This document shows positions 1 to 64,000 of a stretch of DNA of 64,000 bases, piece by piece. Source of the stretch: an uncultured Clostridia bacterium (GTDB taxonomy: Bacteria > Bacillota > Clostridia > TANB77 > CAG-508); assembly GCA_947632585.1 (NCBI GenBank), contig CANRPS010000002.1, forward strand, positions 8,232 through 72,231, in the 5' to 3' direction. Below the pieces are notes generated by a model, which saw nothing but the letters and a program-made list of their open reading frames with translations, had not been told where the DNA came from and did not search any database. Made by a program: the position numbers and the translations under genes. Within the stretch, counting starts at the first letter, position 1. Each line of letters begins with the position of its first letter.

Positions 1-2
1 AT

Positions 3-662
3 GGAATAAACGAAGAAAGTGATTTTAAAGGAATAGATATTAATTTAGAAGAAAAAAATAGTAGTTTTACTTATAAAAACAAAGACAAAAAAATAAAAAT
101 TAAAGTTCCTGTATCTGGAGAACATTTTATATTAAATTCCTTATCTGCAATAGCGGTAGCAAAATTATTAGATATAAATGAAGAAGATATAAGGAAAGGA
201 ATAGAAAATTTTAAATTAACAGCTAAAAGAATGGAAACACATTATTTGAAAAATGACATTATTATAATTGATGATAGTTATAATGCGAGTTACGAATCTA
301 TGAAGGCATCATTAGTTAATTTGAAAAATATTCATGCAAAAAGAAAAATAGCAGTTTTAGGTGATATGCTAGAATTGGGAGATTTTACTGAGGAGCTACA
401 CAGAAAAGTTGGAATAGAAGTGAATAATAATAATGTGGATAAATTATTTGTGGTAGGAAATTATGCTAAATATATTTCTGACGAAGCTATAAAAAATGGT
501 ATGAATAAAGAGAATGTAGTATATTTTGAAAATAATGATTTATTATTCGATTATTTAAAAGAAAATATTAAAGAAGGAGATGCTATCTGGTTTAAGGCAT
601 CAAATGCGATGAGGTTATTTAGTGTAGCAGAGAAATTAAAAGCATATATAGAAAATAATTAA
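3..662 (+). CDS. murF: UDP-N-acetylmuramoyl-tripeptide--D-alanyl-D-alanine ligase, C-terminal part (5' end outside window)
   Basis: Open frame from position 3. The C-terminal Mur-ligase domain carries the LGDMLELG motif typical of MurF. Confidence 0.7.
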   Translation, partial: GINEESDFKGIDINLEEKNSSFTYKNKDKKIKIKVPVSGEHFILNSLSAIAVAKLLDINEEDIRKGIENFKLTAKRMETHYLKNDIIIIDDSYNASYESMKASLVNLKNIHAKRKIAVLGDMLELGDFTEELHRKVGIEVNNNNVDKLFVVGNYAKYISDEAIKNGMNKENVVYFENNDLLFDYLKENIKEGDAIWFKASNAMRLFSVAEKLKAYIENN

Positions 663-668
663 TAGAAT

Positions 669-714
669 GTTCGATATAATCTAAAAATGTAGAATTATGT
701 CGAACGTTTTTTCT
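669..714 (+). terminator. Rho-independent terminator after murF
   Basis: 12-bp stem gttcgatataat/attatgtcgaac with one G-U pair, followed by a T-tract. Confidence 0.6.
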
Positions 715-777
715 TTACAAATTTAATAAGATATGATAATATAATATTGGTTTATGTCAACATATTTTTAAATCAAA

Positions 778-1359
778 ATGTTATATACAAGTAAAGTTAT
801 AAATCTAATAAGTTTTATTATTACTTTAATAATTTTTTTAATTCTTAATTTTTGCTTTTTTAATAATAACCCAAAAGAACAATTTTCGAATATCTTAAAT
901 ATAACTCCAGAAAACAAGGATAATGAAAAAATAGAATTTTCTGAAAACGAAAATTCATATGAATATTTAGACAACATTGGAAATTGGTATATTGAAATAC
1001 CAGCAATTAATTTAAAAGCACCAATAGCAGAAGGAACATCAGGAGATATATTAAAAAATAAGGTGGGACATTTTGAAGATACGGCAATTAAATCTGGAAA
1101 TATTGGGCTTGCTGCACATAATAGAGGTTATGAAATTAATTATTTCGAAAATTTAAAAAAATTAAAATTAGGTGATGAAATTTTTTATACCAATGAAGAT
1201 TTTAATAAAAAATATATTGTTGATACATTAGAAATAATTGAAAATACAAATTGGAATTATTTAAGAAAATCAGAAGAAGATAAAATTACATTAATTACAT
1301 GTATAGAAAATGAACCCCAATATAGAAGATGTGTACAAGGGACAGCTATAGAAAATTAA
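778..1359 (+). CDS. Sortase family transpeptidase (membrane-anchored)
   Basis: N-terminal TM helix, catalytic His in LAAHN, TLITC active-site Cys motif, conserved Arg near the C-terminus. Confidence 0.75.
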   Translation: MLYTSKVINLISFIITLIIFLILNFCFFNNNPKEQFSNILNITPENKDNEKIEFSENENSYEYLDNIGNWYIEIPAINLKAPIAEGTSGDILKNKVGHFEDTAIKSGNIGLAAHNRGYEINYFENLKKLKLGDEIFYTNEDFNKKYIVDTLEIIENTNWNYLRKSEEDKITLITCIENEPQYRRCVQGTAIEN

Positions 1360-1447
1360 TGTATATAAATTTAATTTCTTGAATAAAAATTATATTAGAT
1401 GAAAAAGGTTTTATTTTATCTAATATAAAAAAGGAGAAATTAGGTTT

Positions 1448-2056
1448 ATGAAATTAAATAAAAAAATTTTATTATGTCTATTAATAATTTTAATCATAAT
1501 TATAATGATATTTATTTATAAAAATATGAGTAAAAATTTAAAATTTGGAAAGAATATAAGTAGTCAACAAATCGTAGATTATATTTTAAGTATTAGTTCA
1601 TATAAATCGAAAGTTACAATCCAGGTAAATAGTAATAAAAATAAAAATAAATATATTTTAAATCAAGAATATGATATTAACAATGGAAGCATTCAAGAAG
1701 TTGTAGAACCTAGTAATATATCTGGCGTAAAAATAGTACGTAATAAGGACAATTTAACAATAGAAAATTCGTCCCTAGATTTATCAACAATTTTTGAAAA
1801 TTATAAAGGTTTAGAGGAAAATTATTTAGATTTAATTAATTTTATTGAAAATTATAAGAATTATGAAAAATCTAGTTATGAAGAAAATGATACTGAAATA
1901 ATAATGAAAACAAAAAATAGTATAAAAAATAAATATGCGGAAAATAAAATATTATACATAAATAAAGAGACAAAATTGCCTACTAAACTTATTATAGAAG
2001 ATAATAACCAAAATACGACAATAAACATACAATATAATGAAATAGAAGTAAATTAA
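1448..2056 (+). CDS. Membrane-anchored hypothetical protein, possibly YdcC/LolA-like sporulation protein
   Basis: N-terminal TM and an Asn/Lys-rich beta-type body. It sits directly upstream of an EndoA homolog, as ydcC does in the Bacillus ydcC-alr-ndoAI-ndoA locus. Confidence 0.35.
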   Translation: MKLNKKILLCLLIILIIIIMIFIYKNMSKNLKFGKNISSQQIVDYILSISSYKSKVTIQVNSNKNKNKYILNQEYDINNGSIQEVVEPSNISGVKIVRNKDNLTIENSSLDLSTIFENYKGLEENYLDLINFIENYKNYEKSSYEENDTEIIMKTKNSIKNKYAENKILYINKETKLPTKLIIEDNNQNTTINIQYNEIEVN

Positions 2057-2152
2057 CTTTTTAATCTAAAATAAAAAATTAATTTATATATTTCAATTTT
2101 ATCTACGAATATATAGACTTTTAAAATATGCTAATATTAGGAGTGAATAATT

Positions 2153-2503
2153 ATGACAATAAAAAGAGGAGATATGTTTTATGCAGATTTAAGTCCTGTA
2201 GTAGGATCTGAGCAGGGTGGTGTGCGTCCTGTTTTAATAATTCAAAATGATTTAGGAAATAAATATAGTCCTACAGTAATTGCTGCTGCTATTACTTCAC
2301 AAACAAATAAAACAAAACTTCCAACACATATTGAAATACAGGGAGATGCACAGGGATTAAAAAGCAATTCTGTTGTTTTGGCAGAACAAATTAGAACAAT
2401 TGATAAAAGTAGACTAAAAGAAAAAATAGGTCATATAGACGATGAAATAGTTATGAATAAAATAAATAATGCTTTAGGAGTAAGTTTTGGATTGGAAGAA
2501 TAA
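2153..2503 (+). CDS. ndoA: MazF/PemK-family endoribonuclease toxin (EndoA/NdoA-like)
   Basis: 116 aa with strong similarity to B. subtilis EndoA. Conserved motifs: [33 protein letters not shown], [25 protein letters not shown]. Good RBS. Confidence 0.85.
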
Positions 2504-2507
2504 GAAA

Positions 2508-2546
2508 AAAACGATAATTAATTTTTAATTATCGTTTTTATTTTAT
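2508..2546. terminator. Bidirectional terminator between ndoA and the HD-GYP gene
   Basis: Stem aaacgataattaa/ttaattatcgttt with T-tracts on both sides. Confidence 0.55.
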
Positions 2547-3490
2547 ACTTTTAATTTTTTTATGATTTTAACTTCGTTATATAAATTATCGATTTTTTCT
2601 TTTCTTAACACATAAGCTTTTTTATAATCATCAAAAATTTCATTATAATTATCTACATTTTCATTTTCTTTAAAAAAGCCCTTCATATATGCTAAATAAT
2701 ATTCTTTTTTGTAATCACTTTTACTTTCTGTCATTTTTTTGTAATATTTTTTAATCTGTTCATATCTTTTTAAATTATCTTCTAAATAATCAATGTAATC
2801 TTGTGCACATGCGATTTCGTAATAAACATCATCTAAAACTACTTTTAATAAAACTTTTACAACAGCTGGATTGTTTTTTCCAAATTTAGCATTATTAACA
2901 ATTTCTTTTAATATCGCAGAAGATTTTATTGGCTCAGAAGGTGTGGTATTTTCAATAATTATTTTTAAAGTATCAGAAATACCAATATGAGATTTATACT
3001 GACGTTTACTAACTATAGCATCATATTCGTCTGCAACTCTTATTATTTGACCTTCATAAGGGATATCTTTTTTAGTTAATCCATTAGGATAACCTGTTCC
3101 ATTTAATGCTTCATGATGATATAAAGGGCCTGCAGCATAGGGACGTAATTTCACATCTTTCATGCACATTTCATATCCAATAGTTGTATGTGTTTTTATA
3201 ATGCTATATTCTTCCTCTGTTAATTTTCCTGGTTTTTGTAATACTTCAGGAGGTATAAATAATTTACCAATATCATGTAAGTAAGCACAAATTGTGCAGT
3301 ATTCGGTAAATTTTTTACTGCAATGTAAATATTCGCATAGTCTACAAGTAATTGCAGCAACATTTTCGCAATGTTTTCTTGTAAAAACATCAAGAGTGCC
3401 TAAAGCATTTAATTGATCTTGCATAGTTTTATCTAGATTATACGATTTAAGAACAGTTCTATCGTAAAAATCAAAAACCTCATTTTTCAT
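2543..3490 (-). CDS. HD-GYP domain phosphohydrolase (likely c-di-GMP phosphodiesterase)
   Basis: HD motif (YLHDIGK) and HHExxNGxGYP signature (HHEALNGTGYPNGL). Confidence 0.8.
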   Translation of the reverse strand: MKNEVFDFYDRTVLKSYNLDKTMQDQLNALGTLDVFTRKHCENVAAITCRLCEYLHCSKKFTEYCTICAYLHDIGKLFIPPEVLQKPGKLTEEEYSIIKTHTTIGYEMCMKDVKLRPYAAGPLYHHEALNGTGYPNGLTKKDIPYEGQIIRVADEYDAIVSKRQYKSHIGISDTLKIIIENTTPSEPIKSSAILKEIVNNAKFGKNNPAVVKVLLKVVLDDVYYEIACAQDYIDYLEDNLKRYEQIKKYYKKMTESKSDYKKEYYLAYMKGFFKENENVDNYNEIFDDYKKAYVLRKEKIDNLYNEVKIIKKLKV

Positions 3491-3652
3491 TCGAGTGTAT
3501 CTCCTTTATTTTATCTAAAAAGTATGTATAAAAAAATTATACTATAATAAACAAATAAAATCAATGGAAAAAGAAATATAAAAAATGAAATTTTGAATTT
3601 TATTGACATTTGAATATTAAATTTATATAATTTTTGCAAGAAGGTGAAAAAA

Positions 3653-6600
3653 ATGGCGTTAACAATAGTTTATGGAAAATCAGGGAGCGGAAAAAGTTCA
3701 TATATATTTAATGAAATAAATCAATTAATAAAAAATAATGAAAAAAGTAAAATATATATAATTACACCAGAACAATTTTCTTTCACAGCCGAAAAAAAAT
3801 TAATGGAAAATAAAAAATCGGTAATAAATGCAGAAGTTATTACTTTCAATAGAATGGCCTATAGAGTAAAAAATGAAATAGGAGGAACAATTTATAATAA
3901 CATATCAAAATGTGGAAAAGCCATGTTAATATATTCTATTTTGCAGAAACAAAAAAAGAAATTAAAATTATTAAGCAAAACAGATGAAAATATCGAATTA
4001 ATTATGAGAATAATATCTGAATTTAAAAAAAATGAAATATTAGTACAGGATTTAAAAAATAATTTAGAAAATATTAAAGATGAATATTTAAAAACAAAAT
4101 TACAAGATATTATTTTAATGTATGATGAATATAACTTAAACATTGAAAATCAATATATAGATGAAACGGATTTATTAACTACTTTATCACAAAATATAGA
4201 TAAAATAGATTTATTTAAAAATGCAATATTTTATATAGATGAATTTGCAGGATATACGAAACAGGAATTAGAAATAATAAAAAAATTATTAAAAATTAGT
4301 AAAAAAGTTACAATTACATTTTGCATAGATAACTTAGAGTTAGATACAAATCCGGATACAGATATTTTTTATTCGAATAAAAACACATTAAATAAAATAT
4401 TAAAATTGCTAGATGATAATGAAAAAATAGAAACGATAAATTTAGATAATTTATATAGATTTAAAAATAATGAGCTAAAATTTTTAGAAAAATATTTATA
4501 TAGTAATAAAATAGAAAAATACGAAAAAAATGTAGAAAATATAAAATTGTATTTTACAAATAATAAATATACAGAAGTAGAGTACATTGCAAAAAATATA
4601 ATTAATTTAATAAAAAAAGAAAATTATAAATATAGTGAAATAGCTATTATAACTAAAAACATAAATTCATATGCTTCACTATTTAAATCAATTTTTTCGA
4701 AATTTGAAATACCTATATTTATTGATGAAAAAAGAGACTTAAATCAAAATTTATTAATAAGATATATTTTAGGATTATTAGAAATAATAATTAAAAATTA
4801 TTCTTATGAATCTATTTTTAATTATTTGAAAATAGATTTATTAGATATTGACAAAGAAGATATTTTTAAATTAGAAAAATATTGCCTTAAATATGGAATA
4901 AAAAATAATAAATTTAAAAAAGATTTTATATATGGTATAAATGAAAAAAACAAAGAAGAAATAAATTATTTAAATGAACTTAGAAAAAAAATAATTAATC
5001 CTATAATAGATTTAGAAGAAAAAATAAATAAAAAACAAAAGGTTGAAAATATAATAAAAGAAATTTATTTTTATTTAAATAAAGAAAATATAGAAGAAAA
5101 AATAAATATTAAAATAAACATGCTAGAAGCAAATAAATTATTTGATATAGCAAATGAATATAAAATAAGTTATGAAATTACTATGAATATATTTGATGAA
5201 ATAGTAAATATTTTTAATGGTGAAGAAATTAGTTTAAATAATTTTTTAAAAATATTTAAAACAGCATTAAAAAATAGTGAACTTGGTAAAATACCAAGTA
5301 GCCAAGATGAAATAATAGTTGGAGATATAGACAGATCAAGAACTCATAAAGTTAAAGCAATATTTATTTTGGGATTAAATGATGGGGCCTTTCCATCTGT
5401 AAATAAAGACGAAGGATTTTTTAATGATAAAGATAGAATTGTATTAAAAGAATTTGGTATAGAAATGGCAAAAAATACTTTAGAAAATATATATGATGAT
5501 AATTTTAATATATACAAAGCATTTACAACAGCAGAAGAAAAGATATTTTTATCATATTGTCAAACAGACATAGATGGAAAACCATTAAGACCATCTACAC
5601 TAATTTATAAAATAAAAAAAATATTTCCAAAATTAGAAGAAAAAAATGATATTTTTGAAAAAAACGATTTATTTGTTAATGAAAAAAATATTTATGAAAA
5701 TTTGATTTTAAATATTAATAATTTAAATAAAGAAGAAATAATAAAAAATAAACAGGCAAATAAAAAAATATTTTTACTTTATAAATATTTTAATGAAAAT
5801 AAAAATTACAAAAATATTTTAAAGAATAATTTGGAATATATAAAAAATTTAAAAATGCCAGAAAAAATAAAAAAAGAAAATATACAAAAATTATATAGAA
5901 TGAAATTAAGTACAAGTGTATCTAAACTCGAATGTTTTAAGTCATGCCCATATGAATATTTTTTGCAATATAGTTTGAGAATAAAAGAAAGAGAACAACT
6001 AAAAATAAAAACTTTAGATACTGGATCTTTCATGCATGATGTCATTAATTGCTTTTTTGAGGAATTAAATAAAGAAAAAATAAATATAAAAACAATAGAA
6101 GAAGAAACACAAGAAAAAATAATTGACAAAATTATAGAAGAAAAATTACAAGAAAGTAAGAATTATATTTTTGTCGCATCTGAAAAATATAAATTATTAG
6201 TTAGAAGACTTAAAAGAATAATTTTAAAGGCTATAAAATATATAATATTAAGTTTAAAAGCAAGTGATTTTACATTAGAAGGAACAGAAGTTGAATTTGA
6301 TAATAAGGGGAAATATAAACCTATAAAAATAGAACTTGATAATGGAAAAAGTATAGAAATAGTAGGAAAAATTGATAGACTAGATATTGCAAAAGACGAA
6401 AATAATAAGTATATCAGAATAATTGATTACAAATCTTCTATAAAGGATATGGATTATACAAATGTATATGCAGGATTACAATTACAACTAATAACATATT
6501 TAGATGCAGTGTGCAAAATGGAAGATTTTATACCTGCAGGAATTTTGTATTTTAATTTAATAGAGCAAATGATTGACTCTGGAACAAAACTTACAGAAGA

Positions 6601-7006
6601 GCAAATTGAAGAAAAAATAAAAGACAATTTTAAAATGAAGGGTTTAATCCTTGCAGATGTAAAAATAGCAAAAATGCAAGATAAAAATCTTGTGACATCA
6701 GGAACATCTAAAATTATTCCAGCATATATAACAAAAGAAGGAGAATTAAGTCCTAAAAAAAGTAGTATTGCTACAAAAGAGGAATTTGAAAAATTACGAA
6801 AATATGTAAATAAAACTATTAAAGAAATAGCTAAAGAAATTTTTAATGGTAATATTGAGTTAAAACCTTATTATAAAGAAAGAAAAACACCATGTGAATA
6901 TTGTTTGTATAAAAACATTTGTGGATTTGATGATGAAATATACAAAACAGGATACAGATTTATTAATAGAAAGACAAAGGAGGATATTTATAATGCTGTC
7001 AAATGA
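3653..7006 (+). CDS. addB: ATP-dependent helicase/deoxyribonuclease subunit B (AddB/RexB)
   Basis: N-terminal Walker A GKSGSGKSS. About 1117 aa. C-terminal Fe-S cluster cysteines (CFKSCPYEYF ... CEYCLYKNICGF) typical of AddB. RBS aaggtga precedes the ATG at 3653. Confidence 0.85.
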   Translation: MALTIVYGKSGSGKSSYIFNEINQLIKNNEKSKIYIITPEQFSFTAEKKLMENKKSVINAEVITFNRMAYRVKNEIGGTIYNNISKCGKAMLIYSILQKQKKKLKLLSKTDENIELIMRIISEFKKNEILVQDLKNNLENIKDEYLKTKLQDIILMYDEYNLNIENQYIDETDLLTTLSQNIDKIDLFKNAIFYIDEFAGYTKQELEIIKKLLKISKKVTITFCIDNLELDTNPDTDIFYSNKNTLNKILKLLDDNEKIETINLDNLYRFKNNELKFLEKYLYSNKIEKYEKNVENIKLYFTNNKYTEVEYIAKNIINLIKKENYKYSEIAIITKNINSYASLFKSIFSKFEIPIFIDEKRDLNQNLLIRYILGLLEIIIKNYSYESIFNYLKIDLLDIDKEDIFKLEKYCLKYGIKNNKFKKDFIYGINEKNKEEINYLNELRKKIINPIIDLEEKINKKQKVENIIKEIYFYLNKENIEEKINIKINMLEANKLFDIANEYKISYEITMNIFDEIVNIFNGEEISLNNFLKIFKTALKNSELGKIPSSQDEIIVGDIDRSRTHKVKAIFILGLNDGAFPSVNKDEGFFNDKDRIVLKEFGIEMAKNTLENIYDDNFNIYKAFTTAEEKIFLSYCQTDIDGKPLRPSTLIYKIKKIFPKLEEKNDIFEKNDLFVNEKNIYENLILNINNLNKEEIIKNKQANKKIFLLYKYFNENKNYKNILKNNLEYIKNLKMPEKIKKENIQKLYRMKLSTSVSKLECFKSCPYEYFLQYSLRIKEREQLKIKTLDTGSFMHDVINCFFEELNKEKINIKTIEEETQEKIIDKIIEEKLQESKNYIFVASEKYKLLVRRLKRIILKAIKYIILSLKASDFTLEGTEVEFDNKGKYKPIKIELDNGKSIEIVGKIDRLDIAKDENNKYIRIIDYKSSIKDMDYTNVYAGLQLQLITYLDAVCKMEDFIPAGILYFNLIEQMIDSGTKLTEEQIEEKIKDNFKMKGLILADVKIAKMQDKNLVTSGTSKIIPAYITKEGELSPKKSSIATKEEFEKLRKYVNKTIKEIAKEIFNGNIELKPYYKERKTPCEYCLYKNICGFDDEIYKTGYRFINRKTKEDIYNAVK

Positions 7007-7817
7007 AGAAATAGTATATGTGAAAAAAGGTGGACAGGAATTTATTCAATTTAAGAAATTATTACAATACTCGAATATAATTTCTCATGCATATTCTATA
7101 GGAATAGACAAAAATTATAGAACATTTAAACCTGATAGATCCCCTTTACTTAATGAAGATTATAAAAAAAATATTAATGATTATAAAACTTTATGCGATG
7201 TGAATGGCTTAAATTATAAAAACCTAATAAAAGCAATGCAAAATCATACAGATAATGTAATTTGTGTGAATAGTATAAGTAATAATGAAACTATAGATAG
7301 TGATGAAATTGCTGATGGATTAATTACAAATACAAAAGACATTGTGCTTTCTACTACTAATGCAGATTGTATTTTACTATTGATGCTAGATCCTATAAAA
7401 AATGTCATTGCAAATATTCACTCTGGATGGAAAGGAACCTTGCAGGAAATTTCAGTAAAAGCAGTAAAAAAAATGGTGGAAAAATATGAATGTAATCCTA
7501 AAGATATTATTGTATGTATTTGCCCGAGTATAAGAAAATGCCATTTTGAAGTAGATAAAGATGTTTACGAGTTATTTTATGATAGATTTGAAAAATTAGG
7601 TAATATAAATAGTTTTATACAAAAATCTAATAAAGAACAAAAATGGTATATAGATACTATTTTAATAAACAAAATAATTTTAAAACAAATAGGAATATTA
7701 GAGGAAAACATTGTTGATAGTGGTATTTGTTCGGTGTGCAATAAAGATTATGTACATTCATATAGAGCTGAAGGAAAATCATATGGATTATCTACTGCAA
7801 TAATTTCATTAAAATAG
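6993..7817 (+). CDS. pgeF: Peptidoglycan editing factor PgeF / YfiH-family laccase-domain protein
   Basis: HSGWKGT motif and CICPSIRKCHFEV / VCNKDYVHSYRAEG Cys/His ligand motifs of DUF152. RBS aaggagg before the ATG at 6993. Confidence 0.75.
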   Translation: MLSNEEIVYVKKGGQEFIQFKKLLQYSNIISHAYSIGIDKNYRTFKPDRSPLLNEDYKKNINDYKTLCDVNGLNYKNLIKAMQNHTDNVICVNSISNNETIDSDEIADGLITNTKDIVLSTTNADCILLLMLDPIKNVIANIHSGWKGTLQEISVKAVKKMVEKYECNPKDIIVCICPSIRKCHFEVDKDVYELFYDRFEKLGNINSFIQKSNKEQKWYIDTILINKIILKQIGILEENIVDSGICSVCNKDYVHSYRAEGKSYGLSTAIISLK

Positions 7818-7825
7818 GAGGAAAA

Positions 7826-8743
7826 ATGATACCAGAAAAACTAAAAGAAGGAGATACTATTTCTGTTATAGCACCATCAAATTATGTAGAAGCAGATGAT
7901 AAAATATTTTTAGAAAAAACAGAAAAACTATTTAATAAATATAAAATTAATACGATATATGAAAAAAACATATATTCAAATACTTTGGGATATGGAGCAA
8001 CTCCATTAGAGAAAGCTGAAGATTTAAATAATGCTTTTGGAAATAAAAATATACAAGCAATATTTTGTGCAAAAGGTGGTGAAAACTCTAATACAATATT
8101 TGATTATATAGATTATAGTTTAATTAAAAAAAATCCGAAGATATTTTGTGGATTTAGTGATTCTACATTTTTGCTTAATATGATTTATTCAAAAACAGGA
8201 CTTGTAACATTCCATTCTGCAACTTTTAAATCTATATCAAGTTGGGATAAGCCATGTGTGTTTGAGGATATAATAGAAAAATTAATGAATGGAAATGTAA
8301 ATTTAAGAAGAAAAAATGAAAAGTTTGAGATAGTAAAAAAAGGAAAATCGGAAGGAATATTAATTGGTGGAAATTTAAATTGTATAACTCGTATGATAAC
8401 TGGAAAGTATTCTCTTGATTTTAAAAATAAAATTTTATTTATTGAAGATTTAGGAGAAGAGACAAATCCTAAATTTGTAAGTAGTTTCATTTATTTACTA
8501 AAACAAAATGAAATTTTTTCAAAAATAAATGGTTTATGGATAGGTAACTATGAAAATGAAACAAAAATAAAATTAGAGAAAATTATAATTGATGCAATTG
8601 GAAATGAATACAATTTCCCTATAATAAAATCAAACAATTTTGGACATATAGATGAAAAAATTACAATTCCTATTGGGGTAAAAGCTAAAATAGATACAAA
8701 TAAAAAAAATAAAATAGAAGTACTTGACAAATGTGTAAAATAA
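7826..8743 (+). CDS. LD-carboxypeptidase (peptidase S66, LdcA-like)
   Basis: GFSDSTFL Ser-nucleophile motif, C-terminal GHIDEKITIPIG His motif, about 300 aa. Confidence 0.75.
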   Translation: MIPEKLKEGDTISVIAPSNYVEADDKIFLEKTEKLFNKYKINTIYEKNIYSNTLGYGATPLEKAEDLNNAFGNKNIQAIFCAKGGENSNTIFDYIDYSLIKKNPKIFCGFSDSTFLLNMIYSKTGLVTFHSATFKSISSWDKPCVFEDIIEKLMNGNVNLRRKNEKFEIVKKGKSEGILIGGNLNCITRMITGKYSLDFKNKILFIEDLGEETNPKFVSSFIYLLKQNEIFSKINGLWIGNYENETKIKLEKIIIDAIGNEYNFPIIKSNNFGHIDEKITIPIGVKAKIDTNKKNKIEVLDKCVK

Positions 8744-8803
8744 ATTAAAATATATTAATGTCAATAATAAGAAAAAATATAGTCAAAATAAAAAGGAGAA
8801 AAA

Positions 8804-9919
8804 ATGAATCAAATAATAGGCGAAAGAGAAGATATAGATGAAAAAATAAGAAAATATCAATCAAAAAAAAGAAAAAAATCAAAAAAAAATAATAAATCAA
8901 AAAAGACTTTTAAAAAGTTAATTATAGTTTTATTTATACTTATTTTTTTAGGAATGAGTTCACTAGGAGTTTTATTATATGGACCATATAGTGGATTTAG
9001 AGATTGGTTAATTACTACTGCTATGACTACTATGACTCATCAATGGATTGCATATGTATTTTATAGTAGAGATACTATTGAAGCAGTAATGAGTTCTAAT
9101 ACAGTAGAGGAAATACAAGAAGAAACAGATACAAACGCTATAGTAATTGGATTGAAAAAAGAAAAAACTTATGCAAATGAATATGAAAGAGCAGTTTTAG
9201 AAAAAGAAAATGAAAATGATACTTACAAAATAATAAAAATTAATGGAAAAGGATATTCTGGCTATCTTGCTGTAATATATAATCCAAAAAATGTTCATAC
9301 ACTTGTAACAGCAAAAATAGGCACAACTGGACAATATTTAAGAACAATGGCAAAAGATAATAAAGCAGTAGTTGCAATAAATGGTGGTGGATTTGAGGAT
9401 CCTAATTATAGTAGTAATGGGGCTAATCCATTAGGAGTAACATATTGCAATGGGGAATTAGTAAGAGCAACATATTATAAAGGAGCAGGAGGTATAATAG
9501 GTTTTGATGAAAATGATAAGCTTGTTCTATCTTCTAATTGTACAAAAGCTTCAGCTGAGAAATTAAAAATAAGAGATTGTGTTACATGTGGACCATTTTT
9601 AATTAATAATGGTAAAGCTTCAACTGTAGTTGGAAATGGAGGATGGGGCTCAGCGCCACGTACAGCAATAGGACAAAGACAAGATGGAATAGTTTTATTT
9701 TTAGTAATAGATGGACGAACATTAACAAGACCAGGAGCAGATATGGATGATTTAATCGAAGTAATGCAAAATTACGGAGCTTATACTGCAGCAAATCTAG
9801 ATGGAGGAACATCAACAGCAATGATTGTAAAAAATGAATTAATCAATGATCCAATAGATAGTACAGGGGCTCATAAAACAAGATTTATAGCAACAGGTTT
9901 TGGACTAATTGAAAATTAA
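8804..9919 (+). CDS. Phosphodiester glycosidase family protein (DUF2233/NAGPA-like), membrane-anchored
   Basis: Basic N-terminus plus TM. AINGGGFED and AANLDGGTSTAM motifs. Confidence 0.6.
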   Translation: MNQIIGEREDIDEKIRKYQSKKRKKSKKNNKSKKTFKKLIIVLFILIFLGMSSLGVLLYGPYSGFRDWLITTAMTTMTHQWIAYVFYSRDTIEAVMSSNTVEEIQEETDTNAIVIGLKKEKTYANEYERAVLEKENENDTYKIIKINGKGYSGYLAVIYNPKNVHTLVTAKIGTTGQYLRTMAKDNKAVVAINGGGFEDPNYSSNGANPLGVTYCNGELVRATYYKGAGGIIGFDENDKLVLSSNCTKASAEKLKIRDCVTCGPFLINNGKASTVVGNGGWGSAPRTAIGQRQDGIVLFLVIDGRTLTRPGADMDDLIEVMQNYGAYTAANLDGGTSTAMIVKNELINDPIDSTGAHKTRFIATGFGLIEN

Positions 9920-9930
9920 GAAAAAAAAAC

Positions 9931-9967
9931 AAAAAAATCCATAAAAGTATGGATTTTTTTGTTTTTT
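9931..9967 (+). terminator. Rho-independent terminator
   Basis: atccata...tatggat stem followed by T7+. Confidence 0.6.
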
Positions 9968-10009
9968 CCTGATATAATTAGTATGATTTTAAATTTGGAG
10001 AGGATAAAA

Positions 10010-10912
10010 ATGGTTTTTAAAGATTATTACAAAATTTTGGAACTAAAGACAAATAGAGTATCTTCAGATCAAATTAAAAATGCATACAGACTAGCAGTTA
10101 AAAAAAATCATCCGGATTTAAATATACAAGATAAACTAGCTGAAGAGAAAATTAAAGATATAAATGAAGCATATAGAGTACTTTCAGACATGACATCAAA
10201 AAGAAAATACGATAAAATTTGGAATAGACATAATTCTCAAATAAAACAAGACCAATATAAAGAAGAAAATAGAAAAACAAATTCTGCTTTTGGAGAATTT
10301 TTTAATATGTTTTTTGGAAACATTGAAAATGTGGAAGAAAAACCAATTGAAAAGAAAAAAGATAAAAATCCAATACAGGGTGAAAATATAGAAACAACTA
10401 TAGATGTCGATTTAGAAGAAGTATTTTATGGATTAGATAAAAAAATATCTCTCAGGACAATTGATGGTAAGATGAAAGTGTTTACTATTGCTATTCCTGC
10501 TGGCCTTCGAAATGGAGAAAAAATAAGATTAATAGGACAGGGAAAAGAAGGAATTGATGGCGGAAAAAATGGAGATTTATTTATAAAAGTTAATATAAAA
10601 GATAACAATAAATTTAAATTAAAAGGAAATGACTTATATACATATTTGTATCTTACACCATGGGAAGCAGCATTAGGAACAAAAACAATGGTATATTCAA
10701 TTGATGAAGGTACAGAAATTTCAATTCCAGAAGGAATAGGAAGTGGAGAGACAATTAAAATTCAAGGAAAAGGCTACAAAGATGGAAAAGGAAGCAGAGG
10801 AGATTTAATAGTAGAGGTTAATATTAAAGTTCCTAAGAGTCTAAGCGTTGAAGAAAAAAAATTATTTAAAAAGTTAAGTACAATCTCAAGCTTTAATCCT
10901 AGAAAAACATAG
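10010..10912 (+). CDS. DnaJ-domain protein (CbpA-like co-chaperone lacking a Zn finger)
   Basis: J domain with HPD motif (KKNHPDLN). C-terminal DnaJ_C-like beta domains with GKG repeats. RBS ggagagg before the ATG at 10010. Confidence 0.7.
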   Translation: MVFKDYYKILELKTNRVSSDQIKNAYRLAVKKNHPDLNIQDKLAEEKIKDINEAYRVLSDMTSKRKYDKIWNRHNSQIKQDQYKEENRKTNSAFGEFFNMFFGNIENVEEKPIEKKKDKNPIQGENIETTIDVDLEEVFYGLDKKISLRTIDGKMKVFTIAIPAGLRNGEKIRLIGQGKEGIDGGKNGDLFIKVNIKDNNKFKLKGNDLYTYLYLTPWEAALGTKTMVYSIDEGTEISIPEGIGSGETIKIQGKGYKDGKGSRGDLIVEVNIKVPKSLSVEEKKLFKKLSTISSFNPRKT

Positions 10913-11025
10913 TTTTACTTAAATACTATTGACATAAAATCTAGTAAATGATATAATAATAGATGGTTGTTAAATACAAATGAGTAATCTATGTTATAAA
11001 ATCATAGAAAATGGAGGAATTTAAA

Positions 11026-11559
11026 ATGGAATCATTGGAGGGTAAACATTTTAGTATAACGGATCCAAAAGGAGTAAATACAGTTATTTACGAGGTTTAT
11101 AAAACTGATAAGGAATACTTAGATAAATACCCTAAATATACTGTTGAAAGATTAAATTCGACTGAACAATTTGTAGGAGACCTAAAGAAAAAAACGTTTT
11201 ATGTAGAAGACCCACAAGAAAAGGGAAATCAATTAGTAATATTTTCTTTTGCAAAAGATAGGGTTGTTATTAATAATGGCTTATTAATTAAAGATGAGGT
11301 AAAAATTTCTAAAAAGCCTGTGCCATTTAAATATAATACTATTTATTCAGAAGAAATGACAGAATTAAAAGACTTTAAATATACGCCTAATTTAAAAAGA
11401 GCGATTACAATTATAGATCCAGAAACAGCTGAAGAAATAAAGCCGGTTCTTTATTATGATGAGGAAGCGGACGAAGTAAAAGGCAAATGTAAATTAAAAC
11501 CATACAAATCATATTTCGCATTCGAAATTAGAGACGATAATAACAAGGAGGAAACCTAA
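11026..11559 (+). CDS. Hypothetical protein
   Basis: ORF with RBS ggagg. No recognisable domain. First gene of a 3-gene cassette with tightly spaced starts. Confidence 0.5.
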   Translation: MESLEGKHFSITDPKGVNTVIYEVYKTDKEYLDKYPKYTVERLNSTEQFVGDLKKKTFYVEDPQEKGNQLVIFSFAKDRVVINNGLLIKDEVKISKKPVPFKYNTIYSEEMTELKDFKYTPNLKRAITIIDPETAEEIKPVLYYDEEADEVKGKCKLKPYKSYFAFEIRDDNNKEET

Positions 11560-11561
11560 AA

Positions 11562-11795
11562 ATGACAAGTAAAGAGAAACAAGCTAAAATTGATGAAATG
11601 CAAGCTCAAATAGACAAACTTAAGGAACATAGAAGACCATGTGATGGGGACGATAAATTTGCGATAGATGCATTAGCTGCTGCAGATAACAGAAATCATA
11701 AATTAGAAGTTATAAAAGGAACGGAAGCTACTATTACAGAAAAAGAAGCGACTATTAAAGCATTTGATAATAGAGAGAAAGAAGAATCTAGATAA
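11562..11795 (+). CDS. Small coiled-coil hypothetical protein
   Basis: 77 aa. RBS aaggagg is embedded in the end of the previous gene. Confidence 0.5.
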   Translation: MTSKEKQAKIDEMQAQIDKLKEHRRPCDGDDKFAIDALAAADNRNHKLEVIKGTEATITEKEATIKAFDNREKEESR

Positions 11796-11827
11796 CAAAA
11801 CCAAAGAGAAGGAAGAGGATAAGTAAT

Positions 11828-13879
11828 ATGGGTTATAGAATAGAAGGATCCTTAAGAAAAAATAAATTTGTACTTATAATTGCATTAGTACTATGGCTAA
11901 TGATGGCCATAGTACTTGTTATGCCGTTAACTTGTGGTTTATATCAAATAGAATTAGCAGGTAAATTTGATTCAGGAGGATTTGCACAAGTATTTTCAAG
12001 AGCTGCTACTAATCCTATAATAGGTTTTAAAAATATTTTTAGACATCATTTATTTTTTAATTACATAAAAAATCTATTTGGATTTTCATTATTTTATGTG
12101 GTTATAGTTGCCATAGGATTAATAAGAACAATGCCTAAACATAGATATACGGACATAGAGCATGGTTCAAGTGATTGGAGTGAAAACGGAGAGCAATATA
12201 GAGTATTAAGTAAAAATAAAGGAATCATTCTTGCTGAAAGAAATTATTTACCTATTGATAAAAGAGGAAATGTAAACGTATTAGTAGTCGGAGGTTCAGG
12301 TTCTGGTAAATCTGCATCTTATTCAATACCAAATGCATATCAAAGACTTGGATCATATGTATTTACAGATCCAAAAGGTGAGTTATATGATAGAACAGCG
12401 GGATATTTAAAAGAAAATGGATATAAAATTAAGGTTTTAAATTTAGTACATCCACAATTTAGTGATGGATATAATCCATTGATGCATGTTTCATCAGAGA
12501 TAGATGTTGATGTTATAGCAAATACTATTGTTAAAGGACAAAAAACAGAAGGTTCAGGTTCAGATCCATTCTGGGATGATTCTGCAGAGGTATTGTTAAA
12601 AGCATTGATTTATTATTTATTAGCAACAAGACCACCAGAAGAACAGAATTTAGCCAGCTGTGCAGAACTTGTTAGAGCAGCGAATTCAAATGGAGGTAGC
12701 AATTTACTTACTGAACTTATGAGCGAACTTCCATATGATCACCCTGCAAGAATGAATTATAAATCTATAGAAATAGCACCAGAAAAAACTTATAGTTCTA
12801 TTTTAAGTACTTTACAATCAAAACTTGGAAAATTTGATTCAAAGGAAATAGCAGAACTTACATCAACAGATACGATTAATTTTGAAGAAATAGGAACAGA
12901 AAAAACAGCAGTTTATGTAATATCTTCAGATACACATGGAGCATATGACTTTTTACTTACAATATTTTTTGCACAAATGATACAACAACTATATGATTTT
13001 GCTGATAATAATGGTGGAAAATTAAAAGAAAGAACATACTTCATTTTGGATGAGTTCGCTAATATAGGAAGAATACCAGATTTTGATAAAAAAATATCAA
13101 CATCAAGAAGTAGAGGAATATCATTTAGTGTTATACTACAAAACTTAGATCAACTAGAAGCAATATATGAAAAAGCACATGAAACAATAATTGGTAACTG
13201 CGATACACATGTATTTTTAGGAAGTAACTCTCAAAAAACAGTAGAATATTTTTCAAAAGCTTTAGGAGAAAAAACAATTTCTCGTGAAAGTATGTCTATA
13301 AATAGAGATAGAGATTATAAAAAAACTGGAACAAGTGATTCAGAACAAATAATGGCTAGAGCATTAATGACACCAGATGAATTAAGAAGAATGGACAATG
13401 ACCTTTGTATTATTTTCGAAAAAGGAATAAGACCAATAAAGGCACAAAAATACTATTACTTTAAGAAACCGATGGCAAGAGAAATGGAAGTCCTTGAAAT
13501 TAGCCACAATGATATAGGTGAAATTGAAAGAGGAACATGGAGAAAATATAATCCTTACAATCCATATGTTGAAGAAGAAAAAGAAGAAGATACTAATTTA
13601 AAAATAGAATCTTTAGATGATTTATTTGATGAAGAAAAATCAGAGGATAAAAAGGAAGAAAATAAAGAGGTTGTTGGAGAAAATGTTGAGGTAAAACCAG
13701 AACATAAATCTAAAGCAAAGAAAGAAAATCAGGAAAATAATAATGAACAAGAAACATCAGATGATGATGCACCAATGCTTCCTATGGAAGGAGAGCCGGA
13801 CGAAGAATATGACTTACAAAAAGAATTAGAAGCAAAATTTGATGAATTATTTGGACCTATGGATGACGAAGACGAATAA
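11828..13879 (+). CDS. TraG/TraD/VirD4-family type IV coupling-protein-like ATPase
   Basis: Two N-terminal TM helices. Walker A VLVVGGSGSGKSAS, Walker B-like FILDEFANIG. Acidic C-terminal tail. GC is slightly above the local background. Confidence 0.7.
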   Translation: MGYRIEGSLRKNKFVLIIALVLWLMMAIVLVMPLTCGLYQIELAGKFDSGGFAQVFSRAATNPIIGFKNIFRHHLFFNYIKNLFGFSLFYVVIVAIGLIRTMPKHRYTDIEHGSSDWSENGEQYRVLSKNKGIILAERNYLPIDKRGNVNVLVVGGSGSGKSASYSIPNAYQRLGSYVFTDPKGELYDRTAGYLKENGYKIKVLNLVHPQFSDGYNPLMHVSSEIDVDVIANTIVKGQKTEGSGSDPFWDDSAEVLLKALIYYLLATRPPEEQNLASCAELVRAANSNGGSNLLTELMSELPYDHPARMNYKSIEIAPEKTYSSILSTLQSKLGKFDSKEIAELTSTDTINFEEIGTEKTAVYVISSDTHGAYDFLLTIFFAQMIQQLYDFADNNGGKLKERTYFILDEFANIGRIPDFDKKISTSRSRGISFSVILQNLDQLEAIYEKAHETIIGNCDTHVFLGSNSQKTVEYFSKALGEKTISRESMSINRDRDYKKTGTSDSEQIMARALMTPDELRRMDNDLCIIFEKGIRPIKAQKYYYFKKPMAREMEVLEISHNDIGEIERGTWRKYNPYNPYVEEEKEEDTNLKIESLDDLFDEEKSEDKKEENKEVVGENVEVKPEHKSKAKKENQENNNEQETSDDDAPMLPMEGEPDEEYDLQKELEAKFDELFGPMDDEDE

Positions 13880-13890
13880 TTAAATAAAAA

Positions 13891-13933
13891 GGGAACACTT
13901 AAGATATAAAATTAAGTGTTCCTCTTGTTTTTA
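13891..13933 (+). terminator. Rho-independent terminator
   Basis: gggaacacttaa/ttaagtgttcc stem plus T-tract. Confidence 0.6.
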
Positions 13934-13981
13934 TGGCAAAAAAGTAGTATAATTACAATATTGTTGGAAAGGAAAATTTTT

Positions 13982-15040
13982 ATGTTTGAAAAATTAGAGT
14001 TAGTAGAGAAAAGATATGATGAACTTACGATACAAATAAGTGATCCTAAAATTATAAGTAACAATAATGAATGGAAAAAACTTGTTAAAGAACATAGCTC
14101 AATGGAAGATGTTGTTACAAAGTATAGAGAATATAAAAAAACAGAAAATGATATGAATGAAGCTAAAGAAATGATGGAAGATCCTGAGATGAAAGATTTG
14201 GCAGAAGAAGAATATTATTCATCAAAGGAAAAACTAGAAAAATTAGAAGAAGAACTTAAAATTTTATTGATACCAAAAGATCCAAATGATGATAAAAGTG
14301 TAATTTGTGAAATAAGAAGTGGAGCTGGAGGAGAAGAAGCGGCACTATTTGCAGGAACTTTATTTAGAATGTATGGAATGTATGCTGAAAGAAAACATTG
14401 GACAATAGAAGTACTAAACGAAAATGCAACAGAGCTTGGAGGATATAAAGAAATTTCCTTTATGGTAACAGGAAAAGGTGCATATAGTAGATTGAAATTT
14501 GAAAGTGGTGTTCATAGGGTTCAACGTGTACCAGATACTGAAAGCAGTGGAAGAATACATACATCAGCTGCTACAGTTGCAGTATTACCTGTAGTAGAAG
14601 ATATAGAAATCGACATAAATCCAGCAGATATTAAGATGGAAGTGTTTAGGGCATCAGGGGCAGGAGGACAACATATTAATAAAACATCATCTGCAGTAAG
14701 ACTTATTCATATACCAACAGGAATTGTTGCAGAATGTCAAACACAAAGATCACAGCTACAAAATAGAGAGTATGCAATGAATTTGTTAAAATCAAGATTG
14801 TATGATATAGAAAAACAAAAACAAGATAGTGAAATTGCAAATACAAGAAAAAGTCAAGTAGGATCAGGAGATAGGAGCGAAAAAATAAGAACATATAATT
14901 ACCCTCAAGGAAGAATAACAGACCACAGAATAGGATTTAGTATCTATCAAATGGAAAACTTTTTAAATGGAGATTTAGATGAAATGATAGATAACTTGAT
15001 TGCAGCAGATAGGGCTGATAAATTAAAAGGTGATGAATAA
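13982..15040 (+). CDS. prfA: Peptide chain release factor 1
   Basis: GGQ motif ([11 protein letters not shown]), RF1-type PxT tripeptide region ([13 protein letters not shown]). About 352 aa from the ATG at 13982. No RF2-style frameshift. Confidence 0.85.
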
Positions 15041-15044
15041 AAAA

Positions 15045-15079
15045 GAAAATGTAGTTATTTTACTACATTTTCTTTTTTC
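15045..15079 (+). terminator. Rho-independent terminator after prfA
   Basis: gaaaatgtagt/actacattttc stem plus T6. Confidence 0.65.
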
Positions 15080-15081
15080 GA

Positions 15082-15110
15082 TTGACATAATATAAAAAAG
15101 TAGATATAAT
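15082..15110 (+). promoter_or_regulatory. Consensus sigma-A promoter (TTGACA-17-TATAAT)
   Basis: ttgaca at 15082-15087, 17-nt spacer, tataat at 15105-15110. Confidence 0.6.
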
Positions 15111-15181
15111 AAGCATATGAATTAGTTAAAGTCCTCTCCATAACCTATTTAACTAATTCAAATAAAAATAGGAGTGGTGTT

Positions 15182-15688
15182 ATGAATAAGAACGAATTAG
15201 TTTTGTTTGTAAAACACCAAATCCAGAAACTGAAAAAACAAAAAGTAGCTGACATGATGAGGGAGGGTGATAGCAAGAAACTACTCAAGGTAATTCATGA
15301 AATAGATATCTCTGCTTTTAAAAACGTAAAAAGGCCGGAATTCTCATTCAGAGAACTTCAAGTTAATGATGCGGACGGAATTATGGCACTATGCTTCTAC
15401 ATTTGGGCTAATCTATATGTAGATGGAGGTGACCTATACTTCTTTAACAAAGAAGGAATAATTGAATTCTGGGATGCAATAGAAGAAAAATGTGATACAT
15501 GGGGAAATAGTATGTCTATAGTTCTACGAGAAGTGCGAGTATTGAATCAAGTAGACTATGATTGTTACCTCGGTATGACAATTGAAGAGCTCTTGCATCC
15601 AGAAACAATTGTGTCCGTAAACATTAAAGAATTTGAAGAAATCGATGAAGATTTCGGAGATGATTATTTTTTTGAAGCAGAAGACTGA
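15182..15688 (+). CDS. Hypothetical acidic protein encoded by an orphan higher-GC gene
   Basis: 168 aa. About 37% GC versus roughly 25% in the flanks. Own promoter and terminator. No recognisable domain. Confidence 0.5.
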   Translation: MNKNELVLFVKHQIQKLKKQKVADMMREGDSKKLLKVIHEIDISAFKNVKRPEFSFRELQVNDADGIMALCFYIWANLYVDGGDLYFFNKEGIIEFWDAIEEKCDTWGNSMSIVLREVRVLNQVDYDCYLGMTIEELLHPETIVSVNIKEFEEIDEDFGDDYFFEAED

Positions 15689-15730
15689 CATTTCATTGAA
15701 TTTAGTTCCAAAATGACACTGGAGAGGACA

Positions 15731-15769
15731 CGAACCGATAGAAAATATATCTATCGGTTCGTTTTTATT
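15731..15769. terminator. Bidirectional terminator
   Basis: cgaaccgatag/ctatcggttcg stem plus T5. Confidence 0.65.
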
Positions 15770-17269
15770 CAATTTCATATCTTTTTAAATTTTTAAAAGC
15801 TGGATCATATATATTTTTACCTGTATAATCATAACGAGAACCATGACAAGGACAATCCCATGTTTTATCTAAATTATTCCATGTAAGTAAACATCCTAGA
15901 TGAGTACAAGTTGGATTTACAGCATATATTTTTCCGTATAAATCTTTATAAATACCCACACTTTTATTTGATAATTTAATAATTGCACCATTATCTCTTT
16001 TTATTTTTGAAATAGAATCAGGAGTAATTTTTATTCTGTTTGTTATAAAAGCCTTAAAACTTTCATTTCCCATGTTTTTTAATTCAGTTCTATTTTTTAT
16101 AGGATTTAATCTTAAAGAATTAAAAACAAAGCTATATTTATTTTCATTATTTAAAATGTTGTCTTTTATAATATTTGCAGCAACATTGGAAGTAGTCATT
16201 CCCCATTTATTAAAACCTGTTGCAACATATACGTTTGGAGAAAATGATGATAAATTACCTATATATGGGATTTTATCTAATGTAATGCAATCTCGAGTAT
16301 TCCATTTATATAAAACTTCTAATTTGGGATAATATTTCTTTGCAAGGTCTTCTAACTTTTTATAAGTGTCAACCTCTGTTGGAGCAAAACCTGTTTTATG
16401 ATCTGCTCCAGCTAAAATGAGTAATTTTTTATTTTCAAAATCAACACTTCTAAAAGAATAAATTGGCTCTTCTGTATTTATATACATCCCATCAAAAAGT
16501 TCTGTTTTTGTATCTATTGCTAAAACATATGAGGTTGACTGATACATTTTAGCAAAATAAAATCCGAAGTATTTTCTTAAATGGATAATGAGATGCAATA
16601 ATTATATTTTTTGATTTTATTTCATGATTATTTACAAATGTTGTACAATTATTTCCATAATATTTAAAATTGGAAGCTATACTATTACAAAAAATCAAAG
16701 AGCCATTTTTTATAATTGCATTTGCTAATCCATACATATATTTAACTGGATTAAATCCGTGCTTGATTAGGATTTTCAATCGCTCCTGATATTTTAAAAG
16801 GTAACTCAGTATTTGTAACAAAATTAACTTCTTCTCCAAGTTCATGTAAAGCTTGAATTTCAGAGTGTATTTTAACTAATTCATCTTGATTTGTTGTATA
16901 TACATAATTTGACTGATATTCAAAATCACAATCAATATTTTCAGTATCTATTATATTTTTAATATTTACTATAGCCTCTTTATTTGCATCAAGATAACCT
17001 TTAGCAAATTCTTTTCCATAAGATTTGATTAAATGATTATATATTAAATTATGTTGATAAGTAATTTTAGCAGTAGAATGTCCACTTGTTTTTTGACCTA
17101 ATAAATCCTTTTCAACTATAATTACTTTAAGTCCTGCTTTAGATAAGTAATATCCACAGGTCAGACCTACTAAACCACCTCCAATTATACATACGTCACA
17201 AGTATAATCTGCTTTTAATTCATCATATGATTTAAGATTTTTAAAAGAATTTATCCAATAAGAATTCAA
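15765..17269 (-). CDS. FAD-dependent oxidoreductase with C-terminal Rieske [2Fe-2S] domain, split into three frames at two in-frame CGG codons
   Basis: N-terminal GxGxxG (IIGGGLVGLTCGY). C-terminal Rieske motifs CTHLGC ... CPCHGS. The three ORFs 16751-17269, 16549-16845 and 15765-16598 join into one protein if C-GGA is read as Gly at complement(16757-16759) and complement(16564-16566). Confidence 0.6.
16564..16566 (-). other. In-frame CGG at a +1 frame junction (ctt CGG att tta; +1 gives L-G-F-Y)
   Basis: Seen in sequence. The zero frame stops 5 codons later. Confidence 0.6.
16757..16759 (-). other. In-frame CGG at a +1 frame junction (reads gca CGG att taa; +1 gives A-G-F-N)
   Basis: Seen in sequence. 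The zero frame stops 2 codons downstream. The +1 frame continues the homologous protein. Confidence 0.6.
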
Positions 17270-17420
17270 AAACTCACCTTCTTTTATATTTATTATTACA
17301 AAAAATATAAATTTTATTATTTTTTAAATAAAAAATTAAATAAGAATAATTTAATAAAATATATGGAAAAATAAAAGTTAAAGTGATATAATCATAAAAA
17401 CAAATGAAGGAGGAAGAAAA

Positions 17421-18821
17421 GTGGACGAAGGTTTAAAAGAAAAATTAGTTAATAAAAAAGAAAATGGTTGGAAAGACTTACCTAATGATAAATTTAACCA
17501 AATATTTGATTTCTGTAATGGTTATATGGAATTTTTAAATCGTTCAAAAATTGAAAGAGAATTTGTTACTAATTCTGTTAATCTAGCTAGATCAAATGGA
17601 TTTAGAGATATAAATGAAATGGAAAAATTAAAAGCAGGAGATAAAGTATTTTTTGTAAATAGAGATAAAAGTATGTATTTAGCAGTAATTGGTGAAGAAA
17701 AACTAGAAGAGGGATTACATATAGTTGGAGCACATATAGATTCACCAAGATTAGATTTAAAACCAAATCCATTATACGAAGAAGGAGAATTAGCATATTT
17801 TAATACACATTATTATGGTGGTATAAAAAAATATCAATGGACAACAATTCCATTAAGTATACATGGAGTTATAGTAAAATCAAATGGAGAAAAAATTACA
17901 ATTAATATTGGCGAAGATGAAAATGATCCTATATTTACAATTACAGATTTATTACCACATTTAGCAAAAGATCAAGAAGCAAAAAAATTAGGTAATGCAA
18001 TAGAAGGAGAAAATTTAGACTTATTAGTTGGAAGCATTCCTATTTTAGATGATAAAGCAAAAGATAAAGTAAAATTAAATGTACTAAAAATTTTAAATGA
18101 AAAATATGGAATTACTGAAACAGATTTTGTAAGTTCAGAACTTGAATTAGTGCCAGCATTTAAAGTGCGTTCTTTAGGATTTGATTATGGAATGGTTGCA
18201 GGATATGGTCAAGATGATAAAGTATGTAGTTATACAGCTTTAAGAGCATTAATGGAAATAACAATTCCTAAAAAAACTTCAATATGTATTTTATCAGATA
18301 AAGAAGAAATTGGAAGTATGGGAAATACAGGAATGGAATCACATGTATTTGATTACTTTATTTCTGAATTATTAAATAAAACAGGGGAAAATAGAGTAAA
18401 CTTATTAGATAAAGTATTTTGCTATTCAAAAATGTTATCTTCTGATGTCGATGCAGGCTTTGATCCACTATATGCAAGTGTTTCAGATACAACAAACGCA
18501 GGATTTTTAGGAAAAGGAATAAGTATTAATAAATATACAGGAGCAAGAGGAAAAGCTGGTGCTTCTGATGCAAATGCTGAATATGTTGCATGGGTAAGAA
18601 ATTTACTAGAAGAAAATGAAATTAAATATCAAGTTGCAGAACTTGGAAAAGTTGATATAGGTGGTGGAGGAACAATTGCATACATTTTAGCCAATAAAGG
18701 TGTAGATGTAATAGATTGTGGAGTGCCAGTTCTTTCAATGCATGCACCATATGAAGTAACAAGTAAATTTGATATTTATGAAGCATATAGAACTTATAAA
18801 GCATTTTGGGAAAAAGATTAA
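17421..18821 (+). CDS. M18-family aminopeptidase
   Basis: GAHIDSP, GYGQDDK, DKEEIGSMG and MHAPYE motifs of the aspartyl aminopeptidase family. GTG start after a GGAGG RBS. Confidence 0.75.
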   Translation: MDEGLKEKLVNKKENGWKDLPNDKFNQIFDFCNGYMEFLNRSKIEREFVTNSVNLARSNGFRDINEMEKLKAGDKVFFVNRDKSMYLAVIGEEKLEEGLHIVGAHIDSPRLDLKPNPLYEEGELAYFNTHYYGGIKKYQWTTIPLSIHGVIVKSNGEKITINIGEDENDPIFTITDLLPHLAKDQEAKKLGNAIEGENLDLLVGSIPILDDKAKDKVKLNVLKILNEKYGITETDFVSSELELVPAFKVRSLGFDYGMVAGYGQDDKVCSYTALRALMEITIPKKTSICILSDKEEIGSMGNTGMESHVFDYFISELLNKTGENRVNLLDKVFCYSKMLSSDVDAGFDPLYASVSDTTNAGFLGKGISINKYTGARGKAGASDANAEYVAWVRNLLEENEIKYQVAELGKVDIGGGGTIAYILANKGVDVIDCGVPVLSMHAPYEVTSKFDIYEAYRTYKAFWEKD

Positions 18822-18831
18822 AAATAAAAAT

Positions 18832-18876
18832 AAAACCTTTTAATAAACTAAATATATTAAAAGGTTTTATTTTTTA
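18832..18876. terminator. Bidirectional terminator
   Basis: aaaacctttta/taaaaggtttt stem with T-tract. Confidence 0.6.
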
Positions 18877-19512
18877 TTATCTTATAAAATTTGTAAAATG
18901 TATAGTTTCTTGGGTAGGTGGTAAAATACCTTTTTCTTTACCAGCTTTGATACAATTTAAGTAATAAGCCATATTTTTACCAAGAATTCTCATAACTTGC
19001 ATACCTTCTTCATCTTTAAGTACCTCATCTGGAGTGTTACCATGAACCATATTCCAATATCTCGAAGAAATAATAGGCATTTCAGAAATACCAAAATATT
19101 TGTTAAACTGATCATATGTAGCAGTTGTACCTGCTCTTCTTGCTGATATTACAGATGAAGCGGGCTTGAATCTAAAAATATTTCCTTTACCTGATTGAAA
19201 AGAAGCATAAAAAACTCTATCCATAAAACTTGTAATATTTCCTCCCATAGCCGCATAGTGAACAGGAGAACCAAAAATGAAACCATCAGCATCTTTTGCT
19301 TTTTCTATAAATAAATTTACAGAGTCATCAAAAACACATTTACCTAAACTTTGACATTTTTTACAAGAAATACAACCACTAATAGGTTTATTGCCAATCC
19401 AGAAAATTTCGGTTTCAATACCATTTTCATTTAGACTTTTTTCAACTTCTTTTAAAGCTGTATAAGTACAACCTTCTTTATGAGGACTACCATTAACTAA
19501 TAAAACTTTCAT
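18877..19512 (-). CDS. Iron-sulfur flavoprotein / NADPH-dependent FMN reductase-like flavodoxin-fold protein
   Basis: MKVLLVNGSPHKEG N-terminus and a Cys cluster CISCKKCQSLGKC. RBS aaaggaa before the ATG at complement 19512. Confidence 0.65.
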   Translation of the reverse strand: MKVLLVNGSPHKEGCTYTALKEVEKSLNENGIETEIFWIGNKPISGCISCKKCQSLGKCVFDDSVNLFIEKAKDADGFIFGSPVHYAAMGGNITSFMDRVFYASFQSGKGNIFRFKPASSVISARRAGTTATYDQFNKYFGISEMPIISSRYWNMVHGNTPDEVLKDEEGMQVMRILGKNMAYYLNCIKAGKEKGILPPTQETIHFTNFIR

Positions 19513-19559
19513 AAAACAAATTCCTTTCTTTTTATAATATGCTGAAACTTTAAAAATAG

Positions 19560-19588
19560 ACATCACCCCAAAAATCGTTGGGGTGAAA
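19560..19588 (-). terminator. Terminator of valS
   Basis: caccccaa/ttggggtg stem immediately after the valS stop. Confidence 0.55.
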
Positions 19589-19591
19589 TTA

Positions 19592-22248
19592 TTATTTTAG
19601 ATTTTTTAATAATTCTTTGTATTTTTCAAGCTTTTCTTTCTCTTCTTTAATTTTAGCCTCAGGAGCTTTATTAACAAAACCAGGATTAGAAAGCATTTTT
19701 TCAGCTCTTTCTATTTCAAACTCAATTTTTTTACGTTCTTCTTCTTTTCTTTTAGCTTCTTCTTCCAAATCAATTAAACCTTCTAGAGGCATATATAAGC
19801 TCAAAGAATCATCAACAATACTTATTGCATTTGGTTCAATACCATCTTTATCCTTTTTTACAATTAAGTTATTTCCAAAACCAAGCTTTAAAATAAAATC
19901 TTTAGATTTTATTAACTCATTTTGATATTTAGTAGTTACAAAAATTAAATCTACTTTCCTACTTGGGTGTACATTCATTTTAGCTCTAATATTACGGATT
20001 TCTACAATTATGTGTTTGATTTTTTCAACAAAATCTTCCTCTATATCATAATCAAATTTATCTTTAGACTCTGGCCAAGAAGACATCATTAAATCTATAT
20101 TATCATATTGAACTAAACTTCTATAAATTTTTGTAGTAACAAAAGGCATAAAAGGATGTAGTAATTTCATAGAAATTCTAAATACATAATCTAAAACATA
20201 ACATACTCTTATTTTGTCTTCTTCATTTTCACTATATATTCTAGGTTTAACCATTTCAATATACCAATCGCAGAATTCATCTCTAATAAATCCATATATT
20301 TTATCTAATGCTATACCTAAATCATAATTTTCGATATTTCCAGTAACTTCAAAAATTAATCTATCTAGTTTATTTATTATCCATTTATCTTCAATTGATA
20401 GGCTTTCGTTTTTATAAGTTTTTGTTTTCTCATCATAGTTTTTATTTTTGAATTCAAGTATTTTATCATTATCTACTAAATTCATTGTTATAAACTTAGC
20501 AGCATTCCAAATTTTGTTTGCAAAATTTGAAGCTTGTTCTAGTTTTTCAGGCATATATTTAATATCATTTCCCATAGTTGTTCCTGACATTACTGAAAAT
20601 CTTAAACTATCAGCTCCATACTTTTCAATAACCTCTAATGGATCAACACCATTTCCAAGAGTTTTAGACATTTTTCTTCCTAAACTATCACGAATAATTC
20701 CATGAATTAAAACATCTTTAAATGGTGGGATATCTGTGAACTCTAAACCTTGTGTCATCATCCTAGAAACCCAGAATGTAATTATATCAAATCCAGTAAC
20801 TAGTACATTAGTTGGATAAAATCTTTTATAATCTTCTGAATCTTTATTTGGCCACCCAAGAGTGGAAAATGGCCATAATGCTGAACTAAACCAAGTATCT
20901 AATGTATCTTCATCCTGATGTAAATTAGTAGATTCACATTTTTCACATTTTTGAGGTTTATTTTTTGAAACATTAATAAATCCACAATCATCACAATAAT
21001 AAGCAGGAATTCGATGTCCCCACCATAATTGACGGGATATACACCAATCTTGTATATTATCAAGCCAGTTAAAATATTGTTTTTCATATCTTTTAGGAAC
21101 AAACTTTGTTTCATTGTTTCTTACTGCATCTGCTGCTTTTTTGGCCAAATCTTTCATAGAAACAAACCATTGAACAGAAACTCTTGGCTCTAAAGTGCTT
21201 TTGCATCTTTCACATTTTGCAACATTATGTGTATAGTCTTCTGTTTTAACAAGAGCTCCTATTTTTTCTAGTTTTTGTACTATTATTTTACGCGCTTCTA
21301 ATAAATCCATACCCTTTAATTCGGGTAACAAATCTCCCATCTTTCCGTCATTATCAAAAACTTCAATTATTTCTAGATTATGTCTTAATCCAGTTTGATA
21401 GTCATTTATATCATGAGCAGGAGTTATTTTAACTGAACCAGTACCAAAATCTTTTTCAACAAAATCATCTGCAATAATTGGAATTTCTTTATTCATTAAA
21501 GGTAAAATACATTTTTTACCTACAACGTTCTTATATCTTTCGTCATCTGGATGTACAGCAACAGCTGTATCTCCAAGCATTGTTTCAGGTCTTGTGGTTG
21601 CAACTTCAATATAATTATCTTCACCTACTATTTTATAACGAATTGTCCAAAGATGAGAAGGTTCTTCTTTGTATTCAACTTCTGCATCTGAAATTGAGGT
21701 TTTGCAACTTGGACAATAATTTACCATTCTAGTGCCTTTATAGATAAGCCCTTTTTTATAAAGATCTACAAATTGTTCTAGAACTGCATCACTCATACCT
21801 TCGTCTAAGGTAAATCTAGTTCTTTTCCAATCACATGAACAACCTAATTTGCGTTGTTGCTCCTGTATTATTCCACCATATAAATGAGTCCAATCCCAGG
21901 CTTCCTCTAAAAATTTCTCTCTACCTAAATCTTGTTTTGTTTTTCCTTCTTTTTTTAGTTTTTCTACAACTTTCATTTCTGTTGAAATTGCTGCATGATC
22001 TGAACCAGGAAGCCAAAGAGTATCATATCCTTGCATACGTTTAAATCTTATTAGTATATCCTGAATTGTATCATCTAAGGCATGTCCCATATGTAATTTT
22101 CCTGTTACATTTGGAGGAGGCATCATTATACAATATGGAGTTTTTGACTTATCCATTGTGGGTTCGAAATAACCATTTTGTTCCCATTCTTTATATAGTT
22201 GTTCTTCAAAATCTTTTGGATTAAATGTTTTTTCTAAAATATTTTTAT
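19592..22248 (-). CDS. valS: Valine--tRNA ligase
   Basis: HIGH motif (PPPNVTGKLHMGHAL), KMSKS (KMSKTLGN), C-terminal coiled coil. About 885 aa from the ATG at complement 22248, which has RBS ggagg. Confidence 0.9.
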
Positions 22249-22422
22249 TTTCCATAAAAAATCCTCCAATAATATTTGTTACGCAAAATATTTTAACTCT
22301 AAATGATAAATCTGTCAATATTTACGGATAAAGAGGAAACAAGAAAAATAAAAAAGAATTTATCAAGTAAAATTCTTAATAAATTCTTTCAAAATATTTT
22401 AAACTAAATTTTTAAAATTTTA

Positions 22423-23106
22423 TTAATCTTTAGATTTACCAAACAATGATAAAATCCTTAAAAAGATATTAATAAAATCTAAATATAATTCCATAGCTCC
22501 ATAGACATATAATTTTTCGTCTTCACATATACCTTCGTCATGCATTATTTGAATTTTTTTAACATCATAAATAGTTAAACCAAAAAATATAAATAAAATA
22601 GCCCAATCAAGTACAATATCAAGAACTGAATTACCTATAAATAGATTAATGATGCTTAAAACTAAACCTATAAGAAGAGCTGTAAGAAGAATAGTTCCCC
22701 AATTTGAAACATCTTTTTTTGTTTTAGAACCAATAAAAGCAAGAGCTCCAAAAAGTGCAGCACTTCCAACAAATGCATATACAATAGAAGTCATTTGATA
22801 TGCTACAAATATAATAGATAAAGTAAATCCATTTAAAAATGCATATGCAAAATATAAAATAGTAACCATAGTAGGAGAAAGTTTTCTAAATGCTAAAGAA
22901 AAAACAATAACTACTACTAATTCTATAACTGCAAAAACTAAATATGTTCCATTTTGGAATAAATTCATCCAAAGTCCAGATGAATAAGCGTAAAAAGCTG
23001 TTATAGCACTTGCAAGTAGGCCTAAAAACATTCTAAAAAATGTATTTGTAAGAACTGAGTTCATGTCTAAAGAACGTATGGCTTCAGTGTCATTAAATTC
23101 TTCCAT
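22423..23106 (-). CDS. Bax inhibitor-1/YccA (TMBIM) family membrane protein
   Basis: Seven hydrophobic segments, about 227 aa, typical BI-1 family architecture. Confidence 0.65.
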   Translation of the reverse strand: MEEFNDTEAIRSLDMNSVLTNTFFRMFLGLLASAITAFYAYSSGLWMNLFQNGTYLVFAVIELVVVIVFSLAFRKLSPTMVTILYFAYAFLNGFTLSIIFVAYQMTSIVYAFVGSAALFGALAFIGSKTKKDVSNWGTILLTALLIGLVLSIINLFIGNSVLDIVLDWAILFIFFGLTIYDVKKIQIMHDEGICEDEKLYVYGAMELYLDFINIFLRILSLFGKSKD

Positions 23107-23204
23107 TAATTCACCACCTTTTCATTGAATAAGATTATAACATAATTTTAAGTATTAATCTATATTTTTTGTTAAAAAATATAAAAATAAAATACTTAAG
23201 GTAT

Positions 23205-23834
23205 TTATATATTGCTAAAATATTTAATTCCACGTTTAATAGCATTTGTTTTAAAAATTACTTTTCCATATTCGTCTAACTTACTTTTTAAAGTCATAGA
23301 ATCTCCAACTAAATTACAAAATTCAGAAATTGTAATGTAAAATAAATTTGAATATTTAAAATTAGTATCAATATTTAAAAACACTAAATAGTATGAATTT
23401 TTATACTCATATAGTGAAATTGTTTTTGCGAAACACTTTAAATCAGCTAGTTTTGAATTGCTACAATATGTACAAAAAGTGCAAAATTCTTCAAAGTTAT
23501 TAAATTTATAAATTGCATTTGTAAAAGAATTAGAAATAAGTCTTCTTTTAACTTTTAATTTTTTCTGAGAATAATCTTTAGATGGTTCATTTTTATACTT
23601 TGTTAGAGTAAATATAACATAACCCTCAGAAGTGAAACAAGCTTCAACAAAAAGTTTACAATTTTGAACTTTAAATCCTACTTGTTTTTCAGCTTCTTTT
23701 AATATATTTTGAAAAAGAGAATATGTTTTATTATTATTTTCTGTCAAATTATGCATATTGATATCTTTTTCAGGTAATTCTTCCAAATCTATAATTATTC
23801 TAATTTTATTATCAGTAAGTTTTTCAATTTTCAT
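23205..23834 (-). CDS. mecA: Adaptor protein MecA
   Basis: MKIEKLTDNKIRI N-terminus. C-terminal YYLVF ... LDEYGKVIF matches the MecA family. Confidence 0.7.
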   Translation of the reverse strand: MKIEKLTDNKIRIIIDLEELPEKDINMHNLTENNNKTYSLFQNILKEAEKQVGFKVQNCKLFVEACFTSEGYVIFTLTKYKNEPSKDYSQKKLKVKRRLISNSFTNAIYKFNNFEEFCTFCTYCSNSKLADLKCFAKTISLYEYKNSYYLVFLNIDTNFKYSNLFYITISEFCNLVGDSMTLKSKLDEYGKVIFKTNAIKRGIKYFSNI

Positions 23835-24100
23835 TTATAAAATATCCTCCTAAAATTATATGCTATAAAAATATAATACTAAAAATATTATAACATTAAA
23901 TAATTAATATTTAAAGGAACAATTTTTTCCATATAATATATAATATTATTTTAATATTTTTTTGTTTAATTAAAACCTAAAATACAATATCATAAAAAAT
24001 AAAAAAAATCCATATTTTGCTTGAAAAAAATATGAAATGCATATATAATATAAAAAGTTTTAAATAAGAAAATCCGTAAGGGAAACAAAGGAGGAGAACT

Positions 24101-24352
24101 GTGGGAAACAAAAACTTTTGGATATTATTAATATTTTTGTTATGTGGATTAGTAATTGGAGGATTAATAGGAGAATTAGCAGGCAATGTTAATTGGCTAT
24201 GGTGGTTATCTTATGGACAAAAATTTGGATTAGATACTCCATTTGTTTTAGATTTAAGAATAATATGTATAACTTTTGCGTTAACAATTAAAATAAATAT
24301 TGCAAGTATTATAGGGCTTGCGATAGCAATATTTTTATATAGAAAATTTTAA
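24101..24352 (+). CDS. DUF4321-like small membrane protein
   Basis: 83 aa, two TM helices, GTG start after RBS aggagg. Located upstream of radC-mreB as in Clostridia. Confidence 0.5.
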   Translation: MGNKNFWILLIFLLCGLVIGGLIGELAGNVNWLWWLSYGQKFGLDTPFVLDLRIICITFALTIKINIASIIGLAIAIFLYRKF

Positions 24353-24394
24353 TTTAAAAAAATAATAAAACTTAAGGGGCGGAAAGGATAAAAA

Positions 24395-26145
<1,751 letters not shown>

Positions 26146-26163
26146 AAGAAAGGATAAATTATT

Positions 26164-26979
26164 ATGCGTAGGAGTAAGAAGGGTGAAATTATTGGAATAA
26201 TTGTAACTATATTAATACTTACTTTATTAATAATATTAACCAATACAGAAAGTAGTAATTTATCATATATAGAAAATATTGCAAATAAATTGGTAAATCC
26301 AATTCAAAATGGACTTACTTATATGAAAAATAAAATACATGGAAATACATCTTTTTTTACTAACATAAATGATTTGAAAGCTGAAAATGAAAAATTAATA
26401 GAAAAAAATAATAAATTAGAAGAGACATTAAGAGAACTAGAGACCATAAAAGCTGAAAATGAAACATTAAAACAATACTTAAATTTATCTGAAAAGTATT
26501 CAGACTATAAAGCAATAGCTGCAGATGTAATTAGTAGAGACATAAGTAATTATTCAAAAACAATAGTTATAAATGCAGGCACAAATAGTGGAATTAGAGA
26601 AAATATGACAGTTATAGCAGCAGAAGGTCTAGTAGGATTTGTAATATCTGCAACAGATTCGACTGCAAAGGTTCAAACAATTGTAGATTCAGCAAGTAAC
26701 ACAAGTGCTATTTTAAGTTCTTCGAGGGATAGTGTTGTTTGCAAGGGTGTTTTAGAAAAAAAGAGAGAATTAAAAGCAGTATACATTCCAGTAGATGCAA
26801 ATGTTGCACAAGGAGATAAGGTTGAAACTTCAGGACTTGGCGGAATTTATCAAAAAGGTATATATATAGGTACAATATCAAAAGTTGTAAATACAACTAA
26901 CCTAAACGATAGATATGCTATGATAGAAACAGCAGTTGATTTTAACAAGTTAGAAACAGTATTAGTAGTTACAAACTAA
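26164..26979 (+). CDS. mreC: Rod shape-determining protein MreC
   Basis: N-terminal TM, coiled coil, C-terminal beta domain. Position after mreB. Confidence 0.75.
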   Translation: MRRSKKGEIIGIIVTILILTLLIILTNTESSNLSYIENIANKLVNPIQNGLTYMKNKIHGNTSFFTNINDLKAENEKLIEKNNKLEETLRELETIKAENETLKQYLNLSEKYSDYKAIAADVISRDISNYSKTIVINAGTNSGIRENMTVIAAEGLVGFVISATDSTAKVQTIVDSASNTSAILSSSRDSVVCKGVLEKKRELKAVYIPVDANVAQGDKVETSGLGGIYQKGIYIGTISKVVNTTNLNDRYAMIETAVDFNKLETVLVVTN

Positions 26980-26996
26980 AAAGAAATGAGAAAAAA

Positions 26997-27530
26997 ATGA
27001 AAAAATTTTTAATTAATTTATTATTAGTAGTAATTTTTATAATTATATATTTATTACAAATAAATGTATTTTCTTATCTTACTATATCTAGAATAATGCC
27101 AAATTTACTTGTTATATATGTTTTATTTATTGGACTATTCTATAGTAAAACTGCAGGTGTAACATATGGAATTGTTTTTGGATTATTAACAGATCTTTTT
27201 ATAGGAAGAAAAGTGGGTATTTCTGCTATAATGTTAGGTATAGTTGGACTAATAGGTGGAGTTTTTGATAAAAATTTTTCGAAAGAAAGTAGAATGACAA
27301 TAATGCTTATGGTTGTAGTATCTACTATTGTATATGAAATAGGCTCATATATGATAGGACATTTTATATATGACTATATTTGGGAAATAATACCATTTAT
27401 AAAAATATTACTAATAGAAAGTCTTTATAATGTAATTATAACAATTATTTTCTACCCACTAATGCAAAAATTTGGATATAAAATAGAAGAAGAATATAAA
27501 GGAAATAAGATTCTAACTAGATATTTTTAA
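26997..27530 (+). CDS. mreD: Rod shape-determining protein MreD
   Basis: Polytopic small membrane protein following mreC. Confidence 0.65.
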   Translation: MKKFLINLLLVVIFIIIYLLQINVFSYLTISRIMPNLLVIYVLFIGLFYSKTAGVTYGIVFGLLTDLFIGRKVGISAIMLGIVGLIGGVFDKNFSKESRMTIMLMVVVSTIVYEIGSYMIGHFIYDYIWEIIPFIKILLIESLYNVIITIIFYPLMQKFGYKIEEEYKGNKILTRYF

Positions 27531-27560
27531 AACTTTTTATAAAAGAAGGTGAGATATGAT

Positions 27561-29652
27561 TTGAAAAAGAAGATAAAAAAAGAATATACTAATTTTAGAT
27601 TTAATATATTAATAATTTTAGTATATCTTATAGGAATTATTTTAATTGTCTCATTATTTAATTTACAAATAGTAAAAGGAGCGGAATATAGAGAAACTTC
27701 TAATACAAGATTATCAAGGGAGAGTGTATTAGAAGCGGCTAGAGGAGAAATACTAGATAGATCCGGAAATGTTTTAGCAACGAATACGGAATCTTTTAAT
27801 ATAGAAATTTATAAAACGAAAACAGATGACGCAACTTTAAACAATTGTATATTAAACTTAATAAAATTGTTTGAAACTTATGGAGTAAACTATCCAGATA
27901 ATTTTCCGATAAACAAAGAATGCACGGAATTCAAATTAGAGGGTGAAAAATTAGCAAAATGGCTAAAAACTTATAAACTAAGTGAAACAGAAACAATTAA
28001 CAATGTGATTTCTTATTTTAAAGATAAATATGAGATAACTACTGAGAATATAGAAGAAATAAGAAAAATAATATCAATAAGGTACGAAATTAGCACAAAA
28101 GGATATAGCAGTACTAAATCTATAGAACTTGCGGAAAATGTACCAAGAGAAGTTATAGCACAAATTAGTGAAAGAAATTTTGATTTTCCTGGAGTTACAA
28201 TTACAACACAAAATTCTAGAAAATATAATTATGGTACACTTGCTTCACATATAATTGGTTATATTGGAAAAATAAATGAAGAAGAATATAAAGCTAATGA
28301 AGAGATATACAATAATGATGATTATGTAGGAAGAACGGGTATAGAATCTTTATTTGAGGATTATTTAAGAGGAGAAAAAGGTAAACAAGAAATAGAAATG
28401 TCTGTTGATGGAACGATTACAGGCGAAACTACAACAAAAGAGTCTGCTCAAGGCTCAACAATAGTGCTTACTATAGATTCTAAACTGCAATCAATAGCGG
28501 AAAATGCTCTTGCAAACAATATTAATAAAATTAGAAATGGTGGATTTGGAAGGTACTATGATGCAACAGGAGGAGCAGTTGTAGTAATTGATGTGAAAAC
28601 TGGAGAAATATTAGCAATGGCAAGTAATCCTGATTATGATCCAAATGTATGGGTTGGAGGAATCAGTCAAGATGAATACAATAAAATAAAAGAAGCTAAT
28701 TCATTATTTAATAAAGCAATATCAGGGTCATATGCACCAGGATCAATATTTAAAATGGCAACAGCACTTGCAGGTTTGGAAACAGGAGCTATATCAACTA
28801 CTGAAACTATATATGATAAAGGTATTTATGATAAATATCCAGATGATCCTAAAAAATGTTGGTATTATACAGACTATCATAGAGGACATGGAGCTTTAAA
28901 TGTTTCTGGCGCATTAGAGAATTCATGTAACTACTTTTTTTATGAAGTTGGTGATAGAATAGGTATAAGAACCTTAGGAAAATATGCAAAATATTTTGGA
29001 TTAGGTGTAAAAACAGGAATAGAACTTCCAAGTGAAACAGCTGGAACAATGGCATCTCCAGAAGTAATAGAAAAAAATGGAGAGGTTTGGACATCAGGAC
29101 TTACTCTATCTTCAGCAATTGGTCAAATTAGTGCTTTTTCTCCTATACAAATGGCAAAATATATTGCCATGGTTGCTAATAGAGGACAAAAAATAAATCC
29201 AACTATAATAAAAAGAATTATGAATGCTGATGGAACAGAGTCTTCAAGGGCAGAAATAAATGAATATACAAAGAATAAAGTGCGGATTAACAAACACTGA
29301 AGAAGAAAATCTAACATTTTCTCAAATAAATACTACTGCAGTATTGGAGGGAATGAAATCTGTTACAGAAGAAGGAACAGCAAGTTCTGTGTTTAGAAAT
29401 TTTAATATTCCTGTAGGTGGAAAAACAGGTTCGGCAGAAGCAGGAACAAAGGTCAATGCATGGTTTGCAGGATTTGCACCATATGATGACCCTGAAATCG
29501 CAGTGGTTGTGTTGGTTGAAAATGGAGGACATGGATATTATACAGCAGAAGTTGCAAAAGAAATCATAGCAGAATACTTTGGGATGAATATGAATGAAAA
29601 CGAAATAATAGAGAATAACGAAGCGATAAATTATGTAGAGACAATTCAATAG
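27561..29652 (+). CDS. mrdA: Penicillin-binding protein 2 (elongasome transpeptidase), interrupted at an in-frame CGG
   Basis: N-terminal TM and dimerisation domain. The downstream ORF carries the KTG motif (GGKTGSAE). ORFs 27549-29300 and 29260-29652 join if C-GGA at 29283 is read as Gly. The start is uncertain: GTG 27549 or TTG 27561. Confidence 0.7.
29283..29285 (+). other. In-frame CGG at a +1 junction (gtg CGG att aac; +1 gives V-G-L-T)
   Basis: Seen in sequence. Confidence 0.65.
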
Positions 29653-29675
29653 TATTTTATTTAAGGAGTGTAGCA

Positions 29676-30293
29676 ATGAAAAGTTGTATAAATGTAAGCC
29701 AAAAAAACAATCTTGTGTTAATAAAAATAAATAGTGAAGCTAGTTTTGAAGATATTGCTTTACAGATGAAAAAAAAGGTAATTCAATTAAAAAAAATATA
29801 TAAAGATGAAAAAACTCCAATAATGGTTACTGGCAAAGTATTAAAAAATAGAGAAATGGATGAAATAGAAAAAATAATTAAAGAAAAAATAGATGTAGAT
29901 GTAGACTTTGATATGCCAAAGGAATTAGGACTTCACAATATTAGAAGAACATTTACACAAGAGGTTTCTACTTCTGAAACAAAATTTCATAGGGGTTCTT
30001 TAAGATCTGGACAAAGAATAGAAGAAGAAGGTAGTATTGTAATTATTGGAGATGTAAATTCTGGTGCTGAAGTTGTTGCAGGAGATAATGTTATTGTACT
30101 AGGTGCTTTAAGAGGACTAGCTCATGCAGGTGCTAAAGGAAATGAGAAAGCAATTATAGCTGCAGGAAGATTGGATACTGTTCAAGTTCGTATAGCAAAT
30201 ATAGTTAAAGAACTTAACAGAGATGAAGAACCTCTTCACAAAGTATGTTATGTTTATGTACATCCAGAAAGAAATAGAATAGTGATAGAATAA
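29676..30293 (+). CDS. minC: Septum site-determining protein MinC
   Basis: C-terminal beta-helix motif SLRSGQRIEEEGSIVIIGDVNSGAEVVAGDNVIVLGALRG. Confidence 0.75.
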   Translation: MKSCINVSQKNNLVLIKINSEASFEDIALQMKKKVIQLKKIYKDEKTPIMVTGKVLKNREMDEIEKIIKEKIDVDVDFDMPKELGLHNIRRTFTQEVSTSETKFHRGSLRSGQRIEEEGSIVIIGDVNSGAEVVAGDNVIVLGALRGLAHAGAKGNEKAIIAAGRLDTVQVRIANIVKELNRDEEPLHKVCYVYVHPERNRIVIE

Positions 30294-30379
30294 AACTAAA
30301 AACTATTGAAAATATAATAGAAATATTATCGCAGGAATTAGCAAAAAAAGTGAGATTGTTAAATAGAAAATAAAAATGA

Positions 30380-30410
30380 GGACTAGAGTTTGAACTCTAG
30401 TCCATTTTAT
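30380..30410 (+). terminator. Rho-independent terminator after minC
   Basis: ggactagagtt/aactctagtcc stem plus T-tract. Confidence 0.65.
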
Positions 30411-30526
30411 ATTAAAATTAATAATAATAAGTAGTATAAAATTTAAAATATAAAAATATTTATATAATACATAAATAGAATGATAATAGAGAAGAAATGA
30501 TTTTATTATAGTTATTTGTCTAATCA

Positions 30527-30814
30527 TTAACTTAATAGTAAAAGTATTAGACTTAAAAATAGTTCATCATCTTTATTACCTTCCTGATATAAAAATATTA
30601 ATAAACATATAAGTAAAATATCATCGAAATAAAGTTTTAAACCAAACAATTCAAAAAAATATTTTTCATTTGACTGAGAAGTATTTTTTTCATTTTTAAT
30701 ATTTTTTTTGTTTTCTGTATCATTAGGGGAATTTGAACTAGAAGAATTTTGAGTATTTTTAAAATTATTATAATAATTTGGAGGACATATAAAAGGAAAA
30801 CGAAAATAAGGCAT
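30527..30814 (-). CDS. Hypothetical small protein with C-terminal hydrophobic segment
   Basis: 95-aa ORF, third gene of a minus-strand small-gene operon. Confidence 0.4.
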   Translation of the reverse strand: MPYFRFPFICPPNYYNNFKNTQNSSSSNSPNDTENKKNIKNEKNTSQSNEKYFFELFGLKLYFDDILLICLLIFLYQEGNKDDELFLSLILLLLS

Positions 30815-30818
30815 AATT

Positions 30819-31142
30819 TTAACCTCCTTTTTCGTTTTTTAATAAATTGGTTATTTTACTAATTTTAAATAAATTGATGTATTGATCAATCTTTTCTTGT
30901 CTAGTTTTTCTTAAATAAGGTTTTAAAGAATATAATAAATTACTTCTAGGATCATCTTTTTTATTTAAATCATCTATCATAGATTTCATTTTTAAAATAG
31001 TTTCGAAATCAATATTATTAAATGAATTATATGTATCCTGGCTTGTAGATACATCATTTGAAGATGTATCTGAACTATTTTTTAATATGTCAGCTAATTT
31101 TGATATCATTTCAGGAGTAATATTGATGTTATTTTCTTCCAT
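30819..31142 (-). CDS. Hypothetical protein
   Basis: 107 aa, RBS ggagg. No recognised domain. Confidence 0.45.
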   Translation of the reverse strand: MEENNINITPEMISKLADILKNSSDTSSNDVSTSQDTYNSFNNIDFETILKMKSMIDDLNKKDDPRSNLLYSLKPYLRKTRQEKIDQYINLFKISKITNLLKNEKGG

Positions 31143-31159
31143 AAAACCTCCTTTTCATG

Positions 31160-31312
31160 TTATTTATTTTCTTGATTATTTAAAGCCCTAATAATTTTTT
31201 GTTTTTCCTCAGGTCCTAGTATCTGATTTATTTGATTAAGTCCATTTTCTAATTGTTTTTTATCCATGGTATTTAATAATTTTATTAAATAAGAAATGTC
31301 ATTATTATTCAT
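31160..31312 (-). CDS. Unannotated small ORF (50 aa)
   Basis: ATG at complement 31312 preceded by agaggtga with correct spacing. Ends 15 nt before the next gene start. Confidence 0.4.
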   Translation of the reverse strand: MNNNDISYLIKLLNTMDKKQLENGLNQINQILGPEEKQKIIRALNNQENK

Positions 31313-31604
31313 ATTTTCACCTCTTTATAATATATTATGCTAAAAGAAAAATATGTGTTATTGTGATAAAAATACAAGGTAACATAAAAAAATTACAAAA
31401 AATACTAAAATTCTATTGCAAAAGCCCTAAAAATGCAGTATAATAAAGAGTATGGAGGCAAATTATGTCATAAAAAATATATTATATTTTTATTTGTAAT
31501 GAAATTGTAATATAAATTTAATAAAACTCTACTAAAAAAAACCTGAAATGAGCTTCCGTAAATGCAAAAAAATAGTTTATAACAAAAAGAAAAAAATAGT
31601 ACTC

Positions 31605-31632
31605 TTGACTAAAGAAAAACTTATTTTATAAT
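31605..31632 (+). promoter_or_regulatory. Sigma-A-type promoter for the giant surface protein gene
   Basis: ttgact at 31605-31610, 16-nt spacer, tataat at 31627-31632. Confidence 0.5.
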
Positions 31633-31678
31633 AAGAAATGATTAATTATAAATAAATCTCAAATAGGAGGAAAAAAAG

Positions 31679-34600
31679 ATGAAGACAAAAAGAGAGGTAT
31701 TGAATAAAATTTGTGCCATCTTGATAATAACAGCAATGATGATAACTAACTTTTGGATGGTGGGAGAAGCTGCAGTAAGTTATGCGATTGATGCAGTTAA
31801 AACAAGTAATGCCAATGTTCATATTTCGGCATATTTTGTGGATGAAAATGGCGAAGAAGTAGAAAGTAAGAACAAAAGCATAACTGAAGAGGAAGAAAGC
31901 TTATATATTAAAATAGGGGTTAAAAATGATGGATACTTCAATGGAACAATAAAATTGGAGAATCCTAATTTTGCTGTGAGTAGAGAATATATAGACGAAG
32001 GAATATCTAGCATAACAGATGAAGGAAATATTGTTCTTAAACAGATAAATGCTGGAACAGAAGAAATAGTCGAATTAAAAGTTAACCCTATAAAAAATAT
32101 ATCTGGAGAATCTTTACAAACAGAGACAAAAATAAAATTAGAAGGTGAATACATAAATAGCAAAAATGTTGATAAAGATAAATCAGAAAAAATAACAGCT
32201 GAAACTAAGGTTAAATTAAATTTGATTTCACCAGAAGATAGTAAAATGGATTTGTCAAGTGAAGTCTTCACAAATAAAACCTATGAGATTGATGGAATAA
32301 ATAAAAAATTAGTTCAAATTCTTGTAAGAAGTAAAATAACTGATAATAACTATCCTGTAAAAACTACTAATATTAAATTGAGCAAAATAGATGGAACAGA
32401 AGATGTAAGAGTACAACAAGATAGTAAATATCTAAAATACACAGATTTAGAAGATAGTATAGAAATTAAATTAGAATCAAACGAAGAAAACATATATAAA
32501 GAACAAGAATTAATTGTAACTTACATTTTACCTGAAAATATAGATACTTTAAATAAAGACATAGCTTTAAGTGGAAATATAGAAACATATGATAATAAAA
32601 CATTAAATACAGATATTACAATAACAACAGGCGAAGAAAGGGAAGGTATAGTTTCATATGAAATAGAAAGCGAACAAGATATATATAAAGGTAAATTATT
32701 AATTAATGAAGCAAAAGAATATAAAACAAGCATAAAAGTAAATGTAAATTATCTAGAAGTAGCAAAAGAAATAAAATTTACTGCTGAGCCATCAACATTT
32801 TTATTGGGAAAAGAAAAAATTACAGCAAACAATATATATAAAGAAACAAAAATAAATAAAGATGAATTTTTAAAAATATTTGGAGAAGATGGATATTTAA
32901 CTATAACAGATGAGATGAACACTATAATAGCAAATATAAATGATGATAGTGAAGTAGATGAAGAAGGCAATATTGTAATAAAATATTTAGGTGAAACTAG
33001 AAAAATAGAAATTAACACTAGTGAACCAGTTGCAGTTGGATCTTTAACAATAGAAAATGTAAAAGAAATAAGAGATGCAGGATATGATAGAGAAACTAAA
33101 AATTCAATAACATATTTAAACGAAAAATTGACAGATGGTGAAGGACAAGAAAAAGAAACACAGATTGAATTAAAAAACGCAACAACAGAAGCAACATTAG
33201 AAATTAGCACAGATACATTATCAACATTAGAAACAAACAAAAATGTAAAAATAACAATAAAATTATTAAATAATGATGAAACAAAGGATTTATATCAAAA
33301 TCCAAAACTTAAAGTAAAATTACCAAGTGAAGTAAAAAATCTAAAAGCTAAATGTAAATTATTATACGGAAATGGTTTAACTTTAGGAAACTCACAGATA
33401 ATTAAAGAAAATGATAATTATGTGTTAGATTTGAATTTAGAAGGTACACAAAATTCTTATAATGCAGAAATGGTTGAAGGAACAACAATAATAATATATG
33501 CAGATATGGAATTAGATGAATTAGCACCAAATACAGAGGAAAGTATACAATTACAATATACAAATGAATTAGCAACAAGTTATATATCTGATGGAGCTAC
33601 TGAAGTTCCAGTAAATATTGAGTCTAGAGTTGGTGTATTTGCAATAAACAATATAGAAGCATTAGGAGTTACAACAATAGGAGATGAAGAAACTGAGCAA
33701 GTTAAATTAAGTATATCAGAAGAGCAAAAAGCAGCAACAATTGAACTTGGGGTAATTAATAATGAGGAAACTAATATAAAAGATGCAAAAATATTAGGAC
33801 ATTTCCCAACAAGAGAAAGCGATAATCTAGGAATAACTTTAACAAGTGGAATAAATATTGAACAAAGTGAAGGAATAAAAATTTATTATAGTGACAAAGA
33901 AGATGTAAATAACAATCCAGAAGATACATCTAATAATTGGTATGAAGAAGTAAATTTAAGCACATCAAAGAGTTATTTAATAGTAGTAGACAATATAAAT
34001 AGTAAAGAAAGATTAACAGCAAATTATTCAGTAAATATACCTGGAAGCTTAGATTATGACATGAGTGCAAAAGAAGGATATACTATTACATATACTAATG
34101 AAACAACAAATGAAGTAAAAGAATTAAAAGCAACAGAACTTGATTTAACTACAGGAGCTGGACCAGATTTAGATATGTCTGTAAAAGCTATTGCAGGAAA
34201 TGATATAGTTGGAGAAGGAAAAGATGTTGCAGATGAAACAGGTTTAGATGTTGTAGCAGGAGAAATCATCAAATATGAAGTAACTTTAACAAACAATGGT
34301 ACAGCACCAGCAACTAATGTAGCAGTAAAAGAAATAGTACCAGAACAAGTAGAACCATTGGAATTCGAAAAAACAGATGGAGGAGAATATAGAAAATTTG
34401 TAACATTAACTGGAACTAGAATAGTAACTGAGCCTATGATAGACGAAGATGGAGATCAAATATATACGGAAAAAGATGGAAATTATGAACCACTATTTAG
34501 TACTTATGAAATAGTTGGTTTTGCTCCAGAAGTAAGTAAAGAGATAGATAAAATAGAAGTAGGAGAAACTAAAACTATAGAGTTTTATTTAAGACCTACT

Positions 34601-36751
34601 GAATTGAGTACTGAAAAAATAATTAATGAATTACAAGTTAATTATAATGGAAAAAATGAAACTAAACATATTACTAATGCTGTAAAAAACAGCAATATGA
34701 TTGTAACTTTAGAACCAGGTAATGCAGATAGTGACGTTGATGAATTAGTGCCTGGAAATAAATATTTATTTATATTGAGATTGGACAATAATTCAGAAGA
34801 AACAAAGAATAATGTAAAGATAAATATACTAAACAATGATTTATTTGATATAGATTCTATTGTATATACATCAGGAGACGATGATTTTTTTGAAGAAACA
34901 AATGAATTTATAGTTAGTAAATTAGATGAAAGAATAGGAATTAACATAACAATAATACCAAAAGATACAATAACAACCGGTAATATAATGGATATTTATA
35001 CATCTATAGATTGTGATGGGGAAACATTAAGATCGAATAAAATAACTAAAACTTTAGAAACATCTAATTTGGATATAAATCTTGAATCTAATAATATTGG
35101 TGAAGAGATAGAAATAGGACAAGAAATTAATTATAAAATTACTTTGACAAATGCTGAAGATAGTATGGACTTAAATGAAGTAAAAATTCAAGATACAATT
35201 TTTAAAGATATGAACATAAGTGAAGTTTTAGTAAATGGAGAAACATTATCAACTGAAGATTATTCGATAAATTCAAAATATGATGTAAAAGAAAATGGTT
35301 CTTATACGGAGGATTCAGAAGGAGAAGGTCATTATTATTATTCTTATAGTGAAAACACGTTAGAAAAAATATTAAGTGTGGATACAGGAATTAAAGCTGG
35401 AGAAACGAAAGTATTAGAAATAAAATGTAGTCTTTCAGAAAATATTAGAACTCAAATTAAAGAACCAACAGAAATAAAAAATATTGCAGAAGTAATAACT
35501 GATACAGGAAAAGTTATACAAAGTAATGAAATAATACATCTTTTAAATCCTGAAGAACAAAAATATGAAGAGGAGCATAATCCGGATGATTATGTTACAC
35601 CAGATCCAGAAAATCCGGATAATCCAAATAACCCAAATAACCCAAATAATCCGAACAATCCGAACAATCCGAATAATCCAAATAATCCGAATAATCCGAA
35701 TGATCCAAACAATCCAAATAATCCGGATAATGAAGAAAAAACATATACTATATCTGGAATGGCATGGTTTGATGCAAATGAAAATGGTGAAAAAGAAAGC
35801 GGAGAACAAAGACTAAGTGGAATTACAGCTAAATTAATGAATTTAGATACAAATGAGACTAAAACAACAACAACTTCAGAGAGTGGATTCTATTCATTTA
35901 CAGGATTAACAAATGGAAAATATGTTGTTATATTTGAATATGATACTGAAAAATATATGTTAACAACATACCAAGCTGATGAAATAAGTGCAAATAAAAA
36001 TTCAGATGCAGAAAATGTAACAATGAAAATAGATGGAGAAGAAAGAAAAGTTTCATCAACAGATACATTAACAATAAAAGATAATAGTATTTCTAATATA
36101 GATATAGGATTAGTTTTGGCAAGAACATTTGATTTAGAATTAGCAAAAACTATTTCAAAAGTTACTATTACAAATGGAGAAGGAACGAAGACAACAAATT
36201 ATAATGGAGCAACATATGCAAAAGCAGAAATCAATGCAAAATATGCAGAAGATTCAACAATTGTAGTAGAGTACAAAATAAAAGTATCAAATACTGGGGA
36301 ATTAGCAGGATATGCTAAATCTATAATAGATTACAAACCAAAAGATTTAACATTCGATTCTAGCTTAAATAATGGATGGTATCAATCAGGAGACAATTTA
36401 TATTCAAATAGTTTAGCAAATACAAAAATAGAACCAGGAGAAAGTAAAGAATTAACATTGGTGTTAATAAAACGAGTTACAGAAAACAACATGGGATTAG
36501 TAAACAATCTTGCAGAGATAAATGAAGACTATACAGCTTTAGGAATAGCAGATAAGGATTCAACACCAGGAAATAAACAAAATGGAGAAGATGATTTAGG
36601 ATCAAGCGATTTATCAATAGGTGTAAAGACGGGTGCAGCAGTAAGCTATATTACATTCACAATTTTCTCAATAATGATTTTATTAGCTGTAGCATACTTT
36701 GTAAATTGGAAGTTAATGAAATCAAAAAAATTTATGGGAAAGGAGGAGTAG
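31679..36751 (+). CDS. Giant cell-surface protein (1690 aa) with DUF11 repeats and a Cna-B/SdrD-B-type domain
   Basis: Signal peptide. DUF11-like repeats (VTLTNNGTAPATNVAVKE). NPN nonapeptide-DNA repeat linker. SdrD-B-like segment (SGMAWFDANENGEKESGE...GFYSFTGLTNGKYVV). C-terminal VKTG + hydrophobic + KSKK tail resembling a sortase sorting signal. Confidence 0.75.
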   Translation: MKTKREVLNKICAILIITAMMITNFWMVGEAAVSYAIDAVKTSNANVHISAYFVDENGEEVESKNKSITEEEESLYIKIGVKNDGYFNGTIKLENPNFAVSREYIDEGISSITDEGNIVLKQINAGTEEIVELKVNPIKNISGESLQTETKIKLEGEYINSKNVDKDKSEKITAETKVKLNLISPEDSKMDLSSEVFTNKTYEIDGINKKLVQILVRSKITDNNYPVKTTNIKLSKIDGTEDVRVQQDSKYLKYTDLEDSIEIKLESNEENIYKEQELIVTYILPENIDTLNKDIALSGNIETYDNKTLNTDITITTGEEREGIVSYEIESEQDIYKGKLLINEAKEYKTSIKVNVNYLEVAKEIKFTAEPSTFLLGKEKITANNIYKETKINKDEFLKIFGEDGYLTITDEMNTIIANINDDSEVDEEGNIVIKYLGETRKIEINTSEPVAVGSLTIENVKEIRDAGYDRETKNSITYLNEKLTDGEGQEKETQIELKNATTEATLEISTDTLSTLETNKNVKITIKLLNNDETKDLYQNPKLKVKLPSEVKNLKAKCKLLYGNGLTLGNSQIIKENDNYVLDLNLEGTQNSYNAEMVEGTTIIIYADMELDELAPNTEESIQLQYTNELATSYISDGATEVPVNIESRVGVFAINNIEALGVTTIGDEETEQVKLSISEEQKAATIELGVINNEETNIKDAKILGHFPTRESDNLGITLTSGINIEQSEGIKIYYSDKEDVNNNPEDTSNNWYEEVNLSTSKSYLIVVDNINSKERLTANYSVNIPGSLDYDMSAKEGYTITYTNETTNEVKELKATELDLTTGAGPDLDMSVKAIAGNDIVGEGKDVADETGLDVVAGEIIKYEVTLTNNGTAPATNVAVKEIVPEQVEPLEFEKTDGGEYRKFVTLTGTRIVTEPMIDEDGDQIYTEKDGNYEPLFSTYEIVGFAPEVSKEIDKIEVGETKTIEFYLRPTELSTEKIINELQVNYNGKNETKHITNAVKNSNMIVTLEPGNADSDVDELVPGNKYLFILRLDNNSEETKNNVKINILNNDLFDIDSIVYTSGDDDFFEETNEFIVSKLDERIGINITIIPKDTITTGNIMDIYTSIDCDGETLRSNKITKTLETSNLDINLESNNIGEEIEIGQEINYKITLTNAEDSMDLNEVKIQDTIFKDMNISEVLVNGETLSTEDYSINSKYDVKENGSYTEDSEGEGHYYYSYSENTLEKILSVDTGIKAGETKVLEIKCSLSENIRTQIKEPTEIKNIAEVITDTGKVIQSNEIIHLLNPEEQKYEEEHNPDDYVTPDPENPDNPNNPNNPNNPNNPNNPNNPNNPNNPNDPNNPNNPDNEEKTYTISGMAWFDANENGEKESGEQRLSGITAKLMNLDTNETKTTTTSESGFYSFTGLTNGKYVVIFEYDTEKYMLTTYQADEISANKNSDAENVTMKIDGEERKVSSTDTLTIKDNSISNIDIGLVLARTFDLELAKTISKVTITNGEGTKTTNYNGATYAKAEINAKYAEDSTIVVEYKIKVSNTGELAGYAKSIIDYKPKDLTFDSSLNNGWYQSGDNLYSNSLANTKIEPGESKELTLVLIKRVTENNMGLVNNLAEINEDYTALGIADKDSTPGNKQNGEDDLGSSDLSIGVKTGAAVSYITFTIFSIMILLAVAYFVNWKLMKSKKFMGKEE
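35612..35731 (+). repeat. Tandem 9-bp coding repeat (aat-cc[ag]-aa[ct]) giving an (NPN)n linker
   Basis: About 13 tandem copies inside the giant protein gene. Confidence 0.8.
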
Positions 36752-36761
36752 AAAAGCCATT

Positions 36762-39700
36762 ATGAAAAAGTTAAGTATAAAAAATTTAATTTTAATATTT
36801 ACATTATTAATATTATTTATATGTAGCTTTAGCACAGGAGTACTTGCTCGAGAAATAACATGGAAAGAATTTACAGGACAAAAAGGCCTTTGTCTTGAAC
36901 ATGGTGCGACATTTCGTAAAGATTTAGGATGGGAAGGACACGGAAATATACGTTTTTATGTAGCAAGCTACATAGTGTATTGGAAAAACATCTACTATGA
37001 ACCTTATTGGAAAAAAGTTGATACAGATAACGATGGCATAAAAGATAAATGGAAAGAATTTGAAAGAAAAGTTGTAGAAAATAAAACAACAACGAATCCT
37101 GGACAACTTGGTGGTGACATGCCAGGGATTGAAGTAAAAAATGAGTTTGCGGAAGCAGGATCAGGAATAATACAAGTGCGGATTTGGTAATACGACTGCT
37201 AATACTGTTGGATTTGTATTGCATAATAATGAAGGGTATGGGCATAGCACACAAGATTGGGTTTGGAATAATATAGGAACAGTTTTAAGTGCTTTAGGAG
37301 CAAGACAACCTAGAAATAGAACGGCTAAAACTTCTTTTACAACAAAAATAGCTTCTAATAATGTATCAAATTTGAAGATTGCAGCTAATAGTTCGGAAAA
37401 TGATTTAACTGAAACTATTACAGATAATAGTTCTAAAAATGATATTATAGGTAAAATTGATAATACATCTATAGCAAACACATCAGTAGGTACAGAGTTA
37501 AAAGACTATTTAGACGAAATAGAAGAACCATTTTTATATAATGAAAGTGGCGGTAAAGAAAATGATAATGTAAATAATAATGGAGACAACCCTGTTATAT
37601 CATATAATGATTTATTAGGACCATTTACTATAAATTGGGATGATACTAATAGAAATAAAAATTTTGGAGATAATTATGCAGTTAGTAAATTAACAAGAAT
37701 AACAATTAATTATCTTGATGGAGAACCAGACATCCTTGATATTGAAGATAAAAATAATACATCAAATATAGAGATAGTTCAAGAACAAAATGGAGTGTTT
37801 AATACATTTAAAGAACCATATAAGATAAATAAAAATAAACCTTTTTATATTAAAAATCCAGATTTGGAAAGAGAAGTAACAAGCGTAAAGATTCATCTTA
37901 AAAAAGTAGCAGAATTCCAAACTGCTCATTTTCAAAGATACAATGGAACTACTTCAGATATTAAAGATAAAGCAACAGCCAAAACTCTAATTAGAAAAAA
38001 ACTTATGGAGGATCCTTATACTAAGCGTGGTTATCCTAATATGTGGAATATTGTAGTTACTTCTGTAGAATTGGATGAAGTTTATAAGCCTCAAAATATT
38101 ATGTTTGTAAGTAGCCTTACATTAGAAGGTACAGCTGAATTGGATCTTGAAATAGGTGTACTTGTTAAAAAAGGTGATATAGAGTTAACTAAAGAGGGTA
38201 CTTATAATGATCAACATGAACTATTACCAAATGTAAAATTTGCAGTGTATTGTAATGAGATAGGAAAATATGTAAAAGACATTGAGCTAGTTGAAGGATC
38301 AACAACTCAATATAGAACGACATTTACAGAAAAATTAGAAGAAGCAAAAGTATACACAACAGATGAAAATGGTAAAGTTTTAATAGAAAACTTGTATGCT
38401 GGTAAAGATGATGATATAGAACATTCAGGTGGAGGATATAGCTATAAATTAGTAGAAATAGATGCAGGAGATAACACATATTATATAGATCCACATAAAC
38501 TTGCAAGAGGAGAAAGTACTCATAAAGAAACAACGACTTCTGGAGAAGAGGAAAAATTAGACCCAAATATTGCAACAGGACATGTTGATGTGGATGATAA
38601 ACAATATTGTGTCCTTGATAATGTTACACCATATTATGATAATATAGGTGGAACAAAAGGAAAAGGACAACGTGTAAAAACTTATGTTACAATAGAAGAT
38701 GATAGAAGTTCAGGAGACTTGACAATAGAAAAAGCTGATGAAACATTCCCTGATGAAGTTAAACTTAAAGGTGCTGAATTTAAAATTAAGTTAGTAAGAA
38801 GTGATAATTCAGATGAACCAGAACATGACCTTGGATTAAGTAACTTATGGTTGAAATTACCACCTAATAGTACCGACGGACACTATGATTATAATGATTT
38901 ATTACATGACGAGTATCTAGGAGATGAAGCATCAAGTGCAACATTTGTTACAGATGAAGATGGAAAAATAGACATTAAATGTATTATAAATGGTACTTAT
39001 CACATATATGAAACAAAAGCATCAATAGGATATGATATAACAAAACAATATAATTACGGAAAAGATCCTGATCATCCAACATGGGTTGATTATGGAGAAA
39101 TAACAATAACAACTGGAAACAACCATTTAGAACCTCAATTGCTAAACAGAAAAATAGCAGCAAAACTAGAAGGAGAAGTATGGTTAGATGTACCAGCAAC
39201 AAATAAAAAAGCAACAGAATATGATGGTTTAATATGGACACATAAAGATACAGCTATAGATCCAGGAATAACAGTTAACTTAAAAGATGAAGCTGGAAAC
39301 TTAATGGCAACAACAATAACAGATGGAAATGGATATTGGAGTATAGACAAGAAAATAAATAATACAGAAGATAAATTCAAATCTGATATATATTATTGGG
39401 ATTTAACAAATGCATTTGTAGAGTTTATATATGATAACCAAAAATATGTATGTGTAGATCCATTTGTTGGAGGAGCTGCTCAAGTTAAAGAAAATTCAAA
39501 AGCTAAAGAATATTTATTAGAAGAAAGAGAATTAGATGACAGAAACTTAACAGGTGTAGAAGGTAATTGCCCAGGAATTGCGGTTACAAAACAAAAAGCA
39601 ACAACAGGAATGACACCTTTAGATATAATAGAATTTAGATGGGACAATGAAAACTTTACTTTACCTGAATTAGGATTAACTGGTTATTATAATGTAGATA

Positions 39701-42180
39701 ACTTTACAGTAGAAAATATTAATTTAGGATTATGGGAAAAAATACCACCAACATATAGTATCTTAGAATCACTTCAATATAGTAAGGTATCAGTAAATGG
39801 TTATACTTATACTTACGATTATGTAGATGGAACAACAGGAACAATAGATTCTAGTATGGTTCCAGTAACATATAGACAAACAGGAGCTAAACATTATGGA
39901 GCAAAAGTATATCCATCAGATATAGCATATACAGTTGAAGGAAGAGAAAATGGTATACAAATGTATGTTGTATATAAGATAAATGTTACAAACTCAACTA
40001 CTACAAAATTAGAAGACATTTATGACGAAGTTAGATTATATCTAACATCACTTACAAACACATTTAACTCATACAAATATGAGATATCTACAGACCATAC
40101 AGGAGATGCAAACTGGCAAGGATCACAATATTTCGGATTCTGGGAAAAATCAGAAGATAATTTAGCAAATTATAGAATAGATGATGATGGTAGTGTAATA
40201 TCAGGAGATAAATTAAGTGATGGTATAAAACCAGGAGAAACAGAAAGTGTTTATGTACAATTTAAAGTACAAGAACAATTCTTAAAAGATATATTAGCAG
40301 GAACAATACCTGAAGGAGAAGACTCTTATGCAGTATCTGTTGCTCATTCTATAGGACACCATGTATATACAAGAACAGATAATGTATGGACAAGAGATGA
40401 AAAAGAAGGTAGTGCAACATATTATAAAGATAGTAGAGAAGTAGACCACAATGAAACTACAGGAGATGAATTCTTACACAGATCTTTAGATTATCCTGAA
40501 GATGCAGGAGCATTAGGAATATTATTCTCATTAGGAGAAGAGAGAGTTATATCAGGTACTGTATTTGAAGATATTAAAACTGAAGAAAGTGCAGAAGATA
40601 ATACAAACTTAGGAAATGGATTAATGGATAATGAAGAAGGCAACAGAGGACAGGAAGTAAAAGTAGAATTACTTAATGCTTCATCAAATGAAAATGCTAT
40701 CTTATATCAAAGACCTGGTGATACAACAGCAGAAAAAGTTCAAGATAAAATTGAAAAAGGATATATGATTACAAAAGCAATTACAACAACAAATCCAGAA
40801 GGATATTATGAATTCTTAGGAGTTACTCCAGGAGTATATAAATTGAGATTTACATATTCTAATGGAGACCAAGTAATAATGAATCCTGATGGAACAAAAA
40901 TAACTGCAAATGATTATAAATCAACAATTATTAACACTAATGAAGCAGGAAGATTGATACAAAATGCTGAAGAAACAGCACGAGAAACAATGATAGAAAA
41001 CACTAATATTTATAACAATGCAGTAAAAACTAGAAATTATTCAAATGGTTTAGGCGAAGATATTCAAAATATACAAAGAATTATAGAATGGTATAAATAT
41101 TTGTATAATAATACTCCAGATTTACAATATAACGTGGTAACAGATGATTTGGAAATGAGAAGTAAATTCGAAACCTATGAATATAGTACAGAAGATGGAA
41201 AAACAATAGTAAGAGATGAAGATGGAAATATAGTTGATCCATTCCCAATAATGGAAAGCTATTCACCATATTTCAGTATTACAATAGAAAATGATATAGC
41301 AGACAGAAACAATGTAGATTTATCAACACATGGATATGGACACAATCCAGAATATAGAAAATTCAACTTTGGTTTAATAAAAACTACTGAAACTACAATA
41401 ACATTAGATAAAATCATATCAAATGTTAAATTAACAAATAGTGCAGGAACATCATTAGTACAAGACGATCCTAGAACAGCATTAAATTATGTAACGGCAT
41501 TAGACGACTTATCAGAGGGAAGTAAATATGTAAGAATTGAAATGCCACTAGAAGATATTTTTGGTACAGCACTTCAAACAACATATAGAATTTATATAAC
41601 AAATACTTCTGTAAAAGATTATATAGAAAATCGTGAAGATGCACATTATGGTTATTACTTCAAGTATGGAGATAAAATAACAGGAAATGCATATTTAACT
41701 AGAAAGACAGTAACAGAAGTAATAGACATCCTTGATAATGATTATGATTTATTAGATGATATAGTAGTAGAAAACGTAGAACACCCAGAAGAGTCTAGAG
41801 ATGGAGGAAAACATTCTGAAACTAGTGAAGTAAGGGTAACAGCTGATGAAGAAGGAAACAGATTAATCTTTACAGAATGGACTGGAATTGAAGCAGGAGG
41901 TGTAACTCAAATTGATTACACAGTAGGCGGAATTTTCCAAGAAGATATGGACTTAATATATGATAATAATGCTAAGATTACTAAGATGAAACTAGATTAT
42001 AGTGAAAACTTAAGAACATTATATATTTGGCAAGATTATTCTAAGACAAGATTAATCGTAACACCAGACACTGGTGAAGATAGAAGACCTACATACTATG
42101 TAGTTGGAGCTATAGCATTAGTTATATTAGCAATAGGACTTATTGTTATAAGAAATGGCATTCTTAAGAAAGACGAATAA
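36762..42180 (+). CDS. Second giant surface protein (about 1800 aa) with Cna-B-type domains; its N-terminal signal-peptide ORF is joined to the main ORF at an in-frame CGG
   Basis: ORF 36762-37190 is a secreted N-terminus with a signal peptide. ORF 37219-42180 has no signal peptide. Reading C-GGA at 37179 as Gly gives IIQV-G-FGNTTANTVGFVLHNNEGYG continuity. The C-terminus has a TM plus basic tail. Confidence 0.65.
37179..37181 (+). other. In-frame CGG at a +1 junction (gtg CGG att tgg taa; +1 gives V-G-F-G)
   Basis: Seen in sequence. Same gtg-CGG-att context as the mrdA site. Confidence 0.65.
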
Positions 42181-42192
42181 TAAATAATATAA

Positions 42193-42229
42193 AATGAACT
42201 ATATTGAAAAATATAGTTCATTTTTTTTG
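42193..42229 (+). terminator. Rho-independent terminator after the giant protein gene
   Basis: aatgaactatat/atatagttcatt stem plus T8. Confidence 0.7.
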
Positions 42230-42296
42230 AAAAAAATGTAACACATTTTATAAATAGTGAATAATATAATGTAAAAATAAAAAGGAGGAAATCTGT

Positions 42297-42434
42297 ATGC
42301 CAGAAAATAATGGAAATTTCCAAAACAATCGTTGCTGCAATAATAGCTGTGGAATATTTGGGGGAGACAGCGAAATATTATTTTTTATAATTATATTTTT
42401 ACTTTTATTTACAAGCTTTGGGTATGGAAGATAA
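42297..42434 (+). CDS. Unannotated small Cys-rich hydrophobic protein (45 aa), YjcZ-like
   Basis: RBS aaaggagg with 7-nt spacing to the ATG. Sequence MPENNGNFQNNRCCNNSCGIFGG + hydrophobic tail + GYGR. Terminator immediately downstream. Confidence 0.5.
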   Translation: MPENNGNFQNNRCCNNSCGIFGGDSEILFFIIIFLLLFTSFGYGR

Positions 42435-42446
42435 AACATAGAAAAA

Positions 42447-42488
42447 AATGCGAAATGAGTGAATATATTTGCTTATTTCGCATTTTTG
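42447..42488 (+). terminator. Rho-independent terminator
   Basis: aaatgcgaaat/atttcgcattt stem. Confidence 0.55.
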
Positions 42489-42527
42489 TAGTAAAATATA
42501 ATAAGTTAGTAAAATTTGGAGGAAATA

Positions 42528-43331
42528 ATGAACAAACAGGAGTTACTATCTGACTATAAAAATTATGAAGATAAAATATTGTTAGCAAAAGTATTGGACA
42601 AGCTAGAAATGACAAAAACTAAAAATAAAATAGAATATACAGACTTTTTAAATTTATATGAACAGGAATTAGTAAATAACTTTTTGAAAAAAATAAAAGT
42701 TGAAAGATACTATTTTTTTGGTGGAGTAGGAGAAGCAGAAAGAAAAATTTTAATAATTTATCCAGAAAAATTAACTGAAGAAATGGTAAGAAAAAATCAT
42801 TCTAAAATGATTAGCGTAATAAAAATAAAATTACCACTTGATTTGACAGAAGATTATGATCATAAAGTGTATTTAGGTGGTATAATGAAGCTGGGAATAG
42901 AACGAGAAAAAATTGGAGACATCTCTGTAAAACATAAAGGTGCAGAAATTATCATAAAAAATGAAATACAAAAATTTTTAATGCAAAATATAGATTCTCT
43001 TACAAGATTTAAATCTTGTGAAATTGAAATAAAAAGCATAGAAGACATAGATGAAATTAAGATTGAAAAAATAGAGATAAGTGAAATAGTGGCATCTCTT
43101 AGACTAGATAATATAGTAGCATCTTTAGCTAGAACATCAAGGACAAAGGCTATAGAAATACTTGAACAAGAAAGAGTCTTTTTGAATTTTAAAAATGAAA
43201 CAAAACCATCTAAGCAAGTTAAGGCAGGAGATATAATAACAATTAGAGGAAAAGGTAGATTTGAATTTACAGAAATATCTGGTAATACAAGAAAAGGAAG
43301 GTATGTAATAAAAATAAACAAATATATATAA
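42528..43331 (+). CDS. ylmH: YlmH-family RNA-binding protein with C-terminal S4 domain
   Basis: C-terminal S4-like region (LRLDNIVASLARTSRTKAIEIL...VKAGDIITIRGKGRF). RBS ggagg before the ATG at 42528. Confidence 0.6.
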   Translation: MNKQELLSDYKNYEDKILLAKVLDKLEMTKTKNKIEYTDFLNLYEQELVNNFLKKIKVERYYFFGGVGEAERKILIIYPEKLTEEMVRKNHSKMISVIKIKLPLDLTEDYDHKVYLGGIMKLGIEREKIGDISVKHKGAEIIIKNEIQKFLMQNIDSLTRFKSCEIEIKSIEDIDEIKIEKIEISEIVASLRLDNIVASLARTSRTKAIEILEQERVFLNFKNETKPSKQVKAGDIITIRGKGRFEFTEISGNTRKGRYVIKINKYI

Positions 43332-43345
43332 AAGGTGATTAAATT

Positions 43346-45226
43346 ATGTTAGAGAAAGTTAATGACACAAAAGATTTAAAAAACCTTAATATAAAGGAAA
43401 AACAGGAATTAGCAGAAGATATAAGAAAATACATAATAGAAGTAGTATCAGTTAATGGAGGACATTTAGCTTCAAATTTAGGCGCAGTAGAATTAACTAT
43501 TGCTTTAGAAAGTGTATTTGATGTAAATAAAGATAAAATAATATGGGATGTGGGACATCAAAGCTATGTTCATAAAATTTTAAATGGAAGAAAAGAAGAA
43601 CTAAAACATATAAGAAAATTTGGGTCAATTGCTGGATTCCCTAAAACCAAGGAATCTGAAACGGATTGTTTTAATACAGGACATAGTAGTACTTCGGTTT
43701 CTGCTGCTATGGGAATGGCAAAAGCTAGAGATTTAAGGAATGAAAAGCATTCGGTGGTTGCGGTAATAGGAGATGGAGCTTTAACTGGTGGTATGGCATT
43801 AGAAGCACTAAATCATATTGGAAGTACAGCAACTAATGTTATTGTTGTTTTAAATGATAATGAAATGAGTATATCAAAAAATATAGGTGGAATTAATATG
43901 CTTTTAAGTAAATTAAGAGCAAGAAAGACATATACTCTTTCGAACAAATCTGGTAAAAAAATATTAGATAAAATTCCTATTATAGGTACATTTTTAATAA
44001 AAAGTATAAGACGAATAAAAAGAAGTATTAAGCAACTAATTATTCCTAAAATGTTTTTTGAAGATATTGGATTTAAATATTTAGGACCAATTGATGGCCA
44101 TAATATGGAAGATATGGAACTTATTTTTAAAAGAGCAAAAGAATTAGAAGAGCCAGTATTGATACATGTATTAACAAAAAAAGGTAAAGGATATATTCCT
44201 GCGGAAGAAAAACCTGATAGATTTCATGCTACTTCTAGTTTTAATATAGAAACAGGAGAACCTTTAAAACAAAAGAAAAAAGATTATTCAAAGGCTTTTG
44301 GAGATAAACTACTAAAACTAGCAAGAAAAAATAAAAATATAGTAGCAATTACGGCTGCAATGAAAGATGGAACTGGACTTAAAGAATTTTCAAAAGAATT
44401 TCCTGAAAGATTTTTTGATGTAGGAATAGCAGAGCAACATGCTTTAACATTTGCGGCAGGACTTGCAAAAGAGGGAATGATACCTTTTGTTCCAATATAT
44501 TCATCATTTTATCAAAGGGCATATGATCAGGTTATTCATGACATATGTATACAAAATTTGCCAGTCATAATGTGTGTTGACAGAGCTGGAATCGTGGGTG
44601 AAGATGGAGAGACACATCAGGGAATATTTGATTTATCCTTTTTTAAACTGATTCCAAATATAAATATAATGGCACCAAAAGATTTTAAAGAATTAGAAAA
44701 CATGATGGAATTTGCCGTGAAATTAAAAGCGCCAGTTGTTATAAGATATCCTAGAGGATCAGAAGGTGAAGAAAAATTTAAAAAATATTTTTATTTACAA
44801 GATAAAAAAGCAGAAATATTAAGTTATGGAAATGATGTAACTATTATAGCAATAGGAAATCAGGTTTCAAAAGCCATGAAAATTTCTAAAAGCTTATATA
44901 AAAATGAAATAAAAGCTGAAGTAATAAATGCTAGATTTTTAAAACCTTTTGATAGTAGCACAATTTTAAAATCAATAAACAAAACAAGGTTTGTAATTAC
45001 ATTGGAAGATAACACTTTAATAGGTGGTCTTGGTTCTGAAGTTAAATCTTTAATTGCAGAAAAAAATATACAAAATGTTAGCATAAAAAGTTTTGGATAC
45101 CCAGATATATTTGTTGAGCATGGAAGTATTCCCGAATTAGAAAAAAAATATGGACTTGATGAAAATACAATATCAAATTATATAAAAAATACAATAAAAA
45201 ATAAAGAAAAGAAAAATATTATATAG
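43346..45226 (+). CDS. dxs: 1-deoxy-D-xylulose-5-phosphate synthase
   Basis: GGHLASNLGAVELTIAL and GHQSYVHKILNGR motifs, TPP-binding GDGALTGGMALEALN. 626 aa. Confidence 0.9.
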   Translation: MLEKVNDTKDLKNLNIKEKQELAEDIRKYIIEVVSVNGGHLASNLGAVELTIALESVFDVNKDKIIWDVGHQSYVHKILNGRKEELKHIRKFGSIAGFPKTKESETDCFNTGHSSTSVSAAMGMAKARDLRNEKHSVVAVIGDGALTGGMALEALNHIGSTATNVIVVLNDNEMSISKNIGGINMLLSKLRARKTYTLSNKSGKKILDKIPIIGTFLIKSIRRIKRSIKQLIIPKMFFEDIGFKYLGPIDGHNMEDMELIFKRAKELEEPVLIHVLTKKGKGYIPAEEKPDRFHATSSFNIETGEPLKQKKKDYSKAFGDKLLKLARKNKNIVAITAAMKDGTGLKEFSKEFPERFFDVGIAEQHALTFAAGLAKEGMIPFVPIYSSFYQRAYDQVIHDICIQNLPVIMCVDRAGIVGEDGETHQGIFDLSFFKLIPNINIMAPKDFKELENMMEFAVKLKAPVVIRYPRGSEGEEKFKKYFYLQDKKAEILSYGNDVTIIAIGNQVSKAMKISKSLYKNEIKAEVINARFLKPFDSSTILKSINKTRFVITLEDNTLIGGLGSEVKSLIAEKNIQNVSIKSFGYPDIFVEHGSIPELEKKYGLDENTISNYIKNTIKNKEKKNII

Positions 45227-45284
45227 AAAAATCTAGGAGGAAATTATTTAAATGAATATATTTCCTTCTAGATTTTTTAGATTT

Positions 45285-45737
45285 TTATTGTTCATCATCA
45301 TAGTGTTTAGAATTCATATTAGTAGTATAATAGTATACTAGTGCAATTATTGCGATTGCAAGTACAGCCATAATTAGCCAAATCCATGTAGTTGAATTCA
45401 TACCTAATAAGTTTCCATCAGTTGTAGCTGAAGTTCTTTCAGATGTGTAATTACTAGATTCAGTTGTACTATTTTCTACCATACCATTTGAATTATCTTT
45501 GCTTTGAGAAGTCATATCATTAGAAGTACCATTTTCCATGTTTTCTGTTGCATCTTTAGAAGCATTAGATATATCTCTTGCAGCGTCTTCAACACCATTT
45601 TCAGCGTCACCTACCATATTTCTTACACCATTTACAGCATCATGTATTCCAGAATTATCTTGTGATGCGAATGAACAACTAATTGTAAAAACTAAAAGTA
45701 AGAATAAAGTTAAACTAAATATTATTTTTTTGTGCAT
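45285..45737 (-). CDS. Hypothetical lipoprotein with C-terminal TM
   Basis: Signal peptide with lipobox-like FTISC. Low-complexity acidic body. C-terminal hydrophobic helix. Confidence 0.45.
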   Translation of the reverse strand: MHKKIIFSLTLFLLLVFTISCSFASQDNSGIHDAVNGVRNMVGDAENGVEDAARDISNASKDATENMENGTSNDMTSQSKDNSNGMVENSTTESSNYTSERTSATTDGNLLGMNSTTWIWLIMAVLAIAIIALVYYYTTNMNSKHYDDEQ

Positions 45738-45877
45738 TTTAATATCCTCCTAAAAAATTAAGTTTAAAAATAAACTTACTAATATTATTAAAAAAAATGC
45801 ACAAAATATACTATGAAAAAAATTCAAAAAAAACACTTTAATATTAGAATATTCTAATATTAAAGTGTGTAGTTTAA

Positions 45878-46303
45878 TTAACGATTACTTAATCTTATCA
45901 AAATAGCTATTGCTAAAAATATTAATAAAATACCAATTACTATTAAAGCAATGTTTATAATGTTAGTTATAGTTGAAGTACCTGAACTTGTGGAACTAGT
46001 TGATGCAACCTGTGAAGTACCTGAATTAGAAGTACTTTGTGAACTAGAATCTGATATTCCAAATAAATCTGAATCAGAAGAATTAGATGTGTTATTTTCA
46101 GAATTATTCATTGAATTACTTATAGAATTATTTGTAGAAGTATTTTCAATAGTATTTGAAGTATTAGAGTTGGTATTAGTGTTAGAAGTAATACTATTAT
46201 TAGATGAATTATCTGTTAAGTTTAAATCAATACCATAACAAAAACTAAATGAAAATATTAATGTTATAACAAATATTATAAATATTTTTAATAATTTTGA
46301 CAT
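45878..46303 (-). CDS. Ser/Thr/Asn-rich low-complexity secreted/membrane protein
   Basis: N-terminal signal, S/T/N-rich body, C-terminal TM. Confidence 0.4.
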   Translation of the reverse strand: MSKLLKIFIIFVITLIFSFSFCYGIDLNLTDNSSNNSITSNTNTNSNTSNTIENTSTNNSISNSMNNSENNTSNSSDSDLFGISDSSSQSTSNSGTSQVASTSSTSSGTSTITNIINIALIVIGILLIFLAIAILIRLSNR

Positions 46304-46487
46304 AATGCCCCTCCTTTAAGACTTTTTCCTTTGATATTAATATCATTATAATAACATAAAAATAAACAATTTGTCTATATTTTTTTAAAAAAATATTTAA
46401 TTTAAACAAAAAATAAACATAAGAACAAAAATATATTGTAAAAATAGTATATTTATGGTAAAATGCAAATATTCAAAGGAGGAAATC

Positions 46488-46940
46488 ATGTATTCGCCAG
46501 AAGAATTTGATGAGGCAAAAACTAAAGTTTTGAAATATATAATCTATAAAAGACGAACTGAAAATGAGGTCAAAATTAAATTTCAAAATTGTATAGAAGA
46601 AAATATGCTTCAAGATATAATAGAATATTTAAAACAAACAAATTATATTAATGATGAAGAATATATTCAAAAAGCTACAAATAATTTTAAAATTTTAAAA
46701 AATCTATCATTAACCGAATTAAAGTATAAATTATTAGGCAAGGGTTTAGACATATCATTGATAGAAAATTATTTTTATACTAATAAAGAAGAACTTATAG
46801 AATATGAAATAAAATCTGCTATGAACATTATAATAAAAAAGAAAAAAGATATGGATGAGTTACAAATAAAAAATTTTTTATTAAAAAAAGGTTATAAAAA
46901 TGATAATATAAATATAGCTTTTGAAAGAAGTAATAATTAA
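46488..46940 (+). CDS. recX: RecX-family regulatory protein
   Basis: Three-helix-repeat pattern typical of RecX. RBS aaggagg before the ATG at about 46488. Confidence 0.55.
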   Translation: MYSPEEFDEAKTKVLKYIIYKRRTENEVKIKFQNCIEENMLQDIIEYLKQTNYINDEEYIQKATNNFKILKNLSLTELKYKLLGKGLDISLIENYFYTNKEELIEYEIKSAMNIIIKKKKDMDELQIKNFLLKKGYKNDNINIAFERSNN

Positions 46941-46957
46941 GAAAAGGTGGGTATTAT

Positions 46958-48031
46958 ATGAAAAAAATATTATTTTCCGCATATTCGTTAGAAGTAGGAG
47001 GTATTGAAACAGCTCTTGTAACATTATTAAAAAATATCAATAATAAATATGAAATTACATTGGTTTTAGAAAAAAATGAAGGGATATTTACAAAAGATAT
47101 CCCAGAAAATATAAAAATAATTACTTACAAGCCCAATAATAATAAAAATAAATTAGTAAGAAAAATGAATAATTTTATAAAACAACAAATGTTTAAGATA
47201 AAGTATAAAAATAAATTTGATTATTCAGTATGTTATGCAACATATAGTTTCCCAGCTTCATTCTGTGCAAGAGTAGCAAGTCAAAACAATATTTTATGGG
47301 TACATAATGATTATATGAATTTTTATGAAAACAATATTATGAAGTATAAGGAATTCTTTAACAAATTAAAAGTTAATGAGTATAAAAAAATCATATTTGT
47401 TTCAGAAAATGATAGAAAAATCTTTTTAGGTCAGTTTAAAGATTTATCTGAAAAGTGTAAAGTTTGCAATAATTTAGTAGACTACCAAAAAATTATTAAC
47501 TTATCTAAAGAAGAAGTTTCAGATTATGATTTTAAAGAAAATACTATAACATTTATAAATTTGGGAAGACATGATGAGAAACAGAAGAAATTAAATAGAA
47601 TAATTGAAGCTACTAAAAGATTAAATAATGAAGGATACATATTTAAAGTAATATTCGTAGGAAATGGACAAGATACAGAAGATATAATGAAAAAAGCAGA
47701 AGGAGTAAACAACATTGAGTTTTTAGGATCGAAAAAAAATCCATATCCATATTTAAAAAATAGTGATTGTTTGATTTTATCTTCTGATTTTGAAGGATAC
47801 CCAGTTGTTTTTTTAGAAAGTATGATATTAGAAAAACCTATTATTGCAACAGATGTGTCAGATAGTAAAGAGGCAATCGATAAAAAGTATGGAATTGTAG
47901 TACCAAAGACAATCGAAGGAATTTATAACGGAATGAAAGATTTCTTAGATCACGGATTTAGTGTTCAAAAATTTGATCCGAAAGTTTATAATGATAAAAT
48001 TTTAAATAATTTAGAAGAAATTTTTAAATAG
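46958..48031 (+). CDS. Glycosyltransferase family 4
   Basis: GT-B fold with the C-terminal EGYP motif region (FEGYPVVFLESM). Confidence 0.7.
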   Translation: MKKILFSAYSLEVGGIETALVTLLKNINNKYEITLVLEKNEGIFTKDIPENIKIITYKPNNNKNKLVRKMNNFIKQQMFKIKYKNKFDYSVCYATYSFPASFCARVASQNNILWVHNDYMNFYENNIMKYKEFFNKLKVNEYKKIIFVSENDRKIFLGQFKDLSEKCKVCNNLVDYQKIINLSKEEVSDYDFKENTITFINLGRHDEKQKKLNRIIEATKRLNNEGYIFKVIFVGNGQDTEDIMKKAEGVNNIEFLGSKKNPYPYLKNSDCLILSSDFEGYPVVFLESMILEKPIIATDVSDSKEAIDKKYGIVVPKTIEGIYNGMKDFLDHGFSVQKFDPKVYNDKILNNLEEIFK

Positions 48032-48039
48032 GAGTAAAT

Positions 48040-48948
48040 ATGATAAGTTTTATAATACCAGCATATAATGCTGAAAAAACAATAGAAAGAGCTATTAATT
48101 CGATTTTAAATCAAAAACAAAGTAATCTTGATTATGAAGTTGTAGTAATAAATGATGGGTCAAAAGATCATTTAGATGACATTATGAAAAAATTTCAAAA
48201 AAATGAGAAAATAAATTATTATATTAAGAAAAATACAGGAGTTGCAGATACAAGAAACTATGGAGTATCAAAAGCTAAAGGAGATTATATAATTTTTGTC
48301 GATTGTGATGATTACATATCTGATACTCTTTTAAATGACATAGAACCATATATAAATGATGGTGTTGATTTAATAAAATGGCAGGCAGTATTGGTAGATG
48401 AAAATCAAAATGAATTATCTAGACCTGATGTGGTTCATTTTGATAAAACAAAAGGAGAAGAAGGATTTAATCTTTTATTTGGAAAAGATATTTTGATTGA
48501 TTGTTTATGGAATTATGCGATAAAAAAGAATATAATGCTGGAATTTCCTAAAGGTACATATCATGAAGATTTTGCTATTATGCCTCTTATTATTCTTAAA
48601 GCAAAAAATTTTGTGACTATTGATAAATATGAATACTATTATGTTCAGAGCAAAAATAGCATTATGAGAACTTTAAATAAGGATAAGACTAGAATTAAAT
48701 TAAAAGATAAATTAAACCATTTTGATAATTTGTTAAAAAAAGTAGGTTGCATGAATATCAGAAATTTTACAAAAGAAAATGTTGCAATATTTGCTACTAA
48801 TTCGTTACTTGCTACTATAAAGGATTTAAATGATGAAAATAAAACTTTTTTTGAAAAAGAACTTAAAGCAAGAAACATCTCTAGATATATAAAACCAAGA
48901 AATTTAAAGCAAATAATAAAAAAGATACATTTAAGCATAAAATATTAA
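48040..48948 (+). CDS. Glycosyltransferase family 2
   Basis: IIPAYNAEKTIERAINSILNQ ... VINDGSKD ... DCDD (GT-A DxD). Confidence 0.75.
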   Translation: MISFIIPAYNAEKTIERAINSILNQKQSNLDYEVVVINDGSKDHLDDIMKKFQKNEKINYYIKKNTGVADTRNYGVSKAKGDYIIFVDCDDYISDTLLNDIEPYINDGVDLIKWQAVLVDENQNELSRPDVVHFDKTKGEEGFNLLFGKDILIDCLWNYAIKKNIMLEFPKGTYHEDFAIMPLIILKAKNFVTIDKYEYYYVQSKNSIMRTLNKDKTRIKLKDKLNHFDNLLKKVGCMNIRNFTKENVAIFATNSLLATIKDLNDENKTFFEKELKARNISRYIKPRNLKQIIKKIHLSIKY

Positions 48949-49037
48949 AAATATATAGTAAATTCTTGATATGATATAAAAATTGTGATAAACTTTTTAG
49001 TATGTGACTAAAAGCAAAAACGGAGGTAAATGTAGAA

Positions 49038-50420
49038 ATGTTAGATTCAATGGACAAAATAGTAAACTTATGTAAATCAAGAGGATATATATATCCAAAC
49101 TCGGAAATATATGGTGGACTTTCAAATACATGGGATTATGGACCTATAGGTGTGGAATTGAAAAATAATATAAAAAAAGCTTGGATGAAAAAAATGGTTC
49201 AAGAAAATAAATATAATGTAGCATTAGATTCAGCTATATTAATGAATCCAGAAGTTTGGGTTACAACAGGACATGTGGCAAGCTTTTCAGATCCTTTAAT
49301 AGATTGTAAATCTTGTAAGACAAGACATAGAGCAGATAAATTGATTGAGGAATGGGCTGCAAAAAATGGAAAAGATGTTATTGCAGATGGATGGTCAGAT
49401 GAAGAAACTATTAAATACATAAATGAAAATAACATTGTTTGCCCTAATTGTGGTAAATTAGACTATACAAGTATTAGAAAATTTAATTTAATGTTTAAAA
49501 CTTTTCAAGGTGTAACAGAAGATGCGAAATCAGAAATATATTTAAGACCTGAAACAGCACAAGGAATATTTGTAAATTTTAAAAATGTTATAAGGACTAC
49601 TAGAAAAAAAATTCCTATGGGAATTTGCCAACAAGGTAAAGCTTTTAGAAATGAAATTACACCTGGTAATTTTATTTTTAGAATGCGTGAATTTGAACAA
49701 ATGGAAATGGAGTTTTTCTGTAAGCCTGATACAGATTTAGAATGGCATGAATATTGGAAAAAAGCTTGTATGGAATTTTTAATATCATTAGGTGCTAAAA
49801 AAGAAGACTTAAGATTTAGAAATCACTCTAAAGAAGAACTTTCATTTTATAGTAGAGCTACGGCTGATATAGAATATTATTTCCCATTTGGATGGGGAGA
49901 ACTTTGGGGTATTGCTGATAGAACAAACTATGATTTATCACGACATATGGAAGCAACAAAACAAGATTTAACATATCAAGATCCAGATACTGGTGAAAAG
50001 TATGTACCATTTGTAATAGAGCCTTCCGTAGGTGTAGATAGACTATTCTTAATGTTCTTATGTAATGGTTATGAAGAACAAGAAATAGAAAAAGATGATA
50101 TTAGAACTATATTACACCTTCATCCAGCACTTGCTCCTTATAAAGTTGCAGTATTACCATTATCTAAAAAGCTATCAGAAAAAGCTACTGAAATATATGA
50201 TAAATTATCAAAATCATTTATGTGTGATTATGATGAAGCAGGCTCTATAGGAAAAAGATATAGAAGAGAAGATGAAATTGGAACGCCTTATTGTTTAACA
50301 ATTGACTTTGATACATTAGAAGATGGAAAAGTTACTATAAGAGATAGAGATACAATGGAACAAATTCGTATTCCAATTGATGAAGTAGAAAATTGGATTA
50401 AAGAAAAAATAGAATTTTAA
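49038..50420 (+). CDS. glyQS: Glycine--tRNA ligase (alpha2 dimeric type)
   Basis: N-terminus [32 protein letters not shown] and class II motifs. 460 aa. Confidence 0.9.
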
Positions 50421-50433
50421 TAAAAATAAAAGA

Positions 50434-50478
50434 TTATGAAGTTATAATATATTGTGTATAATTTCATAATTTTTTTTA
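50434..50478 (+). terminator. Rho-independent terminator after glyQS
   Basis: attatgaa/ttcataat stem plus T7. Confidence 0.55.
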
Positions 50479-50559
50479 TGATTTTTGACGCAATTATTGC
50501 TTATATCTAACAAATGATAAAGAGGTAAATTTAAGATTTTAATAGATATTTATAAAAAA

Positions 50560-50586
50560 TTTCGCAGAATTAAATATTCTACGAAA
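50560..50586. repeat. Left inverted repeat (27 bp) of candidate invertible promoter 1
   Basis: tttcgcagaattaaatattctacgaaa. Itself a palindrome (10-bp arms, 5-nt asymmetric spacer taaat). Confidence 0.7.
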
Positions 50587-50735
50587 GTTTTATATTAATA
50601 TAATATCAATAAAAGATTTGTTTTACAATAGTTTTTACAAAAAAAATATAAAAAATTACCTTTTTATAAAAAAGTATTTTAATTAATATAAATCTTTGAA
50701 TAGTCTATAAATGAAGTAATATTTCTCTAATGAAT
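50587..50735. promoter_or_regulatory. Candidate invertible 149-bp promoter segment (inverton) upstream of BspA-like gene 1
   Basis: Flanked by perfect 27-bp inverted repeats. AT-rich with promoter-like hexamers. Confidence 0.5.
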
Positions 50736-50762
50736 TTTCGTAGAATATTTAATTCTGCGAAA
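50736..50762. repeat. Right inverted repeat of inverton 1
   Basis: tttcgtagaatatttaattctgcgaaa, the exact reverse complement of 50560-50586 including the spacer and the arm mismatch. Confidence 0.7.
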
Positions 50763-50782
50763 ATATCAAAGGAGAAAGAAAA

Positions 50783-52354
50783 ATGATAAAATCAATAGTT
50801 ACAAGAGAAAAGTGTAAAGTAACAAGTAAAAAAGGAATAACATTAATAGCATTAGTGGTAACAATAATAGTGCTATTAATATTAGCGGGAATATCAATAC
50901 AAATGTTAACAGGACAAAATGGAATACTAAAAAGGGCAGAAGAAGCAAAAATAAAAACAGATTTAGCAAAAGAAAAGGAATTTTTGGATTTTTCAGTAAC
51001 ATCAGCTTTTACTCCAGAAAGTTTATATAGTGAATTTACACTAGATAGTTTACAAACAAGTCTAAATTCTTATTTTGGTAATAATGAAGCAACTGCTGTT
51101 GAAAATCCAGATGGTTCTTTTACTATTAAAATTAAAGAAAGTGGTAATGAATATCAATTAACAAAAACTGGTCAAGAAATTAATGTTAATAAAGTAAAAG
51201 ACGAGCATCCAGCATTTCTTTCTGGAACTGGTTCTGAAGAAGACCCATTTTTAATAGAAAGTATTGAGGATTTAGTATTTTTCTCATATCAAGTAAGAGA
51301 AGGTATTGAAAATTATGAAGGAAAATATGTTGAGCTTGCAACAGATTTAAACTTTTCTTCAAGTAATAGTTACGTTGACCCAAATTGTGAAGATTATAGC
51401 AAGTATGGATACACTGGAAAAATTAAAGAGGAAATTGATAAAAATGGTTTTATTCCAATTGGACAATTAGGTCGTAAAAATGAAACTTCTTATCAAAAAT
51501 ATTTTAAAGGAACATTTGATGGAAAAAAGCATAGTATAATAAATCTAAGTATAAGCAAGAATTTAGAATTAGAAGAAGATGTTAATGGAGACATAGGTTT
51601 CTTTACAATTAATTTCGGTACAATTAAAAATTTAAACCTTATTTCAAATTCATCTATAAATTTAAAAACGTCAAATCAGTTTGCTGCAGTAGGCTTTTTA
51701 TGTGGAGTAGTTGGGATGAAGGATGTTGGAGATGGTTTTATTGAAGATTGTAAAGTTGGTGGTAACTTAACAGCAAATATTATAGGATATGCTTTTAATG
51801 TTGGTGGACTTGTTGGGGCGTTAAATGGAGAAATTAAAGGTTGTATTAATAGTACAAATATAACAATTGAGAGTAATCTTTCTGGAGCATTAAGAGTTGG
51901 AGGAGTTTGTGGAGCTATGGATATTAATTCAGTTGTTGAAAATTGTTATAATACAGGAAAACTTGCTATTGGTACTAATGTTAGCGGATACGTTGGAGGT
52001 ATAACAGGCATTATTGGACAAACAGCAAATAGTATAAAAAACGTGTATAATATTGGAAAAATAGAAGAAACATCAACTTCTTCTAGTAGAGGGCTTAATA
52101 TTGGTGGAGTAGTTGGGTTTAAAGATGGATCATCTTCTTGTGTTGTTGAAAAAACATATAGTTTAGATGGCTTAATAACAACACATAATTCAAATTCGTT
52201 AATAACAGATACAGGTTACGAGAAAAAAACAAACAAGGAACTTTCTGGTCAGGCTGGTGTTACACTTTTAAATACTGGTAATGATAACCCTATTTGGGTG
52301 GAAGATACAAATAATATAAATAATGGGTATCCAATTTTAAAATGGCAAGTTTAA
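50783..52354 (+). CDS. Surface protein with prepilin-like N-terminal anchor and Gly/Val-rich repeat body (paralog 1)
   Basis: N-terminus KKG|ITLIALVVTIIVLLILAGISI resembles a type IV prepilin cleavage/methylation segment (Ala instead of Glu at +5). Body is repetitive (GGVxG ... NIGG). First 59 aa are almost identical to the ORF at 52712. Confidence 0.6.
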   Translation: MIKSIVTREKCKVTSKKGITLIALVVTIIVLLILAGISIQMLTGQNGILKRAEEAKIKTDLAKEKEFLDFSVTSAFTPESLYSEFTLDSLQTSLNSYFGNNEATAVENPDGSFTIKIKESGNEYQLTKTGQEINVNKVKDEHPAFLSGTGSEEDPFLIESIEDLVFFSYQVREGIENYEGKYVELATDLNFSSSNSYVDPNCEDYSKYGYTGKIKEEIDKNGFIPIGQLGRKNETSYQKYFKGTFDGKKHSIINLSISKNLELEEDVNGDIGFFTINFGTIKNLNLISNSSINLKTSNQFAAVGFLCGVVGMKDVGDGFIEDCKVGGNLTANIIGYAFNVGGLVGALNGEIKGCINSTNITIESNLSGALRVGGVCGAMDINSVVENCYNTGKLAIGTNVSGYVGGITGIIGQTANSIKNVYNIGKIEETSTSSSRGLNIGGVVGFKDGSSSCVVEKTYSLDGLITTHNSNSLITDTGYEKKTNKELSGQAGVTLLNTGNDNPIWVEDTNNINNGYPILKWQV

Positions 52355-52442
52355 AATTAAATTTACATTTTTCAAATATGTTTTTTTAGTATTAGACATA
52401 TTTTATAATTCAGATACTCTTTTACAATGAATTAATATAATC

Positions 52443-52471
52443 ATAACCGCACGTAAAATGTGCGGTTATGA
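52443..52471 (+). other. Strong GC hairpin between paralog 1 and inverton 2 (possible terminator/insulator)
   Basis: ataaccgcac-gtaaaat-gtgcggttat. Confidence 0.4.
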
Positions 52472-52486
52472 TTGTATATAAAAAAA

Positions 52487-52513
52487 ATTCGCAGAATTAT
52501 CTATTCTGCGAAT
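52487..52513. repeat. Left inverted repeat of inverton 2
   Basis: attcgcagaattatctattctgcgaat. Confidence 0.7.
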
Positions 52514-52664
52514 TTTTCTTTTATTAATGATATCAATAAAATATTTATTTTACAATAGTTTTTACAAAAAAAAATATAAAAAAATATATTTCTATAAAAA
52601 AGTATTTTAATTAATATAAATCTTTGAATAGTCTATGAATAAAGTAAATATTCCTTTATTAAAT
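52514..52664. promoter_or_regulatory. Candidate invertible promoter segment upstream of BspA-like gene 2
   Basis: Flanked by perfect inverted repeats. The segment is homologous to 50587-50735. Confidence 0.5.
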
Positions 52665-52691
52665 TTTCGCAGAATAGATAATTCTGCGAAA
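52665..52691. repeat. Right inverted repeat of inverton 2
   Basis: tttcgcagaatagataattctgcgaaa, the reverse complement of the left copy including the spacer. Confidence 0.7.
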
Positions 52692-52711
52692 GTATCAAAG
52701 GAGAAAGAAAA

Positions 52712-54061
52712 ATGATAAAATCAATAATTACAAGAGAAAAGTGTAAAGTAACAAGTAAAAAAGGAATAACATTAATAGCATTAGTGGTAACAATAATAGT
52801 GCTATTAATATTAGCAGGAATATCAATACAAATGTTAACAGGACAAAATGGAATACTAAAAAGAGCAGAAGAAGCTAAAATAAAAACAGAAATTGCTACA
52901 GAACAAGAACAAATTGAATTTGCTGTAGCTGAAGCACTAACAAAAGAAAATTTATATAATGAACTAACAAAAGAAAACTTAAAAGATGAATTAGTAAAAT
53001 TGTTTGATGAAAAAAATATAAATTTAGTTGATAATTCTAATGGAACTTTTTTATTAGAGCTTTTAGAGGAAAATAGAAAATATATTATTTCTAATGAAAA
53101 GGTGAAATTAATAGATTTAGAAGAAATTTTTAAAAACGCTAAAGCTCCAGATGAACAACAGATAGTAAGCAAAGATATAATAGGAATAGGTGCATTTGGA
53201 GAACAAGTTAATATGGATTTATGGGAATATACTTTATTAGAAGATGGTTCAATAGGATTAAATGATGAAATTGCTCTACAAGGTTCAAGTGAAGGGAGAA
53301 GTAGTGGATATTTAGGAAATTTAAATGAAGATGGTACAATCATTGGTGTAATTCCAATGTATATTAGTATAGATAAAGAAAAGAACTTTAGACCTGTTAC
53401 AAGTTTGGTACATACATTTTATAAATTAGATATTGTTAAGGCACCACCTATTCCTAGTACAGTTGTTAGAATGTCAGTAGCTTTTTATTATTGTGAAAAA
53501 TTAACTGAAGCTTGTGATGTTCCAAATAGTGTTGAAACTATAAATTATACTTTTTCAAATTGTAGTTCTCTTGAAAATATGCCTAATATTGGAAAAAATG
53601 TTAAAAACATGATTGGAACTTTTCAGGATGATACTTCTTTAAAAAATGTAAAATCTTTACCAGACTCTGTGACTGATTTGACTGGTGCATTTTTTGGATG
53701 TGATCATATTTTAAGTATACCAGAGATTCCTAAAAATGCTATAACACTCAAAAATGCTTTTACAAATTGTCAAATGGCGGTTAAAGGTCCGACTACTATT
53801 CCAAATAAAGTTGAAAATTTGACTGATGCATTTTATAATTGCCACAAATTAGTAAATCCTCCTAAAGAGATACCAGCTAGTGTAAAAAGTATGGATAGAG
53901 CGTTTAAAAATTGTAATTCATTTAATGGAACAATAGAAGTCAATGCAAATCCAGATAGTTATGCTGATTGCTTTATGGGAATACCAAGAGAAAATTTAAC
54001 ATTAATTGGTTCTAGTGACAATTTAGATGAATTAAAAGAACAATTGAAAGTTACAGAATAA
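52712..54061 (+). CDS. BspA-type leucine-rich-repeat surface protein with prepilin-like N-terminal anchor (paralog 2)
   Basis: Same 59-aa N-terminus as paralog 1. C-terminal LRR_5/BspA-like repeats (VPNSVETINYTFSNCSSLENMPNIGKNV ... IPKNAITLKNAFTNC). Confidence 0.7.
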   Translation: MIKSIITREKCKVTSKKGITLIALVVTIIVLLILAGISIQMLTGQNGILKRAEEAKIKTEIATEQEQIEFAVAEALTKENLYNELTKENLKDELVKLFDEKNINLVDNSNGTFLLELLEENRKYIISNEKVKLIDLEEIFKNAKAPDEQQIVSKDIIGIGAFGEQVNMDLWEYTLLEDGSIGLNDEIALQGSSEGRSSGYLGNLNEDGTIIGVIPMYISIDKEKNFRPVTSLVHTFYKLDIVKAPPIPSTVVRMSVAFYYCEKLTEACDVPNSVETINYTFSNCSSLENMPNIGKNVKNMIGTFQDDTSLKNVKSLPDSVTDLTGAFFGCDHILSIPEIPKNAITLKNAFTNCQMAVKGPTTIPNKVENLTDAFYNCHKLVNPPKEIPASVKSMDRAFKNCNSFNGTIEVNANPDSYADCFMGIPRENLTLIGSSDNLDELKEQLKVTE

Positions 54062-54088
54062 ATTTTTATAATAATAAAGAGAAAAGGA

Positions 54089-54128
54089 AACCGGAGGGGA
54101 ATTGTCCCCCTCCGGTTGGATTTTTCTG
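54089..54128. terminator. GC-rich bidirectional terminator at the edge of the GC-rich island
   Basis: aaccggaggggg/ccccctccggtt stem plus T5. Confidence 0.65.
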
Positions 54129-54156
54129 CGTGTTTTGAGCTCAAGTCGCGCAGTTC

Positions 54157-56304
54157 TTACTTGAAAAGTCGAGAGATGAAGTCGAGCAAGTTGTACTTGC
54201 TAAAGATTGACACACCAATCAAAGAAATGGTGCTCATAATCTTTATCAAGATGTCAAGAGAAGGTCCGACGGTATCTTTCAGAGGATCTCCAACGGTGTC
54301 ACCGACGACAGCCGCAACATGTGCAGAAGAGCCTTTCTTTCCCTGAGACTCGATATACTTTTTGGAATTGTCCCAAGCACCACCAGCATTGCCACAGAAA
54401 ATGGCAAGCATAATGGCGGAAATGGTAGATCCAATAAGTATTCCCGAGACGAAGTTCGGTCCGAGGATAAATCCAGAGACTATCGGAACTAGAATGGAAA
54501 TCAGGGCGGGGAGTTTCATCTCCGCTAAGGCTCCATTTGTTGCAATCTGAATGCAACGCTTGTAGTCTGGCTTGGAATTACCTTCACGCAAGCCGGGAAT
54601 TTCACGGAACTGCCTTCTCACTTCTTCAACCATTCTCTTTGCGGAGCTGCTAACAGCTTCGATTAGGAGACCGGAGAAGAAATACGAGATGGCTGCACCG
54701 ATCAAAGTCCCTGCAAGAGTTACAGGATTCATCAAATTCAGACTAACTTCCACATCAACAGGAGTGAAGCTATACAAGAACGAGATCATAAGCGAAACTG
54801 CAGCAAAAGCCGCAGAACCGATTGCAAATCCCTTTCCGATAGCAGCTGTTGTGTTGCCAACAGAGTCGAGCTTGTCGGTTATTTCTCTAACGTCATGGTC
54901 AAGTTTGGCCATTTCGGCAATTCCTCCGGCATTATCAGAAATCGGACCATATGTATCAACAGATACAGTGATAGCCACGAAACTGAGCATTCCGACAGCA
55001 GCCATGGCAGTGCCATAAATACCACTGAAGAAATAAGCTACCATGAGTGAACCACCGAGGACAATCAGAGAGAGCATCGTAGATTCCATACCAACAGCCA
55101 ATCCTTGAACAATCGTGATTGCAGAACCTTCTTTGGAGAAGAGTGCAATCTTTTTAGTGGGCTTGTAATCATATGAGGTATAATATTCGGCAATCATGCC
55201 AATTATGATACCCGCAACGACGCCAATCACACTTGATGCCCAAGGAGAGAGACTACCCAGCTTAAATGGAAGCTCACTAAAGTTTTGACCATTGAAGTAG
55301 AAAAGCGTGAACGCGAAGTTCAACACAATTGTGAGTCCAGCAGAAAGCCAAGTAGCGAAGTTGAGTTCTTTGTGCGGATCGGAACTATCTCCCTTGGAAA
55401 GCACGTAACCGAGCCCTACAATACAGGAGATCAAACCGAAAGCACAAAAAACCACTGGATACAGATAGAGCTTTTCCAACAGCTCTATGGAGAATCCTTT
55501 GCTCTTCGCAGCGAAGCTTATGAACAGATGTATCGCAAGCACCATAGCGCTTACAATTGCACCCATGTAGCTTTCAAGAAGGTCAGATCCAAGTCCGGCG
55601 GTATCACCGACATTGTCTCCAACACAATCTGCGATTACGGCAGGATTCCGAGGGTCGTCTTCGGGGATATTTTCTTCCGTTTTCCCAACAAGGTCTGCAC
55701 CCATGTCAGCTGCTTTGGTATAAATACCACCACCAACACGATTGAACATCGCAATGATGGAACAGCCAAGGGCATAGGATGAGAGAGTCATTGAGAATGG
55801 GACGAAAGAAATTCCACACCAGTTCGGTATTGCTTCCATTACGGAAAGTTGATCTTTGTACGTGGCATAGACTAAAACCAGTCCGATGAGAGCAAAGCTT
55901 GCGACACAGAGTCCCATGACAGAACCACCACGAAGTGCAACCTTCAGGGTTTTGCCAATGTGCTTGCTTCTCCTAGCCATGTTGGTGACTCTAACATTGG
56001 CATATGTCGCCATTTTCATGCCGACAAAGCCAGCCAGTCCGCTCATTACAGTGCCTGTAAGAAAGGCAACCGCACATGAAACAGAGAGGAGTACACCGAA
56101 ACAAAGAGCCAAGATTCCTACGACGACGATTAGCACTTTATACTCACTGAAGAGAAAGGTGCTAGCTCCAACGCGAATTGCGGATGCGATTTCGGACATA
56201 TCTGCAGTACCTTCGTCAAGAGATTCGACCTTGAAGAAGTTGTACATTGCGTAGAATGTTCCGAGAGCCGCAGCAGCCAGTACGAATAGCATCAAACTAC
56301 TCAC
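54157..56304 (-). CDS. hppA: Membrane-bound proton-translocating pyrophosphatase
   Basis: About 715 aa, about 16 TM helices. GNTTAAIGKGFAIGSAA and DxxGDPxKD motifs. About 50% GC versus 25% background. Start is uncertain: TTG 56319, GTG 56304 or ATG 56289. Confidence 0.8.
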   Translation of the reverse strand: MSSLMLFVLAAAALGTFYAMYNFFKVESLDEGTADMSEIASAIRVGASTFLFSEYKVLIVVVGILALCFGVLLSVSCAVAFLTGTVMSGLAGFVGMKMATYANVRVTNMARRSKHIGKTLKVALRGGSVMGLCVASFALIGLVLVYATYKDQLSVMEAIPNWCGISFVPFSMTLSSYALGCSIIAMFNRVGGGIYTKAADMGADLVGKTEENIPEDDPRNPAVIADCVGDNVGDTAGLGSDLLESYMGAIVSAMVLAIHLFISFAAKSKGFSIELLEKLYLYPVVFCAFGLISCIVGLGYVLSKGDSSDPHKELNFATWLSAGLTIVLNFAFTLFYFNGQNFSELPFKLGSLSPWASSVIGVVAGIIIGMIAEYYTSYDYKPTKKIALFSKEGSAITIVQGLAVGMESTMLSLIVLGGSLMVAYFFSGIYGTAMAAVGMLSFVAITVSVDTYGPISDNAGGIAEMAKLDHDVREITDKLDSVGNTTAAIGKGFAIGSAAFAAVSLMISFLYSFTPVDVEVSLNLMNPVTLAGTLIGAAISYFFSGLLIEAVSSSAKRMVEEVRRQFREIPGLREGNSKPDYKRCIQIATNGALAEMKLPALISILVPIVSGFILGPNFVSGILIGSTISAIMLAIFCGNAGGAWDNSKKYIESQGKKGSSAHVAAVVGDTVGDPLKDTVGPSLDILIKIMSTISLIGVSIFSKYNLLDFISRLFK

Positions 56305-56591
56305 ATGATTCAACTCCAATCTTGTTATGTGTTTATCAATGTTCCGTATTTGAGGTTACTTCTGCAAGGGAATCACCCCTTTCAATAGTCGGTCGGATTT
56401 TGCCTTTGAGTTACAACTTAGACTTCAAATCACCTCTTTCATATTTTAGTAAGAAAATCCCGAATAGCTGAATCAGCTAAACATAATAATTATACCAAAA
56501 AATAGCGAAAATGTCAATGTGTTGAAAGAACAGGTTGACATAAGAAAAAGCCTATATAAATATAAAAAAAACTCTAAAAATTATGTAAAAT

Positions 56592-56620
56592 TTGCAAAAA
56601 AAATTAATATGTGGTATAAT
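56592..56620 (+). promoter_or_regulatory. Sigma-A promoter (TTGCAA-17-TATAAT) for the M23 peptidase gene
   Basis: ttgcaa 56592-56597, 17-nt spacer, tataat 56615-56620. Overlaps the ORF-track start, which is therefore probably spurious. Confidence 0.5.
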
Positions 56621-56654
56621 AATAAACGTTTTGCTAAAAATAATAAAAAGGAGA

Positions 56655-57632
56655 GTGACATTTATTTTAAAAACAGAAAGAATATCGCGTAAAAAAGAAA
56701 TTTCGAAAATTATTAAAACAATATTTATATTTTTTTTATTGATATTAATAATGTTATTTATAAAGTTTAAATTAGCATATCGAGTGATAATTGATGGAAA
56801 AACTATAGGATATGTAGACAGCATAAATAAATTTGATAAATTGATTGAAGATACAATAATTGATAATAAAGAAGAAAATATAGCATATATTACATTAGAA
56901 AATGAACCTGAATATAAAATTAATTTTATACCTAGAGCAGAAACTATAGATGATGAGAAAGTTTTAGATGAGATAAAATCTAAATATAGTACAATAATGT
57001 ATAAATATTACGAAGTAGCATTAAACAATGAAACTAAGGCTTATGTAGATGAATTAGAAGAAGCATATGAAATAGTTGATGAAATGAAAAGTAAATATTA
57101 TTATGATAGTGAATTAGATTTTCAAATAAATGAAAAATATACTGAAGATATAGAGAATATAGGTACTGATACTTTAGAAAAGGCTACAGATATAATAGAA
57201 GTTGCAGCAAGTAAAATAGAAGAAAAAAATAATGCAATTGCAGTAATTAATGAAGTGAATTTTTCTTATTTACCAGTGAATGGAAGAATTACATCAAGAT
57301 ATGGAGAATCTAGTTCTTTAAGAAGATCCACACATACAGGTCTAGATATAGCTTGTGACTGGGGAACACCAATAAAGTCTGTTTCAACAGGAATAGTAAC
57401 ATTTGCTGGAAAAAGCGGTTCATATGGTAATTTAGTAAAAATAATGCATGAAAATGGTGTTGAAACGTGGTATGGACATTGTAGTAATATCTTTGTAACA
57501 GAAGGTCAAAATATTTTAGCAGGAGATGAAATTGCTGCAGTTGGATCTACAGGAAATTCAACAGGACCACATTTACATTTCGAAATAAGAATAAATGGGG
57601 AACCTATAAATCCGCAAGATTATATGTATTAA
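56655..57632 (+). CDS. M23-family peptidoglycan metalloendopeptidase, membrane-anchored
   Basis: HTGLDIA and GSTGNSTGPHLHFEI zinc-binding motifs. N-terminal TM. The true start codon is ambiguous (GTG 56655 is very close to the SD). Confidence 0.65.
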   Translation: MTFILKTERISRKKEISKIIKTIFIFFLLILIMLFIKFKLAYRVIIDGKTIGYVDSINKFDKLIEDTIIDNKEENIAYITLENEPEYKINFIPRAETIDDEKVLDEIKSKYSTIMYKYYEVALNNETKAYVDELEEAYEIVDEMKSKYYYDSELDFQINEKYTEDIENIGTDTLEKATDIIEVAASKIEEKNNAIAVINEVNFSYLPVNGRITSRYGESSSLRRSTHTGLDIACDWGTPIKSVSTGIVTFAGKSGSYGNLVKIMHENGVETWYGHCSNIFVTEGQNILAGDEIAAVGSTGNSTGPHLHFEIRINGEPINPQDYMY

Positions 57633-57718
57633 AATTTAATTTTTTTACTACTTGAATTTTATATTTGTTAATAGTATAATCCTTTTAAAATATATGAAAT
57701 AAGAAAAGGAAACAAAAA

Positions 57719-58294
57719 ATGGCAAATTCAAAATTAATAGTAGTAGAAGGAGCTCAAGGAACTGGCAAAACAACATACACAGACTATATAAGACATACTT
57801 TAAGTTATACAAACTTATATAGATTGGGTGGAACTTCAGACAATACAGAATCGGGTTTTTATAAGGCAAAACATATGTATGAAGTGTTATTAGATTATAT
57901 AGAAAATCTTCAAAACATGAGCATTAATTTACTTTTTGATAGAACATTTTTTTCAGAAGAAAATTATTGCAGATTAGGAAAAAAAGCATATTCATTTACA
58001 AGTGCATATAATGAGTTACTAGAAAAGTTTAGTAAATTAGATTTTGAAATTTTTTATATAACATTATATGTGGAAAATGAAAATGTATTTAATGAGAGAT
58101 TAAATAGAGAAGGAAAGGCAGCTTTTAAAAATTCTAGTTTTTCTATACAAAATAGTATAGATCAACAAAATGAATATTTAAAAATGGCTGAAGAAGTAAA
58201 AAATAAATACCCTAATATTCATGTAATAAATGTAAAAACTGATAGAGACATGAATGAAGTAAAAAATGAAATACGCAAAAATATAGGGTATTAA
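57719..58294 (+). CDS. P-loop NTPase/kinase-like protein (deoxynucleoside or nucleotide kinase fold)
   Basis: Walker A GAQGTGKTT at the N-terminus, about 190 aa. Confidence 0.45.
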   Translation: MANSKLIVVEGAQGTGKTTYTDYIRHTLSYTNLYRLGGTSDNTESGFYKAKHMYEVLLDYIENLQNMSINLLFDRTFFSEENYCRLGKKAYSFTSAYNELLEKFSKLDFEIFYITLYVENENVFNERLNREGKAAFKNSSFSIQNSIDQQNEYLKMAEEVKNKYPNIHVINVKTDRDMNEVKNEIRKNIGY

Positions 58295-58329
58295 GTATTA
58301 TATTTGAAAAATTTAAAAAAATAATATAT

Positions 58330-58930
58330 AATTATTAAAGATGGTGCATTATTCTAGTCATATTATTTATTGTGAGGGTGGGGCTAAAAATCCACTAAAG
58401 GGCATATTTAGGACTTTTTGTTTATGCGCAAAATGCCAGTTTTGTGTGTGAGTAGGAAGAATAAGTTAAGGGTATGATGTAGTGGCATATGTCAAATCCC
58501 TTATCTTGCCAAGACTTATTAAAATTTTTAAGTTAAACCTATGTGAGTGCCAAGACACGAAAGGCATAGAGTAGCCTGTCTTGAGTGAATGTATTGGAAT
58601 TATTTTTATGAATATGAAATTACATTTGCAAAAGAGACTAGCAATAAAACAAATATGTTAAGGAAAACTTCTAGGATGTTTATTCGTGATACGAATGAGA
58701 AAATTTAAGGATTAAGGTACGGATTTAAGTGGCTATCTGGTGGCTAAAAATAGATGCTTTTTTTAAATGGAAACGGCTATGTAGTAATATAATAGTAAAA
58801 AGCAGAGAAATTCGACCAGACCTAAACCGTAAAATTTACTTAGATTTTTACCATCTAAATAATTAAAATAATAGGGCGGTTTTTAACTGCCCTAAAAAAA
58901 TAAATAAAAATTGTTGTAAAAAATAAAAAA
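58330..58930 (+). ncRNA. ole: Candidate large structured ncRNA, possibly OLE RNA
   Basis: About 600 nt with no ORF. Markedly higher GC than AT-rich intergenic background. Immediately upstream of a 4-TM small membrane protein on the same strand, matching the known ole-oapA arrangement. dxs is also in the window. Confidence 0.4.
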
Positions 58931-59006
58931 GGAGGAATTGTTAGCATAATTTAAGCTAATAAAATAATACAAATTGCAAGAAAAAAAGAAAAATGAAAAT
59001 TCTAAT

Positions 59007-59525
59007 ATGAAATGGGTGATACAAGCTTTTTTATTAACATTTGTTTTATCAGGTATAGTGTCATTTATTTCTAATAATGGAGTAGAAAAATTAAATATTT
59101 TTTTATCAATAATAATTTTAGTAATTGTAATGCTAGTTGGAATTTTATTTGATATGTTAGGAGTGGCTGTAACAATTGCTCCAGAAGAAGAACTACATGC
59201 AAAAGCTACTAAAAAAGCTAAAGGAGCAAAAGCATCTTTGAAGCTTATTAAAAACTCCTCAAAAGTTGCGAATATTTGTGCTGATGTTATAGGAGATGTG
59301 TGTGGTGTCGTGAGTGGAGCTATAAGTGCAATGATTGCATTTAAAATTTCAAACACATATAATTTACCAAACAATATTCAATTTTTAATAAGTGCATTTG
59401 TTGCATCTATTACAGTAAGTGGAAAGGCTTTTGGAAAAGATATAGCTAAAAATAATGCTACTGAAATCGTATATTTAGTAGGGATAATATATAGTAAATT
59501 TAAAAAAGAAGAAAATAAAAAATAA
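59007..59525 (+). CDS. oapA: Small 4-TM membrane protein, candidate OLE-associated protein A
   Basis: About 172 aa from the ATG at 59007 (alternative TTG 58974). Four hydrophobic helices. Position directly after the candidate OLE RNA. Confidence 0.4.
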   Translation: MKWVIQAFLLTFVLSGIVSFISNNGVEKLNIFLSIIILVIVMLVGILFDMLGVAVTIAPEEELHAKATKKAKGAKASLKLIKNSSKVANICADVIGDVCGVVSGAISAMIAFKISNTYNLPNNIQFLISAFVASITVSGKAFGKDIAKNNATEIVYLVGIIYSKFKKEENKK

Positions 59526-59536
59526 AGGAATAATAA

Positions 59537-60487
59537 ATGAAAGTTAGTGTAATAATACCAGTTTATAATATAGAAAATTATATTGACAAATGTTTAGAAT
59601 CAGTAGTAAATCAGACTATTGATGAACTTGAAATAATCATTGTTAATGATGGTTCAACTGATTCATCAAAAGATGTAATAGACAAGTATATGGCAAAATA
59701 CAATAATAAAATAAAATATTTAGAAAAAGAAAATGGTGGACTTTCAAGTGCTAGAAATTATGGATTAAAGTATGCAACAGGAGAATATATAGCATTTCTT
59801 GATGGGGATGATTATATAGAATTAGATACATATAAAGAAATGTATGAAAAAGCCAAAAAAGAAAATGCTGATATGGTTGAATGTGATTTTTTATGGGAAT
59901 ACCCTAATAAAGTAAAAAAAGATATTGGTAAGATTTATTTATCAAAAAATGAAATGATAGAAAAAGTAAGAGTTGTTGCATGGAATAAATTAATAAAAAA
60001 AGAAATAATAGAAAAAGAAAATTTGGAATTCCCTGAAGGGTTAAGATACGAAGATATAGAATTTTGTTATAAATTAGTTCCGTATTTAAATAAAGTATCT
60101 TTTGTAAAAAAACCTTTTGTACATTATGTACAAAGGAAAACATCAATTGCAAATACACAAAATGTGAAAACAAAAGAAATCTTTATGATTCTTGATAATG
60201 TAATTAATTATTATAAAGAAAATAATATTTATGAAGAATATAAAAATGAATTAGAGTATATTTATACAAGATATTTATTGTGTAGTTCATTAAAAAGAAT
60301 GTGTAAAATAAAAAATAAATTGGAAAGAAAAAAAGCGTTAAATGAAACTTGGGAAAAATTAAATAATAGATTTCCAAATTGGAAAAAGAATAAAATATTA
60401 AAAAAATTTAATTTGAAAAATTTATATATAAGAAGTAATAATAAAATTACTTATAAAATTTATTGTTTTTTGTTAAATAAAATTTAA
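59537..60487 (+). CDS. Glycosyltransferase family 2
   Basis: VSVIIPVYNIENYIDKCLESVVNQT ... NDGSTD ... FLDGDD motifs. Confidence 0.8.
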   Translation: MKVSVIIPVYNIENYIDKCLESVVNQTIDELEIIIVNDGSTDSSKDVIDKYMAKYNNKIKYLEKENGGLSSARNYGLKYATGEYIAFLDGDDYIELDTYKEMYEKAKKENADMVECDFLWEYPNKVKKDIGKIYLSKNEMIEKVRVVAWNKLIKKEIIEKENLEFPEGLRYEDIEFCYKLVPYLNKVSFVKKPFVHYVQRKTSIANTQNVKTKEIFMILDNVINYYKENNIYEEYKNELEYIYTRYLLCSSLKRMCKIKNKLERKKALNETWEKLNNRFPNWKKNKILKKFNLKNLYIRSNNKITYKIYCFLLNKI

Positions 60488-60549
60488 TAAAAATAAAAAA
60501 ATAAAATAATAAAAAAATAATTAAAAATTAAAAATAGGAGAAATAATAT

Positions 60550-61935
60550 ATGAAGAAAAAAATAACTTTAGAAAATTTAATATGTTTATTTATTCTTTTA
60601 TGCCCAGTATTAGACATTGTAAGTTTTTTATTCAGAAATTATTTTAAAGTTACATTTTCTCCCAGCACGATAATAAGACCAATTATTCCTATCATATGTT
60701 TTATAATTTTATTTTTTAAAGAAAAAAATAAAAAACAAAAAATAATTATTATATTTATTTATATAATTTATTCAATAATACATTTAATAATTTTTCAAAA
60801 ATTACATAATGAAAGCTCATACGGAAATATAAAAAATGAATTTCAATATATAATTAATTATTCTTTTTTAATAATTAATTTATATTTATTTTATAAATTA
60901 ATAAAAAATAAACAAAAAATAAATAAAATAATTTATATAATTTTAATAATTTATATTTTTTCTTTATTTTTTTCAATTATAACAAAAACTTCAACTTCTA
61001 CTTATTTAGAAGGAATTGGTTATAAAGGATATTTTGAATCAGGAAATAGTTTATGTACAGTTTTACTATTATCCTTGTGTGTATTATTAAGTAATTTTAA
61101 TTTGACAGATTATAAAAAAACAATTTTAATAATATTAACAGGAATTTATTTGTGTTTTTTCTCGGGAATGAGAACAGGATTATTTGGATTCAGTTTAATT
61201 ATTTTTATTTATGTAATTTCAAAATTATTTACAAATATTAAATTGAATGTAATTATAAATAAAACTAAAATAATTTTAATTACTAGTTTTTTAATTATTA
61301 TGGTTATATCAATCTTTATATTTGGATCAAATATGTTGCAAAGAAGAAAAATGCTTAAGGAAGAAGCAGAAAAAAATATTGACTTAGAAACAATGGAACC
61401 AAGACGTGTTACTGGAGATATATTAGAAATATATAAAAAAATAAGAGATGGAAAACTAGAAGATGGATTCATGTCAGATGAAGAAAAAAATGCGATTATA
61501 GATTTATATAATTTTGCTGAAAAAATCAAATTATCAAATGTAGGAAATTTAAGAAAGTTGCAAATAATCTATAATATATTTTTAGTAAAAGAACAGAAAA
61601 ATATTGGATTAATTTTATTTGGAAATGGATATAAAAATCAAACAGGGGAATTGGTTGTTGAAATGGAAGTTCCAAGTATGTTACTTAATTTTGGAATATT
61701 TGGATTTGTTTTATATTTTGGACCATTTTTAACTATAATTTTATATAGTGGATATAAACTCTATGCTTATAGAAAAAAAATTGATGTTGAATTAGTTATG
61801 TATTTTGTAGGATGTGGTTTAGCTATTGCACTTTCTACACTTTCAGGATATGTATATTTTAACTTTTCTAGTATGACAATTACAATATTATTAAATGTAC
61901 TTTTATTAAAAAAAATAAAAGAATTGGAGAATTAA
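60550..61935 (+). CDS. O-antigen ligase/polymerase-like polytopic membrane protein (Wzy/WaaL family)
   Basis: About 12 TM helices with a central periplasmic-type loop. Embedded among glycosyltransferase genes. Confidence 0.5.
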   Translation: MKKKITLENLICLFILLCPVLDIVSFLFRNYFKVTFSPSTIIRPIIPIICFIILFFKEKNKKQKIIIIFIYIIYSIIHLIIFQKLHNESSYGNIKNEFQYIINYSFLIINLYLFYKLIKNKQKINKIIYIILIIYIFSLFFSIITKTSTSTYLEGIGYKGYFESGNSLCTVLLLSLCVLLSNFNLTDYKKTILIILTGIYLCFFSGMRTGLFGFSLIIFIYVISKLFTNIKLNVIINKTKIILITSFLIIMVISIFIFGSNMLQRRKMLKEEAEKNIDLETMEPRRVTGDILEIYKKIRDGKLEDGFMSDEEKNAIIDLYNFAEKIKLSNVGNLRKLQIIYNIFLVKEQKNIGLILFGNGYKNQTGELVVEMEVPSMLLNFGIFGFVLYFGPFLTIILYSGYKLYAYRKKIDVELVMYFVGCGLAIALSTLSGYVYFNFSSMTITILLNVLLLKKIKELEN

Positions 61936-61936
61936 A

Positions 61937-63037
61937 ATGAAGAAAATTGTATTTGGAATAACAAGTATGACAATTGGCGGAGCCGAAAGAGTATTGGTTG
62001 ATATTGTAAATAAATTAAAAGATAGATATGATATTACAATTTTTACAATTTATGGAAAAGGTGAATTCTTGAGTGAACTTGATAACAAAATAAAATGTAT
62101 TAGTTTATATGATAAAAAATATGAGAATATGAGTAGCCTAAAAAAGAAAACGATTCCCCTTTATGTACTTGCTAATGGGAAAGGAATTTATAATAAATAT
62201 ATAAAAAATAAATTTGATATAGAAATTGCATTTTTAGAAGGACCAATTACAAGAATTTTTTCTAATGAAGGTAATTCTAAAAAAATTGTATGGATACATA
62301 ATGATATTTCAAAGGTATTTGGAGAAAATGCTAAAGCTAATTTAAAATTAAATATAGATAAAAAAAGTTATTCTAAATATGACAAAATAATTTTTGTAAG
62401 TAATGATAATAAAAAATCATTTAATAAAATATTTAACGGATTGGAAGAAAAAGAAGAAGTTATTTATAATTATATTGATAAATCTAAAATTATAGAAAAA
62501 TCAAAATTAAATGTTGGACAAGATTATATAGACAAAAATATACCTTCAATTCTTATAGTATGTAGACTTGTTCAACAAAAAGCAGTGGATAGATTAATTA
62601 AGGTTCATAAAAAATTAATCGATAATAAAATTAAACATAAGATATATGTAATAGGAGAAGGACCAGAAAAAGAAAATTTAAAAAAACAAATTAAAGAATT
62701 AAATGTAGAAGAAACATTTAAATTAATGGGAAAAAGAGATAATCCATATCCATATATGAAAAGGGCTGATTATTTTGCATTATTAAGCTATTTCGAAGGA
62801 TATCCAATGACAGTTGAAGAAGCAAAAATATTAAATAAGAATATTTTAGTTACAAATACAGCTGCAAAAGAAGTTTTAAAAGGATATACTAAAAAAATGA
62901 TTTTTGAAAATACAGAAGAAGCAATTTATGAAGGATTAAAACAAGTTTTACAAAAAAATGTAATTTTTGAAGATGAAGAAATAGAATATGACAATAATCA
63001 CTTGTTAGAAAAAGTAATAGAATTAATAGAGGGATAA
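61937..63037 (+). CDS. Glycosyltransferase family 4
   Basis: GT-B fold, C-terminal EGYPMTVEEA motif region. Confidence 0.7.
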   Translation: MKKIVFGITSMTIGGAERVLVDIVNKLKDRYDITIFTIYGKGEFLSELDNKIKCISLYDKKYENMSSLKKKTIPLYVLANGKGIYNKYIKNKFDIEIAFLEGPITRIFSNEGNSKKIVWIHNDISKVFGENAKANLKLNIDKKSYSKYDKIIFVSNDNKKSFNKIFNGLEEKEEVIYNYIDKSKIIEKSKLNVGQDYIDKNIPSILIVCRLVQQKAVDRLIKVHKKLIDNKIKHKIYVIGEGPEKENLKKQIKELNVEETFKLMGKRDNPYPYMKRADYFALLSYFEGYPMTVEEAKILNKNILVTNTAAKEVLKGYTKKMIFENTEEAIYEGLKQVLQKNVIFEDEEIEYDNNHLLEKVIELIEG

Positions 63038-63064
63038 ATAGAAAAGAAAGGTAAAAAATTTAAA

Positions 63065-63961
63065 ATGAAATTAAGTATTTTAACTGCAACATATAATAGA
63101 GCAAAATATTTACCTAAGTTATATGAAAGTATAAAATCGAATCTAAAATACAATATAATTCCAGAATGGATTATTATTGATGATGGTTCAACAGATGATA
63201 CAAAAAAAATAGTTCAGAATTTTATTAATGATAATCAATTTGAAATAAAATATCAGTACCAAGAAAATGCAGGGAAGATGAAAGCGATAAATGAAGCTGT
63301 TAACCTTGCAACAGGAGAGTTAATTATTGATTGTGATTCAGATAATTGTTTTTTAGAAGATAGTTTTAAAAATATAGAAGAAAATGCGAAATTACTTTTA
63401 GAAAATTCAAATTTATATGGTCTTGTTTTTTTACAAAAAGATGGAAATGGAAAAATAAGTGGAAAAGAATTTCCTAATAAAGAAATTACTACTATGTTTG
63501 ATTTATACTTTAAAGAAGATATTCAGGGTGAGAAAGTAATTGTATATAATAGTAAAATAAGAAAAATGTTTTCACATGAATTAGAAAACAATGAAAAATT
63601 TATAACAGAAGCTAGAATGTATCACAAAATGGATGAAAAATATAAACTATTAACTATAAATTTACCTATTGAACAAGGAGAATATTTAGAAGATGGTTAT
63701 TCTAAGAATATAAATAATATTTTTAAAAATTGTCCATATGGATATTATATGTATTTTAAAGAGATACTTGGTAAAAATATGAGAGGTGTTAAATTTAAAA
63801 AAAGAATTTATGCAATTAAACATTTTATTTTGTTTGGATACTTAGTAAATAATAAATTTGATATTAAATGTATCAGAGATAAATTTAATAAATTTTTATA
63901 TACTATTTTATATTTACCAGGGATTTATAAAAGTAAGAAATTTAAAGATAAAAATAATTAA
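63065..63961 (+). CDS. Glycosyltransferase family 2
   Basis: LSILTATYNRAKYLPKLYESI ... IIIDDGSTDDT ... DCDSDN. Confidence 0.7.
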   Translation: MKLSILTATYNRAKYLPKLYESIKSNLKYNIIPEWIIIDDGSTDDTKKIVQNFINDNQFEIKYQYQENAGKMKAINEAVNLATGELIIDCDSDNCFLEDSFKNIEENAKLLLENSNLYGLVFLQKDGNGKISGKEFPNKEITTMFDLYFKEDIQGEKVIVYNSKIRKMFSHELENNEKFITEARMYHKMDEKYKLLTINLPIEQGEYLEDGYSKNINNIFKNCPYGYYMYFKEILGKNMRGVKFKKRIYAIKHFILFGYLVNNKFDIKCIRDKFNKFLYTILYLPGIYKSKKFKDKNN

Positions 63962-63967
63962 AAAAAT

Positions 63968-63993
63968 GGCGAAATCTTTTGATTTCGCCTTTA
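63968..63993 (+). terminator. Rho-independent terminator
   Basis: ggcgaaatc/gatttcgcc stem plus ttt. Confidence 0.6.
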
Positions 63994-64000
63994 AAAAACT

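Follow-up and report, generated by a model that had tools for sequence, protein, structure and literature searches.

The mode of action of promoter invertons is already known, and several described systems can be set beside the locus analysed here, whose 27-bp site family, of lox-like design, has hardly been described. The fimS element of the Escherichia coli type 1 fimbriae is, like the present switches, a short promoter segment that lies before an adhesin/pilus gene and is turned ON or OFF by a tyrosine recombinase (FimB or FimE). Its repeats are of 9 bp with half-sites at their flanks, it depends on IHF and Lrp, and its recombinase genes lie beside it, whereas the sites described here are complete 27-bp palindromes with a variable spacer, the recombinase is not nearby, and the site family is common to many Firmicute loci. 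The initial annotation of this locus had likened it to the cwpV switch of C. difficile. The likeness holds loosely, but the cwpV and flgB switches act after transcription initiation, cwpV via a terminator, whereas here the promoter itself is predicted to lie inside the segment. What the RecV switches (cwpV, flgB, cmrRST and pdcB) share with the present locus is a Firmicute host, short elements before surface genes and, as proposed here, an enzyme acting in trans. RecV is described as a single tyrosine recombinase, encoded away from its targets, which inverts in trans a number of short elements that precede surface and motility genes (PMC5386303, PMC9286219). The Bacteroides capsule promoters (Mpi, Tsr; upxY) resemble the present site family in that one genome holds many promoter invertons, the majority of which are OFF, and in that NusG-like/UpxY-like leaders of polysaccharide loci follow the sites in other family members; they differ in phylum and in their repeat motifs. 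Mpi, the global Bacteroides invertase, is a serine recombinase.

In design only, the sites resemble those of Cre/loxP and Flp/FRT, with palindromic arms and a short asymmetric spacer giving polarity. The lox and FRT partners need matching spacers, and the engineered spacer variants lox511 and lox2272 are mutually incompatible; in the present family, in contrast, spacer diversity is natural and genome-wide. The dimensions differ as well (11-bp arms and a 5-nt spacer, which becomes 7 nt if the fixed T and A are counted, against 13 and 8), and the linked enzyme is nearest to Tn1549 Int/XerA, not to Cre or Flp. Serine-invertase sites (Hin/hix, Gin/gix, Mpi) are even-length dyads with a central 2-bp crossover, a form not shared by a 27-bp site with an odd 5-nt spacer, and their enzymes carry a Resolvase domain, whereas the family-linked enzyme here is of the Phage_integrase type. 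The overall likeness would be to a fimS-type inverton with RecV-like trans action, the site design being closest to loxP/FRT.

Six inverton motifs are given as published in PMC11892184, all from Bacteroidota or Akkermansia. That study of the hCom2 community (Microbiome 2025) also defines an inverton group 139, paired with invertase group 35, which is Clostridia-specific (32/33 invertons, 17 strains) and has a previously unpublished motif, with a 25-nt repeat in Clostridium sp. D5 and segments of ~230 bp; its strongest statistical link is to a tyrosine recombinase group, and orientation shifts are reported in reads (PMC11892184). Group 139 is probably the same family as the 27-bp sites, as judged solely from agreement on repeat length, host class and recombinase type; the site anatomy, the spacer logic and the architecture with the recombinase inside the cassette are not described in that study. 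Altae-Tran et al. (PNAS 2023, PMC10691335) noted recombinases 'in a seemingly random orientation', with inverted repeats around them, upstream of inactivated TnpB, and called the repeats attachment sites. Five loci of the present family (L032, L046, L069, L098 and L103) show this arrangement; inversion or phase variation was not proposed there, and the DNA analysed here has no TnpB gene. A full-text literature search for the site sequence gave only primer matches and nothing relevant.

The window, that is, the whole 64-kb stretch of DNA analysed, comes from an uncultured Firmicute of 25% GC, for which the collection searched holds no relative exceeding 90% protein identity; its proteins fall into clusters with one or two members each and are known solely from NCBI and ENA. 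Two genes of the window, here called genes 1 and 2, each have their own cassette upstream, and the rest is ordinary Firmicute chromosome (AddB, RF2, ValRS, MreBCD, PBP2, MinC, DXS, sortase, two giant adhesins, H+-pyrophosphatase and OLE RNA). The features of the two cassettes are as follows.

50545-50586, minus strand: terminator-like element for switch 1 OFF transcripts, formed by the left-site hairpin and then UUUUUU (50586..50560 plus TTTTTTATAA)
50560-50586, no strand: left (gene-distal) site of switch 1, TTTCGCAGAAT-TAAAT-ATTCTACGAAA, with the C variant in the outer arm and the T variant in the inner arm
50587-50735, no strand: invertible segment of switch 1, 149 bp, AT-rich, between exact inverted repeats
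50600-50628, minus strand: candidate sigma-70 promoter of switch 1, with -35 TTGTAA (50628-50623), a 17-nt spacer and a TG-extended -10 TATTAT (50605-50600)
50736-50762, no strand: right (gene-proximal) site of switch 1, TTTCGTAGAAT-ATTTA-ATTCTGCGAAA, exact reverse complement of the left site, with no U-run after it
50769-52354, plus strand: ribosome-binding site AAAGGAG (50769-50775) and gene 1 (50783-52354, 523 aa), with a prepilin-type leader and a GLUG-motif C-terminal part
52488-52512, no strand: left site of switch 2, TTCGCAGAAT-TATCT-ATTCTGCGAA, with A-run and T-run flanks that give it the look of a bidirectional terminator
52513-52665, no strand: invertible segment of switch 2, 153 bp, a paralogue of the switch 1 segment
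52527-52555, minus strand: candidate promoter of switch 2, TTGTAA-17-TG-extended TATCAT, pointing away from gene 2
52666-52690, no strand: right site of switch 2, TTCGCAGAAT-AGATA-ATTCTGCGAA, exact reverse complement of the switch 2 left site
52712-54061, plus strand: gene 2, 449 aa, with a prepilin-like N-terminal module and a BspA-type LRR_5 C-terminal part

Direct reading of the sequence showed that the 27-nt sites of switch 1, tttcgcagaattaaatattctacgaaa (50560-50586) and tttcgtagaatatttaattctgcgaaa (50736-50762), are exact reverse complements (full sites TTTCGCAGAATTAAATATTCTACGAAA and TTTCGTAGAATATTTAATTCTGCGAAA, respectively), and a repeat finder extended the repeats to 30 nt at 97%. 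The 149-bp AT-rich segment between exact 27-bp reverse complements thus stands as it had been annotated, and so does the description of each copy as a palindrome around a 5-nt asymmetric spacer: each site is a near-palindrome of 11-nt arm, 5-nt spacer and 11-nt arm, whose sole arm mismatch (C/T) lies on the inner arm in both copies. When the dyad TTCGCAGAAT-N5-ATTCTGCGAA was sought with up to three mismatches, four matches were found in the 64-kb window against 0.00 expected from 100 shuffles, namely the switch 1 pair and a second pair at 52488-52512 and 52666-52690; one further dyad pair of the kind that the initial annotation proposed to look for in the genome is present in the window. Two details had to be corrected. 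The segment had been placed 21 bp upstream of the ribosome-binding site, but the right repeat ends 8 nt before GGAG and 20 nt before the ATG (50783), and the label 'BspA-like' for gene 1 belongs to gene 2, which has the BspA-type LRR_5 part, gene 1 having the GLUG motif. Independent metagenome contigs in ENA, from four samples, carry the switch 1 region with 100% identity, which rules out an assembly artefact.

Switch 2 sits ~1.9 kb downstream of switch 1, before the next gene, and comparison of the two cassettes is informative on the nature of the sites. The cassettes are ~90% identical, and despite the ~10% divergence between the repeats each repeat pair is still perfect over 25-27 nt. The sites of the two switches show three differences, two in the spacer (TAAAT versus TATCT) and one in the inner arm; all three are mirrored, that is, complemented, in the partner site, and none is unmirrored in the 25-nt core. 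Partners kept identical while loci drift are expected of recombination partners with a matching exchange region, and not of operators or terminators; the earlier argument that the inverted spacer and arm asymmetry mark recombination sites is strengthened by these three mirrored differences. The site-to-site distance is 176 bp in switch 1 and 178 bp in switch 2, both fitting the modal class of the family (178 bp).

Promoter-like hexamers are frequent in DNA of 25% GC (27 found in the region against 17 expected), and the promoter call in the window leans mainly on a position shared with other family members. The predicted promoters, TTGTAA-17-TGaTATTAT in switch 1 and TTGTAA-17-TGaTATCAT in switch 2, are located on the minus strand, each 14 nt away from the left repeat of its switch; that of switch 1 points leftwards, away from gene 1, with its -10 end 14 nt from the left repeat, is conserved in switch 2 and occupies the position that near-consensus promoters have in the 23 other short family members. 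Also on the minus strand, the left site of switch 1 folds with -14.4 kcal/mol (z -5.8) and is followed by U6, and the left site of switch 2 folds with -20.7 kcal/mol and is followed by U8. At the right sites of the window the next sequence is AAAUAUCAAAGGAG, which leaves the Shine-Dalgarno sequence free, and the U-run is absent. Read from the predicted promoter direction, both window switches appear to be in the OFF orientation.

The proteins encoded by genes 1 and 2 have a common N-terminal module of 124 aa (64% identity) and C-terminal parts that are unlike. The module starts with a prepilin-like hydrophobic leader (KKGITLIALVVTIIVLLILAGIS), and its homologues are annotated as type II secretion system protein or ComGC, one of them with PF07963 (N-methylation motif family). 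The gene 1 product is a putative surface adhesin. Its closest homologue (L120) has an XRE-type regulator gene upstream, and the sites are absent there. Upstream of switch 1 lie a glycyl-tRNA synthetase gene (49038-50420) and a terminator.

A scan for TTCGYAGAAT-N5-ATTCTRCGAA, with one genome per species, found the site pattern in at least 115 stretches of genome contigs, mostly from gut Lachnospiraceae, Oscillospiraceae and Erysipelotrichales, with GC contents of 26-62%. The profile of 118 oriented sites gave a 27-bp consensus, T-TTCGYAGAAT-N5-ATTCTRCGAA-A, of the same length as the repeat first annotated; the four sites of the window match the Y/R consensus fully and deviate from TTCGCAGAAT/ATTCTGCGAA by at most one mismatch. 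Among the matches listed, with up to three mismatches, 63 loci had at least two sites and 60 pairs had reverse-complementary spacers, for which the chance is 1/1024 per pair; spacers vary from locus to locus, and six additional pairs cross the borders of the 8-kb locus blocks. Direct-orientation pairs were absent among the matches listed, 60/60 being inverted. The window spacer pairs TAAAT/ATTTA and TATCT/AGATA fit this rule of reverse-complementary, locus-specific spacers, and the annotated claim of recombination sites in inverted orientation is borne out by the at least 115 Firmicute stretches, in which the sites almost always form inverted pairs with mirror spacers.

Site-to-site distances in the family can be sorted into classes of 136-231 bp (mode 178), 320-421 bp and 1107-1786 bp (with the recombinase inside), and a few pairs of 2.2-3.9 kb. 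By sequence prediction, all 25 of the 25 short pairs, both window pairs included, have a single good sigma-70 promoter that points outward, with its -10 end ~10-14 nt from one repeat; in GC-richer genomes it reads TTGACA or TTGAAA, 17 nt, TATAAT. In L016 and L115 this promoter faces the adjoining gene; in most of the other pairs, both window switches among them, it points away. Genes adjoining short pairs encode NusG/UpxY-like proteins, MBOAT acyltransferases, TnpB-like proteins, a 1110-aa surface protein and a 605-aa prepilin-leader protein (L058), and those directly downstream are of the kinds that phase variation commonly controls. That a distal site is followed by a U-run was considered as a family rule and rejected, as it is true of the window, L069, L070, L115 and L108 only.

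Clustering of all ORFs of the family loci yielded one dominant cluster, present in 64 loci, which splits into a tyrosine recombinase and a TnpB-like family. The tyrosine recombinase (Phage_integrase plus SAM_3; 313-395 aa) is the commonest protein neighbour of the sites, and its gene lies between a site pair in ~30 loci; in the 1.1-1.8-kb class one site is 150-250 nt before the recombinase start and the other 10-52 nt past its stop. Tn1549 Int and XerA are the nearest matches of the enzyme, which scores under all NCBIfam equivalog cut-offs. Carriers of a site-linked recombinase include [Clostridium] symbiosum (L087) and Otoolea muris. The gene of the TnpB-like protein starts 27-90 nt from a site. 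A single 'empty' site in L049 joins flanks that a recombinase cassette separates in L015 and L024. A search with the low-GC recombinase of L045 returned at least 7998 homologues. Those at ~42% identity in a conserved FHA-PP2C-kinase context are without such sites, so that only a recombinase subfamily is site-linked. Two candidates for the recombinase of the host, P0235 and P0233, were rejected, as they belong to other organisms, beside an FHA-PP2C-kinase operon, with the sites absent; searches from recombinase homologues did not reach the host organism. The invertase gene that the initial annotation had suggested looking for was not found in the 64-kb window, where Pfam searches of all ORFs of at least 116 aa and tblastn revealed neither a tyrosine nor a serine recombinase gene and the Pfam searches no Resolvase domain. 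Its proposal of a trans-acting tyrosine recombinase nevertheless gains support, at the level of sequence association, from the link of the site family to a tyrosine recombinase family.

Inversion itself can be seen in the family. L069, which continues into L081 from the same MAG, was compared with L115: their left flanks are 86% identical and their right flanks 91.6%, while an alignment of the 337-bp segment within (92.3%) is obtained only after reverse-complementing one of the two. By this alignment, an orthologous family locus is present in both orientations. L070 is oriented as L069, and L115 is the flipped orthologue of both. More flips relative to one conserved flank were found for L048/L075, L075/L087, L048/L103 and L070/L115, and several recombinase cassettes are flipped against a conserved TnpB flank. 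Moreover, true contig ends are no more than 60 nt away from at least 18 of the sites, and L057 is a 2294-nt contig with sites at both ends; this excess is far above chance for contigs of tens of kb and is what invertible DNA usually leaves behind when short reads are assembled. The single outward promoter predicted in each short member and the two orientations of the orthologous locus both speak for the invertible promoter of the initial annotation.

At the window switches, one orientation prevails. The window and the ENA contigs of four samples, ERZ27249059, ERZ27249555, ERZ27249050 and ERZ27249546, which were reached by exact-protein look-up of gene 1, gene 2 and a 70-aa fragment, agree (five assemblies), and the opposite orientation of either switch was not found among them; ENA contigs are consensus sequences, in which a minority orientation could hide. 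In ERZ27249546, contig L004 runs up to 52512 and the next one, L122, begins at 52458; an overlap of 55 nt is typical of a k=55 graph node, and the right edge of this overlap (52512) is the last base common to both orientations of switch 2. A contig break at the inner edge of the switch 2 left site hints at mixed orientation. A 32-mer of the inner core had 0 matches in a scan of JGI metagenomes, which indicates that the host is not in the JGI collection. P0128, the nearest low-GC relative with a recombinase cassette, which carries the switch 1 spacer, is in one orientation in nine contigs from nine samples, with mismatched inner arms; carriage of the sites is thus no guarantee of active flipping.

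The agreement of all five assemblies on one orientation, the lack of a recombinase gene in the 64-kb window, and the P0128 locus, with one orientation in nine samples and decaying inner arms, are what would be expected if the cassettes were frozen relics, the recombinase being lost or inactive on them, the promoters locked away from the genes and the sites persisting as terminator hairpins. Such a fate is unlikely, because both pairs are perfect over 25-27 nt despite the ~10% divergence of the cassettes, the three mirrored differences between the paralogous sites argue for continuing selection for partner identity, and the contig break exactly at the inner edge of the switch 2 left site hints at mixed orientation. 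A different origin would apply if a promoter-carrying, non-autonomous derivative of a recombinase cassette had inserted at a solo palindromic site upstream of each gene, leaving the repeats as insertion scars. The empty site of L049 opposite the parted flanks of L015 and L024 could be read in this way, as could the differing outer and inner arm variants of switch 1, as if the inner arms had arrived with the cassette, and an attachment-site role is assigned to such repeats by Altae-Tran et al. (PMC10691335). A tyrosine recombinase that integrates DNA, however, leaves direct sites, whereas the listed pairs are inverted without exception (60/60), and the site pattern had only one match in 2.9 million viral contigs, so that insertion as the explanation is very unlikely; mobility is in any case compatible with inversion and would account for the origin of the cassettes, not for their present function.

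Two further readings dispense with recombination. A dimeric repressor might bind the palindromes, 176 bp apart, loop the DNA and repress the promoter between them, and two palindromes of helix-turn-helix dimer size around a promoter region would suit it. A symmetric dimer would be blind to spacer polarity, yet the 60 listed pairs are mirror-image and locus-specific; the linked protein is a tyrosine recombinase and no repressor; and an orthologous segment is found flipped, with sites enriched at contig ends. Operator looping, which the initial annotation had named as the contrary outcome, is highly improbable in the face of mirror spacers, recombinase linkage and a flipped orthologue. As for plain intrinsic terminators, or RNA hairpins with a role as insulators or 5' stabilisers, whose likeness is fortuitous, the left sites do score as terminators, with folds of -14 to -21 kcal/mol and U-runs, but the right sites are without a U-run, 22 stem positions are conserved across families of GC 26-62%, unlike in terminators, and the mirrored loops and the recombinase linkage are left unexplained. 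Chance resemblance of this kind is extremely improbable.

Switches 1 and 2 are likely to be phase-variation switches, each a promoter-bearing segment between full inverted recombination sites; flipping at this locus we infer from the sequence comparisons above. A dimer of an Xer-like tyrosine recombinase, encoded elsewhere in the genome and acting in trans, would bind the two 11-bp arms of each site. The 5-nt spacer is most likely the strand-exchange region, possibly extended to 7 nt (T-N5-A); as its length is odd it can never be palindromic, and the site therefore has a direction. Partner sites would need the same spacer, and differing spacers would keep separate switches from cross-reacting. 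In the assembled orientation, the promoter would fire leftwards into the hairpin and U-run terminator of the distal site, leaving gene 1 OFF. After inversion it would lie ~14 nt from the proximal site and transcribe through this U-run-free site into the ribosome-binding site and the adhesin gene, turning it ON. The predicted flipped junctions of switch 1 join ATTCTACGAAA to ATTCATTAGAGAAATATTAC and TATTAATATAAAAC to TTTCGTAGAAT, or, with full sites, TTTCGCAGAATTAAATATTCTACGAAA to ATTCATTAGAGAAATATTACTTC and CTTTTATTGATATTATATTAATATAAAAC to TTTCGTAGAATATTTAATTCTGCGAAA.

More tentatively, and with somewhat less than even confidence, the window switches may be outposts of a very widespread lox-like inversion system of gut Firmicutes, in which one trans-acting Xer-like subfamily, often in its own invertible cassette, would act on sites with near-invariant arms (GC 26-62%) and spacers that serve as addresses, and would phase-vary NusG-led capsule operons, adhesins and TnpB-like proteins described as inactivated; the cassette may at times excise or integrate at solo sites such as that of L049. 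If true, this system would offer a natural large set of orthogonal sites for one recombinase. The traits that stand out at the family level are the near-invariant arms, the spacer addresses, the recombinase in its own cassette, the switch-controlled TnpB-like genes and the L049 empty site. Spacer identity as the decider of partner choice is a testable rule, and phase-variable genes of Lachnospiraceae and their relatives can be spotted with the one-line sequence pattern. Where recombinases beside inactivated TnpB genes have been published as lying in 'random orientation', this may be re-read as programmed inversion. In the Firmicutes, the site family seems to take the place that the capsule invertons have in Bacteroides, with a clearer anatomy of complete lox-like sites, conserved arms and variable spacers. 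For the host, the two switches predict a combinatorial ON/OFF display of two adhesins that would share a pilin-like anchor and differ in their binding domains.

The second of the two paralogous adhesin genes, gene 2, is preceded by its own switch.

52488-52690, upstream of gene 2: switch 2, paralogous to switch 1 and with the same arms

The spacers of switch 2 are TATCT and AGATA, and the distance between its two sites is 178 bp. Judged from its candidate promoter, which points away from the adjoining gene, switch 2 is, like switch 1, in the predicted OFF orientation. The left site of switch 2 has an A-run and a T-run on its two sides, giving it the appearance of a bidirectional terminator. 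The closest homologue of gene 1 (L120, 780-1843), from the same study, shares 77% nucleotide identity with it. It has a divergent XRE-type HTH gene and no recombination sites upstream, and is a putative case of different regulation of the same adhesin family. In a low-coverage contig from another sample (L123, 1-522), the right site and the start of gene 1 are fused to a gene-2-like body; the join suggests that the two paralogues have recombined with each other, or that a third variant exists.

A recombinase cassette with ATTTA/TAAAT sites was observed in a relative with 27.5% GC (L126, 3837-8511; also L127-L131). Its spacer is identical to that of switch 1, its right site is contained in a longer palindrome, and a gene for a 1070-aa SpaA/SdrD-type adhesin lies immediately 3′ of it. 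Nine contigs of this locus, each from a different sample, carry the cassette in one orientation only. A lone site, in the order outer arm, spacer, outer arm, is present in L049 (3485-3509). The flanks joined there stand apart in two related genomes (L015, 2819-4470; L024, 3029-4583), where a 1.5-1.6-kb recombinase cassette lies between them and the right flank is 92-94% identical to that of L049. The single site looks like an empty site, which suggests that the recombinase cassette may also excise or integrate.

Four contigs of one Oscillospiraceae MAG carry the following sites.

L056 31-55, L073 29-53 and L090 29-53: sites with spacer GAAGT
L080 848-872: site with the complementary spacer

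The first three contigs share an identical first 30 nt and the site, and diverge thereafter. Because one spacer is common to more than two sites in this MAG, the sites would belong to a multiple-inversion system resembling a shufflon, or else to an element present in several copies.

The window also encodes the following features.

54157-56319, minus strand: H+-translocating pyrophosphatase gene, 41-50% GC versus ~25% in the genome
58325-58870, plus strand: full-length OLE (ornate, large, extremophilic) RNA, 269.8 bits
778-1359, 11828-13879 and 31679-42180, jointly: sortase gene, a pair of giant proteins with SpaA/SdrD domains (1690 aa and 1653 aa) and a single TraG/VirD4-type coupling protein gene amid housekeeping genes

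Three ENA contigs terminate within the pyrophosphatase gene (at 54358, 54541 and 55559), which may be horizontally acquired or common to other community members. No family sites were found in the window near the sortase, giant-protein or TraG/VirD4-type genes. At 27549-29652, a second overlapping ORF (29260-29652) carries on the PBP2 transpeptidase domain, and at 15765-17269 a DAO/Rieske oxidoreductase is in two pieces (16751-17269 and 15765-16598); both loci are possible frameshifts or pseudogenes.

Family sites also adjoin TnpB/Cas12f-like genes (434-486 aa, PF07282), whose start codons lie 27-90 nt from a site.

L032, L046, L048, L069, L070, L075, L077, L098, L103 (for example 4381-5752), L112 and L115: TnpB-like genes near family sites

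Each such site is part of a 320-420-bp promoter inverton or of a recombinase cassette. Such TnpBs have been described as inactivated (Altae-Tran et al., PMC10691335). On the inverton reading, expression of the site-adjacent TnpB-like genes would be phase-variable.

Follow-up and report, generated by a model that had tools for sequence, protein, structure and literature searches.

Background

The locus at positions 52488–52690 raises two questions: whether the inverted repeats directly upstream of a gene for a BspA-type LRR protein delimit a promoter segment that can be turned around by site-specific recombination, and how such a switch could be operated next to a second one with nearly the same repeats. 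Promoter invertons flipped by tyrosine recombinases are represented by fimS, the RecV switches of C. difficile and the Tsr systems of Bacteroides. The window, i.e., the whole stretch of DNA analysed (64 kb), originates from an organism with a G+C content of 26.7 %, which was met in only a few ENA and Logan assemblies and, judging from SASP and YpeB genes in the flank, forms spores. A scan of the JGI metagenomes with the right half-site plus leader (ATTCTRCGAAARTATCAAAGGAG) retrieved 0 matches, indicating absence of the organism from these metagenomes.

Organisation of the recombination sites

The locus is composed of the following features:

52488–52512, no strand: left recombination site, TTCGCAGAAT-TATCT-ATTCTGCGAA, with 10-bp palindromic arms and an asymmetric centre
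52666–52690, no strand: right recombination site, TTCGCAGAAT-AGATA-ATTCTGCGAA, fully reverse-complementary to the left site
52513–52665, no strand: putative invertible segment of 153 bp with 10 % G+C; the start-to-start spacing of the sites is 178 bp, i.e., ~17.0 helical turns
52527–52555, minus strand: predicted sigma-A promoter TTGTAA-17-TATCAT with TG extended -10, directed to the left through the left site and away from the gene
52480–52487, minus strand: A8 tract, corresponding to U8 in the minus-strand transcript and forming, together with the left-site hairpin, a predicted intrinsic terminator of the outward OFF transcript
52697–52714, plus strand: RBS AAAGGAG and ATG of the putatively controlled gene, beginning 6 nt past the right site
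52712–54061, plus strand: putatively controlled gene, coding for a 449-aa protein with a type IV pilin-like N-terminus and BspA-type LRR repeats

The preliminary description reported a pair of 27-bp repeats to be perfectly reverse-complementary. The quoted 27-mers were located at 52487–52513 and 52665–52691, and perfect complementarity applies to their central 25 bp (52488–52512 and 52666–52690), not to the outermost base on each side (a...t versus t...a). Including mismatches, the inverted arms reach 30 nt at 93 % in a repeat search. The inverted spacer was recovered as described, with TATCT on the left and AGATA on the right forming an asymmetric 5-nt centre within each palindromic 25-mer; since each 25-mer is palindromic, the two sites differ solely in the direction of this centre. 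The same layout of palindromic arms around an asymmetric centre is found in loxP and FRT sites. From the end of the right site it is 6 nt to AAAGGAG and 21 nt to the ATG (52712), which replaces the distance of 20 bp upstream of the RBS given earlier.

Four sites were detected in the window with the site pattern (up to 3 mismatches), as opposed to none in 100 dinucleotide-preserving shuffles. All four fit TTCG[CT]AGA-N9-TCT[AG]CGAA; with respect to the stricter 10+5+10 pattern, two sites are free of mismatches and the other two carry the allowed C/T variant. The pair at 52488–52690 is flanked by AAAAAAAA on the left and AGTATCAA on the right, and a target-site duplication is accordingly absent.

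Enclosed segment, predicted promoter and RNA structures

The segment of about 150 bp noted before was confirmed: it measures 153 bp and shares homology and orientation with the 151-bp segment of the neighbouring sister pair, the two segments having G+C contents of 10–13 %. The size class of 178–179 bp, to which the present locus belongs, is found at 7 loci of two unrelated genomes.

The predicted minus-strand promoter is situated ~14 nt inside the left site. Matching the consensus at 9 of 12 positions plus TG, it lies in DNA of 90 % A+T, and the region yielded 27 promoter matches where 17 were expected. It is the only promoter common to both window loci (TTGTAA-17-TATCAT here and TTGTAA-17-TATTAT in the sister, both with TG), and its placement and direction resemble those of the promoters with at least 9/12 matches found in 18 of the 20 short invertons examined.

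RNA folding predicts for the left site on the OFF transcript a hairpin of -20.5 kcal/mol (z = -8.6) followed by U8, and for the right site in the ON leader a hairpin of -13 kcal/mol without a U tract. A search of the region against Rfam gave sub-threshold hairpin look-alikes only. Between the stop codon of the first gene and the left site, a further strong hairpin (window 52435–52477) has 18-nt arms that are 94 % complementary. It is devoid of a T tract on the plus strand. Termination of the upstream gene may therefore depend on the left site together with TTTTTCTTTT, a terminator that inversion would alter.

Sister switch and putatively controlled genes

The second pair of sites in the window and its associated features are:

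50561–50585, no strand: left site of the sister switch, TTCGCAGAAT-TAAAT-ATTCTACGAA
50737–50761, no strand: right site of the sister switch, TTCGTAGAAT-ATTTA-ATTCTGCGAA
50600–50628, minus strand: predicted sister promoter TTGTAA-17-TATTAT with TG, pointing away from its gene
50783–52354, plus strand: gene putatively controlled by the sister switch, coding for a 523-aa protein with the same pilin-like N-terminus and GLUG motifs

Identical arms and different spacers had been ascribed to the two loci. The centres indeed differ (TATCT/AGATA versus TAAAT/ATTTA), whereas the arms are not strictly identical: both inner arms of locus 1, the sister switch, are changed (C to T and G to A). The left sister site is likewise terminator-like and is followed by U6. 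Both loci belong to a duplicated block with 91.6 % identity over 418 bp, which reaches into the first ~60 codons of both genes.

The assignment of the downstream gene to the BspA-LRR type is supported by an LRR_5 domain (E = 8e-11) in the product of 52712–54061. The N-terminus common to both proteins (...KKGITLIALVVTIIVLLILAGISI...) stayed below threshold against the prepilin N_methyl model (E = 0.009); its homologues are mostly short ComGC-like pilins, a few of which pass N_methyl. The homology search with this N-terminus carried no information on switch orientation.

Elsewhere in the window, two very large surface proteins of 1690 and 1653 aa with SdrD_B and SpaA-type domains are encoded at 31679–36751 and 37219–42180, and a sortase gene is located at 778–1359. 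The window site scan revealed no inverton sites near the genes for these two proteins or the sortase.

Distribution of the site family

Scanning one genome per species with the pattern TTCGYAGAATNNNNNATTCTRCGAA retrieved at least 115 stretches. The site occurs in more than 100 genomes, and the matches listed belong nearly all to Lachnospiraceae, other Clostridia and Erysipelotrichales. Among 2.9 million viral contigs, a single site match was found, compared with the at least 115 stretches in bacterial genomes. After adjacent blocks of one contig had been merged, 34 loci with two exact sites were counted among the matches listed. All of these 34 exact pairs, and likewise 34 further degenerate pairs in which the partner has a few mismatches, are inverted and have reverse-complementary centres, i.e., 68 of 68 pairs among the matches listed. 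More distant members of the recombinase family are flanked by pairs with the arms TTCGTAGA...TCTACGAA, which reduces the invariant arm to 8 bp and extends the variable centre to up to 9 bp.

Twenty short ORF-free invertons (18 from other genomes and the two of the window) with start-to-start spacings of 136–421 bp were examined. In 18 of them, a sigma-70-type promoter with at least 9 of 12 matches is directed outward through one site, at a distance of between a few and 40 nt from it within the segment; in L018 and L109 no promoter above threshold was found. Four short invertons harbour a perfect TTGACA-17-TATAAT, and TTGAAA-17-TATAAT is present in the 178-bp class. The adjoining genes code for NusG-like proteins at the head of apparent polysaccharide loci, an MBOAT acyltransferase and, directly downstream of the inverton in L101, an LRR_5 surface protein. 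The window is most closely paralleled by L054, where a 605-aa protein with a canonical prepilin N-terminus (N_methyl) is encoded directly downstream of a family inverton.

The NusG-like genes (PF02357) adjoining short invertons were located at L013:1197–1715, L082:4188–4715, L090:3462–4034, L098:2107–2685 and L104:4886–5503; in L098 an aminotransferase-like gene follows. In Lachnospiraceae loci, genes for TnpB/Cas12f-like proteins of ~435–455 aa have their 5' end within 350 nt of an inverton site at 27 sites (e.g., L029:6212–7522, L065:2711–4081, L111:3625–4995, L094:1856–3160 and L099:4412–5752). They match PF07282 and NF040570 (the latter below cut-off) and often precede a gene for a conserved ~850-aa protein without Pfam match. 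These inverton-adjacent TnpB-like genes look phase-variable.

The spacings of the short invertons (136, 176, 178, 179, 190, 200, 211, 221 and 231 bp) correspond to 12.95 to 22.0 turns at 10.5 bp per turn. The underlying set comprises the window pairs 50561–50761 and 52488–52690 as well as L008, L012, L013, L014, L017, L018, L021, L027, L054, L067, L082, L090, L098, L104 and L109. A Rayleigh test on the unique spacings, performed post hoc on a small sample, gave R = 0.84 and p of about 5e-4. Spacing by nearly whole turns suggests a requirement for both sites to be on one face of a tight DNA loop.

In the metagenome-assembled genome CAYTKT01, the contigs L052, L069 and L086 (sites at nt 29–55) and L076 have the same initial flank and site (centre GAAGT) and then diverge; the contigs L031 and L084 of CAYQBE01 represent a further case of a common start with diverging continuation. 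These contigs suggest that one site can have more than two partners in a shufflon-like manner.

Recombinases associated with the sites

Among the matches listed, 27 of the 34 exact pairs enclose a recombinase gene, with 1.1–3.9 kb between the sites and a product of ~320–395 aa. The Phage_integrase and SAM-like domains of the enclosed proteins identify them as tyrosine recombinases. No curated NCBIfam cut-off was reached by the cassette recombinase, its nearest solved relatives being XerA and Tn1549 Int, and the recombinase family comprises 7950 relatives at E ≤ 1e-30.

No such gene was detected in the 64-kb window when all its six-frame ORFs (≥ 40 aa) were searched with a hidden Markov model (HMM) of 10 cassette recombinases (nothing below E = 0.1). 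The 10 kb beyond each window end contain neither a recombinase among the called genes nor further sites, so that the locus is surrounded by about 84 kb without recombinase. A+T-type amino-acid composition served to rank the best 120 of the 7950 relatives; of the four that were looked up, none came from samples of the window organism. Other short family members are likewise without recombinase between or near their sites and have yet been found flipped, which makes action of the recombinase in trans plausible.

An "empty" allele was observed at L045:3485–3509, where a single site joins the outer-left arm via the left centre (TCATT) to the outer-right arm. At the same place, L011 (2819–4470) and L020 (3029–4583) carry a 1.5-kb recombinase cassette, the flanks being 93–95 % identical. 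Cassettes are thus gained or lost precisely, an outcome that simple recombination between inverted sites cannot yield.

Inversion in related loci and orientation of the present locus

Orientation changes are evident from the comparison of related genomes. Between L065 and L111, the flanks have 94 % identity on the same strand, whereas the 362-bp segment between them has 93 % identity on the opposite strand, with the change of strand occurring inside the sites. The pairs L099/L040, L044/L071 and L071/L083 likewise display a segment inverted between conserved flanks. The promoter is directed away from the adjacent gene in L065 and into the gene in the inverted L111.

Assemblies contribute a second type of evidence. 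In the cultured isolate 1xD42-87, the segment forms a separate contig of 2294 bp with the site at both ends, and two other contigs terminate in that site, the centre being identical; such a pattern typically arises when the reads contain both orientations. Among the matches listed, 18 of 143 exact sites are located within 60 nt of a true contig end. One Logan contig of 1407 bp consists of exactly one recombinase cassette from site to site, and in dozens of recombinase clusters the longest contig measures merely 1.35–1.5 kb. Judged from these sequence comparisons, the segments of this family invert.

For the window locus itself, all public contigs with either of the two genes or the upstream GlyRS gene are window-like, the opposite orientation being found in none of them. 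In the assembly ERZ27249546, one contig ends exactly at 52512 and the next starts at 52458, resulting in an overlap of 55 nt, which we take to equal a standard SPAdes k-mer size. Position 52513 is the first base at which flipped and unflipped sequences diverge (T versus A). This assembly fork at the left site fits a minority of flipped cells in the population, or a strain variant.

A contig of 522 bp (P0001/L120; ENA ERZ27249080, low coverage) was considered as a flipped copy and rejected, as it joins both paralogues instead. Compared with window 50729–50980 and 52662–53244, it connects the right site of locus 1 and the following first ~150 nt to the body of the locus 2 gene and has an internal deletion. 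It represents either a strain that lost the first gene by homologous recombination between the 418-bp repeats or an assembly chimera.

Locus-specific centres

The expectation that the spacer differs from locus to locus was borne out in every multi-locus genome compared, including the window (2 of 2 loci), Otoolea muris (3 of 3; centres ACGTT, AACTA and CACGT) and strain 1XD21-72 (4 of 4; ACATG, CACGT, TAGTT and ATCTT). The smaller multi-locus cases also have a different centre at each locus. The centres always match within a pair, and a change in one site must therefore be paralleled in its partner. In the Cre/lox, Flp/FRT and lambda Int systems, strands are exchanged between identical crossover regions only. 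Loci with different centres would, by analogy, be prevented from recombining with one another.

Proposed mechanism

Taken together, window 52488–52690 is probably a promoter inverton that would be flipped by a tyrosine recombinase encoded elsewhere and appears to be in the OFF state with its predicted promoter facing away from the gene, the sister locus being built alike and possibly switched independently. The earlier proposal of an invertible switch, one of several with common arms and different spacers, thereby gains support at the level of the family, i.e., from inverted matched pairs, enclosed tyrosine recombinases, outward promoters and both orientations in relatives.

According to this model, dimers of a tyrosine recombinase encoded at another place in the genome would occupy the two lox-like sites, and strand exchange within the asymmetric centre would flip the 153-bp segment. 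The inverted state would display the junctions ...AAAAAAAA-site-AATTTAATAAAGG and ...TAATAAAAGAAAAA-site-AGTATCAAAGG. In the window orientation, the promoter transcript would enter the terminator formed by the left-site hairpin and U8 (OFF). Once the segment is inverted, transcription from this promoter would pass the right-site hairpin, where a U tract is missing, and continue into the RBS and the gene (ON). The sister locus 50561–50761 should work in the same way with its different centre. From the conserved promoter pointing away from the gene in both loci, we infer that both switches look OFF. The two genes could then be switched independently, and the recombinase would neither delete nor invert the DNA between the loci.

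Beyond the window, a more general scenario is put forward tentatively, as possible rather than established. A lox-like recombinase-and-site system may have spread through gut Clostridia and Erysipelotrichales as a set of genome-wide independent switches, in which nearly invariant arms would serve one trans-acting recombinase and locus-specific, concertedly changing centres would block inter-locus deletions and large inversions. Cassettes would be gained and lost precisely and may seed new switches; the shortest switches would be helically phased and use the site hairpin as OFF terminator.

Alternative explanations

The proposed state of the switch depends on the choice of promoter, and the opposite assignment deserves consideration: the switch would be real and the window would represent its ON state, with a plus-strand promoter (TTTACA-18-TATATT at 52561–52590, or the weaker TTGAAT-17-AATATT at 52624) driving the gene and inversion silencing it. 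The stronger of these matches, with 10/12, formally exceeds the 9/12 plus TG of the minus strand, and in each sample the majority state corresponds to the assembled orientation. The match is specific to locus 2, however, as it is not conserved in locus 1, and it lies within an A-run; it was treated as a chance occurrence in DNA of 90 % A+T. Since 18 of 20 short invertons have a strong promoter beside one site that fires outward, as the minus-strand promoter does here, and since the U tract in the left flank would terminate exactly the minus-strand transcript, an ON state in the window is considered unlikely. The locus could also be a decayed, non-autonomous (MITE-like) remnant of a mobile recombinase cassette, which no longer flips and has kept its terminal repeats by descent. 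Such an origin would agree with the precise gain or loss of cassettes (the single composite site of L045 versus the 1.5-kb cassette in L011 and L020), with the occurrence of the family in many unrelated contexts and with the lack of a recombinase near the window loci. We nevertheless regard it as very unlikely: both window pairs are perfectly complementary over 25 bp, and the two loci differ at two centre positions and one arm position, meaning that changes were concerted within each pair. Moreover, ORF-free short versions are flipped elsewhere (L065 versus L111), the flanks are without target-site duplication, and the spacers vary between loci of one genome, unlike those of transposon copies.

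It appears extremely improbable that no recombination takes place at all and that the palindromes act as bidirectional terminators, or as operators of dimeric regulators, flanking a fixed promoter region. Reverse-complementary centres in 68 of 68 pairs among the matches listed would be unexpected of independent palindromes, and the enclosure of recombinase genes in 27 of 34 exact pairs (matches listed) as well as the coincidence of sites with inversion breakpoints and contig breaks point to recombination. Each site does fold into a stable hairpin, the left sites with their flanking A and T runs score as intrinsic terminators, and some solitary sites in other genomes lie between A and T runs, yet no Rfam family was found above threshold.

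Other classes of elements were rejected. A serine-invertase system (Hin/Gin/Mpi, 2-bp crossover core) is at variance with the Phage_integrase and SAM-like domains of the associated enzymes and with the odd-length centre, which offers no symmetric 2-bp core. An insertion sequence or MITE was dismissed on the grounds of the missing target-site duplication, the different centres of the two copies and relatives that differ by orientation at a fixed place. Attachment (att) sites of a phage or ICE integrase were discarded since the pairs are always inverted and not direct, and since only 1 match was obtained in 2.9 million viral contigs.

Significance and comparison with known systems

The element type, a phase-variation promoter inverton, is known and fairly ordinary, the family-level features being moderately novel. 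If the model is true, a low-G+C gut Clostridium toggles two tandem pilin-like adhesins (one with BspA-type LRR, the other with GLUG motifs) independently and thereby generates four surface states from one genotype, with a bearing on adhesion, immune evasion and phage resistance. The 25-bp site represents a simple and very specific search handle for phase-variable loci in uncultured Firmicutes that works without reads; targets found by the site search are NusG-led polysaccharide loci, LRR adhesins, pilin-like proteins and TnpB-like genes.

A literature search for the site sequence gave primer coincidences only. Neither the palindrome with its variable centre nor the spacer rule nor the terminator role was found described in the literature. 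The hCom2 study using PhaseFinderDC lists an "inverton group 139 / invertase group 35" with 33 invertons, 32 of them in Clostridia, from 17 strains; a 25-bp repeat is given as example, nearly all members have a nearby tyrosine recombinase, and flipping was recorded at the read level (PMC11892184). Compared by description and not by motif, group 139 and the window family agree in taxon, 25-bp repeat length and recombinase type, and the spacings of the two published examples (231 and 241 bp; PMC11892184) are in line with the helical phasing of the window family. The two are probably identical. Neither a palindrome with a variable centre nor a spacer rule is described in that study (PMC11892184).

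The RecV switches of Clostridioides difficile (cwpV, flgB, cmrRST) are similar in that they occur in a Gram-positive anaerobe, consist of short inverted-repeat segments upstream of surface or motility genes and are served at several loci by a distant tyrosine recombinase, an action in trans that is proposed here as well. They differ by their imperfect, locus-variable sites, whereas the arms of the window family are nearly invariant across orders and the centre alone varies, and by the location of the recombinase, which in the window family is often inside the invertible segment. E. coli fimS (FimB/FimE) corresponds to the present switch as a short invertible promoter segment for a pilus or adhesin gene that is acted upon by a tyrosine recombinase and set ON or OFF by promoter direction. 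With 314 bp, 9-bp repeats, a need for IHF and Lrp and adjoining recombinase genes, fimS differs from the window switch, which has 153 bp, 25-bp lox-like palindromes, no nearby recombinase and a site hairpin that apparently doubles as terminator. The invertons for capsular polysaccharides and surface proteins of Bacteroides (Mpi serine invertase; Tsr) are also numerous per genome, have a common repeat motif and control surface structures, and their UpxY-led capsule loci parallel the several loci of the window family that begin with a NusG-like gene; phylum, repeat motif and recombinase are different, the main CPS invertase being a serine recombinase.

With respect to the sites, not the proteins, the closest likeness is to Cre/loxP and Flp/FRT, which also have inverted binding arms around a short asymmetric spacer. 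In these systems, heterospecific spacers (lox511, lox2272, F3, F5) block recombination, as is proposed here for the different centres. The arms are 13 bp long in Cre/loxP and Flp/FRT and 8–10 bp here, where the centre measures 5–9 bp, and the heterospecific sets of the window family are natural instead of engineered. Natural sets with the same arms and different spacers would thus be ready-made orthogonal recombination sites for a single recombinase.
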